Assembly (NCBI GenBank): GCA_963813995.1
Contig: CAWFAZ010000079.1
Location: 23,236 to 87,235 of the forward strand
DNA length: 64,000 nt
Reading direction: 5' to 3'
From: an uncultured Verrucomicrobiae bacterium
Lineage (GTDB): Bacteria; Verrucomicrobiota; Verrucomicrobiia; Limisphaerales; Palsa-1400
Shown: positions 1 through 64,000 of the stretch, one piece after another
Position numbering within the stretch: position 1 is the first letter of the stretch
How the letters are laid out: every line of letters begins with the position of its first letter
The notes under the pieces: model-generated
The model's input: only the letters and a program-made list of their open reading frames with translations
Told to the model about the DNA's origin: nothing
Database searches by the model: none
Translations under genes and position numbers: made by a program

Positions 1-493
1 CGTCGGCGGGCGCGCGTTCGTTCACCGGCGGATGGTGCGGATAATCCTGCGGATGCGTCGTGAGCGCCTCCGGCATGAAGCCGATTTGGACATAAGGTTT
101 GAGGCCGCGTTGGAGCCAGGCATCGAAAATCTGATCGTTGATTGTCCAGTCATAAACTGGCTGGCCGTTCGCATCTTCCTTGTAGGCGCTGGTCGAACCC
201 CATTTCAACGCATACGAACCATCGCCGCTGGTGAGCAGATGATGCGCGCGAAAATAAACCTGCGGTCCGCCGAGCCTGCCGAGTTCAGACAACAATTTTT
301 TGCCGTCCTTCATGCAGGCGTAGTTCGGTTCGTCCGCGCCGAAGAAACGCCAGATCGGCGTCAATTCTCCGACCGGCTTGGCGGCGTCCACCGTGATGCT
401 GACGGGGAAAAAAGCGTTGGCGGCCGGGCCGGCAAAGGCAAATGGCGTGGACAAAAGAGCGGCTAAAAAGCGGGTGAGTTGGAGATGGCGCAT
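1..493 (-). CDS. Glycoside hydrolase family 39-like secreted protein, N-terminal part (gene continues beyond window start)
   Basis: Absent from the ORF track because there is no stop codon in the window. The reverse-strand ATG at 493-491 gives MRHLQLTRFLAALLSTPFAFAGPAANAFFPVSITVDAAKPVGELTPIWRFFGADEPNYACMKDGKKLLSELGRLGGPQVYFRAHHLLTSGDG...KWGSTSAY. This is a signal peptide followed by motifs I recognise from GH39 beta-xylosidase-like enzymes. Confidence 0.6.
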   Translation of the reverse strand, partial: MRHLQLTRFLAALLSTPFAFAGPAANAFFPVSITVDAAKPVGELTPIWRFFGADEPNYACMKDGKKLLSELGRLGGPQVYFRAHHLLTSGDGSYALKWGSTSAYKEDANGQPVYDWTINDQIFDAWLQRGLKPYVQIGFMPEALTTHPQDYPHHPPVNERAPAD

Positions 494-773
494 GATGCTG
501 TTAATATGGGCCATCGTATCGAATGGCCGGTCCGGATACAAAGGGGAAAACATTCTGGGCGCATCGCAATTTTTGGACACTTGTCAGCGCCGCCGGAGAT
601 CAAACCCCGATCTGCCGGGGGGAATGTCTAATGCCGAAATCCTAATGACCAATCAATGCTCAAATGACCCAATGACGAAAAGGCGCCCCGGCCAACCGAT
701 TCGTCATTCGGGCTTCGTCATTCCTTGGTCATTCGTGCTTGGACATTGGACATTCATCCGGCTAGGTTCTCTT

Positions 774-1592
774 ATGGCGCAGGAATTCGATACGATTGGC
801 ATCATCGCGGGCAACCGCTCGCTGCCGCTGGTCTTTGCCCGGCAGGCAAGGGCTTCGGGCGTCAAGCGGCTCGTGGCCGTTGCCTTCGCAAACGAAACCT
901 CTCCCGAACTGGCGGCGTTGGTGGATGACATTGTCTGGCTCAAGGTGGGCCAGCTTTCGAAGATGATCTCGGCCTTGAAGGAGCGGCGGGTCGGTTGCTG
1001 CGTCATGCTGGGACAAATCGCGCCGAGGAATTTGTTCGATGTCCGCCCGGATTTTCGCGCCGTGGCCCTGCTCATGAAGTTGAAGGAAAAAAACGCGCAT
1101 TCGATCTTCGGCGCCCTGGCGGAGGAGTTGAAGAAGGAAGGGATTGAGTTGATCGAACCGGTGCGCTGGCTGCGGCCGCTTATGCCGGAGACCGGCTTTT
1201 GTTTGGGACCGGCATTGAGCGGGGAGCAAAAGGCGGATGTGGCCCTGGGTTTGCGCATCGCCAAGGAGGTTTCCCGGCTGGAAATCGGGCAGACGGTGGT
1301 GGTCAAGGAGGGCGCGGTGCTGGCGGTGGAAGGGTTTGAAGGGACGGATAATTGTTTGCGGCGGGGCGGGTCGCTGGCCGGGAGCAGCGGTGGCGCGGTG
1401 GCGGTAAAAGTGGCCAGGGACAAGCATGATTTGCGATTTGACATTCCGTGCATTGGAGCGGGCACGCTGGAAACCTGCCGGGAGGCAAGAATCGCGGTGC
1501 TCGCCTTCGAATCAGGCAAGACATTGCTGATGGACCGGGAATTAGTGGAGACGCTGGCCAAAAAACACAAAATCAGCGTGGCGGCTTGTTGA
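774..1592 (+). CDS. lpxI: UDP-2,3-diacylglucosamine pyrophosphatase LpxI (DUF1009)
   Basis: Internal ATG at 774 of ORF 378..1592. MAQEFDTIGIIAGNRSLPLVFARQARASGVKRLVAVAF...GQTVVVKEGAVLAVEGFEGTDNCLRRGG...DIPCIGAGTLE matches the LpxI family pattern. Confidence 0.8.
   Translation: MAQEFDTIGIIAGNRSLPLVFARQARASGVKRLVAVAFANETSPELAALVDDIVWLKVGQLSKMISALKERRVGCCVMLGQIAPRNLFDVRPDFRAVALLMKLKEKNAHSIFGALAEELKKEGIELIEPVRWLRPLMPETGFCLGPALSGEQKADVALGLRIAKEVSRLEIGQTVVVKEGAVLAVEGFEGTDNCLRRGGSLAGSSGGAVAVKVARDKHDLRFDIPCIGAGTLETCREARIAVLAFESGKTLLMDRELVETLAKKHKISVAAC
1536..1592. repeat. Direct repeat copy A: last 57 bp of lpxI, duplicated at 5048-5104
   Basis: cgggaattAgtggagacgctggccaaaaaacacaaaatcagcgtggcggcttgTtga versus cgggaattGgtggag...cttgCtga at 5048-5104. 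There are two mismatches, and both are synonymous in the lpxI reading frame. Confidence 0.9.
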
Positions 1593-1656
1593 GCGCGGGG
1601 ACGTCAATTCTGATGTCGCCAAAGACTTGCCAAGCAGTTAGAATCCACTCGCACAA

Positions 1657-2775
1657 ATGGAAACGAATAATGAAATGGCTGCTCCGGTTGCCACTGAACC
1701 TCAAGAGCCAGAGGGGTTGGACAGCGACGCACTTGATTTGGGTGCGTTCCCAATCGACAGCCTGATGATTCGAACCGAGACTCGCTCGGTGTTTGAAATC
1801 GTCCGTAGAATTGATTCAGGCCAGTATATCATGGCGACGGATTTTCAAAGGGATTTTGTTTGGGAGAATTGGCGTCAGAGCAAACTAATCGAGTCCGCTA
1901 TCTTGCGAATCCCACTTCCGGTGTTTTATCTGGCGGAGACACTTGCCGGGAAGATCGTGGTGGTTGATGGGTTGCAGCGACTCACCACCTTTCATCGCTT
2001 TCTGAAGGGTGAGTTTGCGCTTGAGGGGTTGGCCTTTGCCAAGGATTTGGAGGGGAAGAAATTCAAGGACTTGGCGGCGAGCATGCAGAACCGGATCGAG
2101 GATACGCCCCTGACGCTCTACCTCATTGATGCAAAAGTTCCCGAGGACGCGAAATATGAAATATTCGAAAGGGTGAACAGTGGTATTCCGCTGACGCGGC
2201 AACAAATGCGGAACTGCCTCTTCGTTGGAGAAGCAACCCGGTGGCTTGGTCGGATGGCAAAGGATGAACAGTTCCTTCTAACGACTCAATGTGGGCTCAA
2301 CAGCAAAACCATGCGCGATCGGGAATGCATCAACCGCTTCGCGGGGTTCTACCTTTATGGCTACGAGCGTTACGATGGGCGAATGGAGAATTTCTTGAAC
2401 GAAACGTTGCGTCGGATGAACCGCACACTGAAATCTGGCGACTATGACAATCTCTCTGTTAAATTCCGCCACACTATGGAAGCCAATAAACAAATCTTCG
2501 GACGGCACGCGTTCAGGAAGACCCTGGCCAATCCTTTGAATCCTTGGGGCAGAAGCGTGATTAACGTTGCGCTGTTCGATGTGTTCTCAACCCTCCTTGC
2601 CGATATTCCGGCCGAAGCCATCAGGGCGAAAACAGCGGCCATTTGCAAAGCGAGCTCGGCGCTGCTTGAACGCCCGGTATTCGATGAGGCGATTAGTCGT
2701 TCAACGAACTCGACCCGGAATGTTCGCTATAGGTTCACTCTAGCCAAAGAAATGCTCCAGAAGGCCCTCGCATGA
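1657..2775 (+). CDS. DUF262 (ParB-like nuclease / GmrSD N-terminal type) protein
   Basis: FQRDFVW, LIESAILRIPLPVFYL and VVDGLQRLTTF motifs typical of DUF262. The stop overlaps the next start (ATGA at 2772-2775). Confidence 0.85.
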   Translation: METNNEMAAPVATEPQEPEGLDSDALDLGAFPIDSLMIRTETRSVFEIVRRIDSGQYIMATDFQRDFVWENWRQSKLIESAILRIPLPVFYLAETLAGKIVVVDGLQRLTTFHRFLKGEFALEGLAFAKDLEGKKFKDLAASMQNRIEDTPLTLYLIDAKVPEDAKYEIFERVNSGIPLTRQQMRNCLFVGEATRWLGRMAKDEQFLLTTQCGLNSKTMRDRECINRFAGFYLYGYERYDGRMENFLNETLRRMNRTLKSGDYDNLSVKFRHTMEANKQIFGRHAFRKTLANPLNPWGRSVINVALFDVFSTLLADIPAEAIRAKTAAICKASSALLERPVFDEAISRSTNSTRNVRYRFTLAKEMLQKALA

Positions 2776-4022
2776 TCTCATCAATACAGTTGGAGCATTT
2801 CAAATGCTTCGCCTGCTTAAGGCTTCCTTTTGCGCCGCTGACACTTTTAACGGGGCTCAATTCCGCCGGGAAGTCGAGCGTGATTCAGCCATTAGTGCTC
2901 CTCCACCAGACAATGATGGACAGGGGAAGTTCGAAGTCTCTCGTGCTGAATGGGCCGCTCCTGCGTCTGGGTCGATTTATAGATGTCGTGGATGAGGTGC
3001 ATGGGCGTGATTCATTCGCTATTAGTGTCGCTGCGAACGAAACCTCAATCCGCTGGCTATTCCGTTCAGCTTCAAGGGACTCTAACGTGGCCAATGTCTC
3101 CGAACGGGCGGTGACAGTCGGCGGGCGCCCGTTACCAGACTCCGATTTTGATGAGAGACGCTTCTTTCCCCGCTTTTTGATTCCACAGGAAGCACGGCGA
3201 CAAAGCTTGGAAAAGATCGAGGAATGGTTGGCTGGCTTGATTTATCTTTCCACGGAACGCATTGGACCGCGTGAAACCTACCTAGCTGATTCAGGTTTCT
3301 CGTCTTCAAGCAGCTCCGGCATTGGCGACATGCTGAGGGAGACTCACCCTATCGGTGCAGGGTTCCCAAACAAAGTCCAATTGGGTAGTGGAGGGCAATT
3401 GACACCGTGGTTTCTAATTCAACACGGAGAACAGCAGGTTCACCCTTCACTTTGCCTTGAGGCTACAACAACCCTGGCTCGGCAAGTCGAAGCACGCTTG
3501 GCTGATTTTTTTCCAGGTGCTGGCTTGGAATTGAAGATGAGCGAGGGGACTGATGTGGTCACGCTTCGAATTCGGACAAGCCTCGGCGGTCGGTTTTACC
3601 GTCCGCACAATGTGGGATATGGGCTGACGAACATCCTTCCCGTTTTGGCGGCGTGCTTGGCTGCATCACCGGGCCTGCCCGTGATTATCGAGAATCCCGA
3701 AGCTCATCTACATCCCGCCGCCCAAGCAAAGATGGGGCAGTTCGCCGCACAGGTGGCTGCCACCGGAGTTCAGGTAATCCTGGAATCACATAGCGACCAT
3801 GTTTTGAACGGTATCCGCAGGGCTGTTAAAGAGCACGTTTTGCCGCCGGAGTCCGTGGCGATCCATTACTTCCAGCGAAGTGGCCAGGAAAGCGAACCTG
3901 AATCACAGGTTGTCTCTCCCGTTCTTAACGAGGCCGGGGTTATTGACCATTGGCCAAAGGGATTTTTTGACCAATTTGACCGTGATCTTGAGGCGCTGAC
4001 TGATTGGGGTCACACTTCATGA
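2772..4022 (+). CDS. AAA-type ATPase with DUF3696-like C-terminus
   Basis: Walker A GLNSAGKSS near the N-terminus. IIENPEAHLHPAAQ...ILESHSDHVL is a Walker B/D-loop-like segment. The C-terminal HWPKGFFDQF motif is typical of DUF3696 ATPases. ATGA overlaps at both ends. Confidence 0.85.
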   Translation: MISSIQLEHFKCFACLRLPFAPLTLLTGLNSAGKSSVIQPLVLLHQTMMDRGSSKSLVLNGPLLRLGRFIDVVDEVHGRDSFAISVAANETSIRWLFRSASRDSNVANVSERAVTVGGRPLPDSDFDERRFFPRFLIPQEARRQSLEKIEEWLAGLIYLSTERIGPRETYLADSGFSSSSSSGIGDMLRETHPIGAGFPNKVQLGSGGQLTPWFLIQHGEQQVHPSLCLEATTTLARQVEARLADFFPGAGLELKMSEGTDVVTLRIRTSLGGRFYRPHNVGYGLTNILPVLAACLAASPGLPVIIENPEAHLHPAAQAKMGQFAAQVAATGVQVILESHSDHVLNGIRRAVKEHVLPPESVAIHYFQRSGQESEPESQVVSPVLNEAGVIDHWPKGFFDQFDRDLEALTDWGHTS

Positions 4023-4969
4023 GCCGGTTTTTGTTCAACGACGCCTCTTTACACGGACAGTTTTCCTCCCTCGCGCAGTTTCTTTCAGCTCTGGCGCTGG
4101 TCTTTCGGATGCGAGACGCGATGCAGAAATCGGGATTTCGTTTGGAAGTCAATCATCGCGTAGCGGAACAAGCGACAATCAGCGAGCAAACGCTACGTCA
4201 AGTCATGGGCAAAGTTGACAACACGGAGAACAAGCGCCGCGTTTTGTCGTGGCTCGACAAAGACGGACCCTTCTGGGACGACACGCCAACTCATTCTGCT
4301 GACGAGTACTTTGATTGCGAGGGTGCCATAGTAACCGAGACGGCATTAGCCGAAGCGTGCTGCTTGATGGCGCAATCCACGGCAGCGGCGGTGATCACCC
4401 TGACGCCTTCAAGGTTCACCAAACATCCGCTCGAAGTATTCTGGCGCTGTCGCGCCGACGGCGATCGGAGTTGGCAAATACCAAATTTCTTTTCGGAAAT
4501 TTCCCTCGTCGAGCACTTACGGCAAATTCAAAGGCCACCGACTACTTGGCAACAGGTCCTTGATTGGACAGAATCGAACTGCCCGTCTTTGTTGCTTTCA
4601 CCTGATATTTTGTCCCAATTGCCCACCACCTTTTATCCGAACGTAGCCCAGCGTGCTCAGGCTCTTTTCAAAGCCCTGCATGAAATCAATTCTGCCCTTC
4701 AGGACGGCAACAAACCGCGGTTTGACGAATTGCGCCGCTTGTGGATGGAGGGCGACAAGGCTCGGATGACAGACTCATCCGATAGGGAAAAGGCCGAATT
4801 CGTTAACGAAATGAAATTCAAGAACCCTCTGACCGAACGGGTCATTTCTTGCACATGGCACGCGAAAATTAAGACGCCTCAGTTCCGAATTCATTTCGAA
4901 TGGCCAAAGCAAAATCCCAAGGACGCTCTGTTCATTGGCTATTTTGGACCGAAGCTCACCAAGCGTTAA
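4019..4969 (+). CDS. Hypothetical protein, third gene of the DUF262/ATPase operon
   Basis: ATG at 4019 overlaps the ATPase stop (ATGA at 4019-4022). The 316-aa ORF begins MSRFLFNDASLHGQF and has a C-terminal PQFRIHFEWP...LFIGYFGPKL segment. I recognise no family. Confidence 0.6.
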   Translation: MSRFLFNDASLHGQFSSLAQFLSALALVFRMRDAMQKSGFRLEVNHRVAEQATISEQTLRQVMGKVDNTENKRRVLSWLDKDGPFWDDTPTHSADEYFDCEGAIVTETALAEACCLMAQSTAAAVITLTPSRFTKHPLEVFWRCRADGDRSWQIPNFFSEISLVEHLRQIQRPPTTWQQVLDWTESNCPSLLLSPDILSQLPTTFYPNVAQRAQALFKALHEINSALQDGNKPRFDELRRLWMEGDKARMTDSSDREKAEFVNEMKFKNPLTERVISCTWHAKIKTPQFRIHFEWPKQNPKDALFIGYFGPKLTKR

Positions 4970-4996
4970 GCTGGAGGTTATCAGCAGTAGCGTTGC

Positions 4997-5059
4997 GGGA
5001 GGACGGTTCGCGGTTGACGGTTCGAGAATTGAAGGGTTGTGCTCGAACGGGAATTGGTG
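4997..5059. repeat. Partial copy of a dispersed intergenic element (family also at 5556-5682 and 15166-15254)
   Basis: ggaggacggttcgcggttgacggttcgagaattgaagggttgtgctcgaacgggaattggtg aligns with 5556-5630. It merges into the lpxI-end repeat at gggaattggtg. Confidence 0.8.
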
Positions 5060-5104
5060 GAGACGCTGGCCAAAAAACACAAAATCAGCGTGGCGGCTTG
5101 CTGA
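5048..5104. repeat. Direct repeat copy B of the lpxI 3' end
   Basis: See 1536-1592. It would still encode ELVETLAKKHKISVAAC-stop. Confidence 0.9.
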
Positions 5105-5121
5105 ACTCTGGATTGTGGGAA

Positions 5122-5511
5122 TCAGTTTTCCGTGGCAAGCAAAACCCCTTCCTTAAACACAGTTTGAAAAAAATGATCCTGGCTCGCCTGCTTCTCCGCC
5201 AGCCGGCCCGGCGAGATGGGCAATAAAGTGAATGCGGGACGCGGCCATACCGGGCGCATCGCCCGACGCCACTGCCGCGCCGCCTCCAACTGCCGCTCCG
5301 CGCCGTCGGCAACGATGCACAAGTCCACGTCGCTGTCCGGCCGCGCCTCCCCGCGCGCGTGGGAGCCGAACAGGTAAACCGCCCGCAACGGCAACACGCG
5401 ATCCATCGCCTCAAGACACCGCGCCAGCGTTTGACGCTGGCTTTGCAATTCTGCCGGCAGGTTGTCCAAGAGCAATTTCACGCGGTTCAATTTAAGGCTT
5501 CCCTGCCTCAT
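5122..5511 (-). CDS. Nucleotidyltransferase-domain protein (MNT-type antitoxin-like), orphan
   Basis: Internal ATG at 5511 of ORF 5122..5667. The [21 protein letters not shown] minimal NTase motif is present. No HEPN partner is adjacent. Confidence 0.7.
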
Positions 5512-5555
5512 CGGCAAGCGGATACCGGGAAATGGAGGGCGGCGGCAGCCTCGCG

Positions 5556-5682
5556 GGGGGGACGGTTCGCGGTTGACGATTCGAGAATTGTTGAGAATTG
5601 AGGGGTTGTGCTCAAACAGGAATTGGTGTTCAATCATCGGGCCGATGAATACAACGCATCCATTCACAACGACGGCTTTTGA
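5556..5682. repeat. Full copy of the dispersed element, spanning the 5' leader and first 12 codons of the ybjQ-like gene
   Basis: ...gaggggttgtgctcaaacaggaattggtgttcaatcatcgggccgatgaatacaacgcatccattcacaacgacggcttttga recurs at 15166-15254 with few changes. Confidence 0.8.
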
Positions 5683-6016
5683 TGTGCCGGGTTACCGGAC
5701 AGTCAAGAATTTTGGGGTGGTCCGGGGGATCGTGGTGCGGTCGCGGTCGGTGGTGGGCAATTTCGGCGCGAGTATTCAGAGCTTCTTCGGCGGGAATATC
5801 ACCATTTACACCGAATTGTGCGAACAGACGCGGGACGACGCGTTTCGGGACATGATCATACACGCCAACCAGTTGAATGCCAACGCGGTGATAGGGGTGC
5901 GGTACGACGCCACGGAACTGGCGCCCGGCATAACGGAAGTGTTGTGCTATGGCACGGCGGTGCAGGTGGAGCCGGTGGCGCCCGGTTCCGGGCCACCAAG
6001 CCAGACGCCTCCGTAA
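5645..6016 (+). CDS. YbjQ/UPF0145 family protein
   Basis: ATG at 5645. [88 protein letters not shown] matches the YbjQ family. Confidence 0.8.
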
Positions 6017-6031
6017 GGAGCACAGCTTTTT

Positions 6032-6760
6032 ATGTCAGGACACAGCCGATGGGCAAAGGTAAAACATTTTAAAGGGGGGATTGACGCCAAGCGCGCGAAG
6101 ATATTCGCGAAGTTAAGCAAGGAAATCAGCATTGCGGCCAGGCTGGCCGGAGGGGATGCGGCGATGAATCCCCGTTTGCGGATGGTGTTGTTGAAATGCC
6201 GCGCGGCCAACATGCCCAATGACAACATCGAGCGCGCCATCAAGCGCGGCGCCGGCGGAGGCGAAGCCATCGAGTACACCGACCTCCATTACGAAGTGTT
6301 CGGCCCGCATGGCGTGGCCATCCTGGTTGAATTGAGCACGGACAATAAAAATCGCACCGCCGCGGAAATCCGCAGCCTGCTGGCCAAAAACGGCGGGACC
6401 ATTGCCACGGCCGGTTCGGTCACCCGGCTTTTTCAGCGCAAGGGGCAGATCATTGTGTTGCGCGAAGCGGCCGGCGAAGATCAATTGATGGAGCTGGCGC
6501 TGGAGGCGGGCGCGGAAGATTTCAGGAGCGACGCAGAGGGTTTCGAGATATTGACCGATCCCGCGCGCCTGGAAGCGGTGCATAAGGTGATCGAAGGCAA
6601 GGGAATCAAAGCCGCCGGAGCCGAGGTGACGTGGCTGCCGGTCAGCACGGTGCCGTTGAGCGACCCGAAGGCGGCCGGGGAAACCAGCCGCTTGATCGAT
6701 CTGTTGGAGGAGCACGACGATGTCAAAGACGTTTACTCCAACGCGGAATTCCCGGCATGA
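6032..6760 (+). CDS. YebC/PmpR family DNA-binding transcriptional regulator
   Basis: MSGHSRWAKVKHFKGGIDAKRAKIFAKLSKEISIAAR... is the canonical YebC N-terminus, and the ORF is full length. Confidence 0.9.
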   Translation: MSGHSRWAKVKHFKGGIDAKRAKIFAKLSKEISIAARLAGGDAAMNPRLRMVLLKCRAANMPNDNIERAIKRGAGGGEAIEYTDLHYEVFGPHGVAILVELSTDNKNRTAAEIRSLLAKNGGTIATAGSVTRLFQRKGQIIVLREAAGEDQLMELALEAGAEDFRSDAEGFEILTDPARLEAVHKVIEGKGIKAAGAEVTWLPVSTVPLSDPKAAGETSRLIDLLEEHDDVKDVYSNAEFPA

Positions 6761-6895
6761 TATGGGTGCCGGTGACATTTTATCACTTGGCCAGGCCATT
6801 GTAATCCCGCAAGATATTGCCAGATCCAGACCCCCTTACGCCTTTGGCCTTGGCTGCGTTCGGTTATGACGGTGATCGTGGAAAAGTGATCTCCA

Positions 6896-7990
6896 TTACT
6901 TGTTTATGATTGTGTCGATGACGGCCCATGTCGCAATGACACTGGCTGCCGTCGTCAAGGCACCGTACCGGGAATAGATTTCGGACGTCTGTTTGCTGGC
7001 CTCCTGGATATTGTGGTTGGGATTCGAAATCTGAGGAACAGACGCATTACGGATGGCAAACCATTTTGTATTCGAAAATTGCTGAAGCGCCATGCCGACC
7101 ATCGCGTCGCCCATGTCGCATACTTGGCCCAATCCTTGGAGTTTGTAATAATTAGTTGAGTCATCGAAACCGAAGAAATCAGTTGTGACAATCGTATCCT
7201 GTGAAGAAGCCCAAATTTTGGGTGTCTGGCGGGCATTGGGGATACGAGCGGCGTTGATTTTGGTGAGCGCTGGGGTGATTAAAGCCAGGCAGGCGGAGGG
7301 CAAATAGGCGGTTTCGAAAATCGCAGCATGCCAGGGCTTAGTCTTGAATTGAGTGGTGCAGTCAAATCTGACCAGCCCAGCAATCACGACATCCCCCAAG
7401 GCAACCTCTTTTCCTATTCCACCGCCCGTACCCGTGGTGATGAATAGTTTGGGCTGAATGGTCTGCGCGATTTCAGCCATCAGTTGGCGGACAGGCGTGG
7501 CAGGTCCGTCGTAGTCGAGGTGCAGCCCCGATTTGAATACAAGCACACGAGCGCCACCAATAACGCATGGGAAGTAAAGACCAAGACTGTGGTAAAAGCG
7601 CGCCATATCGGCCACTTTTGAATTAAACGGCGCATTCGCACCCGTGACCAATGGAATATAAGCGGCAACATTATGCCGATATTCATACCAATCCGATGTC
7701 GTGTAACCGGGTGTGAAAAGCGCGGCCAAGGCGGCTGCTTCGGCAGATGTCCAGGTTAGAACAACCGCATCATATCCACGAAATCTTGAAAGATCGTCAG
7801 TTTCCGCTGGCGCCGGGTGGAGAGGGGCGGGTGTCGGGGCGCGTCCTGACGGCCAGGGAACAGGACTTGGCAGGCGATCACTGGCCTTCGGCACGCGCGC
7901 ACCCTTGACACCGGCGGATTTGAAGCGAGCTTGCGGCTCCTCCGGGTTGTAGTTGAGAACCAAGTCCGCAAGATTAACAATTCTTGCCAT
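6896..7990 (-). CDS. Phosphorylase-superfamily (PNP/UDP_1-like) protein with a Pro-rich N-terminal extension
   Basis: 364-aa ORF. FITTGTGGGIG and VCDMGDAMVG segments resemble the glycine-rich and acidic catalytic segments of nucleoside phosphorylase / MTA nucleosidase folds. The assignment rests on motif resemblance only. Confidence 0.45.
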   Translation of the reverse strand: MARIVNLADLVLNYNPEEPQARFKSAGVKGARVPKASDRLPSPVPWPSGRAPTPAPLHPAPAETDDLSRFRGYDAVVLTWTSAEAAALAALFTPGYTTSDWYEYRHNVAAYIPLVTGANAPFNSKVADMARFYHSLGLYFPCVIGGARVLVFKSGLHLDYDGPATPVRQLMAEIAQTIQPKLFITTGTGGGIGKEVALGDVVIAGLVRFDCTTQFKTKPWHAAIFETAYLPSACLALITPALTKINAARIPNARQTPKIWASSQDTIVTTDFFGFDDSTNYYKLQGLGQVCDMGDAMVGMALQQFSNTKWFAIRNASVPQISNPNHNIQEASKQTSEIYSRYGALTTAASVIATWAVIDTIINK

Positions 7991-8047
7991 AAAGTTTCAT
8001 TTCTGCATCCAACTATTAAGCCAATCCACGACCCCAACAGCGCTTCG

Positions 8048-8488
8048 TTATTTATGAAAATGGCCAAAAGCCAGCGCCCCAGCCTTGACGGTAGTTTTGG
8101 TGATCGCGGCCTCCAAAGCAGGACCCAAACCATCTTGAGCCTTTAATGGCGGGCGCACACCGGAACCTGCCTCTCGGGTGAGTTCCGAAACAGTCGTTCC
8201 TAAGGCATAAGCTAGTTTCAACAGACTGAGAAAAGTCACGTTCCGAGTGCCCCTTTCTACATCGCAGATGTACGTGCGGTGCAGGCCGGACTCCTCTCCC
8301 AAGGCCATCTGGCTCATCCTCCGGCTCTCACGAACCCTACGGACAGCTTTTCCCAGAATTGTAAGTTCCACATTCACAGGGAATTGAGGGGAAATGGGAA
8401 AACGCGCCACATTGGGCTGCGGAAGCGCCCTTTCACCCTCCGCTCCCGCAGCGAAGTCTGTTTTCTGGCGACTGGCCGAGTTTACCAT
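8048..8488 (-). CDS. XRE-family helix-turn-helix regulator
   Basis: LGKAVRRVRESRRMSQMALGEESGLHRTYICDVERGTRNVTFLSLLKLAYALGTTVSEL is a classic Cro/C1 HTH. It lies 57 nt upstream of 6896..7990 on the same strand. Confidence 0.75.
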   Translation of the reverse strand: MVNSASRQKTDFAAGAEGERALPQPNVARFPISPQFPVNVELTILGKAVRRVRESRRMSQMALGEESGLHRTYICDVERGTRNVTFLSLLKLAYALGTTVSELTREAGSGVRPPLKAQDGLGPALEAAITKTTVKAGALAFGHFHK

Positions 8489-8700
8489 GCACTACCGTTG
8501 ATATCGCTGTCGGCTGGCCATAGGGAACAAAATCCTACGACCGGAAGTTTCTTATTGCCCGCTTCGCTTAAACCATTGATTCTCAAGACGCCTCCACAAG
8601 AGCCGAGGCCCAAATTTAATTCGTCGCATTTTCATCGTTTCCCGTCATCATCTGAATAGAGAGATGACCCGACGACGTTACGCCGGCTTTCATCTTTTTA

Positions 8701-9831
8701 TCACGGAATGCCGACGACGCGGTAGAATCGTTGCGCTGCCGTTATCGTGTCAGTCCAGGAGGTGCTGGTTGTATAGCCCAAAGTCTGCCAGTTCTTGGCC
8801 AGCGGGCCTCTGTAGTCAATCCGAAAATTGACAGCGTTGCTAAGGGTCCAGTTAAGAACCACTGACCCACTTTGCTCCTGGATGTATAAATCGGTCAGAA
8901 AAGGAGGAGACGTGGAGCCACTGTTGGCACTGTTGGTGAAGTAGCTGGCATAGTACATGCGCTGCACCGTGTTGGTATAGGGCAAATCAGTTGGGTAGAG
9001 CACGTTGTTCCCCAGCAAAAGAACCTGTGCTGCCACTCCGATTCCCGGAACCAGCCAGTAATAGTACTGATTCGTGTTTATATCCAGAAGCAGCGGAGGA
9101 TCGCTCACGACGGAGACTGTGTAGCTTTCAATTTCATGGACCCGCAACGCAGGAACTGCGCCAATCTCAGGCAAGACCAGGGTTCCGAAGGCGTCCACGG
9201 AGGCGCTATAACTATAATAGTTGCTGACAGCGATTATCTCGAAATAAATGGATAACCAATCAAGGGAGCCGCTCCACGTTTGGCCAAATTGGACGGTGGA
9301 AGGAATATCAACCGTAGGCGGGACAAATACTGCCCATTCCGTTACAGGCACATCCTCCGGCGCGTCGAGACCGTAACATAGCCGGCCCGAATTGGTGCCG
9401 GAATCTGTAAATCCGTAGTATAGCCACCCGATTTGATTCGTTGGTTCCAGTGTGTCCTGCTCCGCGTAAGTGGCGTCAGGGAACTGCCCGCTATTAGCTC
9501 CGTCTTCCGGCGCAATGATATCGGTGCGGAGAACGGTTTCGTAGGGTTGTTGCGCATTGGAGAAATTCCAGTTTTGCGCGACGTTGGTGCATCCGCCGGG
9601 GGGCGGCGGCCCCCCATTGGTGGCCAGCGCGAGCATGCCTGTAACGTTCACATTGGTGCTGTAGTAGGAGCGGTTATACTCTCCGAATTGGCATGGCAGA
9701 CTGTTTGTGGTGAAGGTAGTCTGGGCTGGGGCAGATACGCTCGCCATGGCACTTAAACAAAGGAACAGTTGGAGTTTTGCTTTTGCCTTACCCGAAACAA
9801 TTGGGTTATCGTAGAACGGTTTCATATCCAC
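8701..9831 (-). CDS. Secreted hypothetical protein
   Basis: 376-aa ORF with an N-terminal hydrophobic signal-like segment (LQLFLCLSAMASVSAPAQT). I recognise no family. Confidence 0.55.
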   Translation of the reverse strand: MDMKPFYDNPIVSGKAKAKLQLFLCLSAMASVSAPAQTTFTTNSLPCQFGEYNRSYYSTNVNVTGMLALATNGGPPPPGGCTNVAQNWNFSNAQQPYETVLRTDIIAPEDGANSGQFPDATYAEQDTLEPTNQIGWLYYGFTDSGTNSGRLCYGLDAPEDVPVTEWAVFVPPTVDIPSTVQFGQTWSGSLDWLSIYFEIIAVSNYYSYSASVDAFGTLVLPEIGAVPALRVHEIESYTVSVVSDPPLLLDINTNQYYYWLVPGIGVAAQVLLLGNNVLYPTDLPYTNTVQRMYYASYFTNSANSGSTSPPFLTDLYIQEQSGSVVLNWTLSNAVNFRIDYRGPLAKNWQTLGYTTSTSWTDTITAAQRFYRVVGIP

Positions 9832-9949
9832 TCATGAATCGACAAGAATCGCTGCGACGTTACGGAAATAACGGGGCTAAATTGTCAGTTTGACAAGCGG
9901 GCGGGGTTCTCGATCGATCTGCGGGTAAAAGAGAGGGACGGGACGGGGC

Positions 9950-10795
9950 TTACCACCACTCCGGGTGGGGCTGATTGTCGCTGTTCCACAGACGCCGACT
10001 TTGATCAGTTGCGGCAATCCAAAAGGATTGTTGGCTGAACTGCACGTGCGCATCACCAAAAAGCATGTTGGCCCCGCCGTCGTGCCCGTTTCCCACCCCG
10101 AGATAGCCCAAGGGTTCGACGATGTATGGGAAGACAATGTATATCTGATTGGGAATGTTAGTTTGGGGCTGAGTGCCAAGGATGGCATCGATGAACGTCG
10201 CACTATCGCCTATCGTGATCATTTGCGCCGGCGTTATGACCCTGTTGGCAGACGTTGGCTCTCGCGAGCCGGTCGCAAGATTTAAGTCGCCGCCAAGGCC
10301 AGGATTGTATGGTGGAGACCCCTTCCAGACCGCGCCAAGAGCATTGTAACCGTAATGGGGTGTAATCGGAGCTCGAGCCAATCGGAAAATATTGATAAAC
10401 TGAGTTGATGGTGTTTGTTGGAGCGGACAGTAAAATCCACTGTCCGGCACGAACTCGCGCAACGCCGGTTCCCAAGCGCCGAAAACCCCATCCGAGGTGG
10501 CCAGAGGGTAACAATTACCGTCTTGGGCGTAGAGGTGCAATGCGATGCCCAATTGATGGAGATTGCTTTTGCACTGAGCAGTGCGGGCTTGGCGTTTGGC
10601 GTTGCCAAGGGCAGGCAAAACCAAGCTGGCGAGACTTGCGATGACCGCGATGACGACCAGCAATTCCAGGAGCGTAAACCCAGCCTCGGCTTCTAACTTC
10701 CTCGGAGCGGCGTCTTTTGACGAAACGGCGCTCGTGGAAGGGCAGACTGTCAAACCCACAAGGCCTGGACAAAGTTCGAAACCGGTTGTATTCAT
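9950..10795 (-). CDS. DUF1559 protein with prepilin-type N-terminal cleavage/methylation domain (H-X9-DG)
   Basis: [54 protein letters not shown] plus a C-terminal [15 protein letters not shown] (H-X9-DG) motif. The start is placed at the internal ATG (10795) of ORF 9950..10882. Confidence 0.8.
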
Positions 10796-10970
10796 CGCCA
10801 AAATTAAACACCGTTTCAGGTCCCAGCTTTTGGAGCACGCTCGCTCAAGATAATTGAGCGCTCCGAAGCACAATTTCGGCAATGATGTCAGCTTTTATTA
10901 AAAAAACAAGAAAAAATGGTTGGAAGACATGGCAGGAATGCTCTTCCAGCTTGCTGTATTTATCACATGG

Positions 10971-13709
10971 TCAGGGATGTTGCACCGATTCGGCCATGGC
11001 CCGTATTTTTCCCGTCAAGATTTTTTTTTGGATTATCGCCCACGAATCGCCCGGACTTCGAGCCAGCATTCGATCAAGGCGGTCACGAGCCGCACCCAGC
11101 GCACCGACCGCAAGCTCCAATTCTATCCGCTTTTGGAGAACAAGAGGGTTGTCCGGTTCCCGCCCTTCCCATTTGGCGATGGACTCCCTGGCAAGCTCAT
11201 AATCCTTAAGCGCAAAAGCAAAATCGTAATAGACGGCCAACTCCTGCGTTGAGCATTCGTCCCTGGCGCAAGCCCGGGCGGCATTTTGCAAACATGCCTG
11301 AGCCGCGGCTTTGGAGCCAGTTTGCCGGGTTTGCGCCAATTCAAATTGCGTCTTCGCGGCCAAATATCTGGCTAATCTGGGTAGGTTGGGAAGCATGGAG
11401 GACGAATCGGCGGCCGTTTGAAATAGATCAGCTTGCAGCGAAATCAAGGACGTTGAATGGCTTCTATCCGCAGCCCGGTAGCGGTCCAGCGACAGCCCCG
11501 CTAGCAGCGGCATCAACGCTTCAGGATGATGTTGCCAGCCGAATCTGATTTTTTGGACTGCTGCTTTCGGATCCGTCATGAAGGGGTTCATTAAATTCCG
11601 GACCCCGGCCAGGCTTTCCAACATTCCTTCTTTCACGCAGGCCAACTGAGGAATACGAATCGGCACGCCAGGGTCGGCTGAGGCCAAAAAATCGCCGGGT
11701 AACTCGAAGGGCGTTGTCTCCATCATGAAGACGTTTAAGTTGGTCTGGACTGAATTCAAAAAAGTGTTGACATTATAATACGCCGCAGCCGCCGCCAATT
11801 TCCGGCAAACCAAGTCCAGGCGATTGAACGTTTCCTGGCTGGCGTCTCCTGAGACACTTTCCAAGCGGGTCTGGGCATCCCTGAGACGGTTTTGCGAGGC
11901 AAGTTCCATAGCTTCAAGAATGACGGGCGATGGATCTTCTGGATAGAGAGTAGTAAAGATGTGGCCCTCCGCCTGTAGTTGCTGGTGTTCGCCAAGGAGA
12001 AACTCAAGACCAAGGACCGCCACGTGCGCTCCATGATGATAGGGATTCAAGACCAGAGCTTGTTGAAAAAGTTTCAATGCATCGCCGCTGGATTGCGCGA
12101 GCAAACCTTTCGCAAATGCCTCATCGTCTCCGGCCAAGCCCGCAGCAATAGCTTGAATTACATGATGGACACCGAGTTCGGACGTCGCCTGATCGAACAT
12201 TTCGTGCTCTCCCATCCTAAGAAGCACACGGCCGCGCTCGCTACCCAAATCGGAGCGGCGCATAAGTTTTGCCAACTCCGCCTGGGAGAGTTTAGATTCA
12301 TCCAAAACCGCCCACGCTTCCGCGCGTGACAATCCAATGTAAACCGAATCCTTGTAGCCGGCCTCCTGTGCTTGGTTCCAGAATTGAAGCGCCTGGCGCC
12401 AGCGGCCGCCGCGCGCCGCCAACTCGGCGCTGCGGACTGCGGTTGTCTGGAAAGCCGCGTCCCGGTCCGCTTTAAACGCGCGCGATAGAAAAAAGGCGAC
12501 TGATGCGATAATGGCGGCCGCGCTGAGCGCTAGAACAAACGAGACATTGCGAAGCGTCCATTTTTGCAGTTTCAGCAATGCTCCCGGCTTTCGGGCCTTG
12601 ACTGGACGCACTTCCAACCACGCGCGCAGTTCTTCCGATAATTCGGACATGGTTTGGTAACGGGCCGTTCTGGCATGTGCCATTGCTTTCTCGCAAACGG
12701 ACGCGAGATCGCGTGATGCTCCAGGGCGCACGCTACGAACGGCAAGGGGCGGGCCATGTTTGATAATTTCCCGCAAGACATCTGCTTTGGGCAGTTTGCC
12801 GGAAGGCCCCAAATATGGCAGGTCGCCTGTCAGCAGCTCATACAACATTACGCCGACGGCATAGACATCTGTTGTTGGGCCCAATTCATCCCGATGGCCT
12901 GCGAGTATCTCTGGCGGAGCAAAGACTATTGTGAGAGGCTGTCCAGCGTTCTGGGTGGCCAGCGGAGATAGGGGGTTTGCCCAAATTTCTTGCACGCGGG
13001 CGGTCTGGATGTTTTCCCGATTTAATAGGCCCCACGACTCCTCAAACTTTGGCCGGTCCTGGGCCATGATGTACGCTGCCCCCCAGTCCACTACTCGCAC
13101 GTCCCCGAAGGACCCGACCAGGATGTTCTGGGGCTTGAGGTCGCGATGAATTACGCCACGGCTGTGGGCGAATGCCAGAATATCGCAGACGCGTTCAAGC
13201 AAATCTACTGTTCGGTGCAACGGCCATTCGTTCCGGGCCGCGTCATTGGCCTTTTGCCAGACGTGCTGCAGCGTCATGCCGGTAAGAAGACTTGTCGTAT
13301 AAAATGGCCTGTCGTCCGGATCCAAACCCACATCAAATATGGGAAGAATGCCCGGGTGCTCAAGCTGGCTGGTGATTTGGGCTTCGGCAAGAAATCGGTA
13401 AAGCGCGGGCTCCGAGTTCAATTCCGCTTTAGCTAAGCGTTTCATCGCCACATGGCGACGCAATTCGTAGTCCCAAGTCTTCCAAACTTCCCCTTGGCCA
13501 CCTTCTCCCACTCGCTCTACAATATCGTACTTCTCGAAGAAATCGCGGCGGGGAAATACTCCCTCGATCCAGACGGTTTCCGCACGCTCGAAATCTTTAT
13601 TTGTCTGCGCCTCTTTGGTGGACAAAGCGGGTTCCAACAAACAGTTCGAGCAGACGACAAAAGGATGTTTATCGTGGATTTCCGCCCCGCATGTATCGCA
13701 AAATTTCAT
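10971..13709 (-). CDS. Ser/Thr protein kinase with N-terminal zinc-ribbon, TM segment and C-terminal TPR-like region
   Basis: MKFCDTCGAEI...CSNC zinc ribbon; kinase motifs VAMKRL, HRDLKPQNILV, DWG and APE; a hydrophobic segment FVLALSAAAIIASVAFFL; and a helical repeat tail. Confidence 0.9.
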   Translation of the reverse strand: MKFCDTCGAEIHDKHPFVVCSNCLLEPALSTKEAQTNKDFERAETVWIEGVFPRRDFFEKYDIVERVGEGGQGEVWKTWDYELRRHVAMKRLAKAELNSEPALYRFLAEAQITSQLEHPGILPIFDVGLDPDDRPFYTTSLLTGMTLQHVWQKANDAARNEWPLHRTVDLLERVCDILAFAHSRGVIHRDLKPQNILVGSFGDVRVVDWGAAYIMAQDRPKFEESWGLLNRENIQTARVQEIWANPLSPLATQNAGQPLTIVFAPPEILAGHRDELGPTTDVYAVGVMLYELLTGDLPYLGPSGKLPKADVLREIIKHGPPLAVRSVRPGASRDLASVCEKAMAHARTARYQTMSELSEELRAWLEVRPVKARKPGALLKLQKWTLRNVSFVLALSAAAIIASVAFFLSRAFKADRDAAFQTTAVRSAELAARGGRWRQALQFWNQAQEAGYKDSVYIGLSRAEAWAVLDESKLSQAELAKLMRRSDLGSERGRVLLRMGEHEMFDQATSELGVHHVIQAIAAGLAGDDEAFAKGLLAQSSGDALKLFQQALVLNPYHHGAHVAVLGLEFLLGEHQQLQAEGHIFTTLYPEDPSPVILEAMELASQNRLRDAQTRLESVSGDASQETFNRLDLVCRKLAAAAAYYNVNTFLNSVQTNLNVFMMETTPFELPGDFLASADPGVPIRIPQLACVKEGMLESLAGVRNLMNPFMTDPKAAVQKIRFGWQHHPEALMPLLAGLSLDRYRAADRSHSTSLISLQADLFQTAADSSSMLPNLPRLARYLAAKTQFELAQTRQTGSKAAAQACLQNAARACARDECSTQELAVYYDFAFALKDYELARESIAKWEGREPDNPLVLQKRIELELAVGALGAARDRLDRMLARSPGDSWAIIQKKILTGKIRAMAESVQHP

Positions 13710-13781
13710 TATGACCCGCCGCCGCGTCGGGCTGTCTTCACCTACTGTTGAATTCGACCGCCGGTGGCGTAACGTTACGAA

Positions 13782-14864
13782 CTAATTTGCCAGGAGATTC
13801 ATCAGATAATTCATCTCGGCCCGTATTTCGGCCTCGTCCGGACCAACCAGTTTGGTCACTTCTTCGCGCAGAGCCTCCGCCAGTCGGTGGCGGAACCGGA
13901 GATAGCCCTGGCGGAAGGCGTTTTCGGATAGACCCAACTCCTCGGCTGCTTGCCTCTGAGTAATTTTCCCCCACAAGTGAGCCTCCATCTGCTTGGAGTG
14001 CTGGAACCGCTTGCTGGCAAGCGCAAATACGCGCCGCGCGAATTCCTCATCCAACCGCCGTCCAAACATCTCTTCACTCCCGTCAGGGATCTCGATGCCG
14101 ATTTCTCCCAGTTCTTCCAGTGACGTTCCAGTTCGTCCGCCGCCGGCATTCTGCGCCAGTTCAGCCTTCGTCATGTCTTTAAGGAACCACCACATCGCGT
14201 GGGCGAGGAAGGTACGGAACTTGCGCTGCTCCTGCCGCTCAACCATGTATAAAAAGCCAATGCCCTTGGTCAATTGCCCCGGAAAGGCATCCGCCAGAAG
14301 GGATCGATTCAACCAAATGACCCAATTCCCTGTCGGTTCCCTCTTTATAAGATTGCGGCTCTCCACCGAAAGTTCCACATCAGCGAAACGCCGCGCCTCG
14401 TAAATGGAGGGGCCCTGAAGAATGGCATTAAAATCCACGGCCAGCTTGGCTCGCAAATCATCCGCCTGCTCTTCATTTGCCGCCTCCTTTCCCAGCAATT
14501 CACGGGTCGAATCGCTAAGAATTCCCCACAAATATTCCGTCAAGGGCCGCTTCCGTTGCCTCAGAGCTTCCGAAAACCTGTCTAGGCGCCGAATATCCTC
14601 AACGGCGTACAACGGGGAGAGAGATCCATGGCGCCGGTTCCACGGAACAATCACGCGGCTCTCAAAAAAAGCCGAGGTCAGGTCATCCGCCCGGGCTCGG
14701 TTGAATCGCTCGAAAAAGGCATGGATGGCCGGTCTGTACTGTTCAAACAGGTCGCCCAGCGCGGCAAGGGATTCATCATCTGCGCCTTTTTGGATGACGT
14801 CAATAATCTCCGTCCATTGGGTAGTCGGATATCTGGAGAGTCTGTTTTCGGGCAATTCGCACAT
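13782..14864 (-). CDS. Extended ECF-type sigma-70 factor (kinase-associated type)
   Basis: The C-terminal ITQRQAAEELGLSENAFRQGYLRFRHRL is a sigma region-4 HTH. The gene is 72 nt upstream of, and co-oriented with, the Ser/Thr kinase, as described for kinase-linked ECF groups. Confidence 0.7.
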   Translation of the reverse strand: MCELPENRLSRYPTTQWTEIIDVIQKGADDESLAALGDLFEQYRPAIHAFFERFNRARADDLTSAFFESRVIVPWNRRHGSLSPLYAVEDIRRLDRFSEALRQRKRPLTEYLWGILSDSTRELLGKEAANEEQADDLRAKLAVDFNAILQGPSIYEARRFADVELSVESRNLIKREPTGNWVIWLNRSLLADAFPGQLTKGIGFLYMVERQEQRKFRTFLAHAMWWFLKDMTKAELAQNAGGGRTGTSLEELGEIGIEIPDGSEEMFGRRLDEEFARRVFALASKRFQHSKQMEAHLWGKITQRQAAEELGLSENAFRQGYLRFRHRLAEALREEVTKLVGPDEAEIRAEMNYLMNLLAN

Positions 14865-15165
14865 CTCAGTACTTGATTCACAGGAGAATGTTCGTAAACA
14901 AAAGCGCCCGCAAGTGGAAATATTAGCGCCGAAACGCTGTTGTCAGTTCCTGGATACCTTGCTGACAACTGGTTGTGACTTTGCAAAATGCGGAAATTTT
15001 CACTGTTTTTTCGGGGCAATATCATTCAACGCAAGTTGCTTGAGAAAATCAAAGCTGCCTTTCAAACTGAAAGGCAATCGTATGGAAAAGGGGCAATTCA
15101 AGTTTTGCTCTTTGTGTGTCTGTGGCTCGCGCCCGTTTCTATTCGCCAGGCAAGGATTTGGTGGG

Positions 15166-15254
15166 GGAATTGGGGGGTTGTGCTGGATTGGGAATTGGTG
15201 TTGAATCAATGGCCAGATGAATACGACGCATCCATTCACAACGACGGCTTTTGA
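15166..15254. repeat. Third copy of the dispersed leader element, upstream of the MMPL gene
   Basis: gaattggggggttgtgctggattgggaattggtgttgaatcaatggccagatgaatacgacgcatccattcacaacgacggcttttga. It includes a copy of the first 12 ybjQ-like codons ([12 protein letters not shown]), followed by a stop 11 codons later. Confidence 0.8.
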
Positions 15255-15284
15255 ATCGGTCGCTCCAGCGCCCGGATCCCCGGC

Positions 15285-18194
15285 ATGACATGGGTGGGTG
15301 ACACTCTTTTTGCGCGGTTGCTGCGCGTCCTGGCCCGGCAGGTGTGCCGGCATCCGCAGTGGTTTGTTTATCCGCAGATTCTCCTGTTTGTCCTGAGCGT
15401 GGTCTATACGGCCACCCATTGGGCGGTGGACATGAATAGAGACAACCTTGTCGGAGGGTCCACCCACAAGGTTTACATGAAATTCCGCCAGGAATTTCCG
15501 GGAGAGGACGAATTGGCCGTGGTGGTGCAAAGCGGCGACATGGAACGCAACCGGCAGTTCGTGGAAAGGCTGGCGGCCAGATTGGAGCGGGAAACCAATT
15601 TGTTCACCGACGTCTTTTACAAGGGGGACTATGCGGCGCTGGGGCGCAAGGCGCTGCTGTTTGCGCCGGAGGACGATTTGAAGGGGTTGCAAAAAGCGCT
15701 CAAGGATTACCGGCCATTCATCCGGGAATTCACGGAAGCGACCAATCTGGATTCGTTTTTCGGGCTGGTCAACAAACAATTTCGGACCGCCAAACAGGAG
15801 GAAAACGCGCAGAACAATGCGCTGATCAGCGCCGTCCCCGCCTTGCAACGCATCGTGGAGCAGGCCACGGACAGCTTGTCCCGGCCGGGAACGCCGGTCT
15901 CGCCAGGCGTCACCGCGCTCTTTGGCAATGGGGAGGAAGCGCAGAGGCGGATGTACATCACCTTTGCCCGCGGCCAGATTTACCTCGTGACCGCCCGGCC
16001 CCGCTCCCCGGAAGTGGTTTCACAGGCGGTCGAACGAATGCGGTTTTTTTATGCTGTTTTAGGTTTGACTAATCGCCCTCCGGATGTGGTTTCGCAGGCG
16101 GTCGAACGGATGCGGGAACTGATGCGGGAAACGGAAATGGAAGTGCCCGGCTTGAATGTCGGCCTGACCGGCGAGCCGGTGCTGGATTACGACGAAATGC
16201 AGCAGGCGACGCGGGATTCGATCCTGGCCAGTGTTGTGACGCTGGTCATCAGCGCGCTTATTTTTATTTATGCCTACAAGCAAACGGGCCGGCCTCTGAA
16301 AGCGGTGGCGTGCCTCATCATCGGTTTGGGCTACACCATGGCTTTTACGTTCCTGGTTGTCGGCCATGTAAATATTTTGACCGTGACGTTCGCGCCGATG
16401 CTGATCGGGCTGGCCATTGATTTTGGCATCCACCTGATCACGCGCTACGAGGAGGAAATGCGCCATGGCCGCACGCCCGTCCAAGCCGTGGACCGGGCCG
16501 TGGTTTTCACCGGGCAGGGCATCATCACGGGCGCGCTGACCACGGCGATGGCGTTTCTGGCCATGGGCTTGACCGACTTCAAGGGCATCCAGGAAATGGG
16601 CATTATTTCAGGGGGCGGTTTGGTGCTTTGCCTCATTCCGATGATGACGCTCCTGCCGGTATTGCTGATGAAGGGCCGGCAAAATGTAATTGACCACGAA
16701 CACGGCATGGAAGTGGAAAAAAGAGCGCGGATCGAAAACTTTTGGCTGCAACGGCCGGTGCTGGTGGTCGTCGTGACCCTGCTCTCCTGCGCGGCCGCGG
16801 CCCTGCAATTTAAAAAGGTCTATTTCGATTACAACCTCCTCCACATGCAAAGCAGGGGACTGCCGGCGGTCGTGTATGAGAAAAAACTCCTGTTTTCCGG
16901 GCAGTCGGTTCTTTCCGCGGCGGTGGTGGCCGATAATTTGCAGGAGGCGCGGGAGATCGAGGAAAAAGTGAAGTCGCTGCCGACGGTGGCCAGCGTGGAT
17001 GGCGACGACAGGGGCGATCCGATCTTTGATTTGCTGACCCGGGACCAGACGGGCAAGCTGCAGTTGGTGAATGCGATCAAAGACGAAGTCAGCGATTTGC
17101 ATTTTGCCAGCGCGGACGAGGATCCCCTCCGTCTCCAGGAACCCGACTCGGCGGACTCTGTTCAAAAGGCGGTTAAACTGGAAGCGGATGAGAATCAAGT
17201 CCGCCTCCATGCCCTCAGCGCCACACTTTACGGCACCATGGGCTACCTGGGCCTGGCCGCCGACTCGGTGGAAAAGGACCGGCCGGAACTGGCCAAACAA
17301 TTGCTCTCCCTGCGGCTGGCCGTCAGCGATTTCCGCGTCAAAATGTTGAGTGGCGGCCTGTTGATTCCGCAACGGCTGGGCAAGTTCCAGCAGGCCTTGT
17401 TTGACGATATGCGCCAAACTTTCGAGACGATCAAAAACCAGGACACGAGCAGTGGCTTGAAGCCGGCGGACTTGCCGCCCGCCTTGCGCAATCAGTTTAT
17501 CGGCCGCACTGGCCAGTACAAGGTGGAGGTCTTTCCGAAATATGACATCTGGCAGCACGACAATCAGAGCAATTTCATTGCGGAATTGCGACAGGCCCTG
17601 GCCCCCAATGGGGACAAAAAAGTCACCGGGACGCCCGTCCAGCTTTACGAATATACGACACTGCTCAAAGACAGTTATCAGCAAGCCGCTCTCTATGCCC
17701 TGGCCGCGATCGCCATCATGGTGTTCCTTCACTTCCGGTCCATAACGTGCGTCATCCTTTCGCTCCTGCCAGTGGCCATCGGCAGCACCTGGACCGCCGG
17801 ATTGATGGGGCTGTTCGGCATTCCGTTTAATCCCGCCAATGTTATGACGTTGCCCCTGGTCATCGGCATCGGCGTCACCAACGGAATCCAAATCCTCAAT
17901 CGTGTGGCTGAGGAACAGCATCCGCGCATTCTGGCCAAAAGCACCGGCAAAGCCGTTTTAGTGTCGGGCCTGACGGCCCTGACCGGGTTCGGCAGCCTGA
18001 CGCTGGCCAAACACCAGGGAATTCAAAGCCTGGGATTTGTCATGGCGATTGGCATCGCCGCCTGCCTCGTCGCGGCCCTGACATTTTTGCCGGCGGCGAT
18101 CAACATCCTGGCGCGATACGGGTGGAGCGTCACAAAAAAAAGACCCAGTAGCGACAATGCAAGGTCGCCACTGGGTCTGGAGGAACCGAGGTAA
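15285..18194 (+). CDS. MMPL/RND-superfamily transporter (HpnN-like)
   Basis: 969 aa with two blocks of TM helices separated by large soluble domains. GLAIDFGIHLITRY and VIGIGVTNGIQILNRV segments are typical of the MMPL family. Confidence 0.85.
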   Translation: MTWVGDTLFARLLRVLARQVCRHPQWFVYPQILLFVLSVVYTATHWAVDMNRDNLVGGSTHKVYMKFRQEFPGEDELAVVVQSGDMERNRQFVERLAARLERETNLFTDVFYKGDYAALGRKALLFAPEDDLKGLQKALKDYRPFIREFTEATNLDSFFGLVNKQFRTAKQEENAQNNALISAVPALQRIVEQATDSLSRPGTPVSPGVTALFGNGEEAQRRMYITFARGQIYLVTARPRSPEVVSQAVERMRFFYAVLGLTNRPPDVVSQAVERMRELMRETEMEVPGLNVGLTGEPVLDYDEMQQATRDSILASVVTLVISALIFIYAYKQTGRPLKAVACLIIGLGYTMAFTFLVVGHVNILTVTFAPMLIGLAIDFGIHLITRYEEEMRHGRTPVQAVDRAVVFTGQGIITGALTTAMAFLAMGLTDFKGIQEMGIISGGGLVLCLIPMMTLLPVLLMKGRQNVIDHEHGMEVEKRARIENFWLQRPVLVVVVTLLSCAAAALQFKKVYFDYNLLHMQSRGLPAVVYEKKLLFSGQSVLSAAVVADNLQEAREIEEKVKSLPTVASVDGDDRGDPIFDLLTRDQTGKLQLVNAIKDEVSDLHFASADEDPLRLQEPDSADSVQKAVKLEADENQVRLHALSATLYGTMGYLGLAADSVEKDRPELAKQLLSLRLAVSDFRVKMLSGGLLIPQRLGKFQQALFDDMRQTFETIKNQDTSSGLKPADLPPALRNQFIGRTGQYKVEVFPKYDIWQHDNQSNFIAELRQALAPNGDKKVTGTPVQLYEYTTLLKDSYQQAALYALAAIAIMVFLHFRSITCVILSLLPVAIGSTWTAGLMGLFGIPFNPANVMTLPLVIGIGVTNGIQILNRVAEEQHPRILAKSTGKAVLVSGLTALTGFGSLTLAKHQGIQSLGFVMAIGIAACLVAALTFLPAAINILARYGWSVTKKRPSSDNARSPLGLEEPR

Positions 18195-18487
18195 AAACCT
18201 CAATTGATAGACAGATGATACGATTTAATCTGGCAAAGTCAACGCAAATCTTGTTAACGTTGCGGTCGGGAATGGCCGGAAGGAGCCTTTTTCGATAACG
18301 TTATCGTTAACGCCCGGTTTTGAGGCTTTTGGGGTGAGAGAGGGGGGTGACAAAATTCTTCGCCGCCCCATTCTTGCGGGAGAGATGTATATGCGGCCCA
18401 ATTGGCTGGCTTGACCGCGCGGTCAAGTTCGGCTGAATCGGGCTTTACCCGACCGCGGGCTTTGTGGTATTACGCAACTTGCGTAAT

Positions 18488-18661
18488 ATGAGAAACCCAT
18501 TCGAGTATGGCGGTGTGGTCAGCGGCGAAGCATTCTGCAACCGTGAGAAGGAGACGAGCGATCTGGTGCGGGCAATGGAGAACGGGGAGAAGCTCTTCGT
18601 GTTCTCGGAGCGGCGCTACGGAAAGACTTCGCTGGTGCGGGCGGCGCTCGGCAATCATTGA
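18488..18661 (+). pseudogene. Truncated N-terminal fragment of an archaeal-type AAA ATPase (PF01637-like)
   Basis: MRNPFEYGGVVSGEAFCNREKETSDLVRAMENGEKLFVFSERRYGKTSLVRAAL then a stop. This covers only the first ~57 residues, including the Walker A, of a family that is normally >350 aa. Confidence 0.6.
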
Positions 18662-18963
18662 AGAAATTGAGACGGAAGACTCCGTAACCACTGTAGAGGC
18701 TGCCCAATGGAAAAAATATGGAGAGTTGGGCGTCGGCAAATTTTTCTTGGTTGTACCAGTAACAAAACTAAAAGACGCGTTAGCATTGGTTCAAACGGAG
18801 CATGTGAAAGTTTCAGAGATTTGGTCGTACGAAAATCGCGGCGGTCGCTATTTTTTCACCAAGAATTTTACACTGTCCTAGAAATGAAAGAAGGGCTGCT
18901 CCATAAAGTTCTTTTTGCCATCAAAAGACTCTCCCACGTCCCAAAGGAACAACTACACGCTTA

Positions 18964-19416
18964 TTGTTTGGGATTAGATATTGTCGGCTAATTGCCGAGG
19001 CGCACTATTCCGGGCCACTGCAATCGAATAAGCTCCAAGGGCATTCGGAACTTAGAACGCAAAAGGTGGATTTCAAATCAGAGTCTAATCAAGACTCGAA
19101 AGCGCCACTTGAGCAGGACGCACGGAACATCCTCAGCTACATTTTCCATAATGCCCCGTGCGCTGTAGCCGCAATTAAAAAGCATGTGTTTGATGACAAG
19201 ATTTATAGAGGGGTTGTCCAACACCATTGCAACGAATTGCTAGACCGCAATGGCCCTGAAACATGGCATCACAAAATCACTCGGACAGCAGATCGTGGTC
19301 GGTCGTGGCGGATTTCTATTCCACCGAAAACGTTGAGGAACCTAACTAAGCGCCATTCGCCATTCGGGTCAAACCGTACTATTGACATGTTCATGCTCTT
19401 TTCGCCTTTGGTATAA
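18964..19416 (+). CDS. Hypothetical protein in a lower-GC patch
   Basis: 150-aa ORF with no recognisable motifs. Its composition is visibly more AT-rich than the surroundings. Confidence 0.3.
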   Translation: MFGIRYCRLIAEAHYSGPLQSNKLQGHSELRTQKVDFKSESNQDSKAPLEQDARNILSYIFHNAPCAVAAIKKHVFDDKIYRGVVQHHCNELLDRNGPETWHHKITRTADRGRSWRISIPPKTLRNLTKRHSPFGSNRTIDMFMLFSPLV

Positions 19417-19423
19417 GGCCGCA

Positions 19424-19690
19424 TTAACGGTTTGGCGGGCACCCAGCCGCTGTATTGAGCTGAGACTGAAGGAATTCCTGCTTTATGGCGCGACGAGACG
19501 GCAGACTGACGAAAGTTCTGAAAAACTGCCAGTCGTAGTGCCGGAACCTGACTGAATCCAGCAACATGTTGCTGGTCTGTAGCGGGTCGTGTTGCGGTCT
19601 AACTCGTTGACTATCAATGTTGTAACCGATGTTGCGGGTTTTTCCGGCAAAGAAGGTTAAATCAAATTGGGATGATGCTTTTTTAGCCAC
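19424..19690 (-). CDS. Hypothetical small protein downstream of the HEPN gene
   Basis: 88-aa ORF overlapping the end of 19657..20097 by 34 nt. No family recognised. Confidence 0.3.
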   Translation of the reverse strand: MAKKASSQFDLTFFAGKTRNIGYNIDSQRVRPQHDPLQTSNMLLDSVRFRHYDWQFFRTFVSLPSRRAIKQEFLQSQLNTAAGCPPNR

Positions 19691-20097
19691 GCATCAACTT
19701 CAAGGGAAAAACCTGTGGCGTGCCAAAGAAGCTCTTCCGCCTCGGTGTGGCTGACCACATTGGCCTGTTCGTAAAGAAAATTGTTCCGCTTTCGGCGACA
19801 GGCATCAAAATAAACAGCCTTTTGGGCAAATGCCGGGGCAGCCGCCTTGAGGGCCAAAAAGGTATTGTAATGCCCGCCTCCGTCGCTCTTGACCCGGTAT
19901 CCGCTGGCGCGAGTAATGATATTGGCCAGGATTCTGGCGGCGTCATAGGCATGGCTAAAGCGTCCGTCATCGGAGAGTCCCCTGATTTGCGCGTCGGCAA
20001 GGTTTCGATGAACGACCGCCCGCAAGTCCTTAATCCCGGTCCGGCTTGTCGGTTCCGCCGCGACGCGATTTTCGGCCAGTAATTGCTTCCAAGTCAC
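19657..20097 (-). CDS. HEPN-like toxin partner of the adjacent nucleotidyltransferase
   Basis: 146-aa helical protein located immediately after, and overlapping, a wHTH-NTase gene, which is the usual MNT/HEPN arrangement. The call rests on context and size, not on a clear R-X4-H motif. Confidence 0.55.
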   Translation of the reverse strand: MTWKQLLAENRVAAEPTSRTGIKDLRAVVHRNLADAQIRGLSDDGRFSHAYDAARILANIITRASGYRVKSDGGGHYNTFLALKAAAPAFAQKAVYFDACRRKRNNFLYEQANVVSHTEAEELLWHATGFSLEVDAWLKKHHPNLI

Positions 20098-20668
20098 TAT
20101 TCGATCCTAAAACGAAAAGAAGCGGCTTTCCAAGCACAGACTGGACAAAATGGCTGTTGCGAGCTTTTTGCGAGAATTCCTCGGGAGTGTAAAGGGTGGG
20201 ATTGATCTGCCGCCGCAATTTCCCGGTTGCCTGTTCAAGCAGGGGGGACAAATTGATCATTTTGACGGAGCCAATGATGAGCAAATCAATGTCGCTGCCG
20301 GAAGTTTCCGTGCCGGTGGCAATCGAACCATAAACGGCTGCCACTTTGATTTTTGGGGCGAGCGGGGCCAGTTCGCCATGAAGGACATCAACCAAACCGG
20401 ACGTTTTGATCAACAGGGAGCGCAGTTCTGGAAAAACGGGGCATTCCTCGTTGGCTTGAAAATAGGTGCGGTTTCCGCTCCGGGACATCTTAAGGATGCC
20501 GGCCTGCGTAAACTTTGCCAGATCGCGCTGCAAGGTGGATGGTCTGACGCCAAAATGGTTTGCCAGTTCCGTCGCATAAATCGGCTGATGCGAATTCAAA
20601 AGCAGGGCGGACAGCAGCCTTTGCCGGGTGCTGGAAAAGAGAACGCTGGCGATGGATGATTTACTCAT
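20030..20668 (-). CDS. ArsR-like winged-helix + nucleotidyltransferase (MNT) fusion protein
   Basis: ATG at 20668. The N-terminal RQRLLSALLLNSHQPIYATELANHFGVRPSTLQRDLAKFTQAGIL is a wHTH. YGSIATGTETSGSDIDLLIIG is the minimal NTase motif. Confidence 0.75.
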   Translation of the reverse strand: MSKSSIASVLFSSTRQRLLSALLLNSHQPIYATELANHFGVRPSTLQRDLAKFTQAGILKMSRSGNRTYFQANEECPVFPELRSLLIKTSGLVDVLHGELAPLAPKIKVAAVYGSIATGTETSGSDIDLLIIGSVKMINLSPLLEQATGKLRRQINPTLYTPEEFSQKARNSHFVQSVLGKPLLFVLGSNSDLEAITGRKSRRGGTDKPDRD

Positions 20669-21009
20669 TATGCGTATAATGAAACGCAAAATGCGTAAAT
20701 GTCAAGTGTGTTCCTATGTATCAATCTCGCGCTTCTTGCCATTTTTAGCGGCTTTGCGTTGAAATTGGGAAACGGGTCAGATCCGTCCCTCCCCGTCCCA
20801 CCCGTCCGACTGATCGACGTAAATCCCTCACTGACAACTACTTAATTTAAAAATGCCGAAAATTTCACGGTTTTTTCCGGCGCTTCAAAATGAAAGGCAA
20901 AACCCGCGAAGAATTTTGTCCCACACCCTGAGAGAGGCGAATGGCAATTGGAGTGCTTGACGCCTTCAACCAAGCTTCTAACATCCTGCTGCGTTTGAAC
21001 ACGAAGTTG

Positions 21010-22455
21010 ATGATTCAAAAATTCGCCGTCATTTTTTTCTGTGCCCTGGCCCTTCCGGCACCCGGTCAAGAAGAGGACGGCGTGGTGGCAGGACCGCTTT
21101 TCTCGGAATTCCCGTTGACACTGTCATCGGGATATCGATGTGAGGCGGCCGGCCCATTGTTTTATTCCCAGCAATCTGAATCGCAGCGGCAATGGGCCTT
21201 GCCTCCGTTGTGTTGTTACACGCGGACGCCGGAGGTGGATTGGACTGAAATGGAAATCCTCTATCCCATCATCAGTTACCGCCGGTTCGGAGGGGAATAT
21301 CGGCTGCAAATAGTGGAATTTTTCAGTTTTTCCGGGGGCCGGGCGTCCTTGGAAACCGGGGTGCGGCGATTCACGATATTTCCGTTTTATTTCCGGCAGC
21401 GCTCGCCGGATACGAACCTGAATTATACGGCGGTTATGCCGTTTTACGGCGATCTGAAGAACCGGTTGTTTCGTGATGAAACGAAACTTGTCATGTTTCC
21501 GCTTTATTCGGAAACGCGCAAAAGGGACGTGGTCACGGACAATTACCTTTACCCGTTTTTTGACGTGCGCCGCGGCGATCACTTGACAGGCTGGCAATTC
21601 TGGCCTGTCGCCGGCGTCGAGCACAAAACGCCCTTCCTGCGGACCAACTCGCTGGATGAAGTGGAAACCGTGGGCGGCTACGACAAGTATTTTGCCGCCT
21701 GGCCGTTTTATTTCAAGAGCAGGACCGGCTTGGGCACAACCAACGAGGAAGCGAGCCTGACGGTGGTTCCATTTTACAGTCACACGCAGTCGGCGACGCG
21801 CGACGAAACGTCCTACGGCTGGCCGCTGGGTTGCAACGTGATCGAAGACAGGGGAAAAAAGTGTGTTGAACACGATATTCTCTGGCCGCTCTTCGTGGTG
21901 GCGCGCGGGGAAAGGAGGGTGACGCGCGTCTTCCCGTTTTACAGCCGGGCCAGCAATCCCGATTTGGAAAGCGTTTTCTATCTCTGGCCGGTTTACAAAT
22001 TCAACCGGTTGAAATCCGCCCCGCTGGAGCGGCGGCGGACCCGCATCCTGTTTTTCCTCTACTCCGACATGGTTGAAACAAACACCGAATCGGGCGCCCG
22101 GTTTCAGCGGACGGATTTTTGGCCGTTCTACACCTGTCACCGGGATACTGAGGGCGGGGAGCGGTGGCAGGCTTTCGCTCTTTTGGAGCCGTTTTTTCCC
22201 AACAACCGCAGCATAACGCGCGAGTATTCGCAAGCCTGGTCCGTCTGGCGTTGTGAAAAAAACCACAAGAGCGGCGCGGCCAGCCAGTCGCTGGTCTGGA
22301 ATCTTTACCGCCGCGAAGAGACGCCGCGGTCGAAAAAATGCTCGCTCTTGTTTGGTGTTTTCCAGTATCAATCAGGGGCGGAAGGCCGGCGCTGGCGCGT
22401 CTGTCATGTGACCGTGGGAAAAAAGACGGCGCGCGCCGCCGCGCCTGAATCGTGA
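21010..22455 (+). CDS. Secreted repeat protein (recurrent aromatic-Pro-Phe-Tyr repeats), first gene of the mla cluster
   Basis: Internal ATG at 21010 gives the signal peptide MIQKFAVIFFCALALPAPGQ. There are more than eight FPFY/WPFY/VPFYS/FPLYS repeats. The stop overlaps the mlaE start. Confidence 0.65.
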   Translation: MIQKFAVIFFCALALPAPGQEEDGVVAGPLFSEFPLTLSSGYRCEAAGPLFYSQQSESQRQWALPPLCCYTRTPEVDWTEMEILYPIISYRRFGGEYRLQIVEFFSFSGGRASLETGVRRFTIFPFYFRQRSPDTNLNYTAVMPFYGDLKNRLFRDETKLVMFPLYSETRKRDVVTDNYLYPFFDVRRGDHLTGWQFWPVAGVEHKTPFLRTNSLDEVETVGGYDKYFAAWPFYFKSRTGLGTTNEEASLTVVPFYSHTQSATRDETSYGWPLGCNVIEDRGKKCVEHDILWPLFVVARGERRVTRVFPFYSRASNPDLESVFYLWPVYKFNRLKSAPLERRRTRILFFLYSDMVETNTESGARFQRTDFWPFYTCHRDTEGGERWQAFALLEPFFPNNRSITREYSQAWSVWRCEKNHKSGAASQSLVWNLYRREETPRSKKCSLLFGVFQYQSGAEGRRWRVCHVTVGKKTARAAAPES

Positions 22456-23201
22456 TGTTCCAACATATCGGAGAAATCATAGAGTTGTTTTGGCGGACGC
22501 TCCAGGCGCTGCCGCTGTGCTGGCGCCAACGCGGGAAGATTTTTTATCAACTCTTCGAGATTGGCAATGTCAGCCTTTTCATGGTGTGCATTCTCTCGCT
22601 TTTTATCGCGGGCGTGGTTGCCTTGCAAACCGGGCCGGTCATGGTTTCACACGGCTTGGGCGCGGTGGTCGGCGGGATGATTGGCCTTTCCATGTGCAAA
22701 GAATTCGCGCCGGTCATGATGTCCATCCTGATTGCCGGACGCATCGGTTCGGCCATGGCCGCGGAAATCGGCGCCATGCGGGTCTATCAGGAGATTGACG
22801 CTTTGCGCACGATGAATATCAATCCGGTCCATTATCTCGTGTTGCCGCGGATGGTCGCCATTGCGCTGGCCCTGCCGGCCCTGGTCATGTTTTCCATTCC
22901 CGTCGGCTGGTTTGGCGGGGCGCTCGTTTCGGCTCTTAACCAGCGGATCGGCATCAGCTTTGACGCTTTTTTCCACAGCCTGCGCGACGAAGTTGATCCG
23001 GGGGACATTTTTAACGGGATATTCAAGTCATTCATTTTCGCCCTGGCCATTGGCATCATCTCCTGCCATCAGGGCTTGGTGACCCGCGGCGGCCCGCGCG
23101 CCATTGGCCGGAGCGTGACCAAGGCGGTGGTGAATTCCATCGTGGTGATATTGATCCTGGATTACTTCCTGACACGCATTTTGCTCTACGTCCAAAAATG
23201 A
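22452..23201 (+). CDS. mlaE: MlaE-type ABC transporter permease
   Basis: 249-aa polytopic protein with the MlaE-like pattern (EIGAMRVYQEIDALRTMNINPV). The start and stop overlap the neighbouring genes. Confidence 0.9.
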   Translation: MMFQHIGEIIELFWRTLQALPLCWRQRGKIFYQLFEIGNVSLFMVCILSLFIAGVVALQTGPVMVSHGLGAVVGGMIGLSMCKEFAPVMMSILIAGRIGSAMAAEIGAMRVYQEIDALRTMNINPVHYLVLPRMVAIALALPALVMFSIPVGWFGGALVSALNQRIGISFDAFFHSLRDEVDPGDIFNGIFKSFIFALAIGIISCHQGLVTRGGPRAIGRSVTKAVVNSIVVILILDYFLTRILLYVQK

Positions 23202-23971
23202 GCGCCGCCCCCAGCCAACTGGAAAAAGTGAGCGTCGAAGTGCGCGGCCTGCGCAAGAGCTTCGACAGTTTGGAGGTGTTGAAGGGCATCAGTTTCAAAG
23301 TCAATCCGGGTGAAATTTTTGTCATCATGGGGCCGAGCGGCAGCGGCAAGAGCGTTTTGCTCAGGCACATTATCGGTTTGGAAACGCCGGACGCCGGGGA
23401 AATCCTCATCCAGGGCGAGCCGGTGGGGGCGGGTGGGGTGCGCGACAAATACCGCATGGCCATGGTTTTTCAGTCCTCCGCGTTGCTGACCTCGTTGAGC
23501 GTGGGTGAAAACGTCGGACTTTATCTGACTGAACACCTTCTCAAAACGCCCGCGGAAATCGCCGCCATTGTGGCCAGCAAGCTCGAGGCGGTCGGCTTGC
23601 AAGGGCTGGAGGACCGCGCGCCCGGCGAGCTTTCCGGCGGCATGCAAAAACGGGTGGCCATTGCCCGCGCGCTGGTCATGGAGCCGCAATTATTTTTGTT
23701 TGACGAACCGACGGCCGAGTTGGACCCGCCCATGGCCGTGACCATTGACGAGGAGATTTTGAAGCTGAAGAACCGCACCCACGCCACCTCGATCATCGTG
23801 ACCCACGACCGCACGCTGGCCTTCAGCCTGGCGGACCGGGTGGCGATGATTTTCGACGGCCAAATAGTGTTTATCGGCACGCCGGACGAAGTGAAGCGGC
23901 AGGCCGATCCCCGCGTCCAGGGATTTATCAACGCCAAACCGCCAACCTCCAAACCACCTTTAATGCCATGA
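23198..23971 (+). CDS. mlaF: MlaF-type ABC transporter ATP-binding protein
   Basis: Walker A GPSGSGKS, signature LSGGMQKRVAIARA and Walker B LFLFDEP. Confidence 0.9.
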   Translation: MSAAPSQLEKVSVEVRGLRKSFDSLEVLKGISFKVNPGEIFVIMGPSGSGKSVLLRHIIGLETPDAGEILIQGEPVGAGGVRDKYRMAMVFQSSALLTSLSVGENVGLYLTEHLLKTPAEIAAIVASKLEAVGLQGLEDRAPGELSGGMQKRVAIARALVMEPQLFLFDEPTAELDPPMAVTIDEEILKLKNRTHATSIIVTHDRTLAFSLADRVAMIFDGQIVFIGTPDEVKRQADPRVQGFINAKPPTSKPPLMP

Positions 23972-24960
23972 AAGATTCAGTTGAAAGCAAATTGGGAATG
24001 TTTTTCGCCTTTGCCATAATCGCCTTGCTGGTGATTTTGGAATTCGCCGGCGGATACGATTACTTCAAACGCGGCTACCGTCTGCACGCCCTCTTCAAAA
24101 ACGTCCAGGAACTCAAAACGGGCGACTTTGTCAAGATGGCCGGCGTTCAAGTCGGACGCGTCGAGAGCATCGTCCTGACCAACGGCCTGGCCGACGTGAC
24201 CATGAATTTGCAAAGGACCGCCGAGGTGAAAACCGACAGCAAGGCGGGCCTCAAGTTCACCGGTCTCATGGCCCAAAACTTCGTGGCGATTGAATTCGGC
24301 ACACCCGGCGGCGTGCGGGCGGAGGATGGGGCGTACTTGCAGACCATCGAGCAGCCTGACTTGAGCGTGCTCATGGGCAAATTGGACAATGTGGCCACAG
24401 GGGTGGAGAACCTGACCCGGAGTTTCAGCGGCGAAAGAATTGACAACCTCCTCGGTCCGATCACGGATTTCCTCAAGAACAACCAGACCAACCTCAGCGC
24501 CACCATCGCCAATGTCAAAACGGTGTCGCAACGCATCGCCAACGGCCAGGGAACAGTCGGCAAATTGATCAACGAAGACACGCTTTACGTTTCCGCCCTG
24601 CACACGGTGAGCAATTTGGAAAACAGCGCCACGAACATACAGGGCCTGGCCGACCAGGCGCGTTTGCTGGTGACCAACATCAACCACACCGTCACCCGCA
24701 TCAATTCGGGCGAGGGGACCATTGGCAAACTGTTGAAGGACGACACTCTCTACGTCGAAACGACCGGCTCGATGACCAACCTGCACCAGATTTTGCTGAA
24801 GATCAATCACGGCCAGGGCACCGTCGGCCAACTGATCAACGACGACAGCACGTTAAAAAACATCAAGGTTTCCATGCAAAAACTGGACAAGGCGACCGAG
24901 AGCCTGGAAGACACAGGCCCGTTGAGCGTGCTGGGATCGATGGTCAGCACTCTGTTTTAG
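23968..24960 (+). CDS. mlaD: MlaD/MCE-domain substrate-binding protein
   Basis: An N-terminal TM segment, then an MCE-like domain (LKTGDFVKMAGVQVGRVESI) and repeated GQGTVGKLINDD segments. Confidence 0.85.
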   Translation: MKDSVESKLGMFFAFAIIALLVILEFAGGYDYFKRGYRLHALFKNVQELKTGDFVKMAGVQVGRVESIVLTNGLADVTMNLQRTAEVKTDSKAGLKFTGLMAQNFVAIEFGTPGGVRAEDGAYLQTIEQPDLSVLMGKLDNVATGVENLTRSFSGERIDNLLGPITDFLKNNQTNLSATIANVKTVSQRIANGQGTVGKLINEDTLYVSALHTVSNLENSATNIQGLADQARLLVTNINHTVTRINSGEGTIGKLLKDDTLYVETTGSMTNLHQILLKINHGQGTVGQLINDDSTLKNIKVSMQKLDKATESLEDTGPLSVLGSMVSTLF

Positions 24961-25118
24961 TCCCGCTCTTACAAATTCTCAAGAAAACCCGCCCAAAAAA
25001 ACAGTGAAAAATTCACGGCTGTGGTTTTTCCCTGATGTCTGATGGCTGTGATAATTTGTTGCAACTGCTTTATCTTGTGATGTTTGCGGCTTGCGCCGTT
25101 TTTTCTTGACATTATTTC

Positions 25119-25604
25119 TTGTTGACAATCATTTGGGTTTGCCCTCTCTTCTCTCCATTCAGCCCTCTCTTTCGGGCCGCCGAGCGCGAGATGGGCTGGT
25201 TGCGCCAGCAAATCCGGGCCGCGCGGAAAAAACCCGCCGCGCAACAGGACGACGAACTGGAGCGTCTCGGCAAAACCTTTGATGACAAAGAAAAGCCCAC
25301 ATTCGTCCGGCAACTGGATTTTGCGGAGGCCCGCCGCGAGGCGCAGCATTTCTGGCTGCATCCGGGCCGCATTGAAGATGTTCTGGATTTCCTGGCCGCG
25401 AGCGGGCAGGAGCATGCCATCAGTTTCCTCTGGCGGCCGTTTCTGAACGACCCCAATGATGATTTCATTTTGGAACTCGCCGTCGCCGCCAATGCGCGCT
25501 ATATTGTGACGCATAATTTGAGAAACTTCGCGGGAGTAGAGAGCTTCGGCTTGGAAGCGATCTCTCCGGCGGTAATGCTGTTGAAACTGCAAGAAAAGAA
25601 ATGA
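25119..25604 (+). pseudogene. PIN_3-type toxin, C-terminal half only (N-terminal catalytic part replaced)
   Basis: ...FLWRPFLNDPNDDFILELAVAANARYIVTHNLRNF is the conserved C-terminal half of PIN_3 toxins. The upstream part of the ORF lacks the DTNV-type N-terminus. Confidence 0.45.
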
Positions 25605-25605
25605 C

Positions 25606-25866
25606 ATGAAGACCATTGAAGCCCAAATCCCGGAGCCGGTGCTCAAACAGGCGCAGGAACTGGCGGCGCGCGAGCACATCCCGCTGGAGCAGATCATCAG
25701 CCTCGCGGGCAGTCAGGCAGTCGGGGTATGGAGCAACGAGAGCTACATCGCCTTGCGCGCCAAACGCGCCAGCCGGGGGAAGTTCCTGGACGCGCTCAAG
25801 GAAGTGCCTGATGTCGAGCCGCCGGATTTCGACCGTCTGCCGGAAGGTTATGAACGAGCAGATTGA
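25606..25866 (+). CDS. Small antitoxin-like protein
   Basis: 86 aa, MKTIEAQIPEPVLKQAQELAAREHIPLEQIISLA.... The size and adjacency to the PIN remnant suggest an antitoxin. The assignment is tentative. Confidence 0.45.
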   Translation: MKTIEAQIPEPVLKQAQELAAREHIPLEQIISLAGSQAVGVWSNESYIALRAKRASRGKFLDALKEVPDVEPPDFDRLPEGYERAD

Positions 25867-26108
25867 TGCCCACGCACGACATCATAGACAATCGCAAGGA
25901 AAAGCTGGTTGACCACATCAATCGCATCCTGTCCTCAACGGAGTCGGCGCGGTTTGCGGTCGGCTATTTTTTTCTGTCCGGGCTGGAGAGCATCGCACGG
26001 CGGCTGGCGGGGGTGGCGGGTTGGGAGGCGGAAATCAACGAGAGGGTGGCCCGGCTCTACGGGCTGACGGCGGAGGAGATCAAAATCGTGGAGGGGGCCA
26101 CGAAATGA
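25866..26108 (+). pseudogene. Chimeric remnant: N-terminus of a PLD-domain helicase-type defence protein fused to a methyltransferase-type C-terminal tail
   Basis: MPTHDIIDNRKEKLVDHINRILSSTESARFAVGYFFLSGLESIARRLAGV is typical of the N-terminus of PLD-helicase restriction-like proteins. It is followed directly by WEAEINERVARLYGLTAEEIKIVEGA, typical of the C-terminus of type IIG/BREX-like methyltransferases. Only 80 aa in total. Confidence 0.5.
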
Positions 26109-27133
26109 AGCCGGAACCCAAATCCGAGATCATTCTCTACCAAACGGAGGACAACCAGACGCGCATCGAAGTGCGCCTGGAGAACGAGACGGTCTGGCTG
26201 ACGCAGAAGCTCATGGCGGAGCTTTTCCAGAAGGATGTCCGCACCATCAACGAACACATCCAGAATATTTTCGAGGAGCGCGAGTTGTCGCCGGATTCAG
26301 TTATCCGGGAATACCGGATAACTGCCGCGGACGGCAAGTCCTATGAAACGCGGCACTATAATCTCGACGTGGTCATTGCCGTCGGCTACCGGGTCAAATC
26401 CCTGCGCGGCACACAGTTCCGTATTTGGGCCACGCAACGGTTGCGGGAATACATTGTCAAGGGTTTCACGCTGGATGACGAGCGGTTGAAGCAGGGCGGG
26501 ACCAAAAGCGAGTATTACGATGAACTGCTCCAGCGCATCCGGGAAATCCGGCTGTCGGAACGGAACTTCCACCGCAAAATATGCGACATCTACCAGACCA
26601 GCATTGATTACGATCCAAGCGCCGAACTGACGCAGTTGTTCTTTCAGACCGTGCAAAACAAAATGCACTGGGCCGCGCATGGACAGACTGCGGCGGAAGT
26701 GATTCACAAACGGGCCAACGCCATGAAGCCGCACATGGGGCTGACCTCGTGGAAAGGGGCAAAGGTGCGAAAGCCGGATGTGGCCATCGCAAAAAATTAT
26801 TTGCAAGAGGAGGAGTTGAAGAAATTGAGCCTGATCGTGACGCAATATCTGGATTTTGCCGAGTTGCAGGCGATGGAGCGCCGTCCGATGACGATGCGCG
26901 ACTGGATTGCGAAACTGGACGCCTTTCTGCGCGCCGGCGACCGTGAAATCCTGGAACACGCGGGGAGCATTTCCGCCGAGGAGGCGAAGCGGAAGGCGGA
27001 ACAGGAGTTCGAGACATTTGACCGGCAACGCCGCCTTCTGGATGACGCCAGGGCCGACGCGCAATTTGCGCAAGAAGTCGAAAGCCTGGCGAAGAAAGCA
27101 AAGCTGCTCAAACCGCCAAAGCGGAAGAAATGA
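26105..27133 (+). CDS. RhuM-family virulence/DNA-binding protein
   Basis: ATG at 26105 (ATGA overlap). EIILYQTEDNQTRIEVRLENETVWLTQKLMAELFQKDVRTINEHIQNIF...YNLDVVIAVGYRVKSLRGTQFRIWATQRLREYIVKGF matches the RhuM family. Confidence 0.85.
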   Translation: MKPEPKSEIILYQTEDNQTRIEVRLENETVWLTQKLMAELFQKDVRTINEHIQNIFEERELSPDSVIREYRITAADGKSYETRHYNLDVVIAVGYRVKSLRGTQFRIWATQRLREYIVKGFTLDDERLKQGGTKSEYYDELLQRIREIRLSERNFHRKICDIYQTSIDYDPSAELTQLFFQTVQNKMHWAAHGQTAAEVIHKRANAMKPHMGLTSWKGAKVRKPDVAIAKNYLQEEELKKLSLIVTQYLDFAELQAMERRPMTMRDWIAKLDAFLRAGDREILEHAGSISAEEAKRKAEQEFETFDRQRRLLDDARADAQFAQEVESLAKKAKLLKPPKRKK

Positions 27134-27140
27134 AAACGAA

Positions 27141-27377
27141 ATGCCCACTCACGACATCATAGACAACCGCAAGGAAAAGCTGGTCTGCCACATCAACCGG
27201 ATTCTGTCGTCCACGGAGTCGGCACGGTTTGCGGTGGGTTGTTTTTTCCTTTCCGGGCTGGAGAGCATCGCGAAGCGGCTGGCGGGCGTGAAGGAGTTGC
27301 GGCTGCTCTCTCCTGAGAAGAATTGCGGACAGGATGAACTCTCTTCCAAACATGCAATGCCCTGTCCATCTTGTTAA
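27141..27377 (+). pseudogene. Second truncated copy of the PLD-helicase N-terminus
   Basis: MPTHDIIDNRKEKLVCHINRILSSTESARFAVGCFFLSGLESIAKRLAGVKELRLL then unrelated residues and a stop. It is a diverged direct repeat of 25866-26012. Confidence 0.55.
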
Positions 27378-27382
27378 TCCTG

Positions 27383-28135
27383 TCAAATCCCCTGCGGATT
27401 GGGAACCGATGGCGTTCTTCCGAAATGGATGCTCATGGCCCCGCCCAACAAATGGCGCACTTGAATATCACGGCAATGCAGCGCTTCCATTTTGGCGGCG
27501 ACACCGCGCTGGGCCGGGTAATCGCGCAATGATTCGAAAATGTAGGCGTGCGTGGCCGCATCTTTGCAGATGACTTTTCCGAAGAGCGGCACAAGGAATT
27601 TCAGGCAGGCAAAATAAATGATCCGCCATGCCTTGTTTTCCGGCTTGCCGAAATCCAGCACCAGCACCCGACCGCCCGGACGGGCCACCCGCGCCATTTC
27701 CTCCAACCCGCGTTCCCAACTGGCCAGGTTGCGCAGCCCGTAGCCAATCGTCACCACATCGAACGAACCATCGGCAAAGGGGATTTTGAGGGCGTCGGCA
27801 CAAAGAAATTGCAGCCGTGCCGGGCCAGCGGCGCCGCCGGCTTTTTTGGCGCGCTCCTGCGCCACGGCCAGCATGGCGGGGCTGAAGTCAATTCCGACCA
27901 CGTCGGCCCCGGCCGCCTGCAAGGCAAAGGCGATGTCGCCGGTGCCGCAACAAAGGTCCAGCGCGCGGTCGCCGGGCTTGATGTCAGCCATTTTGAGGAG
28001 CGCCCGCTTCCAGCGCCTGTGCAAACCGAGGCTCTGCAAATCATTGATGAGATCGTAGCGCGGGGCGACGGCGGCAAAGAGGTCTCCCACTTTGGCGGCC
28101 CGTTGCTCTCCCGGCTGATAGAATTTATTGCTCAT
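27383..28135 (-). CDS. ubiE: Demethylmenaquinone/ubiquinone methyltransferase UbiE/MenG
   Basis: ATG at 28135. VAPRYDLINDLQSLGLHRRWKR..., the LDLCCGTGD SAM motif and YGLRNL are present. Confidence 0.85.
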   Translation of the reverse strand: MSNKFYQPGEQRAAKVGDLFAAVAPRYDLINDLQSLGLHRRWKRALLKMADIKPGDRALDLCCGTGDIAFALQAAGADVVGIDFSPAMLAVAQERAKKAGGAAGPARLQFLCADALKIPFADGSFDVVTIGYGLRNLASWERGLEEMARVARPGGRVLVLDFGKPENKAWRIIYFACLKFLVPLFGKVICKDAATHAYIFESLRDYPAQRGVAAKMEALHCRDIQVRHLLGGAMSIHFGRTPSVPNPQGI

Positions 28136-28292
28136 GCGGCAAAGTCCAACCTGGTGATGATGCGCCCGCCGCGCCGGCGGGGGAAAGTTTATAACGGTTG
28201 CGGATAAGGGCTTGACTCGGAGAGGGGTTGGGCGCAGAACATTCGCCGACACAGGCAATATGAATTTAATGACCACCAGCAAAAGGACTGAT

Positions 28293-29003
28293 ATGAAATC
28301 TTTGATTATGCTCGCAACAACGCTGGCGGCTTCCACCACCCTCCTGGCGGCGGATTCCACCGGCAAAGACAACGTGAAAAGCGCCGCGCAAAAACTCGCG
28401 GCGGCGGATAATTACAGTTGGACCACAACGACGGAAAGCCCGCAGTTCAGCCCCGGCCCCAGTCACGGCAAGACGGAGAAGGGCGGCTATACTTATGTCG
28501 ATTTCTCGATGCAGGACAATACCATCGAGGCGGTCACCAAGGACGGCAAGGGGGCGATTAAAACCGAGGACGGCTGGCAATCGCTGGCGGATGCCGCCAA
28601 GGACAACGGAGAGGGCGGGTTCAATCCGCGCATGTTCATGGCGCGGCGCATGCAGAACTACAAAGCGCCCGCTGTGGATGCGGAGGATCTCGCCGGCAAG
28701 GCGAAAGACCTGGCCAAAACCGATAACGTCTATTCAGGCGACCTGACAGAGGAAGGCGCCAAGAGTCTGATGACCTTCGGCAGACGCGGCGGCGGCCAGG
28801 CTCCCGCGATCAAGAACGCCAAAGGCTCGGTCAAGTTCTGGATTAAGGAGGGCGCGCTGACCAAGTACCAATTCAAGGTGCAGGGCACTGTGAACCGCAA
28901 CGGCGAGGACATGGACATCGACCGCACAACCACGGTGGAGATCAAGGACGTGGGCGCGACCAAAATCACCGTGCCGGAAGAGGCGAAGAAGAAAATATCT
29001 TAG
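28293..29003 (+). CDS. Secreted hypothetical protein
   Basis: Internal ATG gives the signal peptide MKSLIMLATTLAASTTLLAA. The protein is Lys/Asp-rich and soluble. Confidence 0.55.
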   Translation: MKSLIMLATTLAASTTLLAADSTGKDNVKSAAQKLAAADNYSWTTTTESPQFSPGPSHGKTEKGGYTYVDFSMQDNTIEAVTKDGKGAIKTEDGWQSLADAAKDNGEGGFNPRMFMARRMQNYKAPAVDAEDLAGKAKDLAKTDNVYSGDLTEEGAKSLMTFGRRGGGQAPAIKNAKGSVKFWIKEGALTKYQFKVQGTVNRNGEDMDIDRTTTVEIKDVGATKITVPEEAKKKIS

Positions 29004-29075
29004 CGGATCCGGTTTCCTGTTTTTTCGGGCTTGCAATTCAATGGGATTGGCTTAATTTTGCGGGGTTTTAAGGAA

Positions 29076-29152
29076 GCGAGCGTAGCTCAGCCTGGTAGAG
29101 CATCACGTTGCCAACGTGAGTGTCGAGGGTTCGAATCCCTTCGCTCGCTCCA
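29076..29152 (+). tRNA. tRNA-Gly (GCC), canonical, CCA encoded
   Basis: gcgagcgTAGCTCAGCCTGGTAGAGCatcacgtTGCCAAcgtgagtgtcgaGGGTTCGAATCCCttcgctcgcTCCA. It has a standard D-loop GG and a standard TTCGAAT T-loop. Confidence 0.95.
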
Positions 29153-29284
29153 TCTCCATCAACGGCCCCGTCTTTCGACGGGAATTCGTCCAAGACAACC
29201 GCAATTCTTCCGCCATCATCCGAGGCGAAATAATTTTTTGAAATATTTCTTGCATGTAACCGATGGCTTGTGCTATCGTCTTAC

Positions 29285-29517
29285 AAGTTCGATGAAAACT
29301 TGCTTGAACATATCAGCCACGAGTTGGCCGACGATGACGGTCGCAAAAGCGACACGTCATAGCCGGATTACCCGGGGCTATGTGTTTAGCCTTGGACTAT
29401 CCCTGGCGCCAATCGGGCAACGGCCCGAAGGTAATTCGGATAGACCCGGTGTAAGCAGGTAACGAATCGAAAGAGAATTTCTTCACCCTGCTTACCGCGT
29501 GTAAGCAGGGTTTTTTA
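29285..29517 (+). ncRNA. Structured leader or small RNA with mutually exclusive terminator/antiterminator
   Basis: A possible promoter (ttgcat-18 nt-tatcgt) lies near 29252-29281. Several local hairpins are present, for example atgacg-gtcgcaaaagcgac-a-cgtcat. An identical 11-mer gtgtaagcagg occurs at 29449-29459 and 29499-29509, and both copies can pair with cctgcttac at 29487-29495. Family unknown. Confidence 0.4.
29486..29517 (+). terminator. Rho-independent terminator
   Basis: ccctgcttac-cgcgt-gtaagcaggg followed by tttttt. Confidence 0.75.
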
Positions 29518-29520
29518 TTT

Positions 29521-29863
29521 TCCCTGTATAACTGAGACGAGAATGGCGGATAACGAAAGATGAACAGTCTGTGAACAAGAATAGCGCGACATCCAGGTGA
29601 TGTCTTCTGGCGACAAACTGAATTTGGCGAGGACGAGCAGAGAAGCCTCACCGGTGGGGTCTGCCCACAGCCGGAAGACAGAGCCGCCAGGACGATCCAG
29701 ACGAATTTTGCATTTACATTTTAAGGGCTTCGCAGGAGGTGTGCCCCCAAACACCGAAACAGCCGCCGTGAAACCGCGGGTTGGTATCGCAAGATAGCAA
29801 GAGGTGTTTGTTCTTTGTTGAAATGGCATGGGCCGGAAGCGTGGCAACGCTTCCGGCCCTTTT
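29521..29863 (+). ncRNA. Second non-coding stretch ending in a strong hairpin-T tract. Function unknown.
   Basis: There is no credible ORF on either strand. It ends with a 12-bp GC-rich hairpin plus tttt. I could not match it to SRP, 6S, tmRNA or RNase P. Confidence 0.3.
29830..29863 (+). terminator. Rho-independent terminator-like hairpin 7 nt upstream of the first tRNA-like unit
   Basis: gggccggaagcg-tggcaa-cgcttccggccc followed by tttt. Confidence 0.7.
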
Positions 29864-29869
29864 ACTTTC

Positions 29870-29943
29870 GCGGCTGTGATTTAACAGCAGAATGCCTCCC
29901 TGCCAGGGAGGACGCCCGGGCGCAACCCCCGGCAGCCGCACCA
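29870..29943 (+). tRNA. tRNA-like unit 1, anticodon GCC (Gly), non-canonical T-loop CGCAACC
   Basis: Acceptor gcggctg/cagccgc; 3-bp D stem att/aat with loop taacagcag; anticodon arm cctcc-cuGCCag-ggagg (GCC at 29902-29904); T arm ccggg-cgcaacc-cccgg; A73; CCA encoded. Confidence 0.7.
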
Positions 29944-29952
29944 ATTCTTGAC

Positions 29953-30024
29953 AGGCTGCGCGTCAGCATGCGGCAGAGTTTCCAAAACTCAGCCCACTCC
30001 GGGTGGCACGGAGGCAGCCTGCCA
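29953..30024 (+). tRNA. tRNA-like unit 2, anticodon CCA (Trp), T-loop GGUGGCA
   Basis: Acceptor aggctgc/gcagcct (A1-U72) with G73, as in bacterial tRNA-Trp; anticodon loop ttCCAaa (29982-29984) on a 4-bp stem; T arm ctccg-ggtggca-cggag; CCA encoded. Confidence 0.6.
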
Positions 30025-30033
30025 ATTTTTTAC

Positions 30034-30108
30034 GGGGTCGTGGCAGACAAGCAATGCACTTGCCCTGCAAGCAAGCCGATGTGGGAGCGTTACCCACCGA
30101 CTCCACCA
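30034..30108 (+). tRNA. tRNA-like unit 3, anticodon UGC (Ala), T-loop AGCGUUA, C33
   Basis: Acceptor ggggtcg/cgactcc containing G3-U70 (30036/30102) plus A73, the Ala identity set; anticodon arm cttgc-ccUGCaa-gcaag (30066-30068); T arm gtggg-agcgtta-cccac; CCA encoded. Confidence 0.7.
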
Positions 30109-30114
30109 TTTCAC

Positions 30115-30187
30115 TGCGGGGAGAATGAGATTCAGGCGAGCCTCATAAGCTCAGCCTTCGTGGGTGCAACTCCCGCCCCCGCTACCA
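30115..30187 (+). tRNA. tRNA-like unit 4, anticodon CAU (Met/Ile2), weakest fold
   Basis: Anticodon loop ctCATaa (30144-30146); T arm gtggg-tgcaact-cccgc; acceptor tgcgggg/ccccgct with a U1-U72 mismatch; unusual D arm gaat-gag-attc; A73 and CCA. Confidence 0.4.
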
Positions 30188-30203
30188 ATTTAAGGTTCAA
30201 AAT

Positions 30204-30279
30204 GCTGCCGTGGCCGAACACATGAGGCATCCGTCTTCTAAACGGAACGATGCAGGTGGAATTCCTGCCGGCAGTGCCA
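30204..30279 (+). tRNA. tRNA-like unit 5, anticodon UCU (Arg), T-loop UGGAAUU
   Basis: Acceptor gctgccg/cggcagt; D stem gcc/ggc; anticodon arm tccgt-ctTCTaa-acgga (30237-30239); T arm gcagg-tggaatt-cctgc; G73; CCA. Confidence 0.7.
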
Positions 30280-30280
30280 T

Positions 30281-30354
30281 TGCCAGGTGGTGTCAAAGTA
30301 GCACGGCGGCCTGTTAAGCCGCTTGTCTTGGTGCGAGTCCAAGTCTGGCAGCCA
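30281..30354 (+). tRNA. tRNA-like unit 6, anticodon GUU (Asn), T-loop UGCGAGU
   Basis: Acceptor tgccagg/tctggca (U1-A72) with G73, as in E. coli tRNA-Asn; D stem gtg/cac; anticodon arm gcggc-ctGTTaa-gccgc (30313-30315); T arm cttgg-tgcgagt-ccaag; CCA. Confidence 0.7.
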
Positions 30355-30361
30355 ATTTCAC

Positions 30362-30452
30362 GGAAGGCAGGCAGATACAAGCTGGCTGCACCTGTCCCGA
30401 AAACAGGATCGGCTCAAACCCGAGGTCGGAGCGTTACCGACGCCTTCCGCCA
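30362..30452 (+). tRNA. tRNA-like unit 7, class II, anticodon CGA (Ser), T-loop AGCGUUA, C33
   Basis: Acceptor ggaaggc/gccttcc; 4-bp D stem gcag/ctgc; anticodon arm cctgt-ccCGAaa-acagg (30398-30400); long variable arm tcgg-ctcaaac-ccga (30409-30423); T arm gtcgg-agcgtta-ccgac; G73; CCA. Confidence 0.7.
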
Positions 30453-30481
30453 ATTCCAAACCCATAACGAAAGGAAACCCC

Positions 30482-30637
30482 ATGAAATCCATTGTTCGCC
30501 ATCAAAGCCAGTTGCTCTTTCGCAAGAGCTACAAACCAAAGCGTGCCATTCGAATCCGGCCGCTGCCGCGGCTGAATATTGTGTTCCGCCCCGTGAACCG
30601 GTTTGGCGTGAAGCCGCAATTGACAATCGTCTCGTAG
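30482..30637 (+). CDS. Possible small, very basic protein (51 aa) inside the tRNA-like array
   Basis: aaaggaaacccc ATG (Shine-Dalgarno-like). MKSIVRHQSQLLFRKSYKPKRAIRIRPLPRLNIVFRPVNRFGVKPQLTIVS. Its last three sense codons and stop (tag at 30635-30637) overlap the first 10 nt of unit 8 (30628-30637). No family recognised. Confidence 0.3.
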   Translation: MKSIVRHQSQLLFRKSYKPKRAIRIRPLPRLNIVFRPVNRFGVKPQLTIVS

Positions 30638-30698
30638 CTCAAGAGCAGAGCGCCCGGCTGATAACCGGAAGACCGCGGAGCGTTACCGCGCGGGACGA
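30628..30698 (+). tRNA. tRNA-like unit 8, anticodon GAU (Ile), canonical-looking D arm, T-loop AGCGUUA, no CCA
   Basis: Acceptor cgtctcg/cgggacg; ta-gctc-aagagca-gagc; anticodon loop ctGATaa (30660-30662); T arm cgcgg-agcgtta-ccgcg; A73 followed by tcc. Confidence 0.65.
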
Positions 30699-30739
30699 TC
30701 CGTCTTCGCTCTCCGAGCTTCGGCTCGGCGAGCCAAATT
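30699..30739 (+). repeat. Conserved ~40-nt motif, copy 1 (also at 32098-32138 and 33487-33527)
   Basis: tccgtcttcgctctccgagcttcggctcggcgagccaaatt. It can form gctc-t-ccgagc-ttcg-gctcgg-c-gagc. It follows directly after a tRNA-like 3' end. Confidence 0.7.
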
Positions 30740-30814
30740 CCCCGGGTAGCTGAGGCAGATTAGCGCCTCCCTGAAGAGGAGGAGACGTTGGCGCGATACC
30801 AACCCCGGGGGCCA
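30740..30814 (+). tRNA. tRNA-like unit 9, anticodon GAA (Phe), T-loop CGCGAUA
   Basis: Acceptor ccccggg/cccgggg; ta-gctg-aggcagat-tagc; anticodon arm cctcc-ctGAAga-ggagg (30773-30775); T arm gttgg-cgcgata-ccaac; G73; CCA. Confidence 0.7.
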
Positions 30815-30818
30815 TTTT

Positions 30819-31256
30819 AAATGCAGAGTTTGGAGTGGGGAGTGTAGAATGCTTAATCCGGCGGATTCCGACGGGCGGTGTTGATCGAAGAAACGGCGAT
30901 GGCGACCAACTCATTGGCCTCTCGCAGCAACGCTCCAGCCTGATGGAGCGTGGTTTTGTCGGAGTCAATCAACAATTCCATCCAAAAGGCGGACTCGTCG
31001 GCTTCTTCCAGAACCAAACCCATTTTGGCAATGAAGTCGGCTTTTGATCTTGCGCGGCAAACCGCCCGATAATTGGCGCCAACCGACGTGCCGGAACGCA
31101 ACAATTGCCGACCCAACGTTTTGCAAGTTTCCGTGGTCGGAAGGCATTCGACAAAGCGAATCACGTCCAGTGCGAATTGCCGTGTCCGATTCTGAAGGTC
31201 TTGGTGTTTCATAATAATTTCGGCATTCTGCACTTTGCACTTATAACTCTCAACTT
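30819..31256. repeat. Long imperfect inverted repeat (about 34-nt arms) enclosing the four-helix-bundle ORF: an IVS-like stem
   Basis: Left arm aaatgcagagtttggagtggggagtgtagaatgc (30819-30852) pairs with right arm gcattctgcactttgcacttataactctcaactt (31223-31256), about 27 of 34 positions including G-U pairs. Confidence 0.75.
30853..31212 (-). CDS. Four-helix-bundle protein (23S rRNA intervening-sequence protein family)
   Basis: MKHQDLQNRTRQFALDVIRFVECLP...GRQLLRSGTSVGANYRAVCRARSKADFIAKMGLVLEEADESAFWMELL is the hallmark of the family. The ORF could start at 31233. Confidence 0.85.
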   Translation of the reverse strand: MKHQDLQNRTRQFALDVIRFVECLPTTETCKTLGRQLLRSGTSVGANYRAVCRARSKADFIAKMGLVLEEADESAFWMELLIDSDKTTLHQAGALLREANELVAIAVSSINTARRNPPD

Positions 31257-31262
31257 CTTCCC

Positions 31263-31340
31263 GCTCTCAAAGTGTAATCAGATCTGCACGCCGCCCTGCG
31301 AAGGCGGAGGTTCGTGGTGCAAATCCACGTGAGAGCGCCA
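31263..31340 (+). tRNA. tRNA-like unit 10, anticodon GCG (Arg), T-loop UGCAAAU
   Basis: Acceptor gctctca/tgagagc; D stem gtg/cac; anticodon arm ccgcc-ctGCGaa-ggcgg (31298-31300); T arm cgtgg-tgcaaat-ccacg; G73; CCA. Confidence 0.7.
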
Positions 31341-31345
31341 CTTTT

Positions 31346-31442
31346 AAGTGCAGAGTGCTGAGTGCAAAATGCAGAGTGAAGAGTGGAAGGACGCGAACAT
31401 GCCGCTTTTCACTCTGCACTTTGAATTCACAACTTTGCACTT
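31346..31442. repeat. Empty copy of the purine/pyrimidine long hairpin (no ORF inside)
   Basis: aagtgcagagtgctgagtgcaaaatgcagagtgaagag ... cttttcactctgcactttgaattcacaactttgcactt. It uses the same sequence vocabulary as the arms around the four-helix ORF. Confidence 0.7.
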
Positions 31443-31449
31443 TTGCAAT

Positions 31450-31524
31450 GGTGATCATGATGTAACAGCAGCATCACGCCCCGTGACGGCGTTTGTGCCG
31501 GTGCAAATCCGGTTGGTCACCCCA
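31450..31524 (+). tRNA. tRNA-like unit 11, anticodon GUG (His) with G-1 and C73, T-loop UGCAAAU, C33
   Basis: g(-1) at 31450; acceptor gtgatca/tggtcac; D stem atg/cat with loop taacagcag; anticodon arm acgcc-ccGTGac-ggcgt (31483-31485); T arm gccgg-tgcaaat-ccggt; C73; CCA. Confidence 0.7.
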
Positions 31525-31536
31525 ATTCCTCATGGA

Positions 31537-31611
31537 ATCCCGTTGGCCGAGCAGCGCAGGCGGCGGTCTGCAGAACCGCAAAGGCTGGTGCAACTCCAGC
31601 ACGGGATTCCA
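31537..31611 (+). tRNA. tRNA-like unit 12, anticodon GCA (Cys) with U73, T-loop UGCAACU
   Basis: Acceptor atcccgt/acgggat; D stem gcc/ggc; anticodon arm gcggt-ctGCAga-accgc (31570-31572); T arm gctgg-tgcaact-ccagc; discriminator U (the Cys identity element); CCA. Confidence 0.7.
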
Positions 31612-31634
31612 ATTTCGCCGAACCAGCCGGAGGA

Positions 31635-32054
31635 TCACGAGTCGCCCATCACCGTGACCGCAATCGTGCGCCGGCGCGGTTTGATGTCGCACTCAAGATG
31701 AAAGATTTGCTGCCATGTGCCCAGCACGGGTTTGCGATCTTTGACTGGCACCGTGAGCGAAGGGCCCAGCATCGTCGCCTGCAAATGCGAATGGCCGTTG
31801 CCATCATGCCAGGCGTGTTCGTGGCCGTAGTCCCGACTGGGCGGAAACAGCTTGTCCAATATATTGGGCAGGTCTTCCTGAAGACCCGGCTCGAATTCAA
31901 TGGTGCCAATCGCGGCGGTGCTGCCGACGTTGAAAATATGCACAACGCCGGACCGCACGCCTGATGCGTTCACGATCCGGGCCACCTCGTCGGTGAGGTC
32001 GTGCATCTCTTTGTGTCCGGTGGTTTGAACCTGGATTTCTCGTTGATAGGTCAT
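31635..32054 (-). CDS. YjbQ-family (secondary thiamine-phosphate synthase-like) protein, antisense to the array
   Basis: ATG at 32054. MTYQREIQVQTTGHKEMHDLTDEVARIV...GVVHIFNVGSTAAIGTIEFEPGLQEDL...HEHAWHDGNGHSHLQATMLGPSLTVPV matches the YjbQ/UPF0047 pattern. Confidence 0.85.
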   Translation of the reverse strand: MTYQREIQVQTTGHKEMHDLTDEVARIVNASGVRSGVVHIFNVGSTAAIGTIEFEPGLQEDLPNILDKLFPPSRDYGHEHAWHDGNGHSHLQATMLGPSLTVPVKDRKPVLGTWQQIFHLECDIKPRRRTIAVTVMGDS

Positions 32055-32097
32055 GCCGTTGTTTATACCGAAGCTGCCGTCCAAGCGAGGTTTTCCC

Positions 32098-32138
32098 TCC
32101 AGCCTTCGCTCTGCGAGCTGCGGCTCGGCGAGCCATTT
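32098..32138 (+). repeat. Conserved ~40-nt motif, copy 2
   Basis: tccagccttcgctctgcgagctgcggctcggcgagccatttt. Confidence 0.7.
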
Positions 32139-32144
32139 TCCGCG

Positions 32145-32212
32145 ACGCGAATACCGGTGCCGGCCAGGGTTTCACAGACCTGGCTGCGGCGGTTCAACTC
32201 CGCCTTCGTGTC
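32145..32212 (+). tRNA. tRNA-like unit 13, anticodon CAC (Val). The only unit with a canonical T-loop (UUCAACU). No CCA.
   Basis: Acceptor acgcgaa/ttcgtgt, extendable to an 11-bp helix across 32141-32215; short D arm ccg-gtgc-cgg; anticodon loop ttCACag (32173-32175); T arm ggcgg-ttcaact-ccgcc. Confidence 0.5.
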
Positions 32213-32218
32213 GCGTCC

Positions 32219-32295
32219 GGGTTGCAAGCATTGCAGTGATGCAGCCCCGAACGCTTTCGGGGCAGAGCACGGTGCGAATCCGTGGCAACTCACCA
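32219..32295 (+). tRNA. tRNA-like unit 14, anticodon arm aberrant (6-bp stem with 8-nt loop AACGCUUU, or longer stem), T-loop UGCGAAU
   Basis: Acceptor gggttgc/gcaactc; D stem gca/tgc; T arm cacgg-tgcgaat-ccgtg; A73; CCA. The anticodon arm gccccg-aacgcttt-cggggc cannot form a 7-nt loop. Confidence 0.5.
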
Positions 32296-32300
32296 ATTTC

Positions 32301-32400
32301 AAGTGAAGAGTTGAGAGTGACGAATGCAGAATGGAGAGGATGAGAGGTTATCGCGTGCCAGCCGGTTTTTCATTCTGCATTCCGCACTCTGCACTTCTTC
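32301..32400. repeat. Empty copy of the long purine/pyrimidine hairpin
   Basis: aagtgaagagttgagagtgacgaatgcagaatgga ... ttcattctgcattccgcactctgcacttcttc. Confidence 0.7.
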
Positions 32401-32402
32401 CG

Positions 32403-32479
32403 GCTCCCGTAGCTCAAATTATCAGAGTGCGACGCTTCGAACGTCGCGGTTGCAGGTGAGAGTCCTGCCGGGAGTGCCA
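32403..32479 (+). tRNA. tRNA-like unit 15, anticodon UCG (Arg), T-loop UGAGAGU
   Basis: Acceptor gctcccg/cgggagt; ta-gctc-aaattatca-gagt; anticodon arm cgacg-ctTCGaa-cgtcg (32437-32439); T arm gcagg-tgagagt-cctgc; G73; CCA. Confidence 0.7.
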
Positions 32480-32485
32480 ATTCAG

Positions 32486-32562
32486 GCCGCGTTAGCCCAA
32501 CTACCAGAGGCGCTCCGCTCAGGACGGAGAGGTTGGGGGTGGAACTCCCTCACGCGGCACCA
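32486..32562 (+). tRNA. tRNA-like unit 16, anticodon CAG (Leu) but with a short (class I) variable region, T-loop UGGAACU
   Basis: Acceptor gccgcgt/acgcggc; D stem gcc/ggc; anticodon arm ctccg-ctCAGga-cggag (32520-32522); 5-nt variable region; T arm ggggg-tggaact-ccctc; A73; CCA. Confidence 0.65.
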
Positions 32563-32583
32563 TTTGGCGGCCCTGCGCCGGCA

Positions 32584-32655
32584 GCTCCCGTAGCCCAAGG
32601 CAGAGGCGACGGGCTTAAACCCCGTGCAGTGTCAGTGCAAATCTGACCGGGAGCA
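32584..32655 (+). tRNA. tRNA-like unit 17, anticodon UAA (Leu), class I-like, T-loop UGCAAAU, 3' CCG instead of CCA
   Basis: Acceptor gctcccg/cgggagc; ta-gcc-caaggcaga-ggc; anticodon arm acggg-ctTAAac-cccgt (32616-32618); T arm gtcag-tgcaaat-ctgac; A73 followed by ccg. Confidence 0.65.
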
Positions 32656-32663
32656 CCGCTTTC

Positions 32664-32738
32664 GCCCGTGTAGCCCAAGGCAGAGGCCCGAAGCTCAAAC
32701 CTTCGACAGTGCAGGCGCAAGTCCTGCCACGGGCACCA
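32664..32738 (+). tRNA. tRNA-like unit 18, anticodon CAA (Leu), class I-like, T-loop CGCAAGU
   Basis: Acceptor gcccgtg/cacgggc; D arm identical to unit 17; anticodon arm cgaag-ctCAAac-cttcg (32696-32698); T arm gcagg-cgcaagt-cctgc; A73; CCA. Confidence 0.65.
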
Positions 32739-32742
32739 TTTT

Positions 32743-32834
32743 GGAATGTCAACCGGACGAGCGAGCCGGGCCTGTTTGCTAAACAGCGCGCTCCTGGAAA
32801 CGGGAGTGTGGCGCAAGTCCACGGCATTCCGCCA
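32743..32834 (+). tRNA. tRNA-like unit 19, class II, anticodon GCU (Ser), T-loop CGCAAGU
   Basis: Acceptor ggaatgt/gcattcc; 4-bp D stem ccgg/ccgg; anticodon loop ttGCTaa (32778-32780); long variable arm ctcc-tggaaacg-ggag; T arm tgtgg-cgcaagt-ccacg; G73; CCA. Confidence 0.65.
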
Positions 32835-32839
32835 TTTTC

Positions 32840-32931
32840 GCGCGCGTAGCTCAAAGAGAGCCGGCGGCCTTATACCCCGCATCGCACTGGATCAGTGCCG
32901 GGTTCCGGAGCGTTACCGGACGCGCGCACCA
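32840..32931 (+). tRNA. tRNA-like unit 20, class II with 9-nt anticodon loop CCUUAUACC (identity unclear), T-loop AGCGUUA
   Basis: Acceptor gcgcgcg/cgcgcgc; ta-gctc-aaaga-gagc; anticodon stem gcgg/ccgc with loop 32868-32876; 6-bp variable arm gcactg-gat-cagtgc (32884-32898); T arm tccgg-agcgtta-ccgga; A73; CCA. Confidence 0.5.
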
Positions 32932-32936
32932 CTTCC

Positions 32937-33014
32937 GTCCCTGTGGTGTAGTCCAGCCAGCACGCCTGCCTCTCATGCAGGAGATCACCGGAGCAAAGCC
33001 GGTCAGGGACGCCA
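32937..33014 (+). tRNA. tRNA-like unit 21, anticodon CUC (Glu), T-loop AGCAAAG
   Basis: Acceptor gtccctg/cagggac; D stem gtg/cac with loop tagtccagccag; anticodon arm cctgc-ctCTCat-gcagg (32972-32974); T arm accgg-agcaaag-ccggt; G73; CCA. Confidence 0.7.
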
Positions 33015-33020
33015 CTTTTC

Positions 33021-33094
33021 GGCCTGCAAGCATTAAAGTGATGCAACGGTCTTTTAAGCCGTTGAACGGGGAGCGTTACCCCGGCGGGCCACCA
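33021..33094 (+). tRNA. tRNA-like unit 22, anticodon UUU (Lys), T-loop AGCGUUA
   Basis: Acceptor ggcctgc/gcgggcc; D stem gca/tgc; anticodon arm acggt-ctTTTaa-gccgt (33053-33055); T arm cgggg-agcgtta-ccccg; A73; CCA. Confidence 0.7.
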
Positions 33095-33097
33095 GTT

Positions 33098-33343
33098 TTA
33101 AGCAGAGTTTTCGCCAAGGCTCATTGCTGTATTCGACACGGGCATTTCGCCGTAATGGAATCCGGTTTCGTCTTCATAACCAATCGGCACGAGATGATTG
33201 ATGGCCGTGTGCCATATAACCGCGATGCGAGTCCAACTTCCCGGCCGCGCGGCTGGAACGATCAGACCGTCGCCGTTAGACGAGGACACCCATTCGGCTG
33301 GAACGCCTCCATCTGTATGACTGATAGTTGTCATGCTCCACAT
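33098..33343 (-). CDS. Hypothetical small protein antisense to the array
   Basis: 81-aa ORF (MWSMTTISHTDGGVPAEWVSSSNGDGLIVPAARPGSW...). No recognisable family and weak translation signals. Confidence 0.3.
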   Translation of the reverse strand: MWSMTTISHTDGGVPAEWVSSSNGDGLIVPAARPGSWTRIAVIWHTAINHLVPIGYEDETGFHYGEMPVSNTAMSLGENSA

Positions 33344-33414
33344 ATATCGGCTGAAACCAACGCGAGCTTACCATTTTTGTCAATTGATGAGCAATTTTTG
33401 ACCATCCTTTCGGG

Positions 33415-33489
33415 TGCCTCGTGGCATAATCAGGAGCGCGCCGGTCTCTGACACCGGAGAACCTGGAGCAAAACCAGGCGGGGCAGCCA
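33415..33489 (+). tRNA. tRNA-like unit 23, anticodon CUG (Gln) with U1-A72 and G73, T-loop AGCAAAA
   Basis: Acceptor tgcctcg/cggggca; anticodon arm ccggt-ctCTGac-accgg (33448-33450); T arm cctgg-agcaaaa-ccagg; G73; CCA. The D stem is poorly defined. Confidence 0.6.
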
Positions 33490-33527
33490 GCCTTCGCCTC
33501 GCGGCTGCGGCTCGGCAAGCCAATTTC
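33487..33527 (+). repeat. Conserved ~40-nt motif, copy 3
   Basis: ccagccttcgcctcgcggctgcggctcggcaagccaatttcc. It overlaps the CCA of unit 23. Confidence 0.7.
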
Positions 33528-33566
33528 CCATCGTGCGCAGACACCAACAAAGAACAAACACCGGAA

Positions 33567-33652
33567 GAAAGTGCGGAATGCAGAGTGCAGAGTGGAAAGT
33601 GCGTCATGGAACGCGGCGCTCGTCTTCATTCTGCACTCCGCATTCCAAACTC
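33567..33652. repeat. Empty copy of the long purine/pyrimidine hairpin, just upstream of the HNH gene
   Basis: gaaagtgcggaatgcagagtgcagagtggaaag ... cttcattctgcactccgcattccaaactc. Confidence 0.7.
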
Positions 33653-33664
33653 TTGACTGAATTT

Positions 33665-34249
33665 ATGAACGACATACTGAACAAGTCGATGGTGCTGGTG
33701 CTGAACCGTAACTGGCAGGCCGTCAACGTCCGCACGCCACAGGAGGCCTTCTGCATGATGGCGACGAACGTGGCGACCGGCCTGGAAATCGAAGGCGAAA
33801 ACCACATCCGTCCCGTGATCTGGAACGAGTGGATCACTCTGCCCATTCGTCCGCAGGACAATGCGGTGCGAACCGTCCGCGGCCCGATTCGTGTGCCCAC
33901 GGTGATCGTGGCGGTGAATTACGCCAGGGTGCCGAAGAAGCGCCCGAAGCTGTGCGCCCGCGCCATTCGCGAGCGCGATAGCAACCGCTGTCAATACACC
34001 GGCCGCGTGCTGCGCCAGGGCGAGGGCAGCATTGACCACGTTGTGCCTCGTTCGCGCGGCGGCAAGAACGCTTGGGAGAATCTGGTTTGGGCCGGCAAAG
34101 ACGTAAACGCGCGCAAGGGCAACCGACTGCCACACGAGGCCGGCTTGAAGCTGCTCTCGGTGCCGCGCGCGCCGAAGGAACTGCCGGCGACGGCGATCAT
34201 TCGCAACGCTCACGGAATTCCTGAATGGAAACTGTTTGTGCAGCACTGA
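33665..34249 (+). CDS. HNH endonuclease
   Basis: ATG at 33665. MNDILNKSMVLVLNRNWQAVNV... and RCQYTG...IDHVVPRSRGGKNAWENLVWAGKDVNARKGN form the HNH motif. A GC hairpin (34252-34282) follows the stop. Confidence 0.85.
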   Translation: MNDILNKSMVLVLNRNWQAVNVRTPQEAFCMMATNVATGLEIEGENHIRPVIWNEWITLPIRPQDNAVRTVRGPIRVPTVIVAVNYARVPKKRPKLCARAIRERDSNRCQYTGRVLRQGEGSIDHVVPRSRGGKNAWENLVWAGKDVNARKGNRLPHEAGLKLLSVPRAPKELPATAIIRNAHGIPEWKLFVQH

Positions 34250-34723
34250 AGACTGTTGGGCCGCCTGCCTGTGGCGGCCCAACAATTGAAATCAAGAAGC
34301 GTGTCTTTGGCTCTTGGCTCCGCTCCAATACCGTTAAATGTGGTTCATTTTCATTACGGCCCGTCTGTTCATCTTCCTCAGCTTCCAACTCCGCCTCGCG
34401 GCGGCGCTGTCGAGGCCGTGTTCCGTCGTGAACAACCTGATTCGACGAGTGGGACTTTCACCCGCGTTGCAATCAACTTCACTGGCGCAACCTCACCATT
34501 TCTTGGCAATTCTTTGCCTTAAATTGCGCGATATCATGGAGTTGAGGCTCAAACCGACCACTTTTTCATTTTTAGTGACTTTTATTTAATTTTCGGTTGA
34601 CTTGTTTTGGCATATCGGCATAAACAGGGCATGTATCAGGAGAAGCCCGATTTTCTCAATGGTGCTCTTCCTGCCAACTGTTCGCGAATTAGTGGTCCGT
34701 TAAAAATAAAGAAAAAGATTACT

Positions 34724-37700
34724 ATGAGAGCAACACTTTTCTGCCGGGTTCTGACGTTTGCAATGATACCTGCCATGACCCAAGTGACGGCATTGGCCAA
34801 CCCTTTGGGCGGCGCGGTTGTTTCGGGGAGTGCCGCCATTGGCTATTCCAGCACCGCTGTCAACATCAACCAGAACAGCGCTCGGGCTATAATTGACTGG
34901 GCTTCTTTTAATATTGCTGCTGGCGAAAGCACATCCTTTCATTTTTTAGGTCGGAGCGGGGCCAACAGCGCTGTTCTCAACGAGGTCAGCGCCAGTGCCG
35001 GGCAGTCATTTATAAACGGCCTGCTCAACTCTTATGTCGGCGCCGGAAACAGCAAAATTGGCGGCAGTGTTTATGTGCTCAACCCCAATGGCATTCTCTT
35101 TGGCTCGCAAGGCTCGGTCAATGTTGGAAGTTTCGTTGGAACAACGCTTTCCATTGACAATCACTCTTTTATGGCGGGGGGAAACCTCACCTTGGGCAGC
35201 GCGAATTTGAGCGGCGATTCAACGGCGGCCATTCAGAATCAGGGACAGATTAATGCGCTTGGCGGGGACATATTCCTGGTCGCTCAACAAGTTGAAAATG
35301 ATGGCAGTCTCAGCGCCAACCATGTGGGGTTGGCCGCCGGTTCATACGTGCAACTCAATCAGGCGGGGCTTCCTGGCGGGCAACACATTTCGATCCTCGC
35401 GGGCAATCCATCAACTCCCGCCGCCACCGGCGTCGTGAATTCCGGCACTATTCAGGCGGTCACAGCCGAGTTGAAGGCGGCGGGCGGCAATATCTATGCC
35501 CTGGCCATTAACAACTCCGGCGTGGTCCGGGCCAACACCCTGACCGGCCAGGGCGGCCACATTTACTTGACTGCCAATGGCGGAAATATTCAAAACTCTG
35601 GAACTCTGTCGGCTTCCGGCGTCTCGGGCAAGGGCGGGTCCGTCATCGTCACTGGCGGCAACATTACTTTGGCTGGCGGCAGCGTGGTGAATGTCAGTGG
35701 CCAGACTGGCGGGGGCACGGCCCTGATCGGCGGTGGCCCTCACGGCACCGACCCGTCCGTGCAAGACGCCCGGCAAACCACCGTGGCGGCGGGCGCCAAC
35801 ATTATTGCCGATGCCGTGACAGATGGCAACGGCGGCAAAGTGGTCGTCTGGTCGGACGACACCAGTTTTGCCGGTGCCATCAGTGCTCGCGGCGGCGCGA
35901 ATGGCGGCAACGGCGGATCAGTCGAAGTTTCCGGCCACTACCTGTCCTTTACTGGTTCGGTCAATACGCTGGCGCCGCATGGCAAAGCTGGAACTCTTCT
36001 CCTCGATCCAGATGACCTGATCATTAACAACGCTGACAATAACAGTGGTCCTGTCCCCCCCCCTACGACGTTTGAGCCCAGTGGCCTCGCTTCGACGATT
36101 TCTTGGAGCACCATCACTGGCCCTGGCGGTCTGGGTTCGGGCAACGTTACGGTCACCACTACGGCATTCACGGGGCCGGATAACGGTGACCCGGGGAACG
36201 GGACGATCACGGTCGGCGCCGCATCCTCCGGTTTGGCCACCAGCGCCGGCCATAATCTGACGATTAATGCTGCTAACAATCTGATCGTCAACTTCGCTAT
36301 TAACGATACTGGAACAGGGAATTTGACCCTGCAAAGTGGCGGGGCTGTAAGTCTTAATGCGACCGTGACGGGCAGCACCGTGACGCTCAATGGCGCTGTC
36401 ACAGGCTCCAGCCTGTTGACTGCCACGACTCTGAATTTGCAGGGCAGCGGCGCTGTTGGGGCGACTGGCGCGGGCAACGCGCTCAACACCACTGTCAGCG
36501 ACATCGTGCTGGGCAAGAGTGGCGGCAATAGTTTTATCAATCAAACCGCAGGTACGCCGGTGGACATTGGCGGGACGACCGGCGGCGGCAACCTGACTTT
36601 GACATCCGGGGCGGCAACGGTGGATGGGGTGGCCAACCTGACCGCCACCGGCGGGACGGTGACGTTTGTCAACAGCGGAGCGTTGACCGGGAGCGGGCTT
36701 GTGACGGCGGCCACGTTGAATCTGGACGGCAGCGCCAATGTGGGCGCGACCGGGGCTGGCAACGCGCTGAACACGACGGTGGGCACCATCAGCCTGGGTG
36801 AGACAGCTTCGGCCAACAACTGGATCAACCAGAATGCGGCCACACCCGTGGACATTGGCGGGACGACCGATGGCGGCAACCTGACTTTGACATCCGGGGC
36901 GGCCACGGTGGATGGGGTGGCCAACCTGACCGCGACCGGCGGGACGGTGACGTTTGTCAACAGCGGGGCGTTGACCGGGAGCGGGCTTGTGACGGCGGCT
37001 ACGTTGAATCTGGACGGCAGCGCCAATGTGGGCGCAACCGGGGCCGGCAACGCGCTGAACACGCAAGTGAGTACCATCAGCCTGGGTGAGACAGCTTCGG
37101 CCAACAACTGGATCAGCCAGAATGCGGCCACGGCAGTGGACATTGGCGGGACGACCGATGGCGGCAACCTGACTTTGACATCCGGGGCGGCCACGGTGGA
37201 TGGGGCGGCGAATCTGACCGCGACCGGCGGGACAGTGACGTTTGTCAACAGCGGGGCGTTGACCGGGAGCGGGCTTGTGACGGCGGCTACGTTGAATCTG
37301 GACGGCAGCGCCAATGTGGGCGCAACCGGGGCCGGCAACGCGCTGAACACGCAAGTGAGTACCATCAGCCTGGGTGAGACAGCTTCGGCCAACAACTGGA
37401 TCAGCCAGAATGCGGCCACGGCAGTGGACATTGGCGGGACGACCGATGGCGGCAACCTGACTTTGACATCCGGGGCGGCCACGGTGGATGGGGCGGCGAA
37501 TCTGACCGCGACCGGCGGGACAGTGACGTTTGTCAACAGCGGGGCGTTGACCGGGAGCGGGCTTGTGACGGCGGCTACGTTGAATCTGGACGGCAGCGCC
37601 AACGTGGGCGCGACCGGGGCCGGCAACGCGCTGAACACGACGGTGGGCACCATCAGCCTGGGTGAGACAGCTTCGGCCAACAACTGGATCAGCCAGAATG

Positions 37701-40700
37701 CGGCCACGGCAGTGGACATTGGCGGGACGACCGATGGCGGCAACCTGACTTTGACATCCGGGGCGGCCACGGTGGATGGGGCGGCGAATCTGACCGCGAC
37801 CGGCGGGACAGTGACGTTTGTCAACAGCGGGGCGTTGACCGGGAGCGGGCTTGTGACGGCGGCTACGTTGAATCTGGACGGCAGCGCCAATGTGGGCGCA
37901 ACCGGGGCCGGCAACGCGCTGAACACGCAAGTGAGTACCATCAGCCTGGGTGAGACAGCTTCGGCCAACAACTGGATCAGCCAGAATGCGGCCACGGCAG
38001 TGGACATTGGCGGGACGACCGATGGCGGCAACCTGACTTTGACATCCGGGGCGGCCACGGTGGATGGGGCGGCGAATCTGACCGCGACCGGCGGGACAGT
38101 GACGTTTGTCAACAGCGGGGCGTTGACCGGGAGCGGGCTTGTGACGGCGGCTACGTTGAATCTGGACGGCAGCGCCAACGTGGGCGCGACCGGGGCCGGC
38201 AACGCGCTGAACACGACGGTGGGCACCATCAGCCTGGGTGAGACAGCTTCGGCCAACAACTGGATCAACCAGAATGCGGCCACACCCGTGGACATTGGCG
38301 GGACGACCGATGGCGGCAACCTGACTTTGACATCCGGGGCGGCCACGGTGGATGGGGCGGCGAATCTGACCGCGACCGGCGGGACAGTGACGTTTGTCAA
38401 CAGCGGAGCGTTGACCGGGAGCGGGCTTGTGACGGCGGCCACGTTGAATCTGGACGGCAGCGCCAACGTGGGCGCGACCGGGGCCGGCAACGCGCTGAAC
38501 ACGACGGTGGGCACCATCAGCCTGGGTGAGACAGCTTCGGCCAACAACTGGATCAGCCAGAATGCGGCCACGGCAGTGGACATTGGCGGGACGACCGATG
38601 GCGGCAACCTGACTTTGACATCCGGGGCGGCCACGGTGGATGGGGCGGCGAATCTGACCGCGACCGGCGGGACAGTGACGTTTGTCAACAGCGGGGCGTT
38701 GACCGGGAGCGGGCTTGTGACGGCGGCTACGTTGAATCTGGACGGCAGCGCCAATGTGGGCGCAACCGGGGCCGGCAACGCGCTGAACACGCAAGTGAGT
38801 ACCATCAGCCTGGGTGAGACAGCTTCGGCCAACAACTGGATCAGCCAGAATGCGGCCACGGCAGTGGACATTGGCGGGACGACCGATGGCGGCAACCTGA
38901 CTTTGACATCCGGGGCGGCCACGGTGGATGGGGCGGCCAACCTGACCGCGACCGGCGGGACGGTGACGTTTGTCAACAGCGGGGCGTTGACCGGGAGCGG
39001 GCTTGTGACGGCGGCTACGTTGAATCTGGACGGCAGCGCCAACGTGGGCGCGGCCGGGGCCGGCAACGCGCTCAACACGACGGTGGGCACCATCAGCCTG
39101 GGTGAGACAGCTTCGGCCAACAACTGGATCAGCCAGAATGCGGCCACGGCAGTGGACATTGGGGGAACGACCGATGGCGGCAACCTGATTTTGACATCCG
39201 GGGCGGCAACGGTGGATGGGGCGGCCAACCTGACCGCCACCGGCGGGACGGTGACGTTTGTCAACAGCGGGGCGCTGACCGGGAGCGGGCTTGTGACGGC
39301 GGCCACGTTGAATCTGGACGGCAGCGCCAATGTGGGCGCGACCGGGGCCGGCAACGCGCTCAACACGCAAGTGAGTACCATCAGCCTGGGTGAGACAGCC
39401 CTGGCCAACAACTGGATCAACCAGACTGCGGCCACAGCAGTGGACATTGGCGGGACGACCGATGGCGGCAACCTGACTTTGACATCCGGGGCGGCCACGG
39501 TGGATGGGGCGGCCAACCTGACCGCCACCGGCGGGACGGTGACGTTTGTCAACAGCGGGGCGCTGACCGGGAGCGGGCTTGTGACGGCGGCCACGTTGAA
39601 TCTGGACGGCGGCGGCAGTGTGGGAGCGACTGGCGCGGGCAACGCGCTCAACACCACTGTCAGCGACATCGTGCTGGGCAAGAGTGGCGGCAATAGTTTC
39701 ATCAATCAAACCACAGGCACGGCGGTGGACATTGGCGGGACGACCGGCGGCGGCAGCGTGACTTTGACCGCGGGAGCGACGACGGTGAACACCGCGGCAT
39801 TGAACGCTGGCGCGGGCAACGTGACGTTGAACACGACAACATTGGCCCTGGGCCAGAATGTCAGTGGCGCAACAGTGACACTGAATAACAGCAGCACCGC
39901 GACAATCAATGCCGCTCTGAGCGGAATCACCACGCAACTGGCCATCACAGGCACAGGCACGTTGCAGGTGAACAATACGATTTCAGCAGGGTCGCTCAAT
40001 GATGGCGAGGCCACGACACTCAATGGAACCGGCGGCAGCCAGATTATCACCACGACCGGCGGGGACCAGAACTACACGGGCACTGTGAAATTGGGAGTCC
40101 CCACGACCTTGAACAGCGGGACGTTGGAACTTGGGGCGGTGACCGGGGGCGGCAACAGCCTGACTTTAAACAACACCGGGGTGGCGACGTTGAGCGGGAC
40201 GGAGAGCGGCATAGGCGTGTTGAGCGCCAGCGGGAGCGGAACCCTTGTGGTCAACAACAACCCATCGGCGGTGAGCGTGAGTGACACAGAAGGCACGACG
40301 CTCAACGGCACCGGCGTGACCACGACGGGGGGGATCAGAGTTACACGGGCACTGTGAAGCTGGGAGCCAATACGGCCTTGAACAGCGGGACAGTGGAACT
40401 TGGGGCGGTGACCGGAAGCGGCAAGAATCTGACTTTAAACAACACCGGGGTGGCGACGTTGAACGGGACGGAGAGCGGCATAGGCGTGTTGAGCGCCAGC
40501 GGGAGCGGAACCCTTGTGGTCAACAACAACCCATCGGCGGCGAGCGTGAGTGACACAGAAGGCACGACGCTCAACGGCACCGGCGTGACCACGACGGGGG
40601 ATCAGAGTTACACGGGCACTGTGACGCTGGGAGCCAATACGGCCTTGAACAGCGGGACGTTGGAACTTGGGGCGGTGACGGTGACCGGAGGCGCCAAGAA

Positions 40701-41250
40701 TCTGACTTTAAACAACACCGGCGTGGCGACATTGAGCGGGGCAGTCAACGGTGTTGGAATACTGACAGCTAGTGCGGGGGCGAAGGCTTCACTGGTGGTG
40801 GACAATGACATTTCGGCAGCATCATTCGTTGACATACAAAATACGACTTTCAACGGCCATGGCAGCTCGGAGACAGTGGCGACTATCGGCGGCGATCAAA
40901 CTTACGGCGATCAGACTCACCATGAATCCGCAATCTTTAATGTGCCCACGACCTTGACTGCAGACACTGTTATTCAGTATTCAACGTTTAGCGGTCGGTT
41001 TGTACCGAAGATCAACGGGCGCCTTGAGACCCTTCTTGGTGTCTACTATGATAGTGACGATGATCTCGTTGCTCAGAGTGGTAACGGCATTGTCCTTCTT
41101 GAGGATGTAATTAAAGGCATCTTTGGGACGATGGCAGAACAAGTTCAAACGCCCAGCACCGTCGGGGGCGAGGTTTCACCAGAAAAGCCATACGTTCCGC
41201 CCGGCGCTCATTTGAAACGCAGCGGAGAAGTTCCGATGTTGTCCAAGTAA
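34724..41250 (+). CDS. Giant TpsA-type exoprotein (filamentous haemagglutinin N-terminal TPS domain + repeats), reading frame broken at a G7 tract
   Basis: A signal peptide MRATLFCRVLTFAMIPAMTQVTALA, then a TPS domain (NINQNSARAIIDWASFNIAAGESTSFHF...VLNEVSASAGQSFINGLL...VYVLNPNGILFG). ORF 34607..40357 stops just after the G7 run at 40327-40333. ORF 40354..41250 continues the same repeat in another frame. Confidence 0.85.
36541..39708 (+). repeat. Eleven tandem, near-identical 288-bp (96-aa) coding repeats inside the TpsA gene
   Basis: gtggacattggcggg recurs at 36560, 36848, 37136, 37424 ... with an exact 288-nt period. The repeat unit is ...VDIGGTTDGGNLTLTSGAATVDGAANLTATGGTVTFVNSGALTGSGLVTAATLNLDGSANVGATGAGNALNT.VSTISLGETASANNWISQNAAT.. 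Confidence 0.95.
40075..40880 (+). repeat. Three tandem ~267-bp (89-aa) repeats in the C-terminal part of TpsA. The first-to-second spacing is 269 bp because of the G7 tract.
   Basis: cacgggcactgtga occurs at 40075, 40344 and 40611. The paralogous position has acgggggatcag (G5) at 40596-40600 versus acgggggggatcag (G7) at 40327-40333. Confidence 0.9.
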
Positions 41251-41282
41251 AGTAAACGACCCATGCTCACTAAAATAGGAAT

Positions 41283-43211
41283 ATGAATATGGATTTTTCA
41301 AAAAACAAGCTGTCCATGCCGGCGATCATCGCTGTCTCAATGGTTTCTTTCGCTGTCGCACAGAGCGCGTCCTCACAGACGTCCGCTGCGCAGGCCCCGC
41401 CTCCTTTGCTGCTGGCGCAAGATTTTCAACGCAACGCCCCGCCGGGTTCCAATGTCCCGCTGCCCACCAATACAGCGCCCCCGGGCGGCTCTTCGATTTC
41501 GCCGCGCGCCGAGGAGAAACCGCTCAACGCAAATTTGGGCCAGCTCAAGGGAATCGTCATCCTTGGATCCTACCAGGACTTTAAGGAAGAAGGCGTTGCC
41601 GGCATTCAAGGGCTGGACATTAAAGGCCCCGCGTTTCTAAAGGACCATCAAGCCATGGTTTCCGTCTGGACGGGCGATTTTCTGGGCAAACCGCTGACTC
41701 TGGCTGCTCTGGATCGCCTTCAGGTTAATTTAATACGCGTCTGCCGGCAGCTTGACCGGCCGGTGGTCGATGTCTATTATCCCCAGCAGGAGATTATTGA
41801 CGGTGTTGTTCAAATCGTCATCTATGAAGGAAGAGTCGGCCGCGTCAATGTCATCCACTTGGGCCGAAAATGGTTCAATGACGCTTATTTAACCAACCAT
41901 GTCCATCTCACGCCCGGGGGCAGCATCTCCCAGGGGCAACTGCTCCATGATCTTGACAGGCTGAATCGGGACACCCAGTTTCTTGAAGTCAGCGCCGTTT
42001 ACAAGCAGGGGGTTTTCAGCGAGACAAATTCCGGCTCGACAGACATTGATTTGACGGCCAAGGAACGGTTTCCTCTGCGCGTTTTTGCCGGTTATGATAA
42101 TTACGGGCTGAAGGTTCTGGGCGAGAACCGAATGTTTGGAGGTTTTAGCTATGGCAACCTGTTCGGCGTGGCCGACCAGTTAAACTACCAGTACACCACC
42201 GACATTCAATTAAGCTACCTTCAATCCCACACGGCCAGTTTTATCGATCCTCTGCCATGGGGACATACGTTAATGATGTATGGTGGCTACAATGCTGTCA
42301 ATGCCAACTTGTCTAAAATCGGATTCTCCAGCCTCAACAACAATGGTTATACCTATCAAGCCAGTCTGCGCTACATCGTCCCGCTGCCGCACGTCACGGT
42401 GCCGCACTCGTGGGCCTGGTTGTTGGACATGCCCGGCTGGTTGGCTGGTGGGGACCTTGAACTGCAGCATGATATATCCATTGGATACGACTTCAAGAGC
42501 GCGAATACGGCGATCGAATTCGGCAAAGTCACTTTTACTCCATACGCCGCGGATATTGACCAATTTGCGCTTGGCTACAGGGCGCTTCTGCGAGATCGAA
42601 TCGGCTATTCCCAACTCAATCTGAATGGTTACGGCAGTCCAGGGAGATTTATGGGGCGGAATAACGACTCCGACTTTTCGAGTTTCCACACCGGACTGAA
42701 AGCTAATTACTATTATGGCAGGGCTGAAGGGGAGCGGGGCTTTAATTTGCCATGGGGATTGTGGCTGCGGGGCAGGGGCGGCTATCAGAACAGCAGCACC
42801 GGCTTGCTGCCGAGCGAACAACTCTACCAGGGCGGCTACGCCATACTTCGAGGATATCCCGAGGATATTGCGTCTGGAGATCAAGGCTATTACGCATCGG
42901 CCGAGTTGCACTCGCCGCTTATCCGCACAAGCAATCTGACTGGACAGAAGAACCTGCCGGGGCAGCCTGACGGTGATATGCTGGATATTTTCGGGTTTTA
43001 TGACTTTGGCGCCGTTGACGGCGTCCGTCCGAATACGGCCACCTACGTTTCCCTGAATTCGGCCGGGGCCGGGCTGAGTTATCACGTCAGTCAAAACTTG
43101 AAGGTGGATTTTTCTTACGGCTTCCAATTGCAGCATCTGCCTTCCTCTACGCCTCAGGCCTTGAGCAAAGACCACAGCCGGGCGCATATTTCCGCGACCC
43201 TGTCGTTTTAA
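41283..43211 (+). CDS. TpsB-type outer-membrane transporter (ShlB/FhaC/HecB family)
   Basis: A signal peptide, a POTRA-like N-terminal region and a C-terminal beta-barrel pattern ending ...HISATLSF. It lies immediately downstream of the TpsA gene. Confidence 0.8.
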   Translation: MNMDFSKNKLSMPAIIAVSMVSFAVAQSASSQTSAAQAPPPLLLAQDFQRNAPPGSNVPLPTNTAPPGGSSISPRAEEKPLNANLGQLKGIVILGSYQDFKEEGVAGIQGLDIKGPAFLKDHQAMVSVWTGDFLGKPLTLAALDRLQVNLIRVCRQLDRPVVDVYYPQQEIIDGVVQIVIYEGRVGRVNVIHLGRKWFNDAYLTNHVHLTPGGSISQGQLLHDLDRLNRDTQFLEVSAVYKQGVFSETNSGSTDIDLTAKERFPLRVFAGYDNYGLKVLGENRMFGGFSYGNLFGVADQLNYQYTTDIQLSYLQSHTASFIDPLPWGHTLMMYGGYNAVNANLSKIGFSSLNNNGYTYQASLRYIVPLPHVTVPHSWAWLLDMPGWLAGGDLELQHDISIGYDFKSANTAIEFGKVTFTPYAADIDQFALGYRALLRDRIGYSQLNLNGYGSPGRFMGRNNDSDFSSFHTGLKANYYYGRAEGERGFNLPWGLWLRGRGGYQNSSTGLLPSEQLYQGGYAILRGYPEDIASGDQGYYASAELHSPLIRTSNLTGQKNLPGQPDGDMLDIFGFYDFGAVDGVRPNTATYVSLNSAGAGLSYHVSQNLKVDFSYGFQLQHLPSSTPQALSKDHSRAHISATLSF

Positions 43212-43338
43212 TTCAGCCCGACCCGGGCGTGACCTGAATGAGTGTGCCGGTGGCGACCGGGCCGCCGACTGATGGCCTTGACGAGCAGCGTTGCGTATTG
43301 CCTGCTCCTGGTCAAACACGCAAACCATATCAACCAAA

Positions 43339-44577
43339 ATGAGTATTGACAAGGATTTAAAGCAAGAGATCCGCATCGAAACCGGCATGCGGTTTGGCAA
43401 GACCACCCCGACGGCGGCGGAAGTCAGGGACGCCGCCCGGCAGGTCCTCGAATCCAAAGTGAAACAGAAGCGACTGCAGTTGGATTCGAACGCGAAGGGA
43501 AGACTCATAAATGCCATTTGTGACGACTTGCTGGCTTTCGGGCCGATCGAGCAACTGTTGCAGGACAATGGGATCACCGAAATCATGATCAACGGCCCCC
43601 ATCGGATTTACGTCGAAAAAAACGGTGAAAAGACCCTGTCGGAAGCGCAATTTGATGATGAGAACCATCTCCGCACCGTCCTGGAAAAAATGCTGGCGCT
43701 GGCCGGCCGCCGGCTGGATGAAAGTTCGCCCTACGTCGATTTTTCCCTCAAAGACGGCTCGCGCATCAATGCCATCATTTCACCGCTCGCGGCCGACGGA
43801 TCTGCCGTCACCATCAGGAAATTCCTGAAGACGCTGACGTGCCGGGACGATCTGGTGCGCCTGAAAACCATCAACGATCAAATGAGCCGTTTCTTGCAGG
43901 CGGCCATCAAGGCCAAGTTAAACATCTTGTTTGCAGGGGCGACCGGCGCCGGCAAAACCGCCACCCTGAATGTCCTTTCGAGTGAGATCGCTCCCAACGA
44001 ACGAATCGTTACGATTGAAGACGCCTTGGAATTGAAGCTTAACCAGGCGCACATCGTCCGCCTGCTGACCCGCAGCAACAATATCGAAGGCAAGGGCGCC
44101 ATCACCGTGAGGCAACTTTTCAGCAACACATTGCGCATGCGGCCTTCGCGCATCATTCTGGGTGAAATCCGGGGCGAAGAAGCCATGGACTATCTTCAAG
44201 CGATCAACAGCGGCCACGATGGCACGCTGGCCGTCCTGCATGCGTCCACCCCCATCGACGCGATTGGCCGCCTCGAAACCATGGCGATGTATGCGGGCCT
44301 GAACATTCCCCCGGCTGAGATCAAACGGCAAATTGCCTCCGGGCTGAATCTCATCCTGCAACACGAACAACTGGCCGACGGTTCCCGGAAGATCACCTAC
44401 ATCACCGAAGTTGCCGGGATAAAGGACGGCCAGATCGCGCTGAACGATATTTTCCGCCATGAAATCACCGACCGCCTGGAAAGCGGGGAAGTGGTTGGGG
44501 AATTCAAGCTCATGAACAAACCGGCCAATCTCGAGCGTTTCAAAAAGCGCGGCATCAGAGTGGAGGAAATATTTTAG
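43339..44577 (+). CDS. cpaF: CpaF/TadA-family secretion ATPase
   Basis: ITEIMINGPHRIYVEKNG, Walker A GATGAGKTATLN, IVTIEDALEL and RMRPSRIILGEIRGEEA. No other tad/cpa genes are adjacent. Confidence 0.85.
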   Translation: MSIDKDLKQEIRIETGMRFGKTTPTAAEVRDAARQVLESKVKQKRLQLDSNAKGRLINAICDDLLAFGPIEQLLQDNGITEIMINGPHRIYVEKNGEKTLSEAQFDDENHLRTVLEKMLALAGRRLDESSPYVDFSLKDGSRINAIISPLAADGSAVTIRKFLKTLTCRDDLVRLKTINDQMSRFLQAAIKAKLNILFAGATGAGKTATLNVLSSEIAPNERIVTIEDALELKLNQAHIVRLLTRSNNIEGKGAITVRQLFSNTLRMRPSRIILGEIRGEEAMDYLQAINSGHDGTLAVLHASTPIDAIGRLETMAMYAGLNIPPAEIKRQIASGLNLILQHEQLADGSRKITYITEVAGIKDGQIALNDIFRHEITDRLESGEVVGEFKLMNKPANLERFKKRGIRVEEIF

Positions 44578-44737
44578 TTTTCAGCCTCAACTCGATTTCC
44601 CGGGTTTGCCGCGAAGAATGGCCAGAAACGCAAGATATGGATGATAGGTCTGGAAAATCGGCAACACGGCAACAAGTGTTGACAGTCAACGACCTGGCCC
44701 GACTTTCGCAACTGGGAGTGGTTTTCAACTGTTTGAG

Positions 44738-45478
44738 TTTTGGCGGGAACGGCTGCCCGATTCGCGGGAGGGAACCTGCTGGCGTCATGTGCTGGAGACG
44801 TTGACGGTTTATCGGCTGATTGATCCGGGGAGCGAATGGCGGCTGCACCGGCAGTGGTTTTGCAACAGCGCGATGGCCGGCAACACGGCGGACAAAACCA
44901 CGTTGCGCGGTTTTCTCAAGAAGATCGAAGGACTGTACGGCAAAGCCGGGCGGGTCTGGGTGATGGACCGGGGCATTCCGACGGAGGAAGTGCTGGCGGA
45001 GATGCGGGCCAGTGATCCGCCAGTCTCTTATCTGGTTGGCACGCCCAAAGGACGTTTGAGTCAATACGAGAAAGCGCTGTTGGAGCGGCCCTGGCAGGCG
45101 GTGCGGGACGGGGTGCAAGTCAAGCTGCTGGCCCAAGAGGGAGAGTTGTATGTGCTGGCGGAAAGCCGGGACCGGGTGAACAAGGAACGGTCCATGCGGC
45201 GGCGTCAATTAAAAGGACTGGTCAACCTGCACGTCAGCTTGCGGGCCTATTTGAGGCCGCTGGCTCCGGGCCTGACGCCGCGCTCCCTGTTGGAGAAGTT
45301 CGCGGCGATGCAAATGCTGGACGTGCATTTTCCGACGACCGACGGACGGGAACTGGTGTTTTGCCGCTACACGCAGCCGGAGAAGGATCACAAAATGCTG
45401 TTGGCGCAATTGGGCTGGGAGCTGCCGCCGCAATCGCCACCGCGCATCACGCAGAAAGGAGAACTGATGTCCGAGTAA
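44738..45478 (+). mobile_element. IS1634/IS4-like transposase remnant (5' truncated, internally deleted)
   Basis: FWRERLPDSREGTCWRHVLETLTVYRLIDPGSEWRLHRQWF... then a jump to ...GRVWVMDRGIPTEEVLAEMR. An in-frame stop lies upstream. No terminal inverted repeats were identified. Confidence 0.55.
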
Positions 45479-45766
45479 GGAGCCAGTTTGGTGCAGACCT
45501 TTTGCAACGTCGCGTTGATTTGCAACGACTTACACATCGTCGCCCCCTCCAATTGCGAAAGCCGGGCTGGAATATTACTGCATGGTTACGGCTTAAACGA
45601 TTTGAAGCGAAGTCCGCTGAATGGGCGACACCGGCCCACAATGCGCCATATTGTCACTAGTGAGCATCATTTAGCGCCAATATGGCACTTAAAACCATCA
45701 CTCAAGCGTCGTTACAAACACTGTAAGCCATTACATGTATGGTATTTACAACTTTGCGCCATAATA

Positions 45767-45782
45767 TGGCACTTGCATTGCT
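45767..45782 (+). promoter_or_regulatory. Sigma-54-type -24/-12 element upstream of dnaK
   Basis: TGGCAC-ttgca-TTGCT with the canonical 12-nt GG to GC spacing, 19 nt upstream of the dnaK ATG. It is embedded in the palindrome gccataatatggc. Confidence 0.35.
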
Positions 45783-45800
45783 TATAGAAGCTGAATTTTT

Positions 45801-47750
45801 ATGGCTAAAGTTATTGGAATCGATCTTGGAACCACCAACTCTTGCATGGCTGTCATGGAGGGCGGCGAGCCGGTGGTATTGGAAAACTCTGAAGGAAAAC
45901 GCACTACGCCGTCCATTGTGGCCTTCATTAAAACCGGCGAACGTTTGGTCGGCGATGCCGCCAAACGCCAGGCTGTCACCAACTCGCGGAACACAGTCTA
46001 TTCCATCAAGCGTTTCATGGGCCGCAAATTCAATGAGGTCCAGGAGGAGATCAAACGTGTCCCCTACAAGGTCGTCGCCGCCCCGAATGGCGATGCCGTT
46101 GTCGAAGTCGAGGTGGACGGCAAGCCGAAACAATTCAGCCCGCCTGAAGTTTCGGCCATGATCCTGGGCAAACTGAAAACGGACGCGGAAATGCGGCTGG
46201 GCGAGAAAATCACCCAGGCCGTCATTACCGTGCCGGCATACTTTAATGACTCGCAACGCCAGGCCACCAAAGACGCCGGGCGCATCGCCGGCCTGGAAGT
46301 GCTGCGCATCATCAACGAGCCGACCGCCGCCTCGCTGGCCTACGGTCTCGACAAGAAGAAAAACGAGGAGATCGCCGTCTATGACCTGGGCGGCGGCACA
46401 TTTGATATTTCCGTGCTGGAAATCGGCGATGGCGTTTTCGAGGTCAAAGCCACCAACGGCGACACCCATCTGGGCGGCGACGATTGGGACAATCGCATCA
46501 TGGATTGGATTCTGGACGAATTCAAACGCGAGCACGGCATGGACCTGCGCAAGCAGCCCGACGCCTTGCAGCGCATCAAGGAGGAATCGGAAAAGGCCAA
46601 GATCGCCCTCTCCAGCGCCCAGACTTACGACATTAATTTGCCGTTCATCACGGCCGACGCCAGCGGCCCCAAACACGTCAGCACCAAATTAACGCGGGCC
46701 AAAATGGAGCAGCTTTGCGACAATCTGTTCGAGCGCACCATCGGCCCTGTCAAGAATTGTTTGAAGGACGCGGGCGTGACCGGCGACAAGATGGACGAAC
46801 TGGTCCTGGTCGGCGGCATGACGCGCATGCCGCGGGTGGTCCAAACCGCCGAGACCCTGGTCAGCAAGCCGCCCCACCAGGGAGTCAATCCCGACGAGGT
46901 GGTCGCCGTGGGCGCCGCCATTCAAGCGGGCGTTCTCAAAGGCGAAGTCAAGGACGTGCTCCTGCTGGACGTGACGCCATTGTCCCTGGGCATCGAGACC
47001 CTGGGCGGGGTGTTCACCCGGTTGATCGAGCGAAACACCACCATCCCGACGCGCAAGTCGGAAATCTTCTCGACAGCATCGGACAACCAGCCCGGGGTGG
47101 AAATTCATGTCTTGCAGGGCGAGCGCCAGTTTTCGCGCGACAACAAGACCATCGGCAAGTTCAATCTCTCGGACATTCCGCCCGCCCCGCGCGGCGTCCC
47201 GCAAGTCGAAGTGACCTTCGACATCGACGCCAACGGCATTTTGCACGTCAGCGCCAAGGACCTGGGCACGGGCAAGGAGCAGAAGATCACCATCACGGCC
47301 AGCAGCGGCCTTTCCAAGAGCGAAATCGAAAAGATGCGCAAAGACGCGGAAGCGCACGCTGAGGAAGACAAGCAGCAGCGCGAGGAAGTCGAAGCGCGCA
47401 ACGAAGGCGACAACGCCCTCTATCGCAGCGAAAAAATGCTGAAGGACAACGGCGACAAAATTTCGGCGGCGGACAGGGAAAAAATCGAAAGCGCGGCCAA
47501 GGCGCTGGGCGAAGCATTGAAGGACAAGGACATTTCCGTCATTCGTTCGGCCACGGAAAAATTGAACGAAGCCTGGCAGGCGGCCTCCGCGGAAATGTAT
47601 CGCGCGGCCTCTGAATCAGCCAAGGCCAAAGCCGGCGGCGGCAGCGGCGGCGCGCGTCCCAAATCTGGCGAAGCCCAGGAAGGCGCCGACGCCGGCGCCA
47701 AGGAAGAAGGCCCCATCATCGACGCGGAAGTGGTGGACGAGAAGAAATAA
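45801..47750 (+). CDS. dnaK: Chaperone DnaK (Hsp70)
   Basis: [38 protein letters not shown]..., full length. Confidence 0.97.
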
Positions 47751-47898
47751 ATTTTCATTTTTTGCCCCGGCTTTTGCAGAGCGGAGGCATTAAACCCTCA
47801 AAAGGGATGGCTTAAATGACTTTTCCCGATCGGGAGAGCGGATTGATGATGAAACAAACGATCTATAGTTTGAATTTTTTACAGAAACAATTAGACGA

Positions 47899-48093
47899 AT
47901 GAAACCGGACCCTATTGTCACTGAAGTTCGCGAGGCGCGTCACCGAATCTCGGCAAAGTTCGGCCATGACACTGATCGCCTGGCACAGCATTACAAGAAA
48001 CTTGACCAGAAATTACGCCAAAGCGCCCAGTTTCAATTTGTCACGGGCTTCTTTTCGACTGAGCCCGAAAGGGCGGCAAAGCCGAAACAATAA
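47899..48093 (+). CDS. Small conserved-looking hypothetical protein between dnaK and groES
   Basis: MKPDPIVTEVREARHRISAKFGHDTDRLAQHYKKLDQKL..., 64 aa. It is flanked by a ~45-nt imperfect direct repeat. Confidence 0.4.
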   Translation: MKPDPIVTEVREARHRISAKFGHDTDRLAQHYKKLDQKLRQSAQFQFVTGFFSTEPERAAKPKQ

Positions 48094-48175
48094 ATGACTT
48101 TTCCCGGTCGCGGGTGCGGCGGGATTTTGATTCGAACAGAATAAAAACAGTACAAACAAAAAAGAAACACCAGTT

Positions 48176-50148
<1,973 letters not shown>

Positions 50149-50189
50149 GACATTAAAACTAACAAGGGGGAAAAACGGGGAACACGAGC

Positions 50190-50221
50190 GAGGCTGGCCA
50201 ACACCAGCCTCACTTTTTTTG
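50190..50221 (+). terminator. Rho-independent terminator after groEL
   Basis: gaggctgg-ccaaca-ccagcctc followed by ac-ttttttt. Confidence 0.8.
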
Positions 50222-50262
50222 CCGGCTTGAATCGCCCGCAAAATCCCCCATAATGACAGGCA

Positions 50263-51165
50263 ATGCAATTCATCCGTGACATTTATGCGAGGAAGGTGGC
50301 GCGGCGGCAGCCCGTCATCTCGTTCGAATTCTTTCCGGCCAGGACGGAGGAAGGGGATCGCAATCTCCTGGAGAAAACCATTCCCGCTCTCAAGGAATTG
50401 CAGCCGGACTATTGTTCGGTGACTTACGGCGCGGGCGGAAGCACGCGCGAAAAGACGCTCAGGATCGTGGATCGCATCCAGCGCCAGCACCATTTGACCG
50501 CCCTGTTCCACTTGACGTGTGTCGGTTCGACCGCCGGGCAACTGCGCGCGGTCCTGCTCGAAGCCCGGGCGCTGGGCATAAGAAATATTCTCGCCCTGCG
50601 CGGCGATCCGCCCGGCGGCAGCGGCGAGTTCAAAAAAACGGAAGGCGGCTTCGAGTTTGCTTATCAACTGGTCGCCCTCATCAAGGAGATGGGCGGCTTT
50701 TGCATCGGCGCCGCCGGATTCCCGGAGGGCCACATCGAGTGCAAGGAGGGGCGGGAAGTGGATTGGGACCGGTTGAAGGCCAAGATCGATTGCGGCGCGG
50801 ATTTTGTCTTGACTCAGCTTTTCTTCAACAACGCCGATTTCTTCCGCTTCCGCGACCACCTGGCCGGGCGGGGCGTGGCGGTGCCGGTCTGCCCCGGAAT
50901 CATTTCCATTTTAAGCGCGTCACAAATCAAGCGTTTCACCGCGCTGTGCGGCGCGGAATTGCCCGCGGCGTTGCTGGGCCGGCTGGAACAGTACGTTGAC
51001 AACGACGAGGCTTGCGCGGAATTTGGCATCGAATACGCGACGCAACAATGCGAAGAGTTGCTGCGCCACGGCGCGCCGGGGCTGCATTTTTATACGTTGA
51101 ACAAGGCTCGTTCCACCACCCATGTCCTGCGCAATCTGGGCCTGGCGCAAGAAATTAAGAAGTAA
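50263..51165 (+). CDS. metF: 5,10-methylenetetrahydrofolate reductase
   Basis: ISFEFFPARTEEG...CSVTYGAGGSTR...ILALRGDPP...DFVLTQLFF pattern of MetF. Confidence 0.9.
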   Translation: MQFIRDIYARKVARRQPVISFEFFPARTEEGDRNLLEKTIPALKELQPDYCSVTYGAGGSTREKTLRIVDRIQRQHHLTALFHLTCVGSTAGQLRAVLLEARALGIRNILALRGDPPGGSGEFKKTEGGFEFAYQLVALIKEMGGFCIGAAGFPEGHIECKEGREVDWDRLKAKIDCGADFVLTQLFFNNADFFRFRDHLAGRGVAVPVCPGIISILSASQIKRFTALCGAELPAALLGRLEQYVDNDEACAEFGIEYATQQCEELLRHGAPGLHFYTLNKARSTTHVLRNLGLAQEIKK

Positions 51166-51248
51166 GAATTAAAAAACATGAAAACAGTCAACAGTCGAAC
51201 CGGGATGTTTTCTTGCTTCTTAATTCTTACCTCTTAATTCTGCCTTTA

Positions 51249-54047
51249 ATGAAACGCGCCTCGTTGGAAAAGGTTGATTGCGAAATCGCTTTCGACAACC
51301 TCACCCGCCAGCTTTATGCGACCGACGCCTCGATCTATCAGATCGAACCCGCGGCGGTGGCGTTTCCGCGCAACGCGCAGCAAGCGTCCGCGGTGATCCG
51401 GGCCGCGGCCGACGAGAATCTGCCGCTGATTCCCCGGGGCGCGGGCAGCGGCCTGGCGGGCGGGGCCATTGGCGACGGTTTAGTCGTCGAATTCGCCCGG
51501 TTCAATCGCGACATCTCCGGGCTGGATCTGGAGCGCCGCACCGTCCGCGTTGGCGCGGGCGTCGTGCTGGATCAACTCAATGAATTTTTAAAACCAGCCG
51601 GGTTTTGCTTCGGACCGGACGTGGCGACAAGCTCGCGCGCCACCCTGGGCGGCATGATCGCCAACAATTCTTCCGGCGCGCATGTCCCTGTTTATGGTTG
51701 CACGGCGGATCATGTCCATTCGTTGCAAGTTGTTTTGGCCGACGGACGAATCCAAACGCTGGGAACGGGCGGGAATCCTGGCCTGGAGAAGCTGGTGGCG
51801 GAAGCCGCCGCCGAAATCCGGGAGCGCATGCCGGCCGACTTGCTCAAACGCTGGCCGGGCTACGGCGTGGACCGCTTTTTGCGCGAGCCTAACGCCAGTC
51901 ATCTTCTGGCCGGAAGCGAAGGGACATTGGCGGCGATCCTTTCGGCTGAATTGAAAATTGTGCCGTTGCCGCGCCGCAAAAGCATGGGCCTGATTTTTTT
52001 CGCCTCGGTGGCGGAGGCGATGCGGGCGACGGTGGAATTGCTCCACCTCAAACCGGCGGCCATCGAGCATCTGGATCGCGTGCTGTTTGAGCAAACCCGG
52101 GGCCAGTTGAACTTCAAAGCGGCGCGCGACTTGTTGCAATTGGACGCAAAACCCTGCGAAGCGATTTTGCTCGTCGAGTTCTTCGATGACGCCGGGGACC
52201 GCCTTGCCGCATTGGGCGGCAAGTGGCTGGGCCTGCGCACCCTGCTCCTGCAGGACCCGGCCTCCATGAACCTGGTGTGGAACATGCGCAAAGCCGGCCT
52301 CTCCCTCCTGACCGGCTGCAAGGGAGACGCCAAACCGGTCGCGGCCATTGAAGACGCGGCGGTTCGACCGCAACAATTGCCGGAATATGTCGCCGCGCTG
52401 TCGTCCCTGTTGGAGAGGCGGCAGCTCAAGGCTTGCTTCTACGGTCACGCCGCCGCCGGGTTGCTGCATGTCCGCCCGGTGCTGGACCTGCATGACACAG
52501 GGGACCTGAAGAAATTCCGGCAAGTGGCCGATGAAGTGGCGGCGCTGGTCCGGCAATTCAAAGGTTCGCTGGCGGCGGAACACGGCGTCGGCATCGCCCG
52601 CACGGAATACATGCCGGAGCAGCTCGGCCCCAAACTGCTCGGTTTAATGCGGGAAATTAAAAATGTGTTTGACCCCCGCGGCTTGTTTAATCCGGGCAAG
52701 CTGCTTCCCGACGGCCGCTTTCAGATCGACGCCAACCTGCGCATGGGCGCCGGTTACAAGCTGGCCCTGCCGTTTGCGCCCGTCCTGGCCTTTGCCGCCA
52801 GGGACGGCTCGTTCACCGCCAATCTGGAACAGTGCAACGGCTGCGGGGGCTGCCTCAAGCAAACGCCCGCAATGTGCCCCACCTTCATGGCCACAGGGGA
52901 GGAAATCATGTCCACGCGCGGCCGGGCCAGCGCCATCCGCGCGGCGCTGGAAGGGCGCGGCATGGCGGACCCGTTGCGCGGCGCGGAAATGGAAATGGCG
53001 CTGGGCAATTGCCTGGCTTGCAAAGCCTGCGCGGCGGAATGTCCTTCCAATGTGGACCTGGCCCTGCTCAAGGCCGAACTGCTCCACGCCCGGCACGAGC
53101 GGCACGGCCTTTCCTGGCGCGAACGGCTTTTCAGTTCCGTGGACCGGCTTGGCCAACTGGGCTGCCTGGCCCCGCGCCTGGCCAACGGACTTTTGCAATC
53201 CGGCGCGCTGCGGCGATTGGCGCAAAATCTTTTTGACATCTCGGCGCAACGCCCCCTGCCGCCGTACGCCCCGGAACGGTTCGATCACTGGTTCGCGCGG
53301 CGGCCGGCCCCTTCCGGCGGCGGGCGCGGACGGGTTTTTTTGTGGGACGACACCTTCGCCCGTTATCATGAGCCGCGCATCGCGCAGGCGGCGGTGGCGG
53401 TGCTGGAAGCGGCCGGATTCTCCCCGGCCCTGGTCGCCGGCCGCCAATGTTGCGGGCGGCCCGCCTTCAGCCAGGGCTGCCTGGACAAGGCGGCCGCATT
53501 GGGCCGCCGCAACTTGGAATTGTTGACAGAAAGGGATGGCAACGAGCCGGTCCTGTTTCTCGAACCGTCCTGCTACTCCATGTTCGCCCAGGATTATCTG
53601 GAGTTGAAACTGCCCGGCGCGGCGGAAGTGAAGCCGCGCTGTTTTCTGTTCGAGGAATTTGTGGATAACCTGCTGGCGCGCGAACCCGGCTCCATCGCCT
53701 TCAAAGCCGCGCCGGAGAAGGTCGCCATTCACGTCCATTGCCACGCGAAGTCGCTGGTGAACCCGGATTTTATGAAACGCGTCATCGAGCGGATGCCCGG
53801 GCGTTCGGCGGTATTGCTGGAGACGGGTTGCTGCGGCATGGCGGGGGCATTCGGCGCGCTGGCGGACAAATACGAATTATCCGTCAAAATCGCCCGGCCG
53901 CTGCTGGCGCAGATTCGGGCGCAACCGGCCGGAACGATAGTGGTGGCTTCCGGGACGAGTTGCCGTCACCAGCTTGAGCATCTTTCCGAGTGTCGGCCCC
54001 GGCACATCGCGGAAGTGCTGGCAGCGGGGTTGAAGAAGGAAAAATGA
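51249..54047 (+). CDS. FAD-binding oxidase fused to a 4Fe-4S / CCG-domain module (GlcD-GlcF-like)
   Basis: An N-terminal FAD-binding PCMH-type region (PRGAGSGLAGGAIG), two Cys clusters (CNGCGGCLKQTPAMCP and CLACKACAAECP) and a C-terminal CCG-type domain. Confidence 0.85.
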   Translation: MKRASLEKVDCEIAFDNLTRQLYATDASIYQIEPAAVAFPRNAQQASAVIRAAADENLPLIPRGAGSGLAGGAIGDGLVVEFARFNRDISGLDLERRTVRVGAGVVLDQLNEFLKPAGFCFGPDVATSSRATLGGMIANNSSGAHVPVYGCTADHVHSLQVVLADGRIQTLGTGGNPGLEKLVAEAAAEIRERMPADLLKRWPGYGVDRFLREPNASHLLAGSEGTLAAILSAELKIVPLPRRKSMGLIFFASVAEAMRATVELLHLKPAAIEHLDRVLFEQTRGQLNFKAARDLLQLDAKPCEAILLVEFFDDAGDRLAALGGKWLGLRTLLLQDPASMNLVWNMRKAGLSLLTGCKGDAKPVAAIEDAAVRPQQLPEYVAALSSLLERRQLKACFYGHAAAGLLHVRPVLDLHDTGDLKKFRQVADEVAALVRQFKGSLAAEHGVGIARTEYMPEQLGPKLLGLMREIKNVFDPRGLFNPGKLLPDGRFQIDANLRMGAGYKLALPFAPVLAFAARDGSFTANLEQCNGCGGCLKQTPAMCPTFMATGEEIMSTRGRASAIRAALEGRGMADPLRGAEMEMALGNCLACKACAAECPSNVDLALLKAELLHARHERHGLSWRERLFSSVDRLGQLGCLAPRLANGLLQSGALRRLAQNLFDISAQRPLPPYAPERFDHWFARRPAPSGGGRGRVFLWDDTFARYHEPRIAQAAVAVLEAAGFSPALVAGRQCCGRPAFSQGCLDKAAALGRRNLELLTERDGNEPVLFLEPSCYSMFAQDYLELKLPGAAEVKPRCFLFEEFVDNLLAREPGSIAFKAAPEKVAIHVHCHAKSLVNPDFMKRVIERMPGRSAVLLETGCCGMAGAFGALADKYELSVKIARPLLAQIRAQPAGTIVVASGTSCRHQLEHLSECRPRHIAEVLAAGLKKEK

Positions 54048-54126
54048 CGAATGTCGAAGCACTGGCGCGGAAGGCGGCTTGCAATCACACCCTTTTTAGA
54101 GCATATTTCATTTGACGCAGAATTGC

Positions 54127-54411
54127 ATGAAGGCAAACGCAAAAGAGCAACGGGTTGACTTGGGGGATTTCATTGTGGCGGACCCTGCCATTTGTCACGG
54201 CAAGCCCACCTACAAAGGCACCCGCGTCATGGTCTGGCAGGTTTTGGCCATGCTGGAACGGGGCGAATCTTGGGACTACATCCGGCAGGCATGGCCCGGC
54301 CGCATTAGCGACGATGCCATCGCAGAAACGATTCGCCTCGCCCGGAGTTCTCTGCTCGACGCGCACGGGCGGTTGATGAAGGAGTCAGCCGGGGCCTGCG
54401 TCGGCGAATGA
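54127..54411 (+). CDS. DUF433 antitoxin-like protein
   Basis: IVADPAICHGKPTYKGTRVMVWQVLAMLERGESWDYIRQAWPGRISDDAIAETIRLA is the DUF433 signature. Confidence 0.7.
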   Translation: MKANAKEQRVDLGDFIVADPAICHGKPTYKGTRVMVWQVLAMLERGESWDYIRQAWPGRISDDAIAETIRLARSSLLDAHGRLMKESAGACVGE

Positions 54412-54458
54412 ATGTCCTGGACGAAAACCTTGCCGCCCAGCAATGTGAAAAACTTTGA
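54408..54458 (+). pseudogene. Remnant of the DUF5615/PIN-like partner toxin (16 codons)
   Basis: MNVLDENLAAQQCEKL-stop overlapping the DUF433 stop. The full-length family begins M..LLDENL. Confidence 0.35.
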
Positions 54459-54717
54459 GACATCCGACCTTTGACACGACCGCCAAGAGGATGGGAATCG
54501 TGGCCCGGATCCAGACCAGCGGCGTGCAATTCTGGAAAAAGGGCAGGCCCGGATTGCGGGTCGCCGAATGGAGTGAAACGAATGGGGATTAAACAGGGAA
54601 AGAGGAGGAGAGCCGCCGCAGTCCAAAACCTGCCGGGGCGCGCGAAGCGTCCTGGAGTGCGCCAGCCCTCTGGCGCTTTTCAGCCGATTGGTTCAAAAGC
54701 AATGGCCCCGCCCAAGC

Positions 54718-55500
54718 TCACGGCGTTGGCTTCTTGAGAAACGGGGTCAACAGTTCTATGGGCAACGGAATGATGGTGGTGGTGTTGCGGTCGCCGGAGA
54801 TTTCATTGATGGTCTGCAGGTAGCGCAGTTGCAGCGCGATGGGTTGGACGGCGATCATGGCGGCGGCTTGCACGAGCTTTTCCGCGGCTTGGAATTCACC
54901 CTCGGCGTTGATGACTTTGGCGCGCCGTTCCCGTTCCGTTTCCGCCTGGCGGGCCATGGCCCGCTTCATGGTGTCGGGCAGCATGACGTCGCGCACTTCG
55001 ACGGCGGTGACTTTGACGCCCCACGGGCCGGTGTGGCGGTCGATGATTTCCTGGAGCGTTCGATTGATCATTTCGCGATGGGCCAGCAATTCATCCAGTT
55101 CGCTCTGCCCCAAAACGCTGCGCAAGGTGGTTTGGGCGATGAGCGATGTGGCCTGCAAAAAGTTCTCCACCTTGACCACGGCCGCCTCCGGATCAATGAT
55201 TTTAAAATACACGACGGCATCCACGGTGACGGGCACGTTGTCCCGGGTCATCACTTCCTGCTTGGCCACGTTGATCGTGATGACGCGCAAATCCATCCGC
55301 ACCATGCGGTCCACAACCGGGATGAGAAAGACCAGCCCCGGCCCTTTTGCGCCGATGAGTTTGCCGAGGCGAAAGACCACGGCCCGCTCGTATTCGCGCA
55401 GGATGCGCATGGCGGAGGGGAGGATGATGGAGAGAATAATGACGGCCGGCACAAGCCAGACCATGAAGTTGACCGCGAGGTGCATTTGATTATTATCCAT
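54718..55500 (-). CDS. SPFH/Band 7 (stomatin-like) protein
   Basis: [34 protein letters not shown]...[22 protein letters not shown] pattern. Confidence 0.9.
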
Positions 55501-55507
55501 AATTGTT

Positions 55508-56821
55508 TCAGGATTTAGGTTTGACGTGCAGGGTTAGCCCTTCGATTCCCACAATTTTGACCGCCGCCCCCCTGGCCAGCGGGGTTTGGCTGACGGCGTT
55601 CCAATATTCGCCGTCGATCATGACCTGGCCGCCGGCCTCGTCAATCGCGGTCAGGGCCGCCGCAGTTTTGCCCAGCATGGTTTCCGGCCCGGTTTTGACG
55701 GGCAGGAATTGGGCGCGAAGCCCGGCGCCGATGACAAAGAGGAAAAAGGCCGCCGTCAGGATCGTGGCCGGAATGATCAGGCTGAGCGACAGTTGAAAAG
55801 CCGGCTCGCGGTCGAAAAGCATGATCGAGCCCAGAAAAAAGGCGATGATTCCTCCGCCGGTCAGGATGCCGTGGGTCACGGCAAATACGTCAATTATAAA
55901 CAGGGCCACCGCCAGGAGGATCAAGGCGAGGCCGGCGATGTTAATGGGCAGAATGGTGCTCATGTAGAGGGCAAGGATCAAGGCCACCGCCCCGGCCACG
56001 CCCGGCAATATGGCCCCCGGATTGCTCAACTCGCCAATGATGCCGTACATGGCCACGAGCATCAGGACGAACATGACTTCGGGCCGCCACAGCATCTGGA
56101 AAATCTTCTCGCGGGCCGCCATGGGAATGTCCGCGACTCGCGCGCCGGCGGTGCGCAGGAGGGTTTGGCCGATGTGGCGCTGGTCCAGTTGTTTGAGCAG
56201 GCCGGGGATGTCTGGCGCGATGATGTCAATTACTTTTAAACGCAACGCTTCCTCGGCATTGGTGCAGGCGCTCTGGCGCACGGCAGATTTGGCCCACTCC
56301 ACGTTGTGCGAGCGTTTGCTGGCGATGGTTTCGATGTAGCTGGAGGCGTAGTTTTCCAGTTTGGTGCGTAGCACGTCGTTGCTGCCGCCTTCGTCGCCGC
56401 CGGGCAGTGAAATCAGTGAAAGTGGGTGGGCCGCGCCGATGGTGGTGTTGGGGGCCATGGCCGCCACGTTGGCCGCCAGGGTGATAAAGGTCCCGGCGCT
56501 GGCCGCGGTGGCCCCGGATGGGGCGACATACACGACGGTGGGAACGGTGTCGCTCAGGAGTTTTTCGACGATTTCCTTGGTGGAGTCGAGGAGGCCGCCG
56601 GGGGTGTCCAGTTGAATGATGAGGCAGGCGTCCTGTTCGGCGGCAGCCTGGTCGATGGCGCGGATTATGTAAGTGGCGGTGGCAGGCCCAATCGCTCCAT
56701 CAATTTTGACAAGGCCAACCTGCCCGGCCTGGAGTGAGGGCGACCCTAAAAGAGCCATCGCCACCATGCCCGATGCCAGACGCCTGCAAAGAGTGCTCAA
56801 GGCCATATTATATTGCCCCAA
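55508..56821 (-). CDS. NfeD-family membrane-bound ClpP-class serine protease
   Basis: An N-terminal ClpP-like domain ([13 protein letters not shown]...[11 protein letters not shown]), TM helices and a C-terminal NfeD OB domain. It lies upstream of the stomatin gene, the classic pairing. Confidence 0.85.
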
Positions 56822-57077
56822 CTTGATCGCGCTTCAGCCCGGGGGAAGTGCCAGTCGCTCCCCATTGCCGGGAAGAGGCGCGAACCACCACAAATATGCC
56901 ATGTTGCTGGCATTGCAACAAGATATTCGATTCCACGGTGAAAAATTGTCCTTGCATTTCTATTTGTTTTACCCATAACAAACAGTTCCCAACTGGACTG
57001 GTTGGCAATGAGATCTTTCAACCATTTACGATGGCTGGGATCTGCCAAAAACGCGCTACAACCAAAAGTCAAGTCAT

Positions 57078-57731
57078 ATGAAAATGCCTTTAATGCTCGT
57101 CGGGGTGGCGGCGATGGCCGCTGCCATGAATACAAATGCCAATCCAAACCTTCTTTCCGATCCCGGATTTGAAAGCGGGACGCCCGTGCCCAGTGCGATT
57201 GGGGGCTGGGCGACAGTGGTGGATGCCGCTTTTTCGCAGAACTATGCCCATTCGGGTGCATGGTCCATGGAGAACTATTATGTGTCGGGCGGCTTTCACG
57301 GGGTCAGCGTTCAGGAGGCTGCCGTCACTCCTGGCGCCGGTTATGCGCTCGGCGGCTGGGCATTCACGCCCAACACATTGAGCAGTTCTGGGATGGGGAT
57401 GTTGATTCTTTTCTTCACCGATGCCAACGGGGCGTTGATCGGCCAGTATCTGCCCTCCCCGGCGTTGAACAGCGCGTCACCGGCTGACACATGGACTCAA
57501 CTCTCGGTGGATGGCACAGCGCCCGCCAATGCGGCAGCCGTTTATGCCGAAACGACACTGTGGAACCCTGGACCTGGCGACGCCGTTTATTTTGACGATC
57601 TCAGTTTGACCGTTGTTCCGGAACCTTCGGTGTTGGCCCTGATGAGCGCCGGTCTCGGACTGGGTCTCTTGGGCCGACGGCGAACGAGCCGATCCGCAGG
57701 GTCACCCGTTACGGCGTTGGTCAACAGATAA
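57078..57731 (+). CDS. PEP-CTERM-anchored secreted protein with a CBM-like domain
   Basis: Signal peptide; NLLSDPGFESG start of a CBM4/9-like domain; C-terminal VPEPSVLALMSAGLGLGLLGRRR sorting signal. Confidence 0.8.
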   Translation: MKMPLMLVGVAAMAAAMNTNANPNLLSDPGFESGTPVPSAIGGWATVVDAAFSQNYAHSGAWSMENYYVSGGFHGVSVQEAAVTPGAGYALGGWAFTPNTLSSSGMGMLILFFTDANGALIGQYLPSPALNSASPADTWTQLSVDGTAPANAAAVYAETTLWNPGPGDAVYFDDLSLTVVPEPSVLALMSAGLGLGLLGRRRTSRSAGSPVTALVNR

Positions 57732-57931
57732 AAAGCTGTCGCCCCCGTTTTTTCCATGGGCACCTGACTGTCGGGTGTGACCGCTGAGTAACCCAAAATG
57801 GAACTGTAAACAGGGGAGTGGGTAATTCTGCCGATGCATATTACATCCGCACCCGGACATTTTCTTTCGTGGAAATAGTTCTTGTGTTGGATGGCAATAC
57901 AGGTATGCTTGCCGGTCTTTGACAATGATTT

Positions 57932-58219
57932 ATGTCTCGAATTTGCGAACTTACTGGAAAAGGCTCGATTAAGGGCAGTCACATCTGGCGCAGCGGCAAA
58001 GCCAAGAAAAAGGGCGGCATCGGCACGCATATCACCGCCATCACCAAACGGCGCTTTGCGCCCAATCTTCAGCGTGTCAAGGCCGTGATCAACGGCGAGG
58101 TGCGCTATATCCGCGTTTCGGCCAGCGCGTTGAAAAAGGGTTTGGTGACCAAGGCGCCCAAGCGTCGCTGGACCAAACCCGAGGCCAAACCCGAGCCGGC
58201 GGCCGCCCCAAAGGCTTAA
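57932..58219 (+). CDS. rpmB: 50S ribosomal protein L28
   Basis: MSRICELTGKGSIKGSHIWRSGKAKKKGGIGTHITAITKRRFAPNLQRV... Confidence 0.9.
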   Translation: MSRICELTGKGSIKGSHIWRSGKAKKKGGIGTHITAITKRRFAPNLQRVKAVINGEVRYIRVSASALKKGLVTKAPKRRWTKPEAKPEPAAAPKA

Positions 58220-58677
58220 CCATGTTTTCTTTTCAGGTGGTGCATGGCGGCCCGTTTTAATTCGCGGTCGGCCTCGCGCTCTTTTATGTCCTGCCGTTTG
58301 TCGAATTCCACTTTGCCCTTGCCGACGGCCAGGGCCACTTTGACGCGGCCGTTTTTCCAGTAAAAAGAAAGGGGGAAAAGGGCGTTGCCTTTGCTGGCGG
58401 CCAGATCGAGCAGTTTGCGGATTTCCGATTTGTGCAACAGGAGTTTGCGCGGCGCCTTGGGCAGGTGGCCAAACCGGTTGGCCTGGACGTATTCGTCAAT
58501 GTGCGCGTTGTGCAGCCAGACTTCGTTCTTTTCGACTCTGGCAAAGGCATCGCTGATTTGGGCCTTGCCGGCGCGCAGCGCCTTGACTTCCGAGCCATGC
58601 AAAACGATGCCGGCTTCGAATGTTTCCAGTATATGATAGTCCCGCCGGGCTTTGGAGTTGTGCAGAATTTCGGCCAT
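58216..58677 (-). CDS. smpB: SsrA-binding protein SmpB
   Basis: NSKARRDYHILETFEAGIVLHGSEVKALRAGKAQISDAFARV...LLLHKSEI...GKGKVEFDKRQDIKERE. Confidence 0.9.
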   Translation of the reverse strand: MAEILHNSKARRDYHILETFEAGIVLHGSEVKALRAGKAQISDAFARVEKNEVWLHNAHIDEYVQANRFGHLPKAPRKLLLHKSEIRKLLDLAASKGNALFPLSFYWKNGRVKVALAVGKGKVEFDKRQDIKEREADRELKRAAMHHLKRKHG

Positions 58678-58734
58678 AAACAAAATGCCCGAAGGCCATC
58701 CTTCCGGCTGGCGCGCCGCCGGGACCAGCGATCG

Positions 58735-58998
58735 TCAGGAGGAGCGGCGGCGTTTTCTGGTCACGGGCTGGGCTTCCTCTTCCTCTTCGGTCCCGGTGGA
58801 CATGGCATAATCCATTTTGCCGTCGATGATTTCCAGCAGGGCGACATCCGCCGCGCCCATCGTGGCGGTTTGCTCGATGAGGGGCCGGCTGCTGCCGCCG
58901 CCGGACGTCAACTGCCGCACGCGCCTGGAAATGAGATTAACCAAAACGTTGGGGTTGCCAACTTTCGCCAAAGCCTGTTTGATGTATTCGCTGTTCAC
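58735..58998 (-). CDS. rpoZ: DNA-directed RNA polymerase omega subunit
   Basis: MNSEYIKQALAKVGNPNVLVNLISRRVRQL... is a typical RpoZ N-terminus. Confidence 0.8.
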   Translation of the reverse strand: MNSEYIKQALAKVGNPNVLVNLISRRVRQLTSGGGSSRPLIEQTATMGAADVALLEIIDGKMDYAMSTGTEEEEEAQPVTRKRRRSS

Positions 58999-59042
58999 GA
59001 GCCTCTTACAGTAACCGCTGCGCCACGGAACGCAATTAAATT

Positions 59043-59975
59043 ATGTCAGTTTCTCACAATAAGAATAAGGTCCATTCAAGCCCAAAGCAGGCATTTGACC
59101 TGCAAGCACACCTCCGCCGGCAAACGGCGGCGGTGGATCGGGCGTTAAACCGCTTTTTGCCGCCCGCCGGCGCCAAACCGGCCACCATTCACCGGGCCAT
59201 GCGCTATTCCATTTTCGCCGGAGGCAAACGCATCCGGCCCGCTCTCTGCCTGGCGGCGGCGGAAGCGTGCGGCGGCCGGCTCGAAGACGCCCTCCCGCTG
59301 GCCTGCGCCGTCGAGTGCATCCACACCTATTCACTCATCCACGACGATCTGCCGGCGATGGACAACGATGACCTTCGCCGCGGCAAGCCGACCAATCACA
59401 AGGTCTTCGGCGAGGGCATCGCCATCCTGGCGGGGGACGCGCTGTTGACCGGGGCCTTTGCCATCGCCGCCCAATGCAAGGGCTGGCCGCGTTACAGCCA
59501 TCGGGACATCATTCTGGAACTGGCGCGGGCCGCCGGTTCACAACAACTCATTGCCGGACAAGTCGCCGATTTGGAGGGCGAAGGCAAAAAAATCCCGGCC
59601 AGCCAACTGCGCTACATTCACGAGCGAAAAACATCCGCGCTGCTCTGTTGCGCGGTGCGCCTGGGCGGCATGAGCGCCAATTGCCCGCCCGCCCAACTGC
59701 AGAGCCTTACGGATTTCGGTTACAACGTCGGCCTGGCCTTCCAGATTATTGACGACATTCTGGATGTCACCCAAACCAGCGAGCAACTGGGCAAAACAGC
59801 CGGAAAAGACACCGCCGCCGCGAAGGCGACCTATCCTTCGATCGTGGGAATGGCAGAATCGCGAAAAATCGCCGGGCAATTGACCGGGCGGGCGTTCCGC
59901 GCATTGAAAATCTTCAAAGGCAGAGCACCGGCCCTGGAAGCCCTGGCTGAATTTCTATTGAAGCGCGATAAATAG
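59043..59975 (+). CDS. ispA: Polyprenyl (farnesyl/geranylgeranyl) diphosphate synthase
   Basis: First DDxxD region LIHDDLPAMDNDDLRRGKPT and second region FQIIDDILD. Confidence 0.9.
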   Translation: MSVSHNKNKVHSSPKQAFDLQAHLRRQTAAVDRALNRFLPPAGAKPATIHRAMRYSIFAGGKRIRPALCLAAAEACGGRLEDALPLACAVECIHTYSLIHDDLPAMDNDDLRRGKPTNHKVFGEGIAILAGDALLTGAFAIAAQCKGWPRYSHRDIILELARAAGSQQLIAGQVADLEGEGKKIPASQLRYIHERKTSALLCCAVRLGGMSANCPPAQLQSLTDFGYNVGLAFQIIDDILDVTQTSEQLGKTAGKDTAAAKATYPSIVGMAESRKIAGQLTGRAFRALKIFKGRAPALEALAEFLLKRDK

Positions 59976-60454
59976 TCCATGCTCAACCTGCAAGATTTGT
60001 CGGCGGTGTCCTAATTTGGAATAAGGCCAGCTTTTCTAAGAATCCGCAATGTGACTTCTGAATCAACGGATTTTCCTTCGGATGACCGGTTGGAATTTCA
60101 GCGGCTTTTTGCCGGCTGTTTGGGCGTTTGTCAAGAATACATACTTGACAACGAGGCCTGCGACACGCGTTTCGATCAATGTTTGCAGGGATTTCGTGTT
60201 ATAAAAAAGATCTCCACCATGACCTGTGCAATTTCCGCCTTTTGTGCTAAACTCCTCCAATGAGCACGCTGTGCCGCGCCGGGCGGAAGTGTCGGAATGT
60301 CCGGGGAGCGCGACCGTCCCGGTCGCTGGGCGGGGCGTCTCGCGCCGCCCTTCCAGACAAAGATGTGTTTGGCGGGACGCCAAACACTGCGCGCGAGACG
60401 CACGCGCTCCCAACCCATCTTTCTGCCTTCCTGAAATGCCGGATTAAACGAGGT

Positions 60455-60540
60455 CGAAAAATTTCGGATAATCCGAAAAATTTCGGAAATATTTCGGAAA
60501 AACAGCCCTTTTCCGAAATTATTTCGGATTATTTTTTGGA
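60455..60540. promoter_or_regulatory. AT-rich cluster of TTCGGA/TCCGAA half-sites including two perfect 17-bp palindromes
   Basis: tttcggataatccgaaa and tccgaaattatttcgga are perfect palindromes with 8-bp arms. Two further direct copies of atttcggaaa lie between them. Confidence 0.5.
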
Positions 60541-60563
60541 GACGCTTTGCCGGGTCAGGTGCA

Positions 60564-60756
60564 GTCAAACTGGATCGTCCCTCCCGTCCTTTATGTCCTT
60601 GCAGGTCGTTGAATCCCCGGTCAAACCCGGTCAAACCAAGTCAAACCGATGCCGTTGGTCAAACCTGGGGCAAATTATATGCAAGTGCTTTAACATGAAT
60701 GGCTTGCAGAATAAACAGCCTTTAGTCCAGTCAAACCCAGTCAAACTGGGTCAAAC
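60564..60756. repeat. Iteron-like GTCAAAC heptamers (8 copies), including two triplets phased at exactly 10 bp
   Basis: GTCAAAC at 60564, 60620, 60630, 60640, 60658, 60730, 60740 and 60750. Confidence 0.8.
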
Positions 60757-60771
60757 CGATTGCAAGCCGTG

Positions 60772-62166
60772 CTAACAAACCTCCGCCACCGATTCGCGCA
60801 GGGCGGCGACCATCCGCCGCGCCTGGGCCGGCGTTGTGCAGTAGGGCGGCATCAGGACAATAACATCGCCCACCGGACGCGTCAGGACGCCGCGCCGGGC
60901 CATGCCTTCGCAGACACGGATGCCAACGCGTTCGCGCGCGGCGAATCGTTCGCGTGTTTCCCAATGCTTGACGAGTTCCACGCCAACCATCAATCCCACC
61001 TGCCGGATGTCCCCCACCGCGGGCAGGCTCCACAGCGATTCCAATTCCGCCCGCAACGTTTTCTCCAGCATGCGCCGCGCCTTCAAGCACTGCGGGGATT
61101 GGAGAAGCTCCAGGCTGGCCAGCGAAGCGGCTGCGCCGAGTTGGTTGGCGGTATAGCTGTGCCCGTGATAGAAAGTTTTGAATTCGTCATACCGGCCAAG
61201 AAAGGCGTTGAAGATGCGTTGCGTGGTCAGCGTGGCGGCCATGGGCAGGTAGCCGCCCGTCATCCCCTTGGCCAGCGCCATCATATCCGGCTGGACCGAT
61301 TCCTGGTGGCAGGCGAAGAGCGGGCCGCTCCGGCCAAAACCCGTCATCACTTCATCCGCGATGAGAAGCGCGCCGTGACCGCGGGCGATGGCGGCGGCGC
61401 GATGCAGCCAGCCCTTCGGGTGGGCGATCATTCCGGCGGCGCCCTGCATCAACGGCTCCACAATAAATGCGGCATAGGCGCTGCCCTTTTTTTTCTGCGC
61501 GGAAAATTTTCGTTCGACCTGGCCGGCGCATTCCCAATGGCAGCGGCGATATTCCCGGGCGTCGGCGCGTTCGGGTTGGGCTTGGTTGAACGGGCAACAA
61601 TAACAATACGGCGAAGGCACGCTGTCGCTCTTGAAAAGCAATCCGCCGTAAGCCCGGTGAAAAAGATCGATATGCCCCAGGCTGACCGCGCCGATCGTAT
61701 CGCCGTGATAAGCGCCGCCCACGGCCAGGAATTTCGGCTCGCTGCCGGGACGCGCCCGGCAGGCGAATTGATGGGCCATTTTCAAGGCCGCTTCCACCGC
61801 GGTCGAACCGTCGTCGGAAAAGAAAACCCGCCGCAATGTGCGTCCGGCGTTTTGCGCCGGGCCGGAGTTGGCGGCTTGGATCAGTTTTTCGGCCAGCAAC
61901 GAGGCGGGCCGGTTGGCCAGTCCCAGGGCCGAGGAATGGGCGATTTGGCCAAGCTGATGCCGGATGGCCGCGTTGATTTTTGGATGGCAGTGGCCGTGCA
62001 AATTGGTCCAGATCGAAGAGTTGCCGTCCAGGTATTCGTTTCCCCTGGCATCGCGCAGCACGGCCCCTTTTCCGCCGACAATGACAATCGGCTCCCGTTT
62101 GAGCCAGTCGCGCATTTGCGTGAACGGGTGCCAGACATATTTTCGATCCAACAGTGCGGGAGACAA
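60772..62166 (-). CDS. bioA: Adenosylmethionine-8-amino-7-oxononanoate aminotransferase
   Basis: DRKYVWHPFTQM..., GSTAVEAALKMA and LIADEVMTGFGR form the class-III aminotransferase / BioA pattern. Confidence 0.9.
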   Translation of the reverse strand: MSPALLDRKYVWHPFTQMRDWLKREPIVIVGGKGAVLRDARGNEYLDGNSSIWTNLHGHCHPKINAAIRHQLGQIAHSSALGLANRPASLLAEKLIQAANSGPAQNAGRTLRRVFFSDDGSTAVEAALKMAHQFACRARPGSEPKFLAVGGAYHGDTIGAVSLGHIDLFHRAYGGLLFKSDSVPSPYCYCCPFNQAQPERADAREYRRCHWECAGQVERKFSAQKKKGSAYAAFIVEPLMQGAAGMIAHPKGWLHRAAAIARGHGALLIADEVMTGFGRSGPLFACHQESVQPDMMALAKGMTGGYLPMAATLTTQRIFNAFLGRYDEFKTFYHGHSYTANQLGAAASLASLELLQSPQCLKARRMLEKTLRAELESLWSLPAVGDIRQVGLMVGVELVKHWETRERFAARERVGIRVCEGMARRGVLTRPVGDVIVLMPPYCTTPAQARRMVAALRESVAEVC

Positions 62167-62175
62167 GTGTGCCGT

Positions 62176-63402
62176 TCAAGGTTTGAAGTTCAAAGCCGAT
62201 TGCAACGCGGCGCGCAACCGCACGATGTCAGCCGCCTCATGCGCGGCGCTAAGCGTGACGCGCAAGCGCGCCTGGCCGTGGCCGACCGTGGGATAACGAA
62301 TGGCCGGAATAAAGATTCCCTGATCGCGCAATGCCGCGGCGATCTTCAGCGCCCGGGTCTCGTCCCCGATCATGATGGGAATAATCGCGCTGTGCTTGTG
62401 GCGGCGTTCCGGCGCGCCGGATTTGCCTTCCGGTTCGGCGGCCCGGTGGAAGGCCTCGACATTCGACCACAGTTGGATGCGCCGTTGTTCTCCCGCCGCG
62501 CTTTGCACAAAGCGCGCGCCGGCGGCGGCCGCGGCGGCCGCGGCGGGAACCGGCGCGGTGGAGAAAATAAATGGGCGCGCGCGGTTGATCAGGTATTCGA
62601 TCAAAGACCGCGGCCCGCAGATGTAGCCGCCGGAAGAACCGAGGGCTTTGCCAAGCGTCCCCATCTGGATTTCAATTTTTTGGGCGACTCCGAGTTCTTC
62701 AGCCAAACCACGCCGCGCGCTCCCATAAAGACCGGTGGCGTGCGCTTCATCGACCATGAGCCACGCGCCAAATTGTTCCTTCAAGGCCACCATCTCGCGC
62801 AACGGCGCCTGGTCGCCGTCCATCGAGAAAACGCTTTCCGTGACAATCAGCGTGCGCGGTTTGCGCTCCGTTTGGACAACGGCGGGCGCGGCATGGCGGC
62901 TGTCGGCCCAGCGGAGGATCTTCTCCAAATCATTCAGATTATTGTGGCCGAAGACTCGCACCTTCGCCCCGCAGAGCCGCGCGGCGTCCACAATGCTGGC
63001 ATGCACCAGTTTGTCCAGGACGATGACATCATTGCTGTCCAGCAACGCGCCAATCATCCCCGTGACAGCGGCATAGCCGGATGAAAACGCCAGGGCGGCC
63101 TGGGTGCCTTTGAAGGCGGCCAGCGCCTCATCCAGCTCATGGTGCGGGCTGAGCGAACCGCAAATCAAGCGCGAGGCCCCGGTGCCGGCCCCAAATCTCC
63201 GGATGGCCTCGATGGCCGCCTCCTTGAGAGCGGGTTCATTGGCCAGTCCCAAATAATCATTCGACGAAAAGTTGAGAAAAGTTTTGCCGTCGATGGAGAG
63301 GCGCGGCGACTGGGGCGAATCGACGCGCCGCAATTCGCGGAACAAATTCTGTTGGCGAAGGTCGCTCAAACGTGAAATCAACTCTTCATTGAACGCGTTC
63401 AT
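62176..63402 (-). CDS. bioF: 8-amino-7-oxononanoate synthase
   Basis: NFSSNDYLGL, GSGASRLI-type GTGASRLICGS, MVDEAHATG and the FSTA pattern. The ATG is at 63402. Confidence 0.9.
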   Translation of the reverse strand: MNAFNEELISRLSDLRQQNLFRELRRVDSPQSPRLSIDGKTFLNFSSNDYLGLANEPALKEAAIEAIRRFGAGTGASRLICGSLSPHHELDEALAAFKGTQAALAFSSGYAAVTGMIGALLDSNDVIVLDKLVHASIVDAARLCGAKVRVFGHNNLNDLEKILRWADSRHAAPAVVQTERKPRTLIVTESVFSMDGDQAPLREMVALKEQFGAWLMVDEAHATGLYGSARRGLAEELGVAQKIEIQMGTLGKALGSSGGYICGPRSLIEYLINRARPFIFSTAPVPAAAAAAAAGARFVQSAAGEQRRIQLWSNVEAFHRAAEPEGKSGAPERRHKHSAIIPIMIGDETRALKIAAALRDQGIFIPAIRYPTVGHGQARLRVTLSAAHEAADIVRLRAALQSALNFKP

Positions 63403-63509
63403 CCACCACAAATGACATAACGGGGGAAAGTTGGCGAGCGTTCAATTTCCATGAAACGGTTAACGCAATACGCTTTTGCATTTGGGCGTCTTGCCTATAA
63501 TGGGCCGGC

Positions 63510-64000
63510 ATGCAAGAACTGTTTCCGCTGGAGTCATCGTGGATCGTTGCCCTGGCAGCGGGCGCGATCTCCCTCATCATGCTCCTGGAGTTGGCCCGCT
63601 CGCTGCCCGGCCAGAATATCGCGCTGATTGCGGCCAGCCTCCTGGCGGGCGAAGGGGTGCTCGAATTTTTTCTGGCCAAATACGCGCGGATTGACGTGAC
63701 AGGCCCGATGTGGTGTTACCTGGCCGGGGCTGCATTGCTCTGGCTGGCGATTGTCCTTTCTGTCCGGAGACTGGCGCAATTCATTCTGCGTCCGTGGCGG
63801 CGGGAAAGAGCATACGGGTTTTGGCTCATCGGCATGAGCGCCGTGTTCGCGGCGATGTTTCAGTTCGGCTGGCATGGCCTCAATCTGGATCCCGACGCGA
63901 TTCCCATCGAACCGGACAGAGCGGCGATCATGGCGGCCATTCGCGGCCTGGCCACGGCGGTATTTTTGGCCGGCCTTGCGCCCTGGTTTATTCGCAAGCG
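63510..64000 (+). CDS. Polytopic membrane protein (5' part; continues past window end)
   Basis: Absent from the ORF track because there is no stop codon. The ATG at 63510 is preceded by tataat at 63496-63501. MQELFPLESSWIVALAAGAISLIMLLELARSLPGQNIALIAASLLAGEGVLEFF... has several hydrophobic helices. The family is not confidently recognised. Confidence 0.5.
   Translation, partial: MQELFPLESSWIVALAAGAISLIMLLELARSLPGQNIALIAASLLAGEGVLEFFLAKYARIDVTGPMWCYLAGAALLWLAIVLSVRRLAQFILRPWRRERAYGFWLIGMSAVFAAMFQFGWHGLNLDPDAIPIEPDRAAIMAAIRGLATAVFLAGLAPWFIRK

Follow-up and report, generated by a model that had tools for sequence, protein, structure and literature searches.

The lpxI-ybjQ locus and its operon

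The window, a stretch of 64,000 nucleotides from an uncultured soil Verrucomicrobiae bacterium, carries an intact lpxI gene (89-98% identical to those of relatives) followed by three adjacent co-oriented open reading frames, an MNT-type nucleotidyltransferase gene on the opposite strand, ybjQ and yebC (Table 1). The three frames lie in the order nsnA-nsnB-nsnC, each matches its own PADLOC model, and they are coupled by ATGA overlaps at 2772 and 4019, as originally described. Judged by sequence, the segment 1607-4969 constitutes an anti-phage operon of the Menshen (NsnABC) system, type I. This name had first been offered with a PADLOC run among the proposed checks, and the full-length matches to NsnA (2.6e-115), NsnB (1.9e-100) and NsnC (1.7e-84) bear it out.

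Table 1. Features between lpxI and yebC, with positions in the window
Feature	Position	Strand	Remarks
lpxI (UDP-2,3-diacylglucosamine hydrolase)	774..1592	+	intact; Pfam LpxI_N 1e-31, LpxI_C 2.2e-40
repeat copy 1 (Z)	1536..1592	+	functional lpxI 3' end; contains core GGAATTAGTG at 1538-1547
14-nt spacer leader GCGCGGGGACGTCA	1593..1606	+	resident-allele DNA, not Menshen
imported Menshen unit (predicted)	1607..4969	+	50-nt leader with promoter-like site, then nsnA-nsnB-nsnC
promoter-like site TCGCCA-17-TAGAAT	1616..1644	+	candidate by consensus match alone; within Menshen leader
nsnA, 372 aa	1657..2775	+	ParB-like DUF262 sensor (predicted) and C-terminal domain
nsnB, 416 aa	2772..4022	+	ABC/OLD-type ATPase with DUF3696 tail; ATGA overlap with nsnA
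nsnC, 316 aa	4019..4969	+	predicted two-domain effector; ATGA overlap with nsnB
junction DNA	4970..4988	+	19 nt after nsnC stop
duplicate of distal spacer end	4989..5059	+	MNT-upstream segment, heptads 5004-5022, ybjQ-promoter copy
repeat copy 2 (pseudo-Z)	5048..5104	+	relic lpxI 3' end, without gene body in front
MNT-type nucleotidyltransferase	5122..5517	-	antitoxin half of HEPN-MNT pair
native distal spacer end	5556..5644	+	heptads and ybjQ promoter region, core 5619-5628
ybjQ	5645..6016	+	conserved right flank; Pfam YbjQ_1 2e-29
yebC	6032-6760		downstream of ybjQ

The domains predicted for the first two proteins, DUF262 and a DUF3696 ATPase, were both recovered by Pfam. NsnA (model positions 39-383 of 385) matches GmrSD_N (4e-22), and its translation contains QRDFVW, DGLQR and FERVN, which fit the published motifs QRxxxW, DGxQR and FxxxN (PMC12065111). 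Since NsnA has no extra N-terminal domain, the operon is assigned to type I. NsnB matches AAA_21 (8.9e-22), AAA_15 (8.1e-18) and DUF3696 (1.1e-15), and its translation shows a Walker A motif (GLNSAGKS), a Walker B motif of the EN variant (VIIEN) and GYG.

The third gene had been left without a family and suspected of encoding a variant effector. However, from end to end its product fits an existing NsnC model (PDLC03896, 1.7e-84; residues 3-316 align to positions 2-319 of the 319 in the model). About 100 homologues share its length, and the protein is therefore a recognised NsnC rather than a new effector. The same A-B-C operon surrounds homologues with 78% and 74% identity. In published NsnC proteins an inactive PIN-like domain at the N-terminus is combined with an effector at the C-terminus, most commonly a BECR RNase (PMC12065111). 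The AlphaFold2 model of the window protein (pLDDT 93.4) has two domains; among homologues H281 and H292 are invariant and K283 and R290 nearly so, and H281, R290 and H292 fit the H-R-H triad reported for PB-BECR1 (PMC12065111). NsnC has no Pfam or PDB match: Foldseek against the PDB returned nothing, whether the query was the whole protein or residues 243-316, and hhalign against an approximate YafQ sequence gave no match, so that neither method reproduced the inPIN and BECR fold assignments.

By homology with the published systems, NsnA, with its ParB-like DUF262 domain and DNA-binding C-terminal domain, would sense invading DNA and activate the ABC-type ATPase NsnB. NsnB would in turn license the two-domain effector NsnC, whose N-terminus would be PIN-like and inactive and whose C-terminus, bearing the conserved residues H281, R290 and H292, is probably a BECR-type RNase. 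The licensed NsnC would then degrade nucleic acid.

The boundaries of the unit can be drawn from two Menshen loci in unrelated contexts (L086 and L087), in which homology, at 77-78% nucleotide identity, spans 1607-4968 only; the unit is thus taken to end at the nsnC stop at 4969. The leader is conserved in both. The GC content is 52% in the unit and about 60% in the flanking DNA, which suggests a foreign origin, and no nucleotide homologue was found in nine other lpxI-ybjQ spacers compared.

The spacer in related genomes

The order lpxI-ybjQ-yebC is kept in L001-L004, in L006-L009 and in seven of eight metagenome loci, the eighth (L076) ending before ybjQ. Between lpxI and ybjQ, twelve relatives (L001-L004, L073-L080) carry from 0 to 6.2 kb of differing toxin-antitoxin (TA) or defence cargo, and the spacer is a hypervariable islet in this Limisphaerales lineage. 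The cargo in L002, L003 and L073-L080 comprises HEPN-MNT, a DUF2281-like pair, DUF2293, DUF433/DUF5615 and a DUF4143 ATPase (PDC-S01). Menshen was found in the window only, with none in eleven related spacers searched by tblastn and blastn. In L001 and L004 the site is empty, and the ybjQ promoter follows immediately on the lpxI stop. The original prediction had named beforehand, as evidence that would speak against acquired defence cargo, two copies of the lpxI tail at such uninterrupted junctions; each of these two holds a single copy, and the reading as acquired defence cargo thus stands.

The scans also agree with the statement that no integrase accompanies the insert. No recombinase family occurs among the genes of the insert or among the larger open reading frames scanned around it, namely those of at least 200 aa in a Pfam scan of the window from 6 to 26 kb and those covered in the relative L002 over the 8 kb that precede lpxI. 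An integron-type cassette array was considered and is not supported, as no integrase was found in the scanned frames and the core motif described below is absent between other cargo modules.

The MNT gene (Pfam NTP_transf_2 5.8e-11; PADLOC PDC-S09) is a remnant of a HEPN-MNT type VII TA pair. It is 98-99% identical to the MNT genes of the intact pairs retained in L002 and L073, but its HEPN toxin partner has been deleted in the window, leaving an orphan antitoxin gene. The deletion junction, stop-A(A/C)(C/T)CTGG(A/G)TTG, is common to the window, L073, L079 and L076/L078. The MNT start is probably the TTG at 5517, as the open reading frames of relatives indicate.

Repeats, spacer units and their origin

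The last 57 bp of lpxI recur downstream of the operon, as first described: 1536-1592 matches 5048-5104 at 55 of 57 positions, with an exact 44-nt stretch inside it (1545-1588 = 5057-5100), and a match of this kind arose in none of 100 shuffles. Direct reading confirms that both mismatches are synonymous in the lpxI frame (tta/ttg, tgt/tgc). Duplications of the lpxI tail occur in three of 78 lpxI loci, all from one lineage. A second duplication, which the first reading had missed, adjoins repeat copy 2: 4997-5059 matches 5556-5628 and contains the heptads CGGTTCG CGGTTGA CGGTTCG together with a copy of the ybjQ promoter region. It lies between nsnC and repeat copy 2, and it changes how the 57-bp repeat is to be read.

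The promoter copy ends with the core GGAATTGGTG at 5050-5059, and it is at this shared core that the left side of repeat copy 2 is fused to it. The segment 4989-5059 resembles the ybjQ-upstream DNA of relatives (66/70 positions in L075/L078, 63/68 in L002, 65/71 in L077). The native distal end bears a 10-nt tandem extra, GAGAATTGTT. The right half of this distal end also occurs in the empty sites L001 and L004 and remains conserved as far out as L007-L009, and the heptad-containing spacer end is common to several different cargos. Apart from the lpxI end and the ybjQ promoter, the core occurs only at the duplication junctions, and it is absent at other cargo boundaries. The short identity CGGGAATTGGTG, native to the lpxI 3' end as well as to the ybjQ promoter, is 12 nt long in L002, L075, L078 and L079 and 10 nt in the window. 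At the left edge, the alleles of L077 and L080 match window 1500-1606 at 101 of 107 positions, and the 19 nt after nsnC have no match in related spacers or in other Menshen loci.

The window contains two complete spacer units in tandem, joined exactly at the short identity. Unit 1 runs from the lpxI tail through the 14-nt leader, Menshen and the heptads to the ybjQ-promoter copy, and unit 2 from the lpxI-tail relic through MNT and the heptads to the ybjQ promoter. An identical promoter-core-lpxI-tail-MNT junction is found at 5521-5620 of L073, yet without Menshen; L073 matches unit 2 at 473 of 497 positions, its upstream cargo differs and a second MNT copy is present. In L076/L078 the native lpxI stop is followed by the same MNT 3' end as stands after repeat copy 2 in the window.

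The explanation we regard as probable for the whole is a Menshen operon in stacked spacer units, with the 57-bp repeat as the scar of the stacking and the cargo replaced later. Unequal crossover or microhomology-mediated joining of two copies or alleles of the locus would have made the tandem, in an ancestor that the window shares with L073 and probably with L079. At a later stage, a fragment of other origin comprising the promoter and nsnABC would have taken the place of the unit 1 cargo through illegitimate recombination at 1606/1607 and at about 4969-4988, leaving behind neither a target duplication nor terminal repeats nor a recombinase. This order of events is derived from about a dozen metagenome-derived alleles with no rooted phylogeny. 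As to how the tandem formed, 12 nt of identity is little for a RecA-dependent crossover. Another lpxI-tail relic is present in L073 at 1062-1124, its left edge only about 10 nt from the core, and in the L079 junction a repeat-ended insertion also struck at the core. That the breakpoints lie so close together, within about 10 nt, could reflect a site that is preferred or chosen by an enzyme, and not microhomology met by chance.

An unlikely alternative, yet one with several observations in its favour, is that the duplication and Menshen arrived in one event. DNA of a sister strain with Menshen in a single-unit spacer would have entered by homology-facilitated illegitimate recombination, with homologous recombination in lpxI on the left and, on the right, an illegitimate join at the 10-12-nt identity between the donor ybjQ promoter and the recipient lpxI tail. 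The junction lies exactly at the microhomology. The flanks of unit 1 are like those of L077/L080 and the flanks of unit 2 like those of L078, L073 and L079, so that the units look like different alleles. The 57-bp copies differ at two positions, and copy 2 has the TGC and TTGGTG states common among relatives. However, in L073 this junction and unit 2 stand behind other cargo, which means that the junction predates Menshen or that the same join occurred twice. Moreover, the eleven related spacers searched contain no single-unit Menshen allele.

The original prediction had read the 57-bp repeat as the signature of an element that integrates into the lpxI 3' end. Integrative elements of this kind, such as tRNA- or guaA-type genomic islands, bring a replacement for the end of the gene, and islands may accrete in tandem. 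Here an integrase-less 3.4-kb Menshen element would have inserted site-specifically with a replacement lpxI tail and a recombinase supplied in trans, and the 57-bp copies would be attL and attR. In favour of this reading, direct repeats of the gene end flank the operon, and the proximal copy keeps lpxI intact. A core, GGAATTRGTG, is common to three sites, and in L073 and L079 the points at which the lpxI-tail relics are broken cluster no more than about 10 nt away from it. The 'X-core-Z / P-core-Z / P-core-Y' tandem is as expected from accretion of two elements sharing attP, although the likeness of this three-site pattern to tandem accretion is superficial.

Comparison with relatives does not support this reading. 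Empty sites do hold one copy, but the acquired DNA misses the repeats, with ends at 1607 and 4969 against a first repeat that ends at 1592 and a second that begins at 5048, and the DNA between consists of resident spacer alleles. One putative att arm is native: the 'P arm', core and right flank are present in L001 and L004 and, out to L007-L009, constitute the ybjQ promoter region. The repeat-2 junction also occurs in L073, whose upstream cargo differs and lacks Menshen, and the arrangement of repeat copy 2 and MNT mirrors the native lpxI end and MNT in L076/L078. In addition, no recombinase was found among the open reading frames scanned, either 20 kb downstream or 8 kb upstream (L002), the core is missing from other cargo boundaries, the few tail duplications are restricted to one lineage, and Menshen relatives occupy unrelated sites without such repeats. 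Site-specific integration is accordingly regarded as quite improbable.

A chimaera in which Menshen and MNT strain variants of the spacer were chained via shared repeats is extremely improbable: the source is evidently a metagenome-assembled genome and the locus is strain-variable and repeat-bounded, but the promoter-lpxI-tail hybrid junction would exist in neither single-unit strain, it is carried up to 5086 by two independent Logan assemblies from different runs (L085, 100%; L084, 99.97% identity), a further contig takes over from 5088 with 100% identity to the window, and a diverged form is found in the JGI contig L073.

Comparison with known systems

Type I Menshen was first validated in Solibacillus silvestris StLB046, and the system was surveyed by Li et al. 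(NAR 2025, PMC12065111), with Verrucomicrobiota already among the listed hosts. The window operon shows no essential difference from the published system. Both have three coupled genes in the order nsnA-nsnB-nsnC; the window NsnA has the expected motifs, a predicted C-terminal (ParBDB) domain and no additional sensor at its N-terminus. NsnB has a Walker A motif of the form GxxxxGKS, a Walker B motif ending in EN, GxG and the DUF3696 tail, and NsnC, about 316 aa long, has two domains and conserved His/Arg/His in the C-terminal sheet. Among published Menshen loci, about 28% lie next to BREX or restriction-modification genes (PMC12065111), whereas the window operon adjoins a TA remnant.

Defence hot-spots between core genes have been described in the E. 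coli pan-genome (Hochhauser et al. 2023, as cited in PMC12065111). Similarly, lpxI and ybjQ bracket strain-specific TA and defence or candidate-defence cargo, with the same flanks around differing or no cargo in L001-L004 and L073-L080, and empty and occupied alleles coexist in close relatives. In contrast to those hot-spots, the lpxI-ybjQ islet, at 0-6.2 kb, is very small and lacks an integrase among the frames scanned, partial copies of its own flanks are stacked within it, and variation begins at the first nucleotide after the lpxI stop. The window operon is an ordinary new member of the known Menshen system, situated in a local hot-spot.

The operon downstream of lpxI

The three coupled genes between lpxI and ybjQ had been attributed to the Menshen (NsnABC) anti-phage system, and the attribution was right. 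All three products give full-length PADLOC matches (NsnA 2.6e-115, NsnB 1.9e-100 and NsnC, model PDLC03896, 1.7e-84), Pfam places GmrSD_N in the first protein and AAA_21/AAA_15 with DUF3696 in the second, and the genes stand in the order A-B-C, with the ATGA overlaps between successive reading frames as originally described. In a 2025 survey of Menshen systems, NsnA is characterised by the motifs QRxxxW, DGxQR and FxxxN and a C-terminal DNA-binding domain, and NsnB by Walker A (GxxxxGKS), GxG and Walker B motifs, the last with EN at its end, together with a DUF3696 helix (PMC12065111). The corresponding motifs are present in the translations of NsnA (QRDFVW, DGLQR, FERVN) and NsnB (GLNSAGKS, VIIEN, GYG). 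Because the NsnA N-terminus has only a short loop, the operon is a type I Menshen system.

The third gene, for which a variant effector had been suggested, is actually a recognised nsnC, and its product has about 100 homologues, similar in length in most cases; the two closest from other contexts are also surrounded by an A-B-C operon. NsnC proteins carry an inactive PIN-like N-terminus and one of 15 effector domains, with BECR RNases predominating, and the commonest of these effectors, PB-BECR1, has an H-R-H triad (PMC12065111). The AlphaFold2 model of NsnC (pLDDT 93.4) has two domains, and comparison with homologues shows that H281 and H292 never vary and that K283 and R290 hardly do, a pattern that fits the PB-BECR1 triad. 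The published fold assignments for NsnC were not reproduced here. Its sequence has no family in the Pfam search, a permissive Pfam search and a PDB profile search gave no match, Foldseek against the PDB returned nothing for the full model or for residues 243-316 (a cut that probably lost the BECR helix), and hhalign against an approximate YafQ sequence was negative. Verrucomicrobiota is already among the 27 phyla recorded as Menshen hosts (PMC12065111), and the operon is an ordinary addition to the known system.

Coordinates of features in the window and in related loci
Feature	Locus	Position	Strand
Imperfect 37-nt inverted repeat	window	622-658 / 719-755	
lpxI-tail repeat, copy 1 (functional 3' end, including TGA)	window	1536-1592	
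Core within lpxI	window	1538-1547	
nsnA	window	1657-2775	+
nsnB	window	2772-4022	+
nsnC	window	4019-4969	+
Heptads and ybjQ promoter copy	window	4997-5059	
Segment matching the promoter copy	window	5556-5628	
Tandem heptads	window	5004-5022; 5563-5581	
lpxI-tail repeat, copy 2	window	5048-5104	
MNT antitoxin gene	window	5105-5517	minus
PNP_UDP_1 and XRE-type HTH genes	window	6896-8488	minus
HTH_20 + NTP_transf_2/Polbeta gene	window	20030-20689	minus
tRNA array	window	29076-33094	+
DruA-like/DDE_Tnp_1 gene	L002	2328-3758	
DUF433 gene, DUF5615-like pseudogene, third lpxI-tail copy and DUF2281-like gene	L073	495-1330	
Third lpxI-tail copy	L073	1062-1124	
22-nt repeat	L079	5463-5484; 5951-5972	

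The lpxI-ybjQ spacer and its repeats

By its LpxI relatives, the organism is a Verrucomicrobium of Limisphaerales type, and the order lpxI-ybjQ-yebC is retained in the nearest genomes. The comparison of this region among relatives that was proposed with the original prediction found empty sites in two related genomes (L001 and L004), where the lpxI stop is followed immediately by TTGRGG..TTGTGCT..GGAATTRGTGTTGAATC..ATG of ybjQ; the segment before the ATG, conserved as far as the more distant L007-L009, evidently represents the promoter region of ybjQ. Ten other relatives have inserts of 0.58 to 6.2 kb that differ in content, the cargo comprising HEPN-MNT, a two-gene DUF2281-like module, DUF2293, DUF433/DUF5615, an AAA_14-DUF4143 ATPase (PADLOC PDC-S01), and zinc-ribbon and TPR proteins. 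Menshen is absent from all related spacers compared, and positions 1593-4988 of the window have no nucleotide homologue in them. The spacer is therefore a small islet that varies between strains.

The 57-bp duplication of the lpxI tail is as first described, with 55/57 identities and mismatches (tta/ttg and tgt/tgc) that are synonymous in the lpxI frame; it contains an exact stretch of 44 nt, and 100 shuffles yielded no match. An assembly artefact was ruled out by two Logan assemblies from different runs, which reproduce 1972-5086 at 99.97% and 3370-5086 at 100%, together with a further contig 100% identical to 5088-9967; these all end within the repeat, as is typical for short-k assemblies. 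A second duplication, overlooked in the original prediction, lies directly left of copy 2 and consists of the heptads CGGTTCG CGGTTGA CGGTTCG and a copy of the ybjQ promoter, terminating in GGAATTGGTG. The 10-nt core (GGAATTAGTG) is also present in lpxI, and the identity between lpxI tail and ybjQ promoter amounts to 12 nt (CGGGAATTGGTG) in L002 and in the metagenome loci L075, L078 and L079. The locus therefore reads lpxI body-core-lpxI tail, cargo 1, heptads-promoter copy-core-lpxI tail relic, MNT, and heptads-promoter-core-ybjQ. It consists of two complete spacer units in tandem, with the core as the joint.

Three tandem heptads (CGGTTSN) following a G-run occur at both positions in the window and also in L002, L003, L075, L077 and L078. 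Cargos of several kinds have them at their distal end, and they also precede the opposite-strand MNT gene; they could be an MNT/HEPN operator or a recombination-prone end. A dispersed mobile-element end was rejected, there being only two local copies in the 64-kb window and 0 exact matches in 72 genome loci; three viral-contig matches to a 19-nt degenerate pattern showed no extended similarity by blastn-short and were taken as chance.

Probable origin of the tandem and arrival of Menshen

Homology to two Menshen loci in unrelated neighbourhoods (L086/L087, 77-78% nucleotide identity) is limited to 1607-4968, beginning 50 nt upstream of nsnA, and the unit stops at the nsnC stop codon (4969). 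To the left, 1500-1606 agrees with the L077/L080 alleles at 101/107 positions and, to the right, 4989-5059 agrees with ybjQ-upstream DNA of L075/L078 at 66/70. The metagenome locus L073 shares the promoter-core-tail-MNT junction (473/497 identity in unit 2) but has no Menshen; the genes upstream of its junction include a DUF4143 ATPase and a complete HEPN-MNT pair. In L076/L078, the native lpxI stop precedes the same MNT 3' end, and the HEPN-deletion junction is the one that follows copy 2 in L073, in L079 and in the window itself, so that copy 2 is the relic of an earlier lpxI-MNT arrangement. The limits of Menshen homology, the Menshen-less junction of L073 and the L076/L078 arrangement make the tandem structure separable from the arrival of Menshen, and the proposal that the Menshen unit integrates into lpxI and restores it is not supported.

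The MNT antitoxin gene of the window is without its HEPN toxin partner, the pair being kept in L002 and L073, and the same deletion joint right after the lpxI stop in the window, L073, L079 and L076/L078 implies one ancestral HEPN deletion. Behind a DUF433 antitoxin gene, L073 has a DUF5615-like toxin pseudogene (in-frame stop, truncated 3' end) fused to a third lpxI-tail copy, with a 5'-truncated DUF2281-like gene next. Of 78 lpxI loci, only the window, L073 (with two) and L079 have lpxI-tail relics, which makes them a peculiarity of this lineage.

A two-step account would be the most economical. In an ancestor of the window strain and L073, two copies or alleles of the locus would have recombined at the core, through unequal crossover or microhomology-mediated joining, to give the tandem of two spacer units; later, the cargo of unit 1 would have been swapped for a promoter-plus-nsnABC fragment. 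This fragment is lower in GC (52% vs about 60%), and its joints (1606/1607 and about 4969-4988) have neither target duplication nor terminal repeats. The L079 allele is also derivable from the ancestral junction at the core. It has two copies of a 22-nt sequence (AAATTCAAATTAAGGGACTACC), one adjoining an inverted ybjQ-promoter segment and the other the lpxI-tail relic, with GAATTAGTG beside each; this looks as though an inverted-repeat-ended element had inserted at the core, duplicating 9 nt, with (partial) inversion afterwards. Window-clade lpxI (window 1537-1551) reads GGGAATTGGTG, the same as the ybjQ promoter core, whereas lpxI of the outgroups L001/L003 has GGGAGTTGATY (Ile instead of Val), with GAGTTGATY opposite GAATTGGTG of the window clade. 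This difference suggests that past gene conversion may have carried sequence from the promoter-derived duplication junction into the essential gene lpxI, as would be compatible with recurrent duplication and collapse.

Import in one step, by a Menshen-bearing donor allele recombining homologously in lpxI and joining illegitimately at the core, is unlikely; under it, the junction in L073 would have to have arisen a second time independently. The breaks in the independent lpxI-tail relics of L073, the L079 insertion and the window junction fall within about 10 nt of one point, the left edge of the extra L073 relic lying about 10 nt from the core and the L079 insertion lying at the core too. This clustering would be explained if GGAATTRGTG, common to the lpxI 3' end and the ybjQ promoter, were a genuine crossover site of an unlinked putative recombinase, a very improbable reading under which the Limisphaerales spacer would be an integrase-less 'cassette dock', its units with a spare lpxI tail excised as circles and stacked. 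Pfam scans of ORFs of at least 200 aa gave no tyrosine/serine recombinase in the 20 kb downstream, in line with the original statement that no integrase accompanies the insert, and none in the 8 kb that precede lpxI in L002. An integron/attC-like reading of the 110-bp junction was rejected (native flanking DNA makes up each half, and other cargo boundaries lack the core), as were a tRNA/ncRNA target (no Rfam matches in 1-10000, no tRNA near the site) and a plasmid or phage vector (plasmid DUF262/DUF3696 genes match only short stretches at 70%, phages none; no close relative of this operon was found on the plasmids or phages searched).

Neighbouring features and meaning of the locus

Several other features accompany the locus. 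The inverted repeat just upstream of the lpxI start is 76% complementary, with arms 60 nt apart. About 4.5 kb upstream of lpxI, the closest genome, L002, encodes an IS-type transposase of 476 aa (DruA-like N-terminus and DDE_Tnp_1 domains) that is absent from the visible window sequence. Downstream in the window, a 364-aa PNP_UDP_1 phosphorylase-superfamily protein adjoins an XRE-type HTH protein matching PADLOC restriction-modification 'control protein' models (5.9e-17); this low-GC segment (49-50%) may be another small variable module. The window's second MNT-like gene encodes a 219-aa fusion of an HTH domain with a minimal nucleotidyltransferase. Fourteen tRNA genes (Gly, Ala, Arg, Asn, Ile, Phe, Cys, Arg, three Leu, Ile(tat), Glu, Lys) lie within 4 kb (ARAGORN, tRNA only), an array that may be chromosomal or mobile-element-derived.

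The phylum is already on record as a Menshen host, so this additional operon leaves knowledge of the system unchanged. The locus is a worked example that direct copies of a gene's 3' end on either side of defence genes need not be att sites, since comparison with empty and differently filled alleles points here to a recombination scar. Its value is modest, as a caution on att sites read from flanking repeats and as a record of a compact, recombinase-free hot-spot. If the clustering of breakpoints were enzyme-directed, the locus would be a model for the docking of integrase-less defence cassettes beside an essential gene.

Follow-up and report, generated by a model that had tools for sequence, protein, structure and literature searches.

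Within a 64,000-nucleotide window from an uncultured Verrucomicrobiae bacterium (the window being the whole stretch of DNA that was analyzed), positions 29233-29869, immediately upstream of a long tRNA array, form a single conserved leader with its own promoter, which would gate transcription into the array. Taken as a whole, this reading, which we favor with moderate confidence on comparative sequence evidence, holds that the leader is a ribosome-mediated attenuator sensing general tRNA or translation sufficiency, and not a riboswitch. A small ORF encoding all 20 amino acids ends on the switch, and such an arrangement probably activates spare tRNAs (in relatives, rtcB, the gene of an RNA-repair ligase) when translation falters.

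Extent and distribution of the leader

Rfam placed a canonical tRNA-Gly at 29076-29149 and the start of the first tRNA-like unit of the array at 29870; the array, delimited using ARAGORN and Rfam, extends to about 33490, giving 3.6 kb of untranslated sequence. When 29160-29869 was compared with relatives by BLAST, 20 of 40 genomes carried 29240-29869 at 70-93% identity, and two copies were common. An order-wide BLAST search matched the leader unit (about 630 nt) in 135 of 401 genomes, while BLAST and pattern searches of 400 genomes sampled evenly across the phylum outside the order found it in only 2; its distribution is therefore patchy. A wider survey, for which a 24-nt core pattern was taken from the 3' part of the leader (M3), retrieved more than 120 contigs, nearly all from Verrucomicrobiota, plus four IMG/VR viral contigs. 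Carriers of the pattern included Chthoniobacter flavus Ellin428, Prosthecobacter, Luteolibacter, Akkermansiaceae, Pedosphaera, Limisphaerales, and Methylacidiphilales, and the cultured C. flavus Ellin428 possesses the same leader (locus L153). Homologue counts given here overstate independence, as these sequences are related to one another; the arrays also spread horizontally.

The unit was split into three modules, M1, M2, and M3 (Table 1), and profile HMMs detected all three in most loci. The order M1-M2-M3-array or M1-M2-M3-rtcB was strict across loci, and a tRNA array was present within 100-1000 nt 3' of the leader in nearly all loci with downstream room.

Table 1. Positions of the leader features in the window
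Feature	Position	Strand	Description
Promoter	29233-29279	+	A/T-rich upstream stretch, -35 TTGCAT (29250-55), 18-nt spacer, -10 TATCGT (29274-79)
M1	29286-29520
uORF1	29292-29462	+	56 codons, MKTCLNISATSWPTMTVAKATRHSRITRGYVFSLGLSLAPIGQRPEGNSDRPGVSR; ATG at 29292, stop TAA at 29460-62
r1	29298-29306	+	ACUUGCUUG, codons 3-5; tentative r2 partner closing the folded ORF region
r2, antiterminator strand	29449-29459	+	GUGUAAGCAGG; last uORF1 codons, directly 5' of the stop
T1	29485-29516	+	r3 (29485-95), loop, r4 (29501-11), U6; terminator scan
M2	29566-29712
Hairpin around uORF2 start	29588-29604	+	GACAUC-CAGGU-GAUGUC; encloses the start codon; variants GACAUCUAGAUGAUGUC and GACGUCUUGAUGAUGUC in the alignment
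uORF2	29600-29797	+	65 codons, MSSGDKLNLARTSREASPVGSAHSRKTEPPGRSRRILHLHFKGFAGGVPPNTETAAVKPRVGIAR; ATG at 29600, stop TAG at 29795-97 inside P3
M3	29713-29869
M3 core	29723-29810	+	Nearly invariant structured element, includes AAGGGCUUC
M3 part GGAGGUGUGCC	29735-45
M3 part AAACACCGAAAC	29749-60
M3 part P2	29763-66 with 29776-79		Covariation: GC 89, AU 15
M3 part P3	29781-88 with 29793-800		Base covaries UA/GC/AU; GC/CG
M3 part GAGGUGUUUG	29801-10
boxA-like element	29807-29824	+	UUUGUUCUUUGUUGAAAU, directly after the uORF2 stop; TGTTCTTTG at 29809-17
T2	29830-29869	+	13-bp stem (29830-59), then UUUUACUUUC; tRNA-like unit starts at 29870

The promoter, which a preliminary description of this region had missed, was kept in the homologue alignment, where conservation begins at TTGCAT-N18-TATCGT and the A/T-rich stretch; transcription is predicted to start at about 29285-29288. 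The approximately 80 nt between the tRNA-Gly and the promoter (29153-29232) were not conserved in homologues, which places the start of the conserved unit at the promoter and makes the tRNA-Gly a mere neighbor, possibly an integration site. The rRNA promoter of the same genome, AAAAAGGCTTGCG-N17-TATTTT, has the same layout as the leader promoter. Upstream of the 16S gene (L204, on G000:C82, and L205-L208), the rRNA promoter (A-tract, CTTGCG, N17, TATTTT) closely resembles that of the leader.

Neither a promoter scan nor conservation revealed a candidate promoter in the sequence between T1 and the array. In line with this, the preliminary description had argued that there is no room for a separate promoter before the array; no promoter-like site was seen, and the first tRNA-like unit begins 10 nt past the T2 stem. 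Given the lack of an intervening promoter-like site and the conserved leader-array order, its suggestion that the array is under read-through control is plausible.

The T1 switch and uORF1

The preliminary description had also reported two strong intrinsic terminators, together with a duplicated 11-mer, GTGTAAGCAGG, whose upstream copy could compete for the 5' arm of the first terminator. Terminator scanning and folding recovered both hairpins, at 29485-29511 followed by T6 and at 29830-29859 followed by TTTTACTTTC. The 11-mer was present at 29449-29459 and 29499-29509, two copies in the window versus 0.00 expected from 100 shuffles, and the T1 5' arm, CCTGCTTAC, was confirmed at 29487-29495. 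Pairing of this arm (within r3) with the upstream copy (r2) over 9 bp was kept in 102-104 of 104 non-redundant homologues. For T1 itself, 98% of cells were paired and five pairs had changed on both sides, and three-way covariation from U-A-U to C-G-C was observed at 29452/29494/29502. Conservation of the duplication in relatives, which had been named as a check, was found in that r2 resembles r4 even where the sequence itself has changed: in Methylacidiphilales both read GGUGCGCGG, the mimicry being kept despite the different sequence. Folding gave -18.1 kcal/mol for T1, -15.3 kcal/mol for the r2:r3 hairpin, and -29.5 kcal/mol for T2. With a ribosome footprint blocked at the uORF1 stop, the RNA folded into T1, and nascent RNA up to 29498 folded into r2:r3. 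RNAalifold on a MAFFT alignment retained only T1, and scanning the M1 interior for mutual information gave noisy results. Sequence comparison argues that T1 and the antiterminator are mutually exclusive, sharing strand r3, and that the choice between them is real and conserved; this part of the earlier proposal stood, while its riboswitch-type sensor did not.

A 6-bp core of r1:r2 (29298-303 with 29455-60) was base-paired in 90% or more of the 104 aligned sequences and lies within the MFE fold. No compensatory (double) changes were found in this pairing among the 104 sequences; being kept but without covariation, it is therefore treated as tentative.

The stretch 29285-29869 had been described as lacking any credible ORF, and 29285-29450 as the putative sensor. 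However, two ORFs (29292-29462 and 29600-29797) are conserved across more than 100 homologues, and in place of an ORF-free aptamer this segment holds a conserved structured ORF, the stop codon of which abuts the antiterminator strand. In alignment A1, which contains 104 non-redundant homologous sequences, the aligned ATG opens a frame of about 56 codons ending at a conserved GCAGG followed by TAA. Frame 0 was open in 98 of the 104 homologues, frames 1 and 2 in 1 and 3, respectively, and the distance from the ATG to GCAGG fell into 11 length classes, in-frame. A lineage-independent test was applied to 135 unique leaders with detectable T1, counting ATG-initiated ORFs of at least 40 codons. In 128 of these leaders, the ORF ended 19-37 nt (mode, 22) before the T1 arm, compared with 3 on the reverse strand and 1 in a shifted window. 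The same ORF-terminator geometry was observed, with unrelated peptides, in the viral contig L081, Chthoniobacter, Akkermansiaceae, and Methylacidiphilales. Judged by geometry alone, a ribosome footprint at the uORF1 stop codon, which lies directly 3' of r2, would mask r2. A conserved ORF with its stop abutting the antiterminator strand has the layout of a leader-peptide (ribosome-mediated) attenuator, and uORF1 is probably translated. Counting against this, three-base substitution periodicity was weak (entropy per codon position, 0.91/0.94/1.03; P value, 0.10), no Shine-Dalgarno sequence precedes uORF1, and the predicted 5' untranslated region is very short. Searches of Pfam and PHROGs with the uORF1 peptide returned no matches.

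Two candidate signals within uORF1 were rejected. A conserved rare ATA at codon 7 was considered as a sensing codon and was rejected because distant lineages read the conserved ACATAT in another frame. The codon adaptation index of uORF1 is low (0.53; 1.4th percentile), and it was discarded as a diagnostic since noncoding sequence would score the same.

The conserved feature of uORF1 is its composition and not its peptide sequence. The uORF1 of the window contains all 20 amino acids, encoded by 45 distinct codons. All 20 amino acids were found in 94 of 120 uORF1 peptides (78%; mean length, 56 amino acids) and at least 19 in 94%. The corresponding all-20 fractions were 7.8% for nucleotide-shuffled, stop-free versions, 2.9% for off-frame translations, and 2.1% for length-matched gene windows; uORF2 from these leaders was not enriched (8.5%). 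Distinct codons numbered 30.9±2.9 (maximum, 41) in gene windows and 36.8±2.4 (maximum, 44) in shuffles, versus the 45 of the window uORF1, and leader ORFs covered 29.3 of 31 NNY/NNR codon classes, versus 25.9 in shuffles. Clustering of the peptides at 45% identity yielded 10 clusters, 7 of which were mostly all-20. The single Tyr occupied 7 different positions across peptides (His, 6; Glu, 6; Gln, 4); single-copy residues shift position yet stay, and therefore it is their presence that is retained, not their position. No tandem regulatory codons or codon runs occur in uORF1, with W, C, F, D, Y, and H represented by about one copy each, and changes in r2 were nonsynonymous and tracked RNA pairing. 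Retention of an all-20 composition is expected if selection has made translation of the ORF depend on each type of charged tRNA. It is conceivable, though we would stop short of calling it probable, that uORF1 is a pan-amino-acid leader peptide, built to include each amino acid and nearly all codon classes, in which depletion, cleavage, or non-charging of any tRNA would stall the ribosome and activate the reserve array or RtcB.

The uORF1 region is strongly structured (z = -6.65), with 75% of cells paired versus 30-45% when the region was slid, and from the folding models such structure could equally suit a ligand-binding RNA. M1 (29290-29517) might then be a riboswitch, in which a fold of several helices, closed by r1:r2, recognizes a small molecule or tRNA and the ORF is incidental; binding would stabilize r1:r2, and T1 could form. 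The strength of the predicted structure, compensatory changes in several internal helices (helix 10; helices 7/8), and an expression platform of classic layout all agree with this possibility, but an untranslated aptamer leaves four features without explanation: the open frame, in-frame indels, a stop fixed at r2, and the all-20 composition. Furthermore, lineages share the ORF-terminator geometry but little of the M1 interior sequence. The preliminary description had been unable to assign the sensor part to a known riboswitch class; likewise, Rfam cmscan of 29100-29950 matched no riboswitch family, including T-box, at the gathering threshold or at E ≤ 10, and returned only tRNA. We consider a riboswitch unlikely.

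uORF2, the M3 core, and the boxA-like site

The second ORF and the boxA-like element had also been overlooked in the preliminary description. The uORF2 frame was open in 56 of 56 anchored homologues, with in-frame indels of 6, 9, and 63 nt. Of 118 leaders, 94 had an ORF of 45 codons or more whose stop lay within hairpin P3, 7 or 12 nt before the 3' GGUG, with the P3 sequence varying.

With two ORFs conserved in frame and strong hairpins at both T1 and T2, uORF1 and uORF2 might simply encode functional small proteins, each with its own terminator, leaving the r2/r4 duplication and the proximity to tRNA genes without regulatory meaning. This we regard as improbable. The peptides diverge almost completely between lineages, show little codon periodicity, and have no Pfam or PHROG matches, and nucleotide constraints override amino acids (V to A at r2; AAV..R to TTV..W in P2). 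In addition, r2 tracks r4 across lineages, and there is no promoter room before the array.

Within M3, AAACACC can pair with either copy of GGUGU. In two loci (L025:2036-2255 and L026:1951-2151), the loop between GGAGGUGUGCC and AAACACC holds a 63-nt insertion that contains a GC-rich hairpin of its own; in L026, the insertion is in frame with uORF2. One complete genome (G009) carries about eight scattered stand-alone M3 cores of approximately 85 nt (loci L029-L035; e.g., L029:996-1090), which are without uORF1, T1, and boxA and do not adjoin tRNA or rRNA genes. Two of these copies are preceded by an ORF of about 123 amino acids resembling a helix-turn-helix protein (MHSTDTKSKF...). A reading of M3 as an rRNA-operon leader was rejected because the G009 copies lie away from rRNA and tRNA genes and because the 16S leader is without M3.

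These stand-alone copies, away from tRNA and rRNA genes, and the nearly invariant core with its covarying helices across the phylum would also suit one or two separate structured RNAs that terminate at T1 and T2, similar to GOLLD or ROOL and acting in trans or as processing scaffolds. GOLLD and ROOL RNAs lie near tRNAs, which counts for this alternative as well. However, the leader had no match in Rfam, which includes GOLLD, ROOL, OLE, HEARO, and raiA, the conserved ORFs and stop-codon placement argue for translation, and the strict M1-M2-M3-array/rtcB order argues for action in cis. Stand-alone RNAs are therefore, in our judgment, a rather unlikely explanation, and we retain the attenuator reading.

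The heptamer GUUCUUU of the boxA-like element was invariant in 104 diverse M3 sequences. In this genome and four relatives, the rRNA spacer (AATGTTCTTTGACAAC) carries an identical copy of the 9-mer TGTTCTTTG as a boxA-like site ahead of the 23S gene; the spacer contains two boxA-like sites, TGTTCTTTAAAAAG and TGTTCTTTGACAAC. The 9-mer is not rare, with 49 copies in the genome, and the boxA reading therefore rests on invariance, position, and the rRNA-like promoter. Together, these suggest that the leader element has boxA function. As in the boxA/Nus system of rRNA operons, a UGUUCUUUG element and an rRNA-like promoter are found at the head of a long untranslated operon. Unlike rRNA boxA, the leader element, a putative NusB/NusE site, follows a predicted uORF and a phylum-specific structure and precedes a strong intrinsic-type hairpin. 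This hairpin, T2, has compensatory variants among homologues. No antiterminator for T2 was found, M3 being invariant while the T2 arms vary. rRNA-type Nus complexes are known to counter mainly Rho, not intrinsic terminators, which counts against the reading favored here.

Downstream genes, proposed mechanism, and known systems

In at least four genomes, the leader precedes rtcB and not tRNAs; rtcB was called by Pfam PF01139 in L024 and L028 and by clear sequence similarity in L101 and L143. Other genes are found 3' of the leader. In L014, L076, and L162, it is followed by a conserved protein of 200-240 amino acids (…IGEIPADLALLMRS…ITNARSSL…) without a Pfam match; a CorA-like protein is encoded downstream in L077 and L130, and an HNH-like ORF is present in L141.

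We propose that uORF1 would be translated while RNA polymerase transcribes the attenuator. A ribosome arriving at the uORF1 stop in time would cover r2, so that r3:r4 forms and T1 terminates transcription. A ribosome delayed anywhere in uORF1, because any tRNA is short or damaged or because of general translational stress, would leave r2 free to pair with r3, preventing T1 and allowing read-through; this direction of the switch, from stall to read-through, is the one predicted. In the read-through transcript, uORF2 would be translated through the structured M3, with the ribosome stopping about 10 nt before the boxA-like site. That site may load Nus factors, enabling the polymerase to pass T2 and the array.

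The proposed leader resembles the trp, his, leu, thr, and pheL attenuators in having a leader ORF and an intrinsic terminator whose 5' arm is contested by a strand farther upstream, and the logic by which ribosome position picks the hairpin would be the same. Those leaders have 14-32 codons with runs of cognate codons and control biosynthetic genes, whereas the tRNA-array leader has about 56 codons with about one of each amino acid and would control tRNA genes or rtcB. Also unlike the amino-acid-operon attenuators, its uORF1 region is strongly structured, and a second uORF and a second hairpin are present. The antibiotic-resistance genes vmlR and bmrB are under ribosome-mediated attenuators, in which stalling on a uORF relieves premature termination. 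The leader is likewise similar to E. coli toiL, upstream of topAI-yjhQ, where stalling on a uORF, with no specific ligand, relieves premature termination (10.1101/682021). However, toiL works through Rho, while the tRNA-array leader has the intrinsic terminator T1. uORFs of the toiL/vmlR/bmrB type are short and respond at particular codons or to particular drugs, and no report describes one with all 20 amino acids or one that controls tRNA genes.

The trn operon of Anabaena PCC 7120 is similar in being a long, horizontally spread array with rtcB tied in (PMC8421152). There, the tRNA array is silent until translation is impaired, and it is coinduced with rtcB by translational stress (PMC8421152). 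In contrast to the tRNA-array leader, the Anabaena operon is regulated through direct repeats that overlap the promoter and form a putative repressor site; that paper describes neither a leader ORF nor an attenuator, and "leader," "attenuat," and "terminator" have zero occurrences in it (PMC8421152). In the literature that we searched, neither an attenuator nor a leader peptide was found for tRNA arrays, the nearest mechanisms being uORF sensors of translation stress (10.1101/682021; 10.1101/834739).

For long, horizontally spread tRNA arrays, the single case of control studied so far, that of Anabaena, relies on a promoter operator. If the proposed reading is true, an all-20 leader would offer a simple way to gauge tRNA supply in general, and tRNA arrays and RtcB would be linked in one stress response. 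Classical attenuation would be extended from the sensing of one amino acid to the sensing of any tRNA, and this would be the first attenuation system controlling tRNA genes, one that would act in cis as a functional counterpart of RtcR-type sensing. With a pan-amino-acid leader, mobile arrays could counter anticodon-nuclease defenses.

Follow-up and report, generated by a model that had tools for sequence, protein, structure and literature searches.

Long arrays of tRNA genes linked to an HNH gene (L-arrays) have already been described, and rtcB has been reported among the neighbours of the cyanobacterial ones (PMC8421152). In the Anabaena array, 23 of the 26 tRNAs are charged and respond to translation inhibitors by induction (PMC8421152). 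Outside tRNA, T-loops show a YGNRA consensus and an intercalating adenosine (bioRxiv 10.1101/2022.12.26.521914). The locus analyzed here lies in a window of 64,000 nucleotides, which is the whole stretch of DNA studied, and is a chromosomal L-array of a soil Verrucomicrobium, with operon-like supernumerary tRNA genes and an all8564-type HNH nuclease gene. What is new with respect to the known L-arrays is the co-varying A18/G55 present in place of G18/U55 in nearly all of the units.

A tRNA Array Under-Called by Standard Finders

The initial annotation had proposed 23 consecutive cloverleaf units on the + strand, and all of them were found between positions 29870 and 33489 by Rfam, ARAGORN, a custom scanner and hand parsing. 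Its expectation that standard finders would under-call the units was also borne out. The Rfam tRNA model RF00005 matched 15 of the 23 units full-length (model positions 1–71) with 41–54 bits; a gathering scan of the whole window returned 14 units, and the Phe unit (30740–30811, 46.6 bits) was only recovered in a more permissive scan. ARAGORN called 13 of the 23 units at default and 20 at -ps80. The custom cloverleaf scanner, in which loop sequence was ignored, detected 17 array units and the canonical tRNA-Gly at a cut-off score of ≥18, with zero matches on both strands of the 64 kb outside the array and the canonical tRNA-Gly, and zero in 30 shuffled versions of that region. The Trp unit (29953–30024), foldable with a weak D-arm, was missed by every tool.

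As previously noted, CCA was encoded after N73 in 20 of the 23 units, the exceptions being Ile GAU, unit 13 and Leu UAA, and the trailer after CCA was T-rich (pattern N-T-T-T), with T at positions 2, 3, and 4 in 72, 66, and 63% of 144 related units. The canonical tRNA-Gly and the array units were the following:

29076..29152, +, canonical housekeeping tRNA-Gly GCC (Rfam 67.7 bits, ARAGORN); TTCGAAT T-loop, D-loop GG, U73
29870..29943, +, unit 1, tRNA-Gly GCC (Rfam 48.6 bits, ARAGORN -ps80, scanner parse); A73, CCA, T-loop CGCAACC, D-loop AACAGCA
29953..30024, +, unit 2, Trp CCA (hand parse); A1-U72, G73, CCA, T-loop GGTGGCA; orthologues in L006 (88% identity) and L013 (76%)
30034..30108, +, unit 3, tRNA-Ala UGC (ARAGORN, Rfam, scanner); G3-U70, A73, T-loop AGCGTTA
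30115..30187, +, unit 4, Met CAU (ARAGORN -ps80); 1:72 mismatch (U.U), T-loop TGCAACT; orthologues in L010 and L002
30204..30279, +, unit 5, tRNA-Arg UCU (ARAGORN, Rfam, scanner); T-loop TGGAATT (G56)
30281..30354, +, unit 6, tRNA-Asn GUU (ARAGORN, Rfam, scanner); U1-A72, G73; A18, G19 and G55 in the Rfam model alignment
30362..30452, +, unit 7, tRNA-Ser CGA (ARAGORN -ps80, scanner); long variable arm, G73, T-loop AGCGTTA
30628..30698, +, unit 8, tRNA-Ile GAU (ARAGORN, Rfam, scanner); A73, CCA not encoded
30740..30814, +, unit 9, tRNA-Phe GAA (ARAGORN, permissive Rfam, scanner); T-loop CGCGATA
31263..31340, +, unit 10, tRNA-Arg GCG (Rfam 54.3 bits)
31450..31524, +, unit 11, tRNA-His GUG (Rfam, ARAGORN -ps80, scanner); G-1, C73
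31537..31611, +, unit 12, tRNA-Cys GCA (ARAGORN, Rfam, covariation in 10 orthologues); U73
32146..32212, +, unit 13, D-armless tRNA-like element (7 orthologues, RNAalifold, Rfam tRNA-Sec 25 bits)
32219..32295, +, unit 14, tRNA-like (ARAGORN '???' at -ps80)
32403..32479, +, unit 15, tRNA-Arg UCG (ARAGORN, Rfam, scanner); T-loop TGAGAGT (A56), D-loop AAATTATCA (U19)
32486..32562, +, unit 16, tRNA-Leu CAG (ARAGORN, Rfam, scanner); short variable arm, A73
32584..32655, +, unit 17, tRNA-Leu UAA (ARAGORN, Rfam, scanner); short variable arm, CCG replacing CCA
32664..32738, +, unit 18, tRNA-Leu CAA (ARAGORN, Rfam, scanner); short variable arm
32743..32834, +, unit 19, tRNA-Ser GCU (ARAGORN -ps80, hand parse); long variable arm, G73
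32840..32931, +, unit 20, 92-nt tRNA with anticodon UAU (ARAGORN); long variable-arm hairpin, A73
32937..33014, +, unit 21, tRNA-Glu CUC (ARAGORN, Rfam, scanner)
33021..33094, +, unit 22, tRNA-Lys UUU (ARAGORN, scanner); A8:U14, A18, A54:U58, G55
33415..33489, +, unit 23, tRNA-Gln CUG (Rfam, ARAGORN -ps80, scanner); U1-A72, G73

The canonical tRNA-Gly and unit 1 carried an identical anticodon, GCC. In the related locus L012, ubiE and this same canonical tRNA-Gly were also found upstream of the array, and canonical Lys and Gly genes preceded an array that also has Lys UUU and Gly GCC. The canonical genes beside unit 1 and upstream of the L012 array are evidence that the array tRNAs are supernumerary.

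Membership of the L-Array Family

The array was followed by an HNH gene:

33665..34249, +, HNH endonuclease, 194 aa (Pfam HNH_4, HNH_5)

This protein had more than 5500 homologues and shared 43% identity with the HNH protein adjoining the Nostoc trn operon (E = 2e-21); hence, the locus was assigned as a Verrucomicrobial member of the known L-arrays, and not, as first presented, as a stand-alone oddity. Further evidence of membership came from the Leu tRNAs, which have in common that the variable arm is short and the D-arm reads GCC-CAA..GCAGA-GGC. Unit 17 shared 80–83% identity with Streptomyces phage tRNA-Leu genes, which also have a short variable arm. RtcB and Ro60 genes adjoined the L005 array. 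At least 12 Verrucomicrobial genomes had a homologous array upstream of an orthologue of this HNH gene (syntenic loci L002, L005–L008, L010–L012, L014, L017, L018, L023, and L024), and the HNH gene is the conserved partner of the array. HNH genes without arrays were also observed (L015, L016, L019–L021 and other phyla), which weighs against the explanation favored below.

Selection on Structure and Identity

Two other readings of the units, as random hairpins or as a graveyard of decaying pseudogenes, were weighed against the orthologous arrays. Decay would leave relatives without compensatory substitutions. In the Cys family (10 orthologues), 97% of the cells were paired and both-side changes occurred in 14 of 20 pairs, a value matched by 0 of 500 shuffles; this test avoids the stem bias only partly, the coordinates having come from the scanner, and the Cys units were independent default ARAGORN calls or BLAST finds in most loci. 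Both-side changes affected 1–17 of 20 pairs in the other isoacceptor families, with at least 8 pairs in 19 of 22 families, figures that are subject to ascertainment bias because the scanner requires stems. The homologous arrays and the compensatory stem changes ruled out the pseudogene graveyard. Together with tertiary covariation and identity elements that track the anticodon, such changes also argued for selected tRNAs and not random hairpins, in agreement with the initial annotation. The units are cloverleaf tRNAs whose secondary and tertiary structure is under purifying selection.

The synthetase identity elements reported earlier were all located, namely G3-U70 with A73 in Ala, G-1 with C73 in His, U73 in Cys, U1-A72 with G73 in Gln and Asn, A1-U72 with G73 in Trp, and the long variable arms of both Ser units, to which G73 can be added. 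These elements were kept across orthologues and agree with the anticodons. U33 was present in only 128 of 155 array units and the array Gly carried A73, versus the U73 usual in bacteria, so some units may decode or charge poorly. Since Asp, Thr, Pro, Tyr, and a clear Val were missing from the array in the window, it cannot alone sustain translation. Both points weigh against the favored explanation.

Array content turned over among the loci, with isoacceptors gained or lost and with IS, YjbQ, and the four-helix-bundle gene as insertions; this turnover weighs against the favored explanation.

A Rebuilt Elbow

G18 and U55 are near-universal nucleotides of the tRNA elbow. When the array units were aligned to the Rfam model, the stems were clean and the penalty fell at these positions, in line with the earlier statement that the D- and T-loops depart from the usual tRNA rules. 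Position 55 was G instead of U in 155 of 156 array units, and R57 was invariable (156/156). The D-loop GG was absent in 133 of 156 units and present in 23; its usual replacement, A18-G19, was found in 99 of the 132 units having C56. Position 19 tracked position 56, being U or C where 56 was A or G. The 54:58 pair was most often U:A (93 units), followed by A:U (26), C:A (17), and G:G (13), and 8:14 was mostly U:A (110), with A:U in 17. The tertiary pairs 18:55, 19:56, 54:58, and 8:14 were co-varying. The elbow has been rebuilt systematically, with an N54-G55-N56-R57-N58 T-loop, G18 usually changed to A, and the 19:56 pair kept by covariation. The resulting T-loops match the YGNRA type of riboswitches and rRNA.

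This elbow is not confined to one genome: it occurred throughout the arrays of Verrucomicrobia and also in many tRNA clusters of viruses. Positions 18/55 of 67 viral Lys tRNAs, relatives of unit 22, were A/G in 42 and G/U in 25, with no mixed combination (p = 6e-19), and the D-loop GG of viral clusters was present in 8 of 89 G55 tRNAs versus 365 of 377 U55 tRNAs (p = 1.6e-67).

Atypical Units

Units 13, 14, and 20 were atypical and are no ordinary decoders. Unit 13 had been read as Val CAC, an assignment that was rejected: its D-arm is absent, and the loop letters TCACA are invariant on an extended stem (UCACA in the RNA). It also showed an 11-bp acceptor-like stem with an invariant G.U at 3:70, a canonical TTCAACT T-loop, no CCA, and 58 invariant columns among seven orthologues; its sole Rfam match was tRNA-Sec (25 bits). 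The anticodon arm of unit 14 was a stem of 8 bp capped by a CGCT tetraloop, and the orthologues of this unit in L010 and L011 were ordinary Lys CUU; unit 14 is a Lys-CUU orthologue whose anticodon arm was replaced. In unit 20, UAU was kept in six orthologues, and pairing was restored in L011 by a C31-to-G31 change. Aberrant units, 3 of 23, weigh against the favored explanation.

Leader, Hairpins and Embedded Genes

The array was preceded by a conserved leader, bracketed by an inverted repeat, and interspersed with hairpins and genes:

29283..29522, +, conserved leader segment 1, candidate structured RNA of ~240 nt
29700..29869, +, conserved leader segment 2; second intrinsic terminator at 29830–29868, abutting tRNA 1
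29803..29820, +, bracketing 18-nt inverted repeat, 5' arm GGTGTTTGTTCTTTGTTG, perfect complement of 33545–33562
30482..30637, +, 51-aa basic ORF (MKSIVRHQSQLLFRK...; tblastn)
30704..30744, +, CCA-ending hairpin copy 1, UUCG loop, minihelix-like (repeat family D5)
30812..31262, +, long hairpin H1, heptad-repeat arms 30812–30855 and 31218–31262
30853..31233, -, four-helix-bundle ORF inside the H1 arms (PF05635, TIGR02436)
31346..31442, +, heptad-repeat hairpin H2, (GCAGAGT)n arms
31635..32084, -, embedded YjbQ/UPF0047 gene (family match)
32104..32144, +, CCA-ending hairpin copy 2, UNCG loop (repeat family, fold)
32302..32396, +, heptad-repeat hairpin H3
33491..33531, +, CCA-ending hairpin copy 3, UNCG loop (repeat family, fold)
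33545..33562, +, bracketing repeat, 3' arm CAACAAAGAACAAACACC, ~100 nt before the HNH start
33568..33658, +, heptad-repeat hairpin H4, immediately 5' of the HNH start codon

Leader segment 1, closed by an intrinsic terminator at 29485–29520, was 70–88% identical in L006, L002, L012, and L010 and had a folding z-score of -8.1; it had no match in Rfam, and its covariation was not significant with only five sequences aligned. The bracketing duplex (-29.2 kcal/mol) had both arms in L002, L006, L010, and L012, with matched changes on both arms in L012, and the 3' arm lay upstream of HNH in more than 12 loci and also in the viral contig L150. The H1 arms formed a duplex of -39.4 kcal/mol versus -18.3 ± 4.0 for controls. 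H2-type elements were also present within the arrays of L002, L005, L010, and L011, and CCA-ending hairpins recurred behind tRNA 3' ends in nine other loci. The 51-aa ORF matched no protein family; L006 had a copy with 92% identity and another one besides, and the identity was 72% in L002 and 54% in L013. The YjbQ/UPF0047 gene was absent from related arrays.

Discussion

The explanation that we favor, and hold to be reasonably probable, is a Verrucomicrobial L-array with a rebuilt elbow that serves as a conditional back-up tRNA pool. A promoter ~600 nt upstream would drive the array, and transcription would cross the conserved leader; given its two intrinsic terminators, read-through would be conditional. 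Alternatively, the terminator just before tRNA 1 could end an upstream small RNA, in which case the array would depend on a different promoter, and none was found. Under the favored explanation, the precursor would be cut at the long heptad-repeat hairpins and, in the style of RNase III on rRNA precursors, at the bracketing 18-bp helix, while the tRNA ends would be generated by RNase P and by trimming of the 3' side back to the encoded CCA.

If the Anabaena trn operon is taken as the model, the array tRNAs may be a normally silent back-up that keeps translation going once the housekeeping pool or the ribosome is impaired. We infer a conditionally expressed set, possibly refractory to T-loop-directed enzymes. 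More speculatively, the A18/G55 elbow, lacking U55 and G18, would escape modification to pseudouridine-55 and Gm18. With such an elbow, enzymes or toxins that recognize or cleave canonical T-loops might act poorly on these tRNAs. CdiA-CT E479 cuts inside the T-loop (PMC9086364), and counter-defence by phage tRNAs and arrays has been described (PMC10264068, PMC12803027); no T-loop-directed nuclease was identified in array-carrying genomes. Such resistance, if true, would explain the recurrence of the elbow change in phage tRNA clusters.

Detection of the tRNA Units

The run of 23 cloverleaf units reported in the initial annotation on the plus strand of the window, between 29870 and 33489 (numbered here 1–23 in order), was borne out, with three caveats concerning unit 2 (Trp) and units 13 and 14, all of which depart from the standard cloverleaf. 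The 23 units occupy 3.62 kb and all lie on the plus strand, a density of 6.4 tRNA genes/kb. With default settings, ARAGORN called 13 array tRNAs and the canonical tRNA-Gly(GCC) at 29076–29152, located 5' of the array; with the threshold at 80%, Gly 29870, Met 30115, Ser-CGA 30362, His 31451, Ser-GCU 32743, Gln 33415 and a unit with an unreadable anticodon at 32219 were added. Full-length matches to the Rfam tRNA model RF00005, at or above the gathering score (41–54 bits), were obtained for 15 array units, 14 of them from the gathering scan of the whole window and that of Phe 30740–30811 (46.6 bits) from a permissive scan only, while the canonical Gly scored 67.7 bits. The stems were clean in these alignments, and the consensus was mismatched at position 55 (G for U) and at position 18 (A for G).

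A cloverleaf scanner, in which the four stems are scored and the loop sequence is disregarded, parsed 19 units. Apart from units 2, 13 and 14, the array conforms to the tRNA cloverleaf, with an acceptor stem of 7 bp, a D stem of 3–4 bp, anticodon and T stems of 5 bp each and an anticodon loop of 7 nt. At a score of at least 18, it returned 17 array units and the canonical Gly, with no further matches on both strands of the 64 kb and none in 30 shuffles of the array region. The Trp unit (29953–30024), whose D-arm is weak, was called by no tool. As had been anticipated, standard finders under-call these units: ARAGORN at default settings misses about 40% of them and the Rfam tRNA model about one third. 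Because default callers miss array-type genes, tRNAs may be under-counted in Verrucomicrobia and in many viral contigs. The sequence also confirmed that CCA follows N73 in 20 of the 23 units and that a T-rich trailer comes after it, in the pattern N-T-T-T.

The A18/G55 Elbow

Few nucleotides in biology are as conserved as U55 (pseudouridine 55) and G18. The elbow, that is, the contact between the D-loop (positions 18 and 19) and the T-loop (positions 54–58), was compared in 156 array-type tRNAs from 16 loci. Position 55 was G in 155 of the 156 units, position 57 was a purine in all of them, and position 56 was C in 134, A in 13 and G in 9. The 54:58 pair was U:A in 93 units (U54 being present in 93/156), A:U in 26, C:A in 17 and G:G in 13; the 8:14 pair was U:A in 110 and A:U in 17. 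A GG in the D-loop was found in just 23/156 units, and CCA was encoded in 144/156. The near-universal elbow nucleotides G18, G19, U54, U55 and C56 are hence not the set carried by the array units. UUCRA and GG are retained in the canonical tRNAs beside the arrays, namely the window Gly, the Lys and Gly of the related locus L012 and the Arg of L023, and the elbow change is therefore array-specific, not genome-wide.

Among the units with C56, A-G stood at positions 18–19 in 99/132 and G19 was present in 123/132. The 18 units with A56 or G56 had A-U or A-C at 18–19 in 10 cases and a Watson-Crick partner for position 56 in 12; a fixed G19 would suit only 3 of the 18. By this comparison of sequences, the predicted 19:56 pair is kept by covariation.

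T-loops of riboswitches (FMN, cobalamin) and of rRNA follow the consensus YGNRA, or (YGNRA)NY, with two bulged nucleotides after the first five; in nearly every case an adenosine serves as the partner residue intercalated between loop positions 4 and 5 (bioRxiv 10.1101/2022.12.26.521914). The array loops UGCAA-AU, CGCGA-UA and GGCAG-CA fit (YGNRA)NY and the GGAAG variant of rRNA, and YGNRA fits 110 of the 156 units by sequence (the 93 with U:A and the 17 with C:A at 54:58), the others being A..U or G..G variants. The receptor adenosine of the riboswitch and rRNA motifs corresponds to A18 in the array tRNAs. Whereas those motifs dock riboswitch or rRNA helices, the array motif takes the place of the tRNA's own UUCRA T-loop, with 19:56 retained. 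In the simplest reading, A18 would play the part of the intercalating adenosine and the 19:56 pair would hold the outer corner of the L shape. We know of no structure of a G55/A18 tRNA.

tRNA-Pyl and animal mitochondrial tRNAs have also lost the G18G19/T-psi-C signature while still working in translation (PMC1851642, PMC4394434). Those are single specialised tRNAs or the product of relaxed mitochondrial constraint, whereas the array is a whole multi-amino-acid set with a full-size elbow and a specific, co-varying replacement. No description of the G55/A18 variant was found in the literature searched on G55, G18, U55 and Verrucomicrobial tRNA arrays, the coverage of which was incomplete.

Selection on Structure and Charging Identity

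When ten Cys-GCA orthologues were compared against the cloverleaf, 97% of the cells were paired and two-sided changes were found in 14 of 20 pairs, a number reached by none of 500 shuffles; slid registers gave 27–41% pairing. The other isoacceptor families showed two-sided changes in 1–17 of 20 pairs, with at least 8 pairs in 19 of 22 families, a count that carries an ascertainment caveat since the scanner requires stems. Relatives without compensatory substitutions had been named in the initial annotation as the mark of neutral decay; such substitutions are present in Cys-GCA and in other families, and the picture of a pseudogene cluster, with pairing lost and compensatory change absent, was not what was found. 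Many units are 88–98% identical between loci in which the DNA of the neighboring HNH endonuclease gene is only about 80% identical. The array is a real feature and is under selection.

All of the synthetase identity elements listed previously were present in the sequence. In the window they match the anticodon for Ala (G3-U70), His (G-1 plus C73) and Gln and Asn (U1-A72 plus G73), and in related units Cys carries U73 (10/10), Lys A73 (12/12) and Pro C1-G72 plus A73, with G73 and a long arm in the Ser units. Gly, with A73, is the exception. The anticodon loops are of 7 nt, with R37 in 155/155 related units; 34 different anticodons are retained across the arrays, and the window array covers 15 amino acids, being without Asp, Thr, Pro, Tyr and a clear Val. 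Of the units, 83% have U33, and C33 or another base takes its place in 27/155 (16 Verrucomicrobial loci), for example in Ser CGA, His GUG, Val UAC and Leu GAG units. Initiator tRNAs have a 1:72 mismatch, and a 1:72 mismatch was observed in the Met CAU units. Short-variable-arm tRNA-Leu can be a substrate of LeuRS, at least in Streptomyces (PMC6614811).

Atypical Units

Unit 13 (32146–32212) had been read as Val CAC, an assignment that did not hold, given the missing D-arm and the extended stem. It is 88–94% identical in five of six orthologous loci and 78% identical in the sixth (L011). Its acceptor-like stem is 11 bp long and has at 3:70 an invariant G.U, the alanine identity pair; an extended arm bears an invariant UCACA in its distal loop, CCA is absent, and the T-loop of the unit is the sole canonical T-loop in the array. 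A tRNA-Sec identity was rejected as well: the match reached 25 bits, where gathering is at 47, and a long variable arm is lacking. Unit 14 (32219–32295) has an 8-bp anticodon stem capped by a tetraloop and is orthologous to ordinary Lys-CUU genes of L010 and L011. Unit 20 (32840–32931), of 92 nt, has a UAU anticodon, A73 and a long variable-arm hairpin, all three of which are kept in six loci, the inserted hairpin being GCACU-NGAUN-AGUGC.

Leader, Bracket Repeat and Hairpins

Several elements other than tRNAs were found around and within the array.

Non-tRNA elements of the array locus in the window
29283–29522: leader segment 1, a candidate RNA of ~240 nt between the canonical tRNA-Gly and the array, with an intrinsic terminator at its end; kept in L006, L002, L012 and L010
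29700–29869: leader segment 2, near-invariant across loci (AAGGGCTTCGCAGGAGGTGTGCCCC.AAACACCGAAAC), with a strong second terminator abutting tRNA 1
29803–29820 and 33545–33562: the two arms of an 18-nt perfect inverted repeat (bracket) around the whole array
30812–31262, 31346–31442, 32302–32396 and 33568–33658: four heptad-repeat (GCAGAGT)n hairpins, in the window confined to the array
30704–30744, 32104–32144 and 33491–33531: UNCG hairpins of 10–11 bp, ending in GCCA with a U-rich trailer

The two leader segments belong to a non-coding leader of 650 nt (29225–29870) with 70–88% identity to its counterparts in four other loci. By eye, the leader was seen to start after a promoter-like TTGCAT-N18-TATCGT that has an extended -10 and that the scan tool did not call, and no significant sigma-70 sites were returned by the promoter scan within the array. 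Segment 1 had a folding z of -8.1, and its covariation was not significant with five sequences. Rfam searches of the leader and the hairpins at permissive thresholds gave only fragments of miRNA, PyrG-leader and group II intron models, far below gathering. In segment 2, local pairing is possible between an AAACACC and the bracket-arm GGTGTTT. This segment may be an attenuator or a riboswitch-like switch, and the leader with its two terminators hints at conditional expression.

Both arms of the bracket are present in L002, L006, L010 and L012. The L012 copy shows matched G-to-A and C-to-T changes on the two arms, and in L002 and L006 single changes result in G.U pairing in RNA of the plus strand. 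In every case the 3' arm lies 50–110 nt 5' of the HNH gene, also in loci without an array (L009, L027) and in the viral contig L150. These observations would be compatible with a processing helix of the rRNA kind or with a DNA site at which the HNH protein acts.

Matches to the heptad pattern were concentrated in the array (15 of 16, against 1.5 expected), and heptad hairpins also lie within the arrays of L002, L005, L010 and L011. One of them encloses an ORF for a four-helix-bundle protein (“23S rRNA intervening sequence protein”) between its arms; the heptad hairpins therefore resemble rRNA intervening sequences, and they may be intervening-sequence-like or MITE-like. The UNCG hairpins come after tRNA 3' ends three times in the window and recur in nine other loci, where they usually begin directly after the CCA of a tRNA, and they resemble acceptor/T-arm minihelices. 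A very basic 51-aa ORF (30482–30637) that matches no family follows tRNA-Ser CGA and is also present in L006 (two copies), L002 and L013.

Chromosomal Context, HNH Gene and Related Arrays

Upstream of the array lie genes for an MlaE/F/D transporter, a PIN protein, RhuM, a UbiE-type methyltransferase and a lipoprotein, followed by the canonical tRNA-Gly; downstream lie the gene for the 194-aa HNH endonuclease (33665–34249, plus strand), a two-partner secretion system, a T2SS ATPase and DnaK. The idea that an island had integrated at the tRNA-Gly was discarded, as neither an integrase nor a direct repeat of the tRNA 3' end was seen, and the same arrangement is found in L012.

Some further observations were made in the flanks. 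A coding segment for an N-terminus of ~50 aa, MPTHDIIDNRKEKLV.HINRILSSTESARFAVG, occurs twice (25863–26108 and ~27140–27377) on either side of the RhuM-family gene (26021–27133), which looks like a gene split or duplicated by insertion. The two-partner secretion locus (34607–43211), directly 3' of the HNH gene, comprises a ShlB/FhaC transporter and a filamentous haemagglutinin-like ORF of >1900 aa with near-identical repeats of ~100 aa. Between the latter and the HNH gene, a weak match to group II intron D1-D4 was detected on the minus strand (34349–34467; 29.4 bits against a gathering score of 49). A weak CdiI-like match is located 3' of the HNH gene in L003 and L004, and no consistent linkage was established. 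The stretch at 44.8–45.3 kb, examined as an array-associated gene with a counterpart sitting within the L006 array, turned out to be an IS1634 transposase fragment; the IS1634-family fragment spans 44789–45478 in the window, and the related IS inside the L006 array lies at L006 7553–8770.

The HNH protein has >5500 homologues, of which the best matches are 80–92% identical, and a query for an exact match to it gave no record; NCBIfam and PDB gave only generic HNH (Cas9/IscB-like) similarity. A scan with one genome per species yielded 80 HNH loci. Those with >50% HNH identity were almost all from Verrucomicrobiota MAGs (the best, “uncultured Verrucomicrobiae”, at 91%), the exceptions being two short contigs, L026 from a bin labelled Bifidobacteriaceae and L027 from one labelled Acidobacteriaceae; copies at 34–43% identity came from Planctomycetota, Myxococcota and Acidobacteriota. 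A same-strand array lies directly 5' of the HNH orthologue in L002, L005–L008, L010–L012, L014, L017, L018, L023 and L024, and it is lacking from the Verrucomicrobial HNH loci L015, L016 and L019–L021. HNH copies in other phyla are mostly without an array, except in the Phycisphaeraceae (Phycisphaerae) MAG L053, where an array of 38 tRNAs surrounds an HNH homologue of 35% identity. The L053 tRNAs, whose T- and D-loops are canonical, do not have CCA encoded and include a unit with a UCA anticodon, called SeC by ARAGORN.

The order of the units is partly kept among the Verrucomicrobial loci: Ala ... Arg-UCU, Asn, Ser-CGA, Ile, Phe, Arg-GCG, His, Cys ... Arg-UCG, Leu units, the 92-nt UAU unit, Glu, Lys and Gln, and then HNH. 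The isoacceptors vary among loci, and a four-helix-bundle gene, a YjbQ gene and an 81-aa ORF are private to the window. By BLAST, the closest relative, L006, has only the leader, the array and the HNH gene in common with the window, and its flanks differ. L012, although its HNH is just 72% identical, also shares the upstream ubiE and the canonical tRNA-Gly. Given this shared context, the module appears to have been long resident in the lineage, though its content turns over. The array of L005 is flanked by Ro60/TROVE and RtcB genes (828–2591 and 12177–13700).

Viral and Phage Relatives

The Lys-UUU of the window, with D-loop TAAAGTG and T-loop AGCGTTA, has its nearest isolated-phage relative in Xanthomonas phage X1 (TAAGGTG and ATCGTTA). 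IMG/VR was scanned with a Lys pattern in which position 18 could be A or G and position 55 could be G or T, and 67 contigs were returned. A18/G55 was found in 42 of them, G18/U55 in 25 and a mixed combination in none (Fisher p = 6e-19). G55-type tRNAs made up 89 of the 476 cloverleafs in those viral loci, and a D-loop GG was present in 8/89 of them versus 365/377 of the U55-type (p = 1.6e-67). Most viral clusters contained 1–4 G55-type tRNAs, and in the viral locus L128 they amounted to 16 of 18. Among isolated phages, the nearest matches to array units were tRNAs of Xanthomonas phage X1 and of Streptomyces phages, with direct homologues for Lys UUU and the short-variable-arm Leu UAA.

In the viral contig L150, tRNAs of the G55 type for Leu, Ser and Lys precede AACTAAAGAACAAACACC and, after it, an HNH gene whose product is 45% identical to that of the window, so that tRNAs, 18-mer and HNH follow one another in the window order. 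The first viral HNH relative (L001, 47% identity) has no tRNAs, and the invariant 27-mer of unit 13 was not found in viral contigs. The phage tRNA clusters (Xanthomonas phage X1, the Tomas group and IMG/VR) are likewise dense runs of tRNAs with small ORFs, HNH and Ro-like genes. They differ in that the A18/G55 elbow occurs in a minority of their tRNAs, whereas nearly all units of the window array are G55-type, and in that the window array is placed among chromosomal housekeeping genes. No phage genes were found within ±15 kb of the array, a location that is not that of a phage or prophage. In the tRNA cluster of Streptomyces phage Tomas (L087), the neighbors are a Ro-like protein, an HNH and a nucleotidyltransferase. 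The L005 and Tomas loci suggest that tRNA arrays are recurrently linked with RNA repair or quality-control genes.

Comparison With Known tRNA Arrays

The L-arrays of Santamaria-Gomez et al. are supernumerary, horizontally spread sets of up to 43 genes, occur in several phyla including Verrucomicrobia, and are linked to HNH (all8564) and often to rtcB (PMC8421152). They have also been named tRNA array units (Tran et al., 2016; PMC4758250), and are defined by at least 20 same-strand tRNA genes, at least 2 per kb, with short intergenic distances (PMC4758250, PMC8421152). The window array has this size, density and strand arrangement. A linked HNH is also present, 43% identical over 87 residues (BLASTP, E = 2e-21) to the HNH beside the trn operon on Nostoc pCC7120delta. 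On motif comparison, the member tRNAs appear to share ancestry as well: the Leu tRNAs of Nostoc have the short variable arm and the D-arm GCC-CAAUUGGCAGA-GGC in common with the window Leu units, the same short-variable-arm Leu D-arm recurs in L053, and the Val UAC acceptor AGCCC.../...GGGCU is shared with Nostoc. Isoacceptor duplicates were found for Gly GCC in the window and for Lys UUU and Gly GCC in L012. L-arrays likewise have embedded small ORFs and, in some loci, an RtcB neighbor. The locus is thus a conserved tRNA array of the L-array family.

Several differences were also apparent. The possibility that the Nostoc trn operon shares the odd loops was dismissed, its T-loops being canonical save for one Ile GAU unit (GGCAGTA). 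The Nostoc and L053 arrays have canonical TTCRA T-loops and GG D-loops, with that one Ile exception, whereas the window family has G55 and is mostly without G18. The HNH gene lies downstream of the array in the window and upstream in the known L-array. The L-array paper has no description of a Verrucomicrobial leader with two terminators, of the 18-bp bracket, of the heptad-repeat hairpins or of the CCA-ended UNCG hairpins. The array itself is ordinary for an L-array; the elbow and the accessory RNA elements set it apart. What is surprising is that two near-universal tRNA nucleotides have been systematically replaced, and that this replacement recurs in tRNA clusters of phages.

Discussion

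The comparisons of D- and T-loops indicated that the array carries what is, on the aligned genes, a co-varying alternative elbow. Expression of the array would be conditional, through the leader, and the precursor would be processed at the bracket and the hairpins. By analogy with the Anabaena array, which is silent until translation is impaired and of which 23 of 26 tRNAs are then charged (PMC8421152), the array tRNAs may serve as a back-up pool. More speculatively, the elbow might hide or protect them from T-loop-directed factors: a T-loop-cutting toxin is on record (CdiA-CT E479; PMC9086364), and phage tRNAs and arrays have been argued to be a counter-defence (PMC10264068, PMC12803027). Put together, these ideas lead to a reading that we advance tentatively, as a possibility rather than a probability. 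The A18/G55 (YGNRA-type) elbow would be a second tRNA architecture of bacteria and phages, repeatedly selected to escape factors that read the canonical elbow, and the arrays would be near-complete, “hardened” and translation-competent pools, switched by a novel leader and matured via an rRNA-like bracket and intervening-sequence-like hairpins. The factors evaded would be T-loop-cutting toxins or immune tRNases, TruB, TrmH and possibly quality-control nucleases.

Much of the same evidence can be arranged around phages. The locus could be a phage-derived cassette that acts mainly in counter-defence and conflict, its tRNAs surviving nucleases, its HNH being a homing endonuclease, a role already proposed for this enzyme (PMC8421152), and its 18-bp repeats being DNA ends or targets. 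The frequency of G55/A18 tRNAs in IMG/VR, above all in L128, the common order of elements in L150, the matches in Xanthomonas phage X1 and Streptomyces phages, with the Tomas cluster adjoining an HNH and a Ro-like gene, the differing flanks of the window and L006, and the published anti-defence proposals (PMC10264068, PMC12803027) all speak for such an origin. The surroundings of the array do not: they hold no phage or integrase genes, the neighbors being Mla genes, ubiE, tRNA-Gly, two-partner secretion and dnaK, and the ubiE and tRNA-Gly context kept in L012 argues for a long chromosomal residence. The HNH, 80–92% identical across hundreds of metagenome proteins, has the look of a conserved host gene and less that of a selfish, rapidly moving one, and the changes on single bracket arms fit G.U pairs in plus-strand RNA. 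On balance, a phage-derived cassette seems to us rather unlikely.

It is more improbable still that these are tRNA-shaped RNAs that have left translation, as decoys, scaffolds, primers, regulators or non-ribosomal amino-acid donors, with the elbow marking the exit. The loss of U55 and G18, the 17% of units without U33, the non-decoding anticodon arms of units 13 and 14 (the former strongly conserved all the same), the CCA-ended, minihelix-like hairpins among the tRNAs and the Ro60 and RtcB RNA-repair neighbors in L005 would suit that explanation, but the 7-nt anticodon loops with their constant R37, the 34 anticodons kept and the charging of the homologous Anabaena tRNAs (PMC8421152) stand against it, as do identity elements that, Gly apart, follow the anticodon in every family, a pattern to be expected only if charging and decoding matter. 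An old duplication or transfer whose tRNA pseudogenes are now decaying, with the odd loops as neutral drift, could account for the lower scores with tRNA finders, for the broken units 2, 13 and 14, for the missing isoacceptors and for the insertions that interrupt the array. Drift, however, would not yield the same U55-to-G change in 155 of 156 units, and it is contradicted by the perfect 18:55 and strong 19:56 covariation, by the compensated pairs and near-complete pairing of Cys-GCA, and by the high identity of many units between loci with more divergent HNH DNA; we give this explanation hardly any credence.

These results extend the L-array concept to a phylum without a previously detailed array and add candidate regulatory and processing elements to it. 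They bear on the question of which enzymes and toxins, and which contacts on the ribosome, recognize positions 18 and 55; resistance to T-loop nucleases and use as partly orthogonal engineering scaffolds are questions that the elbow raises. A natural A18/G55 set would show that there is a viable alternative to the near-universal tRNA elbow, in abundant soil bacteria and recurring in phages.
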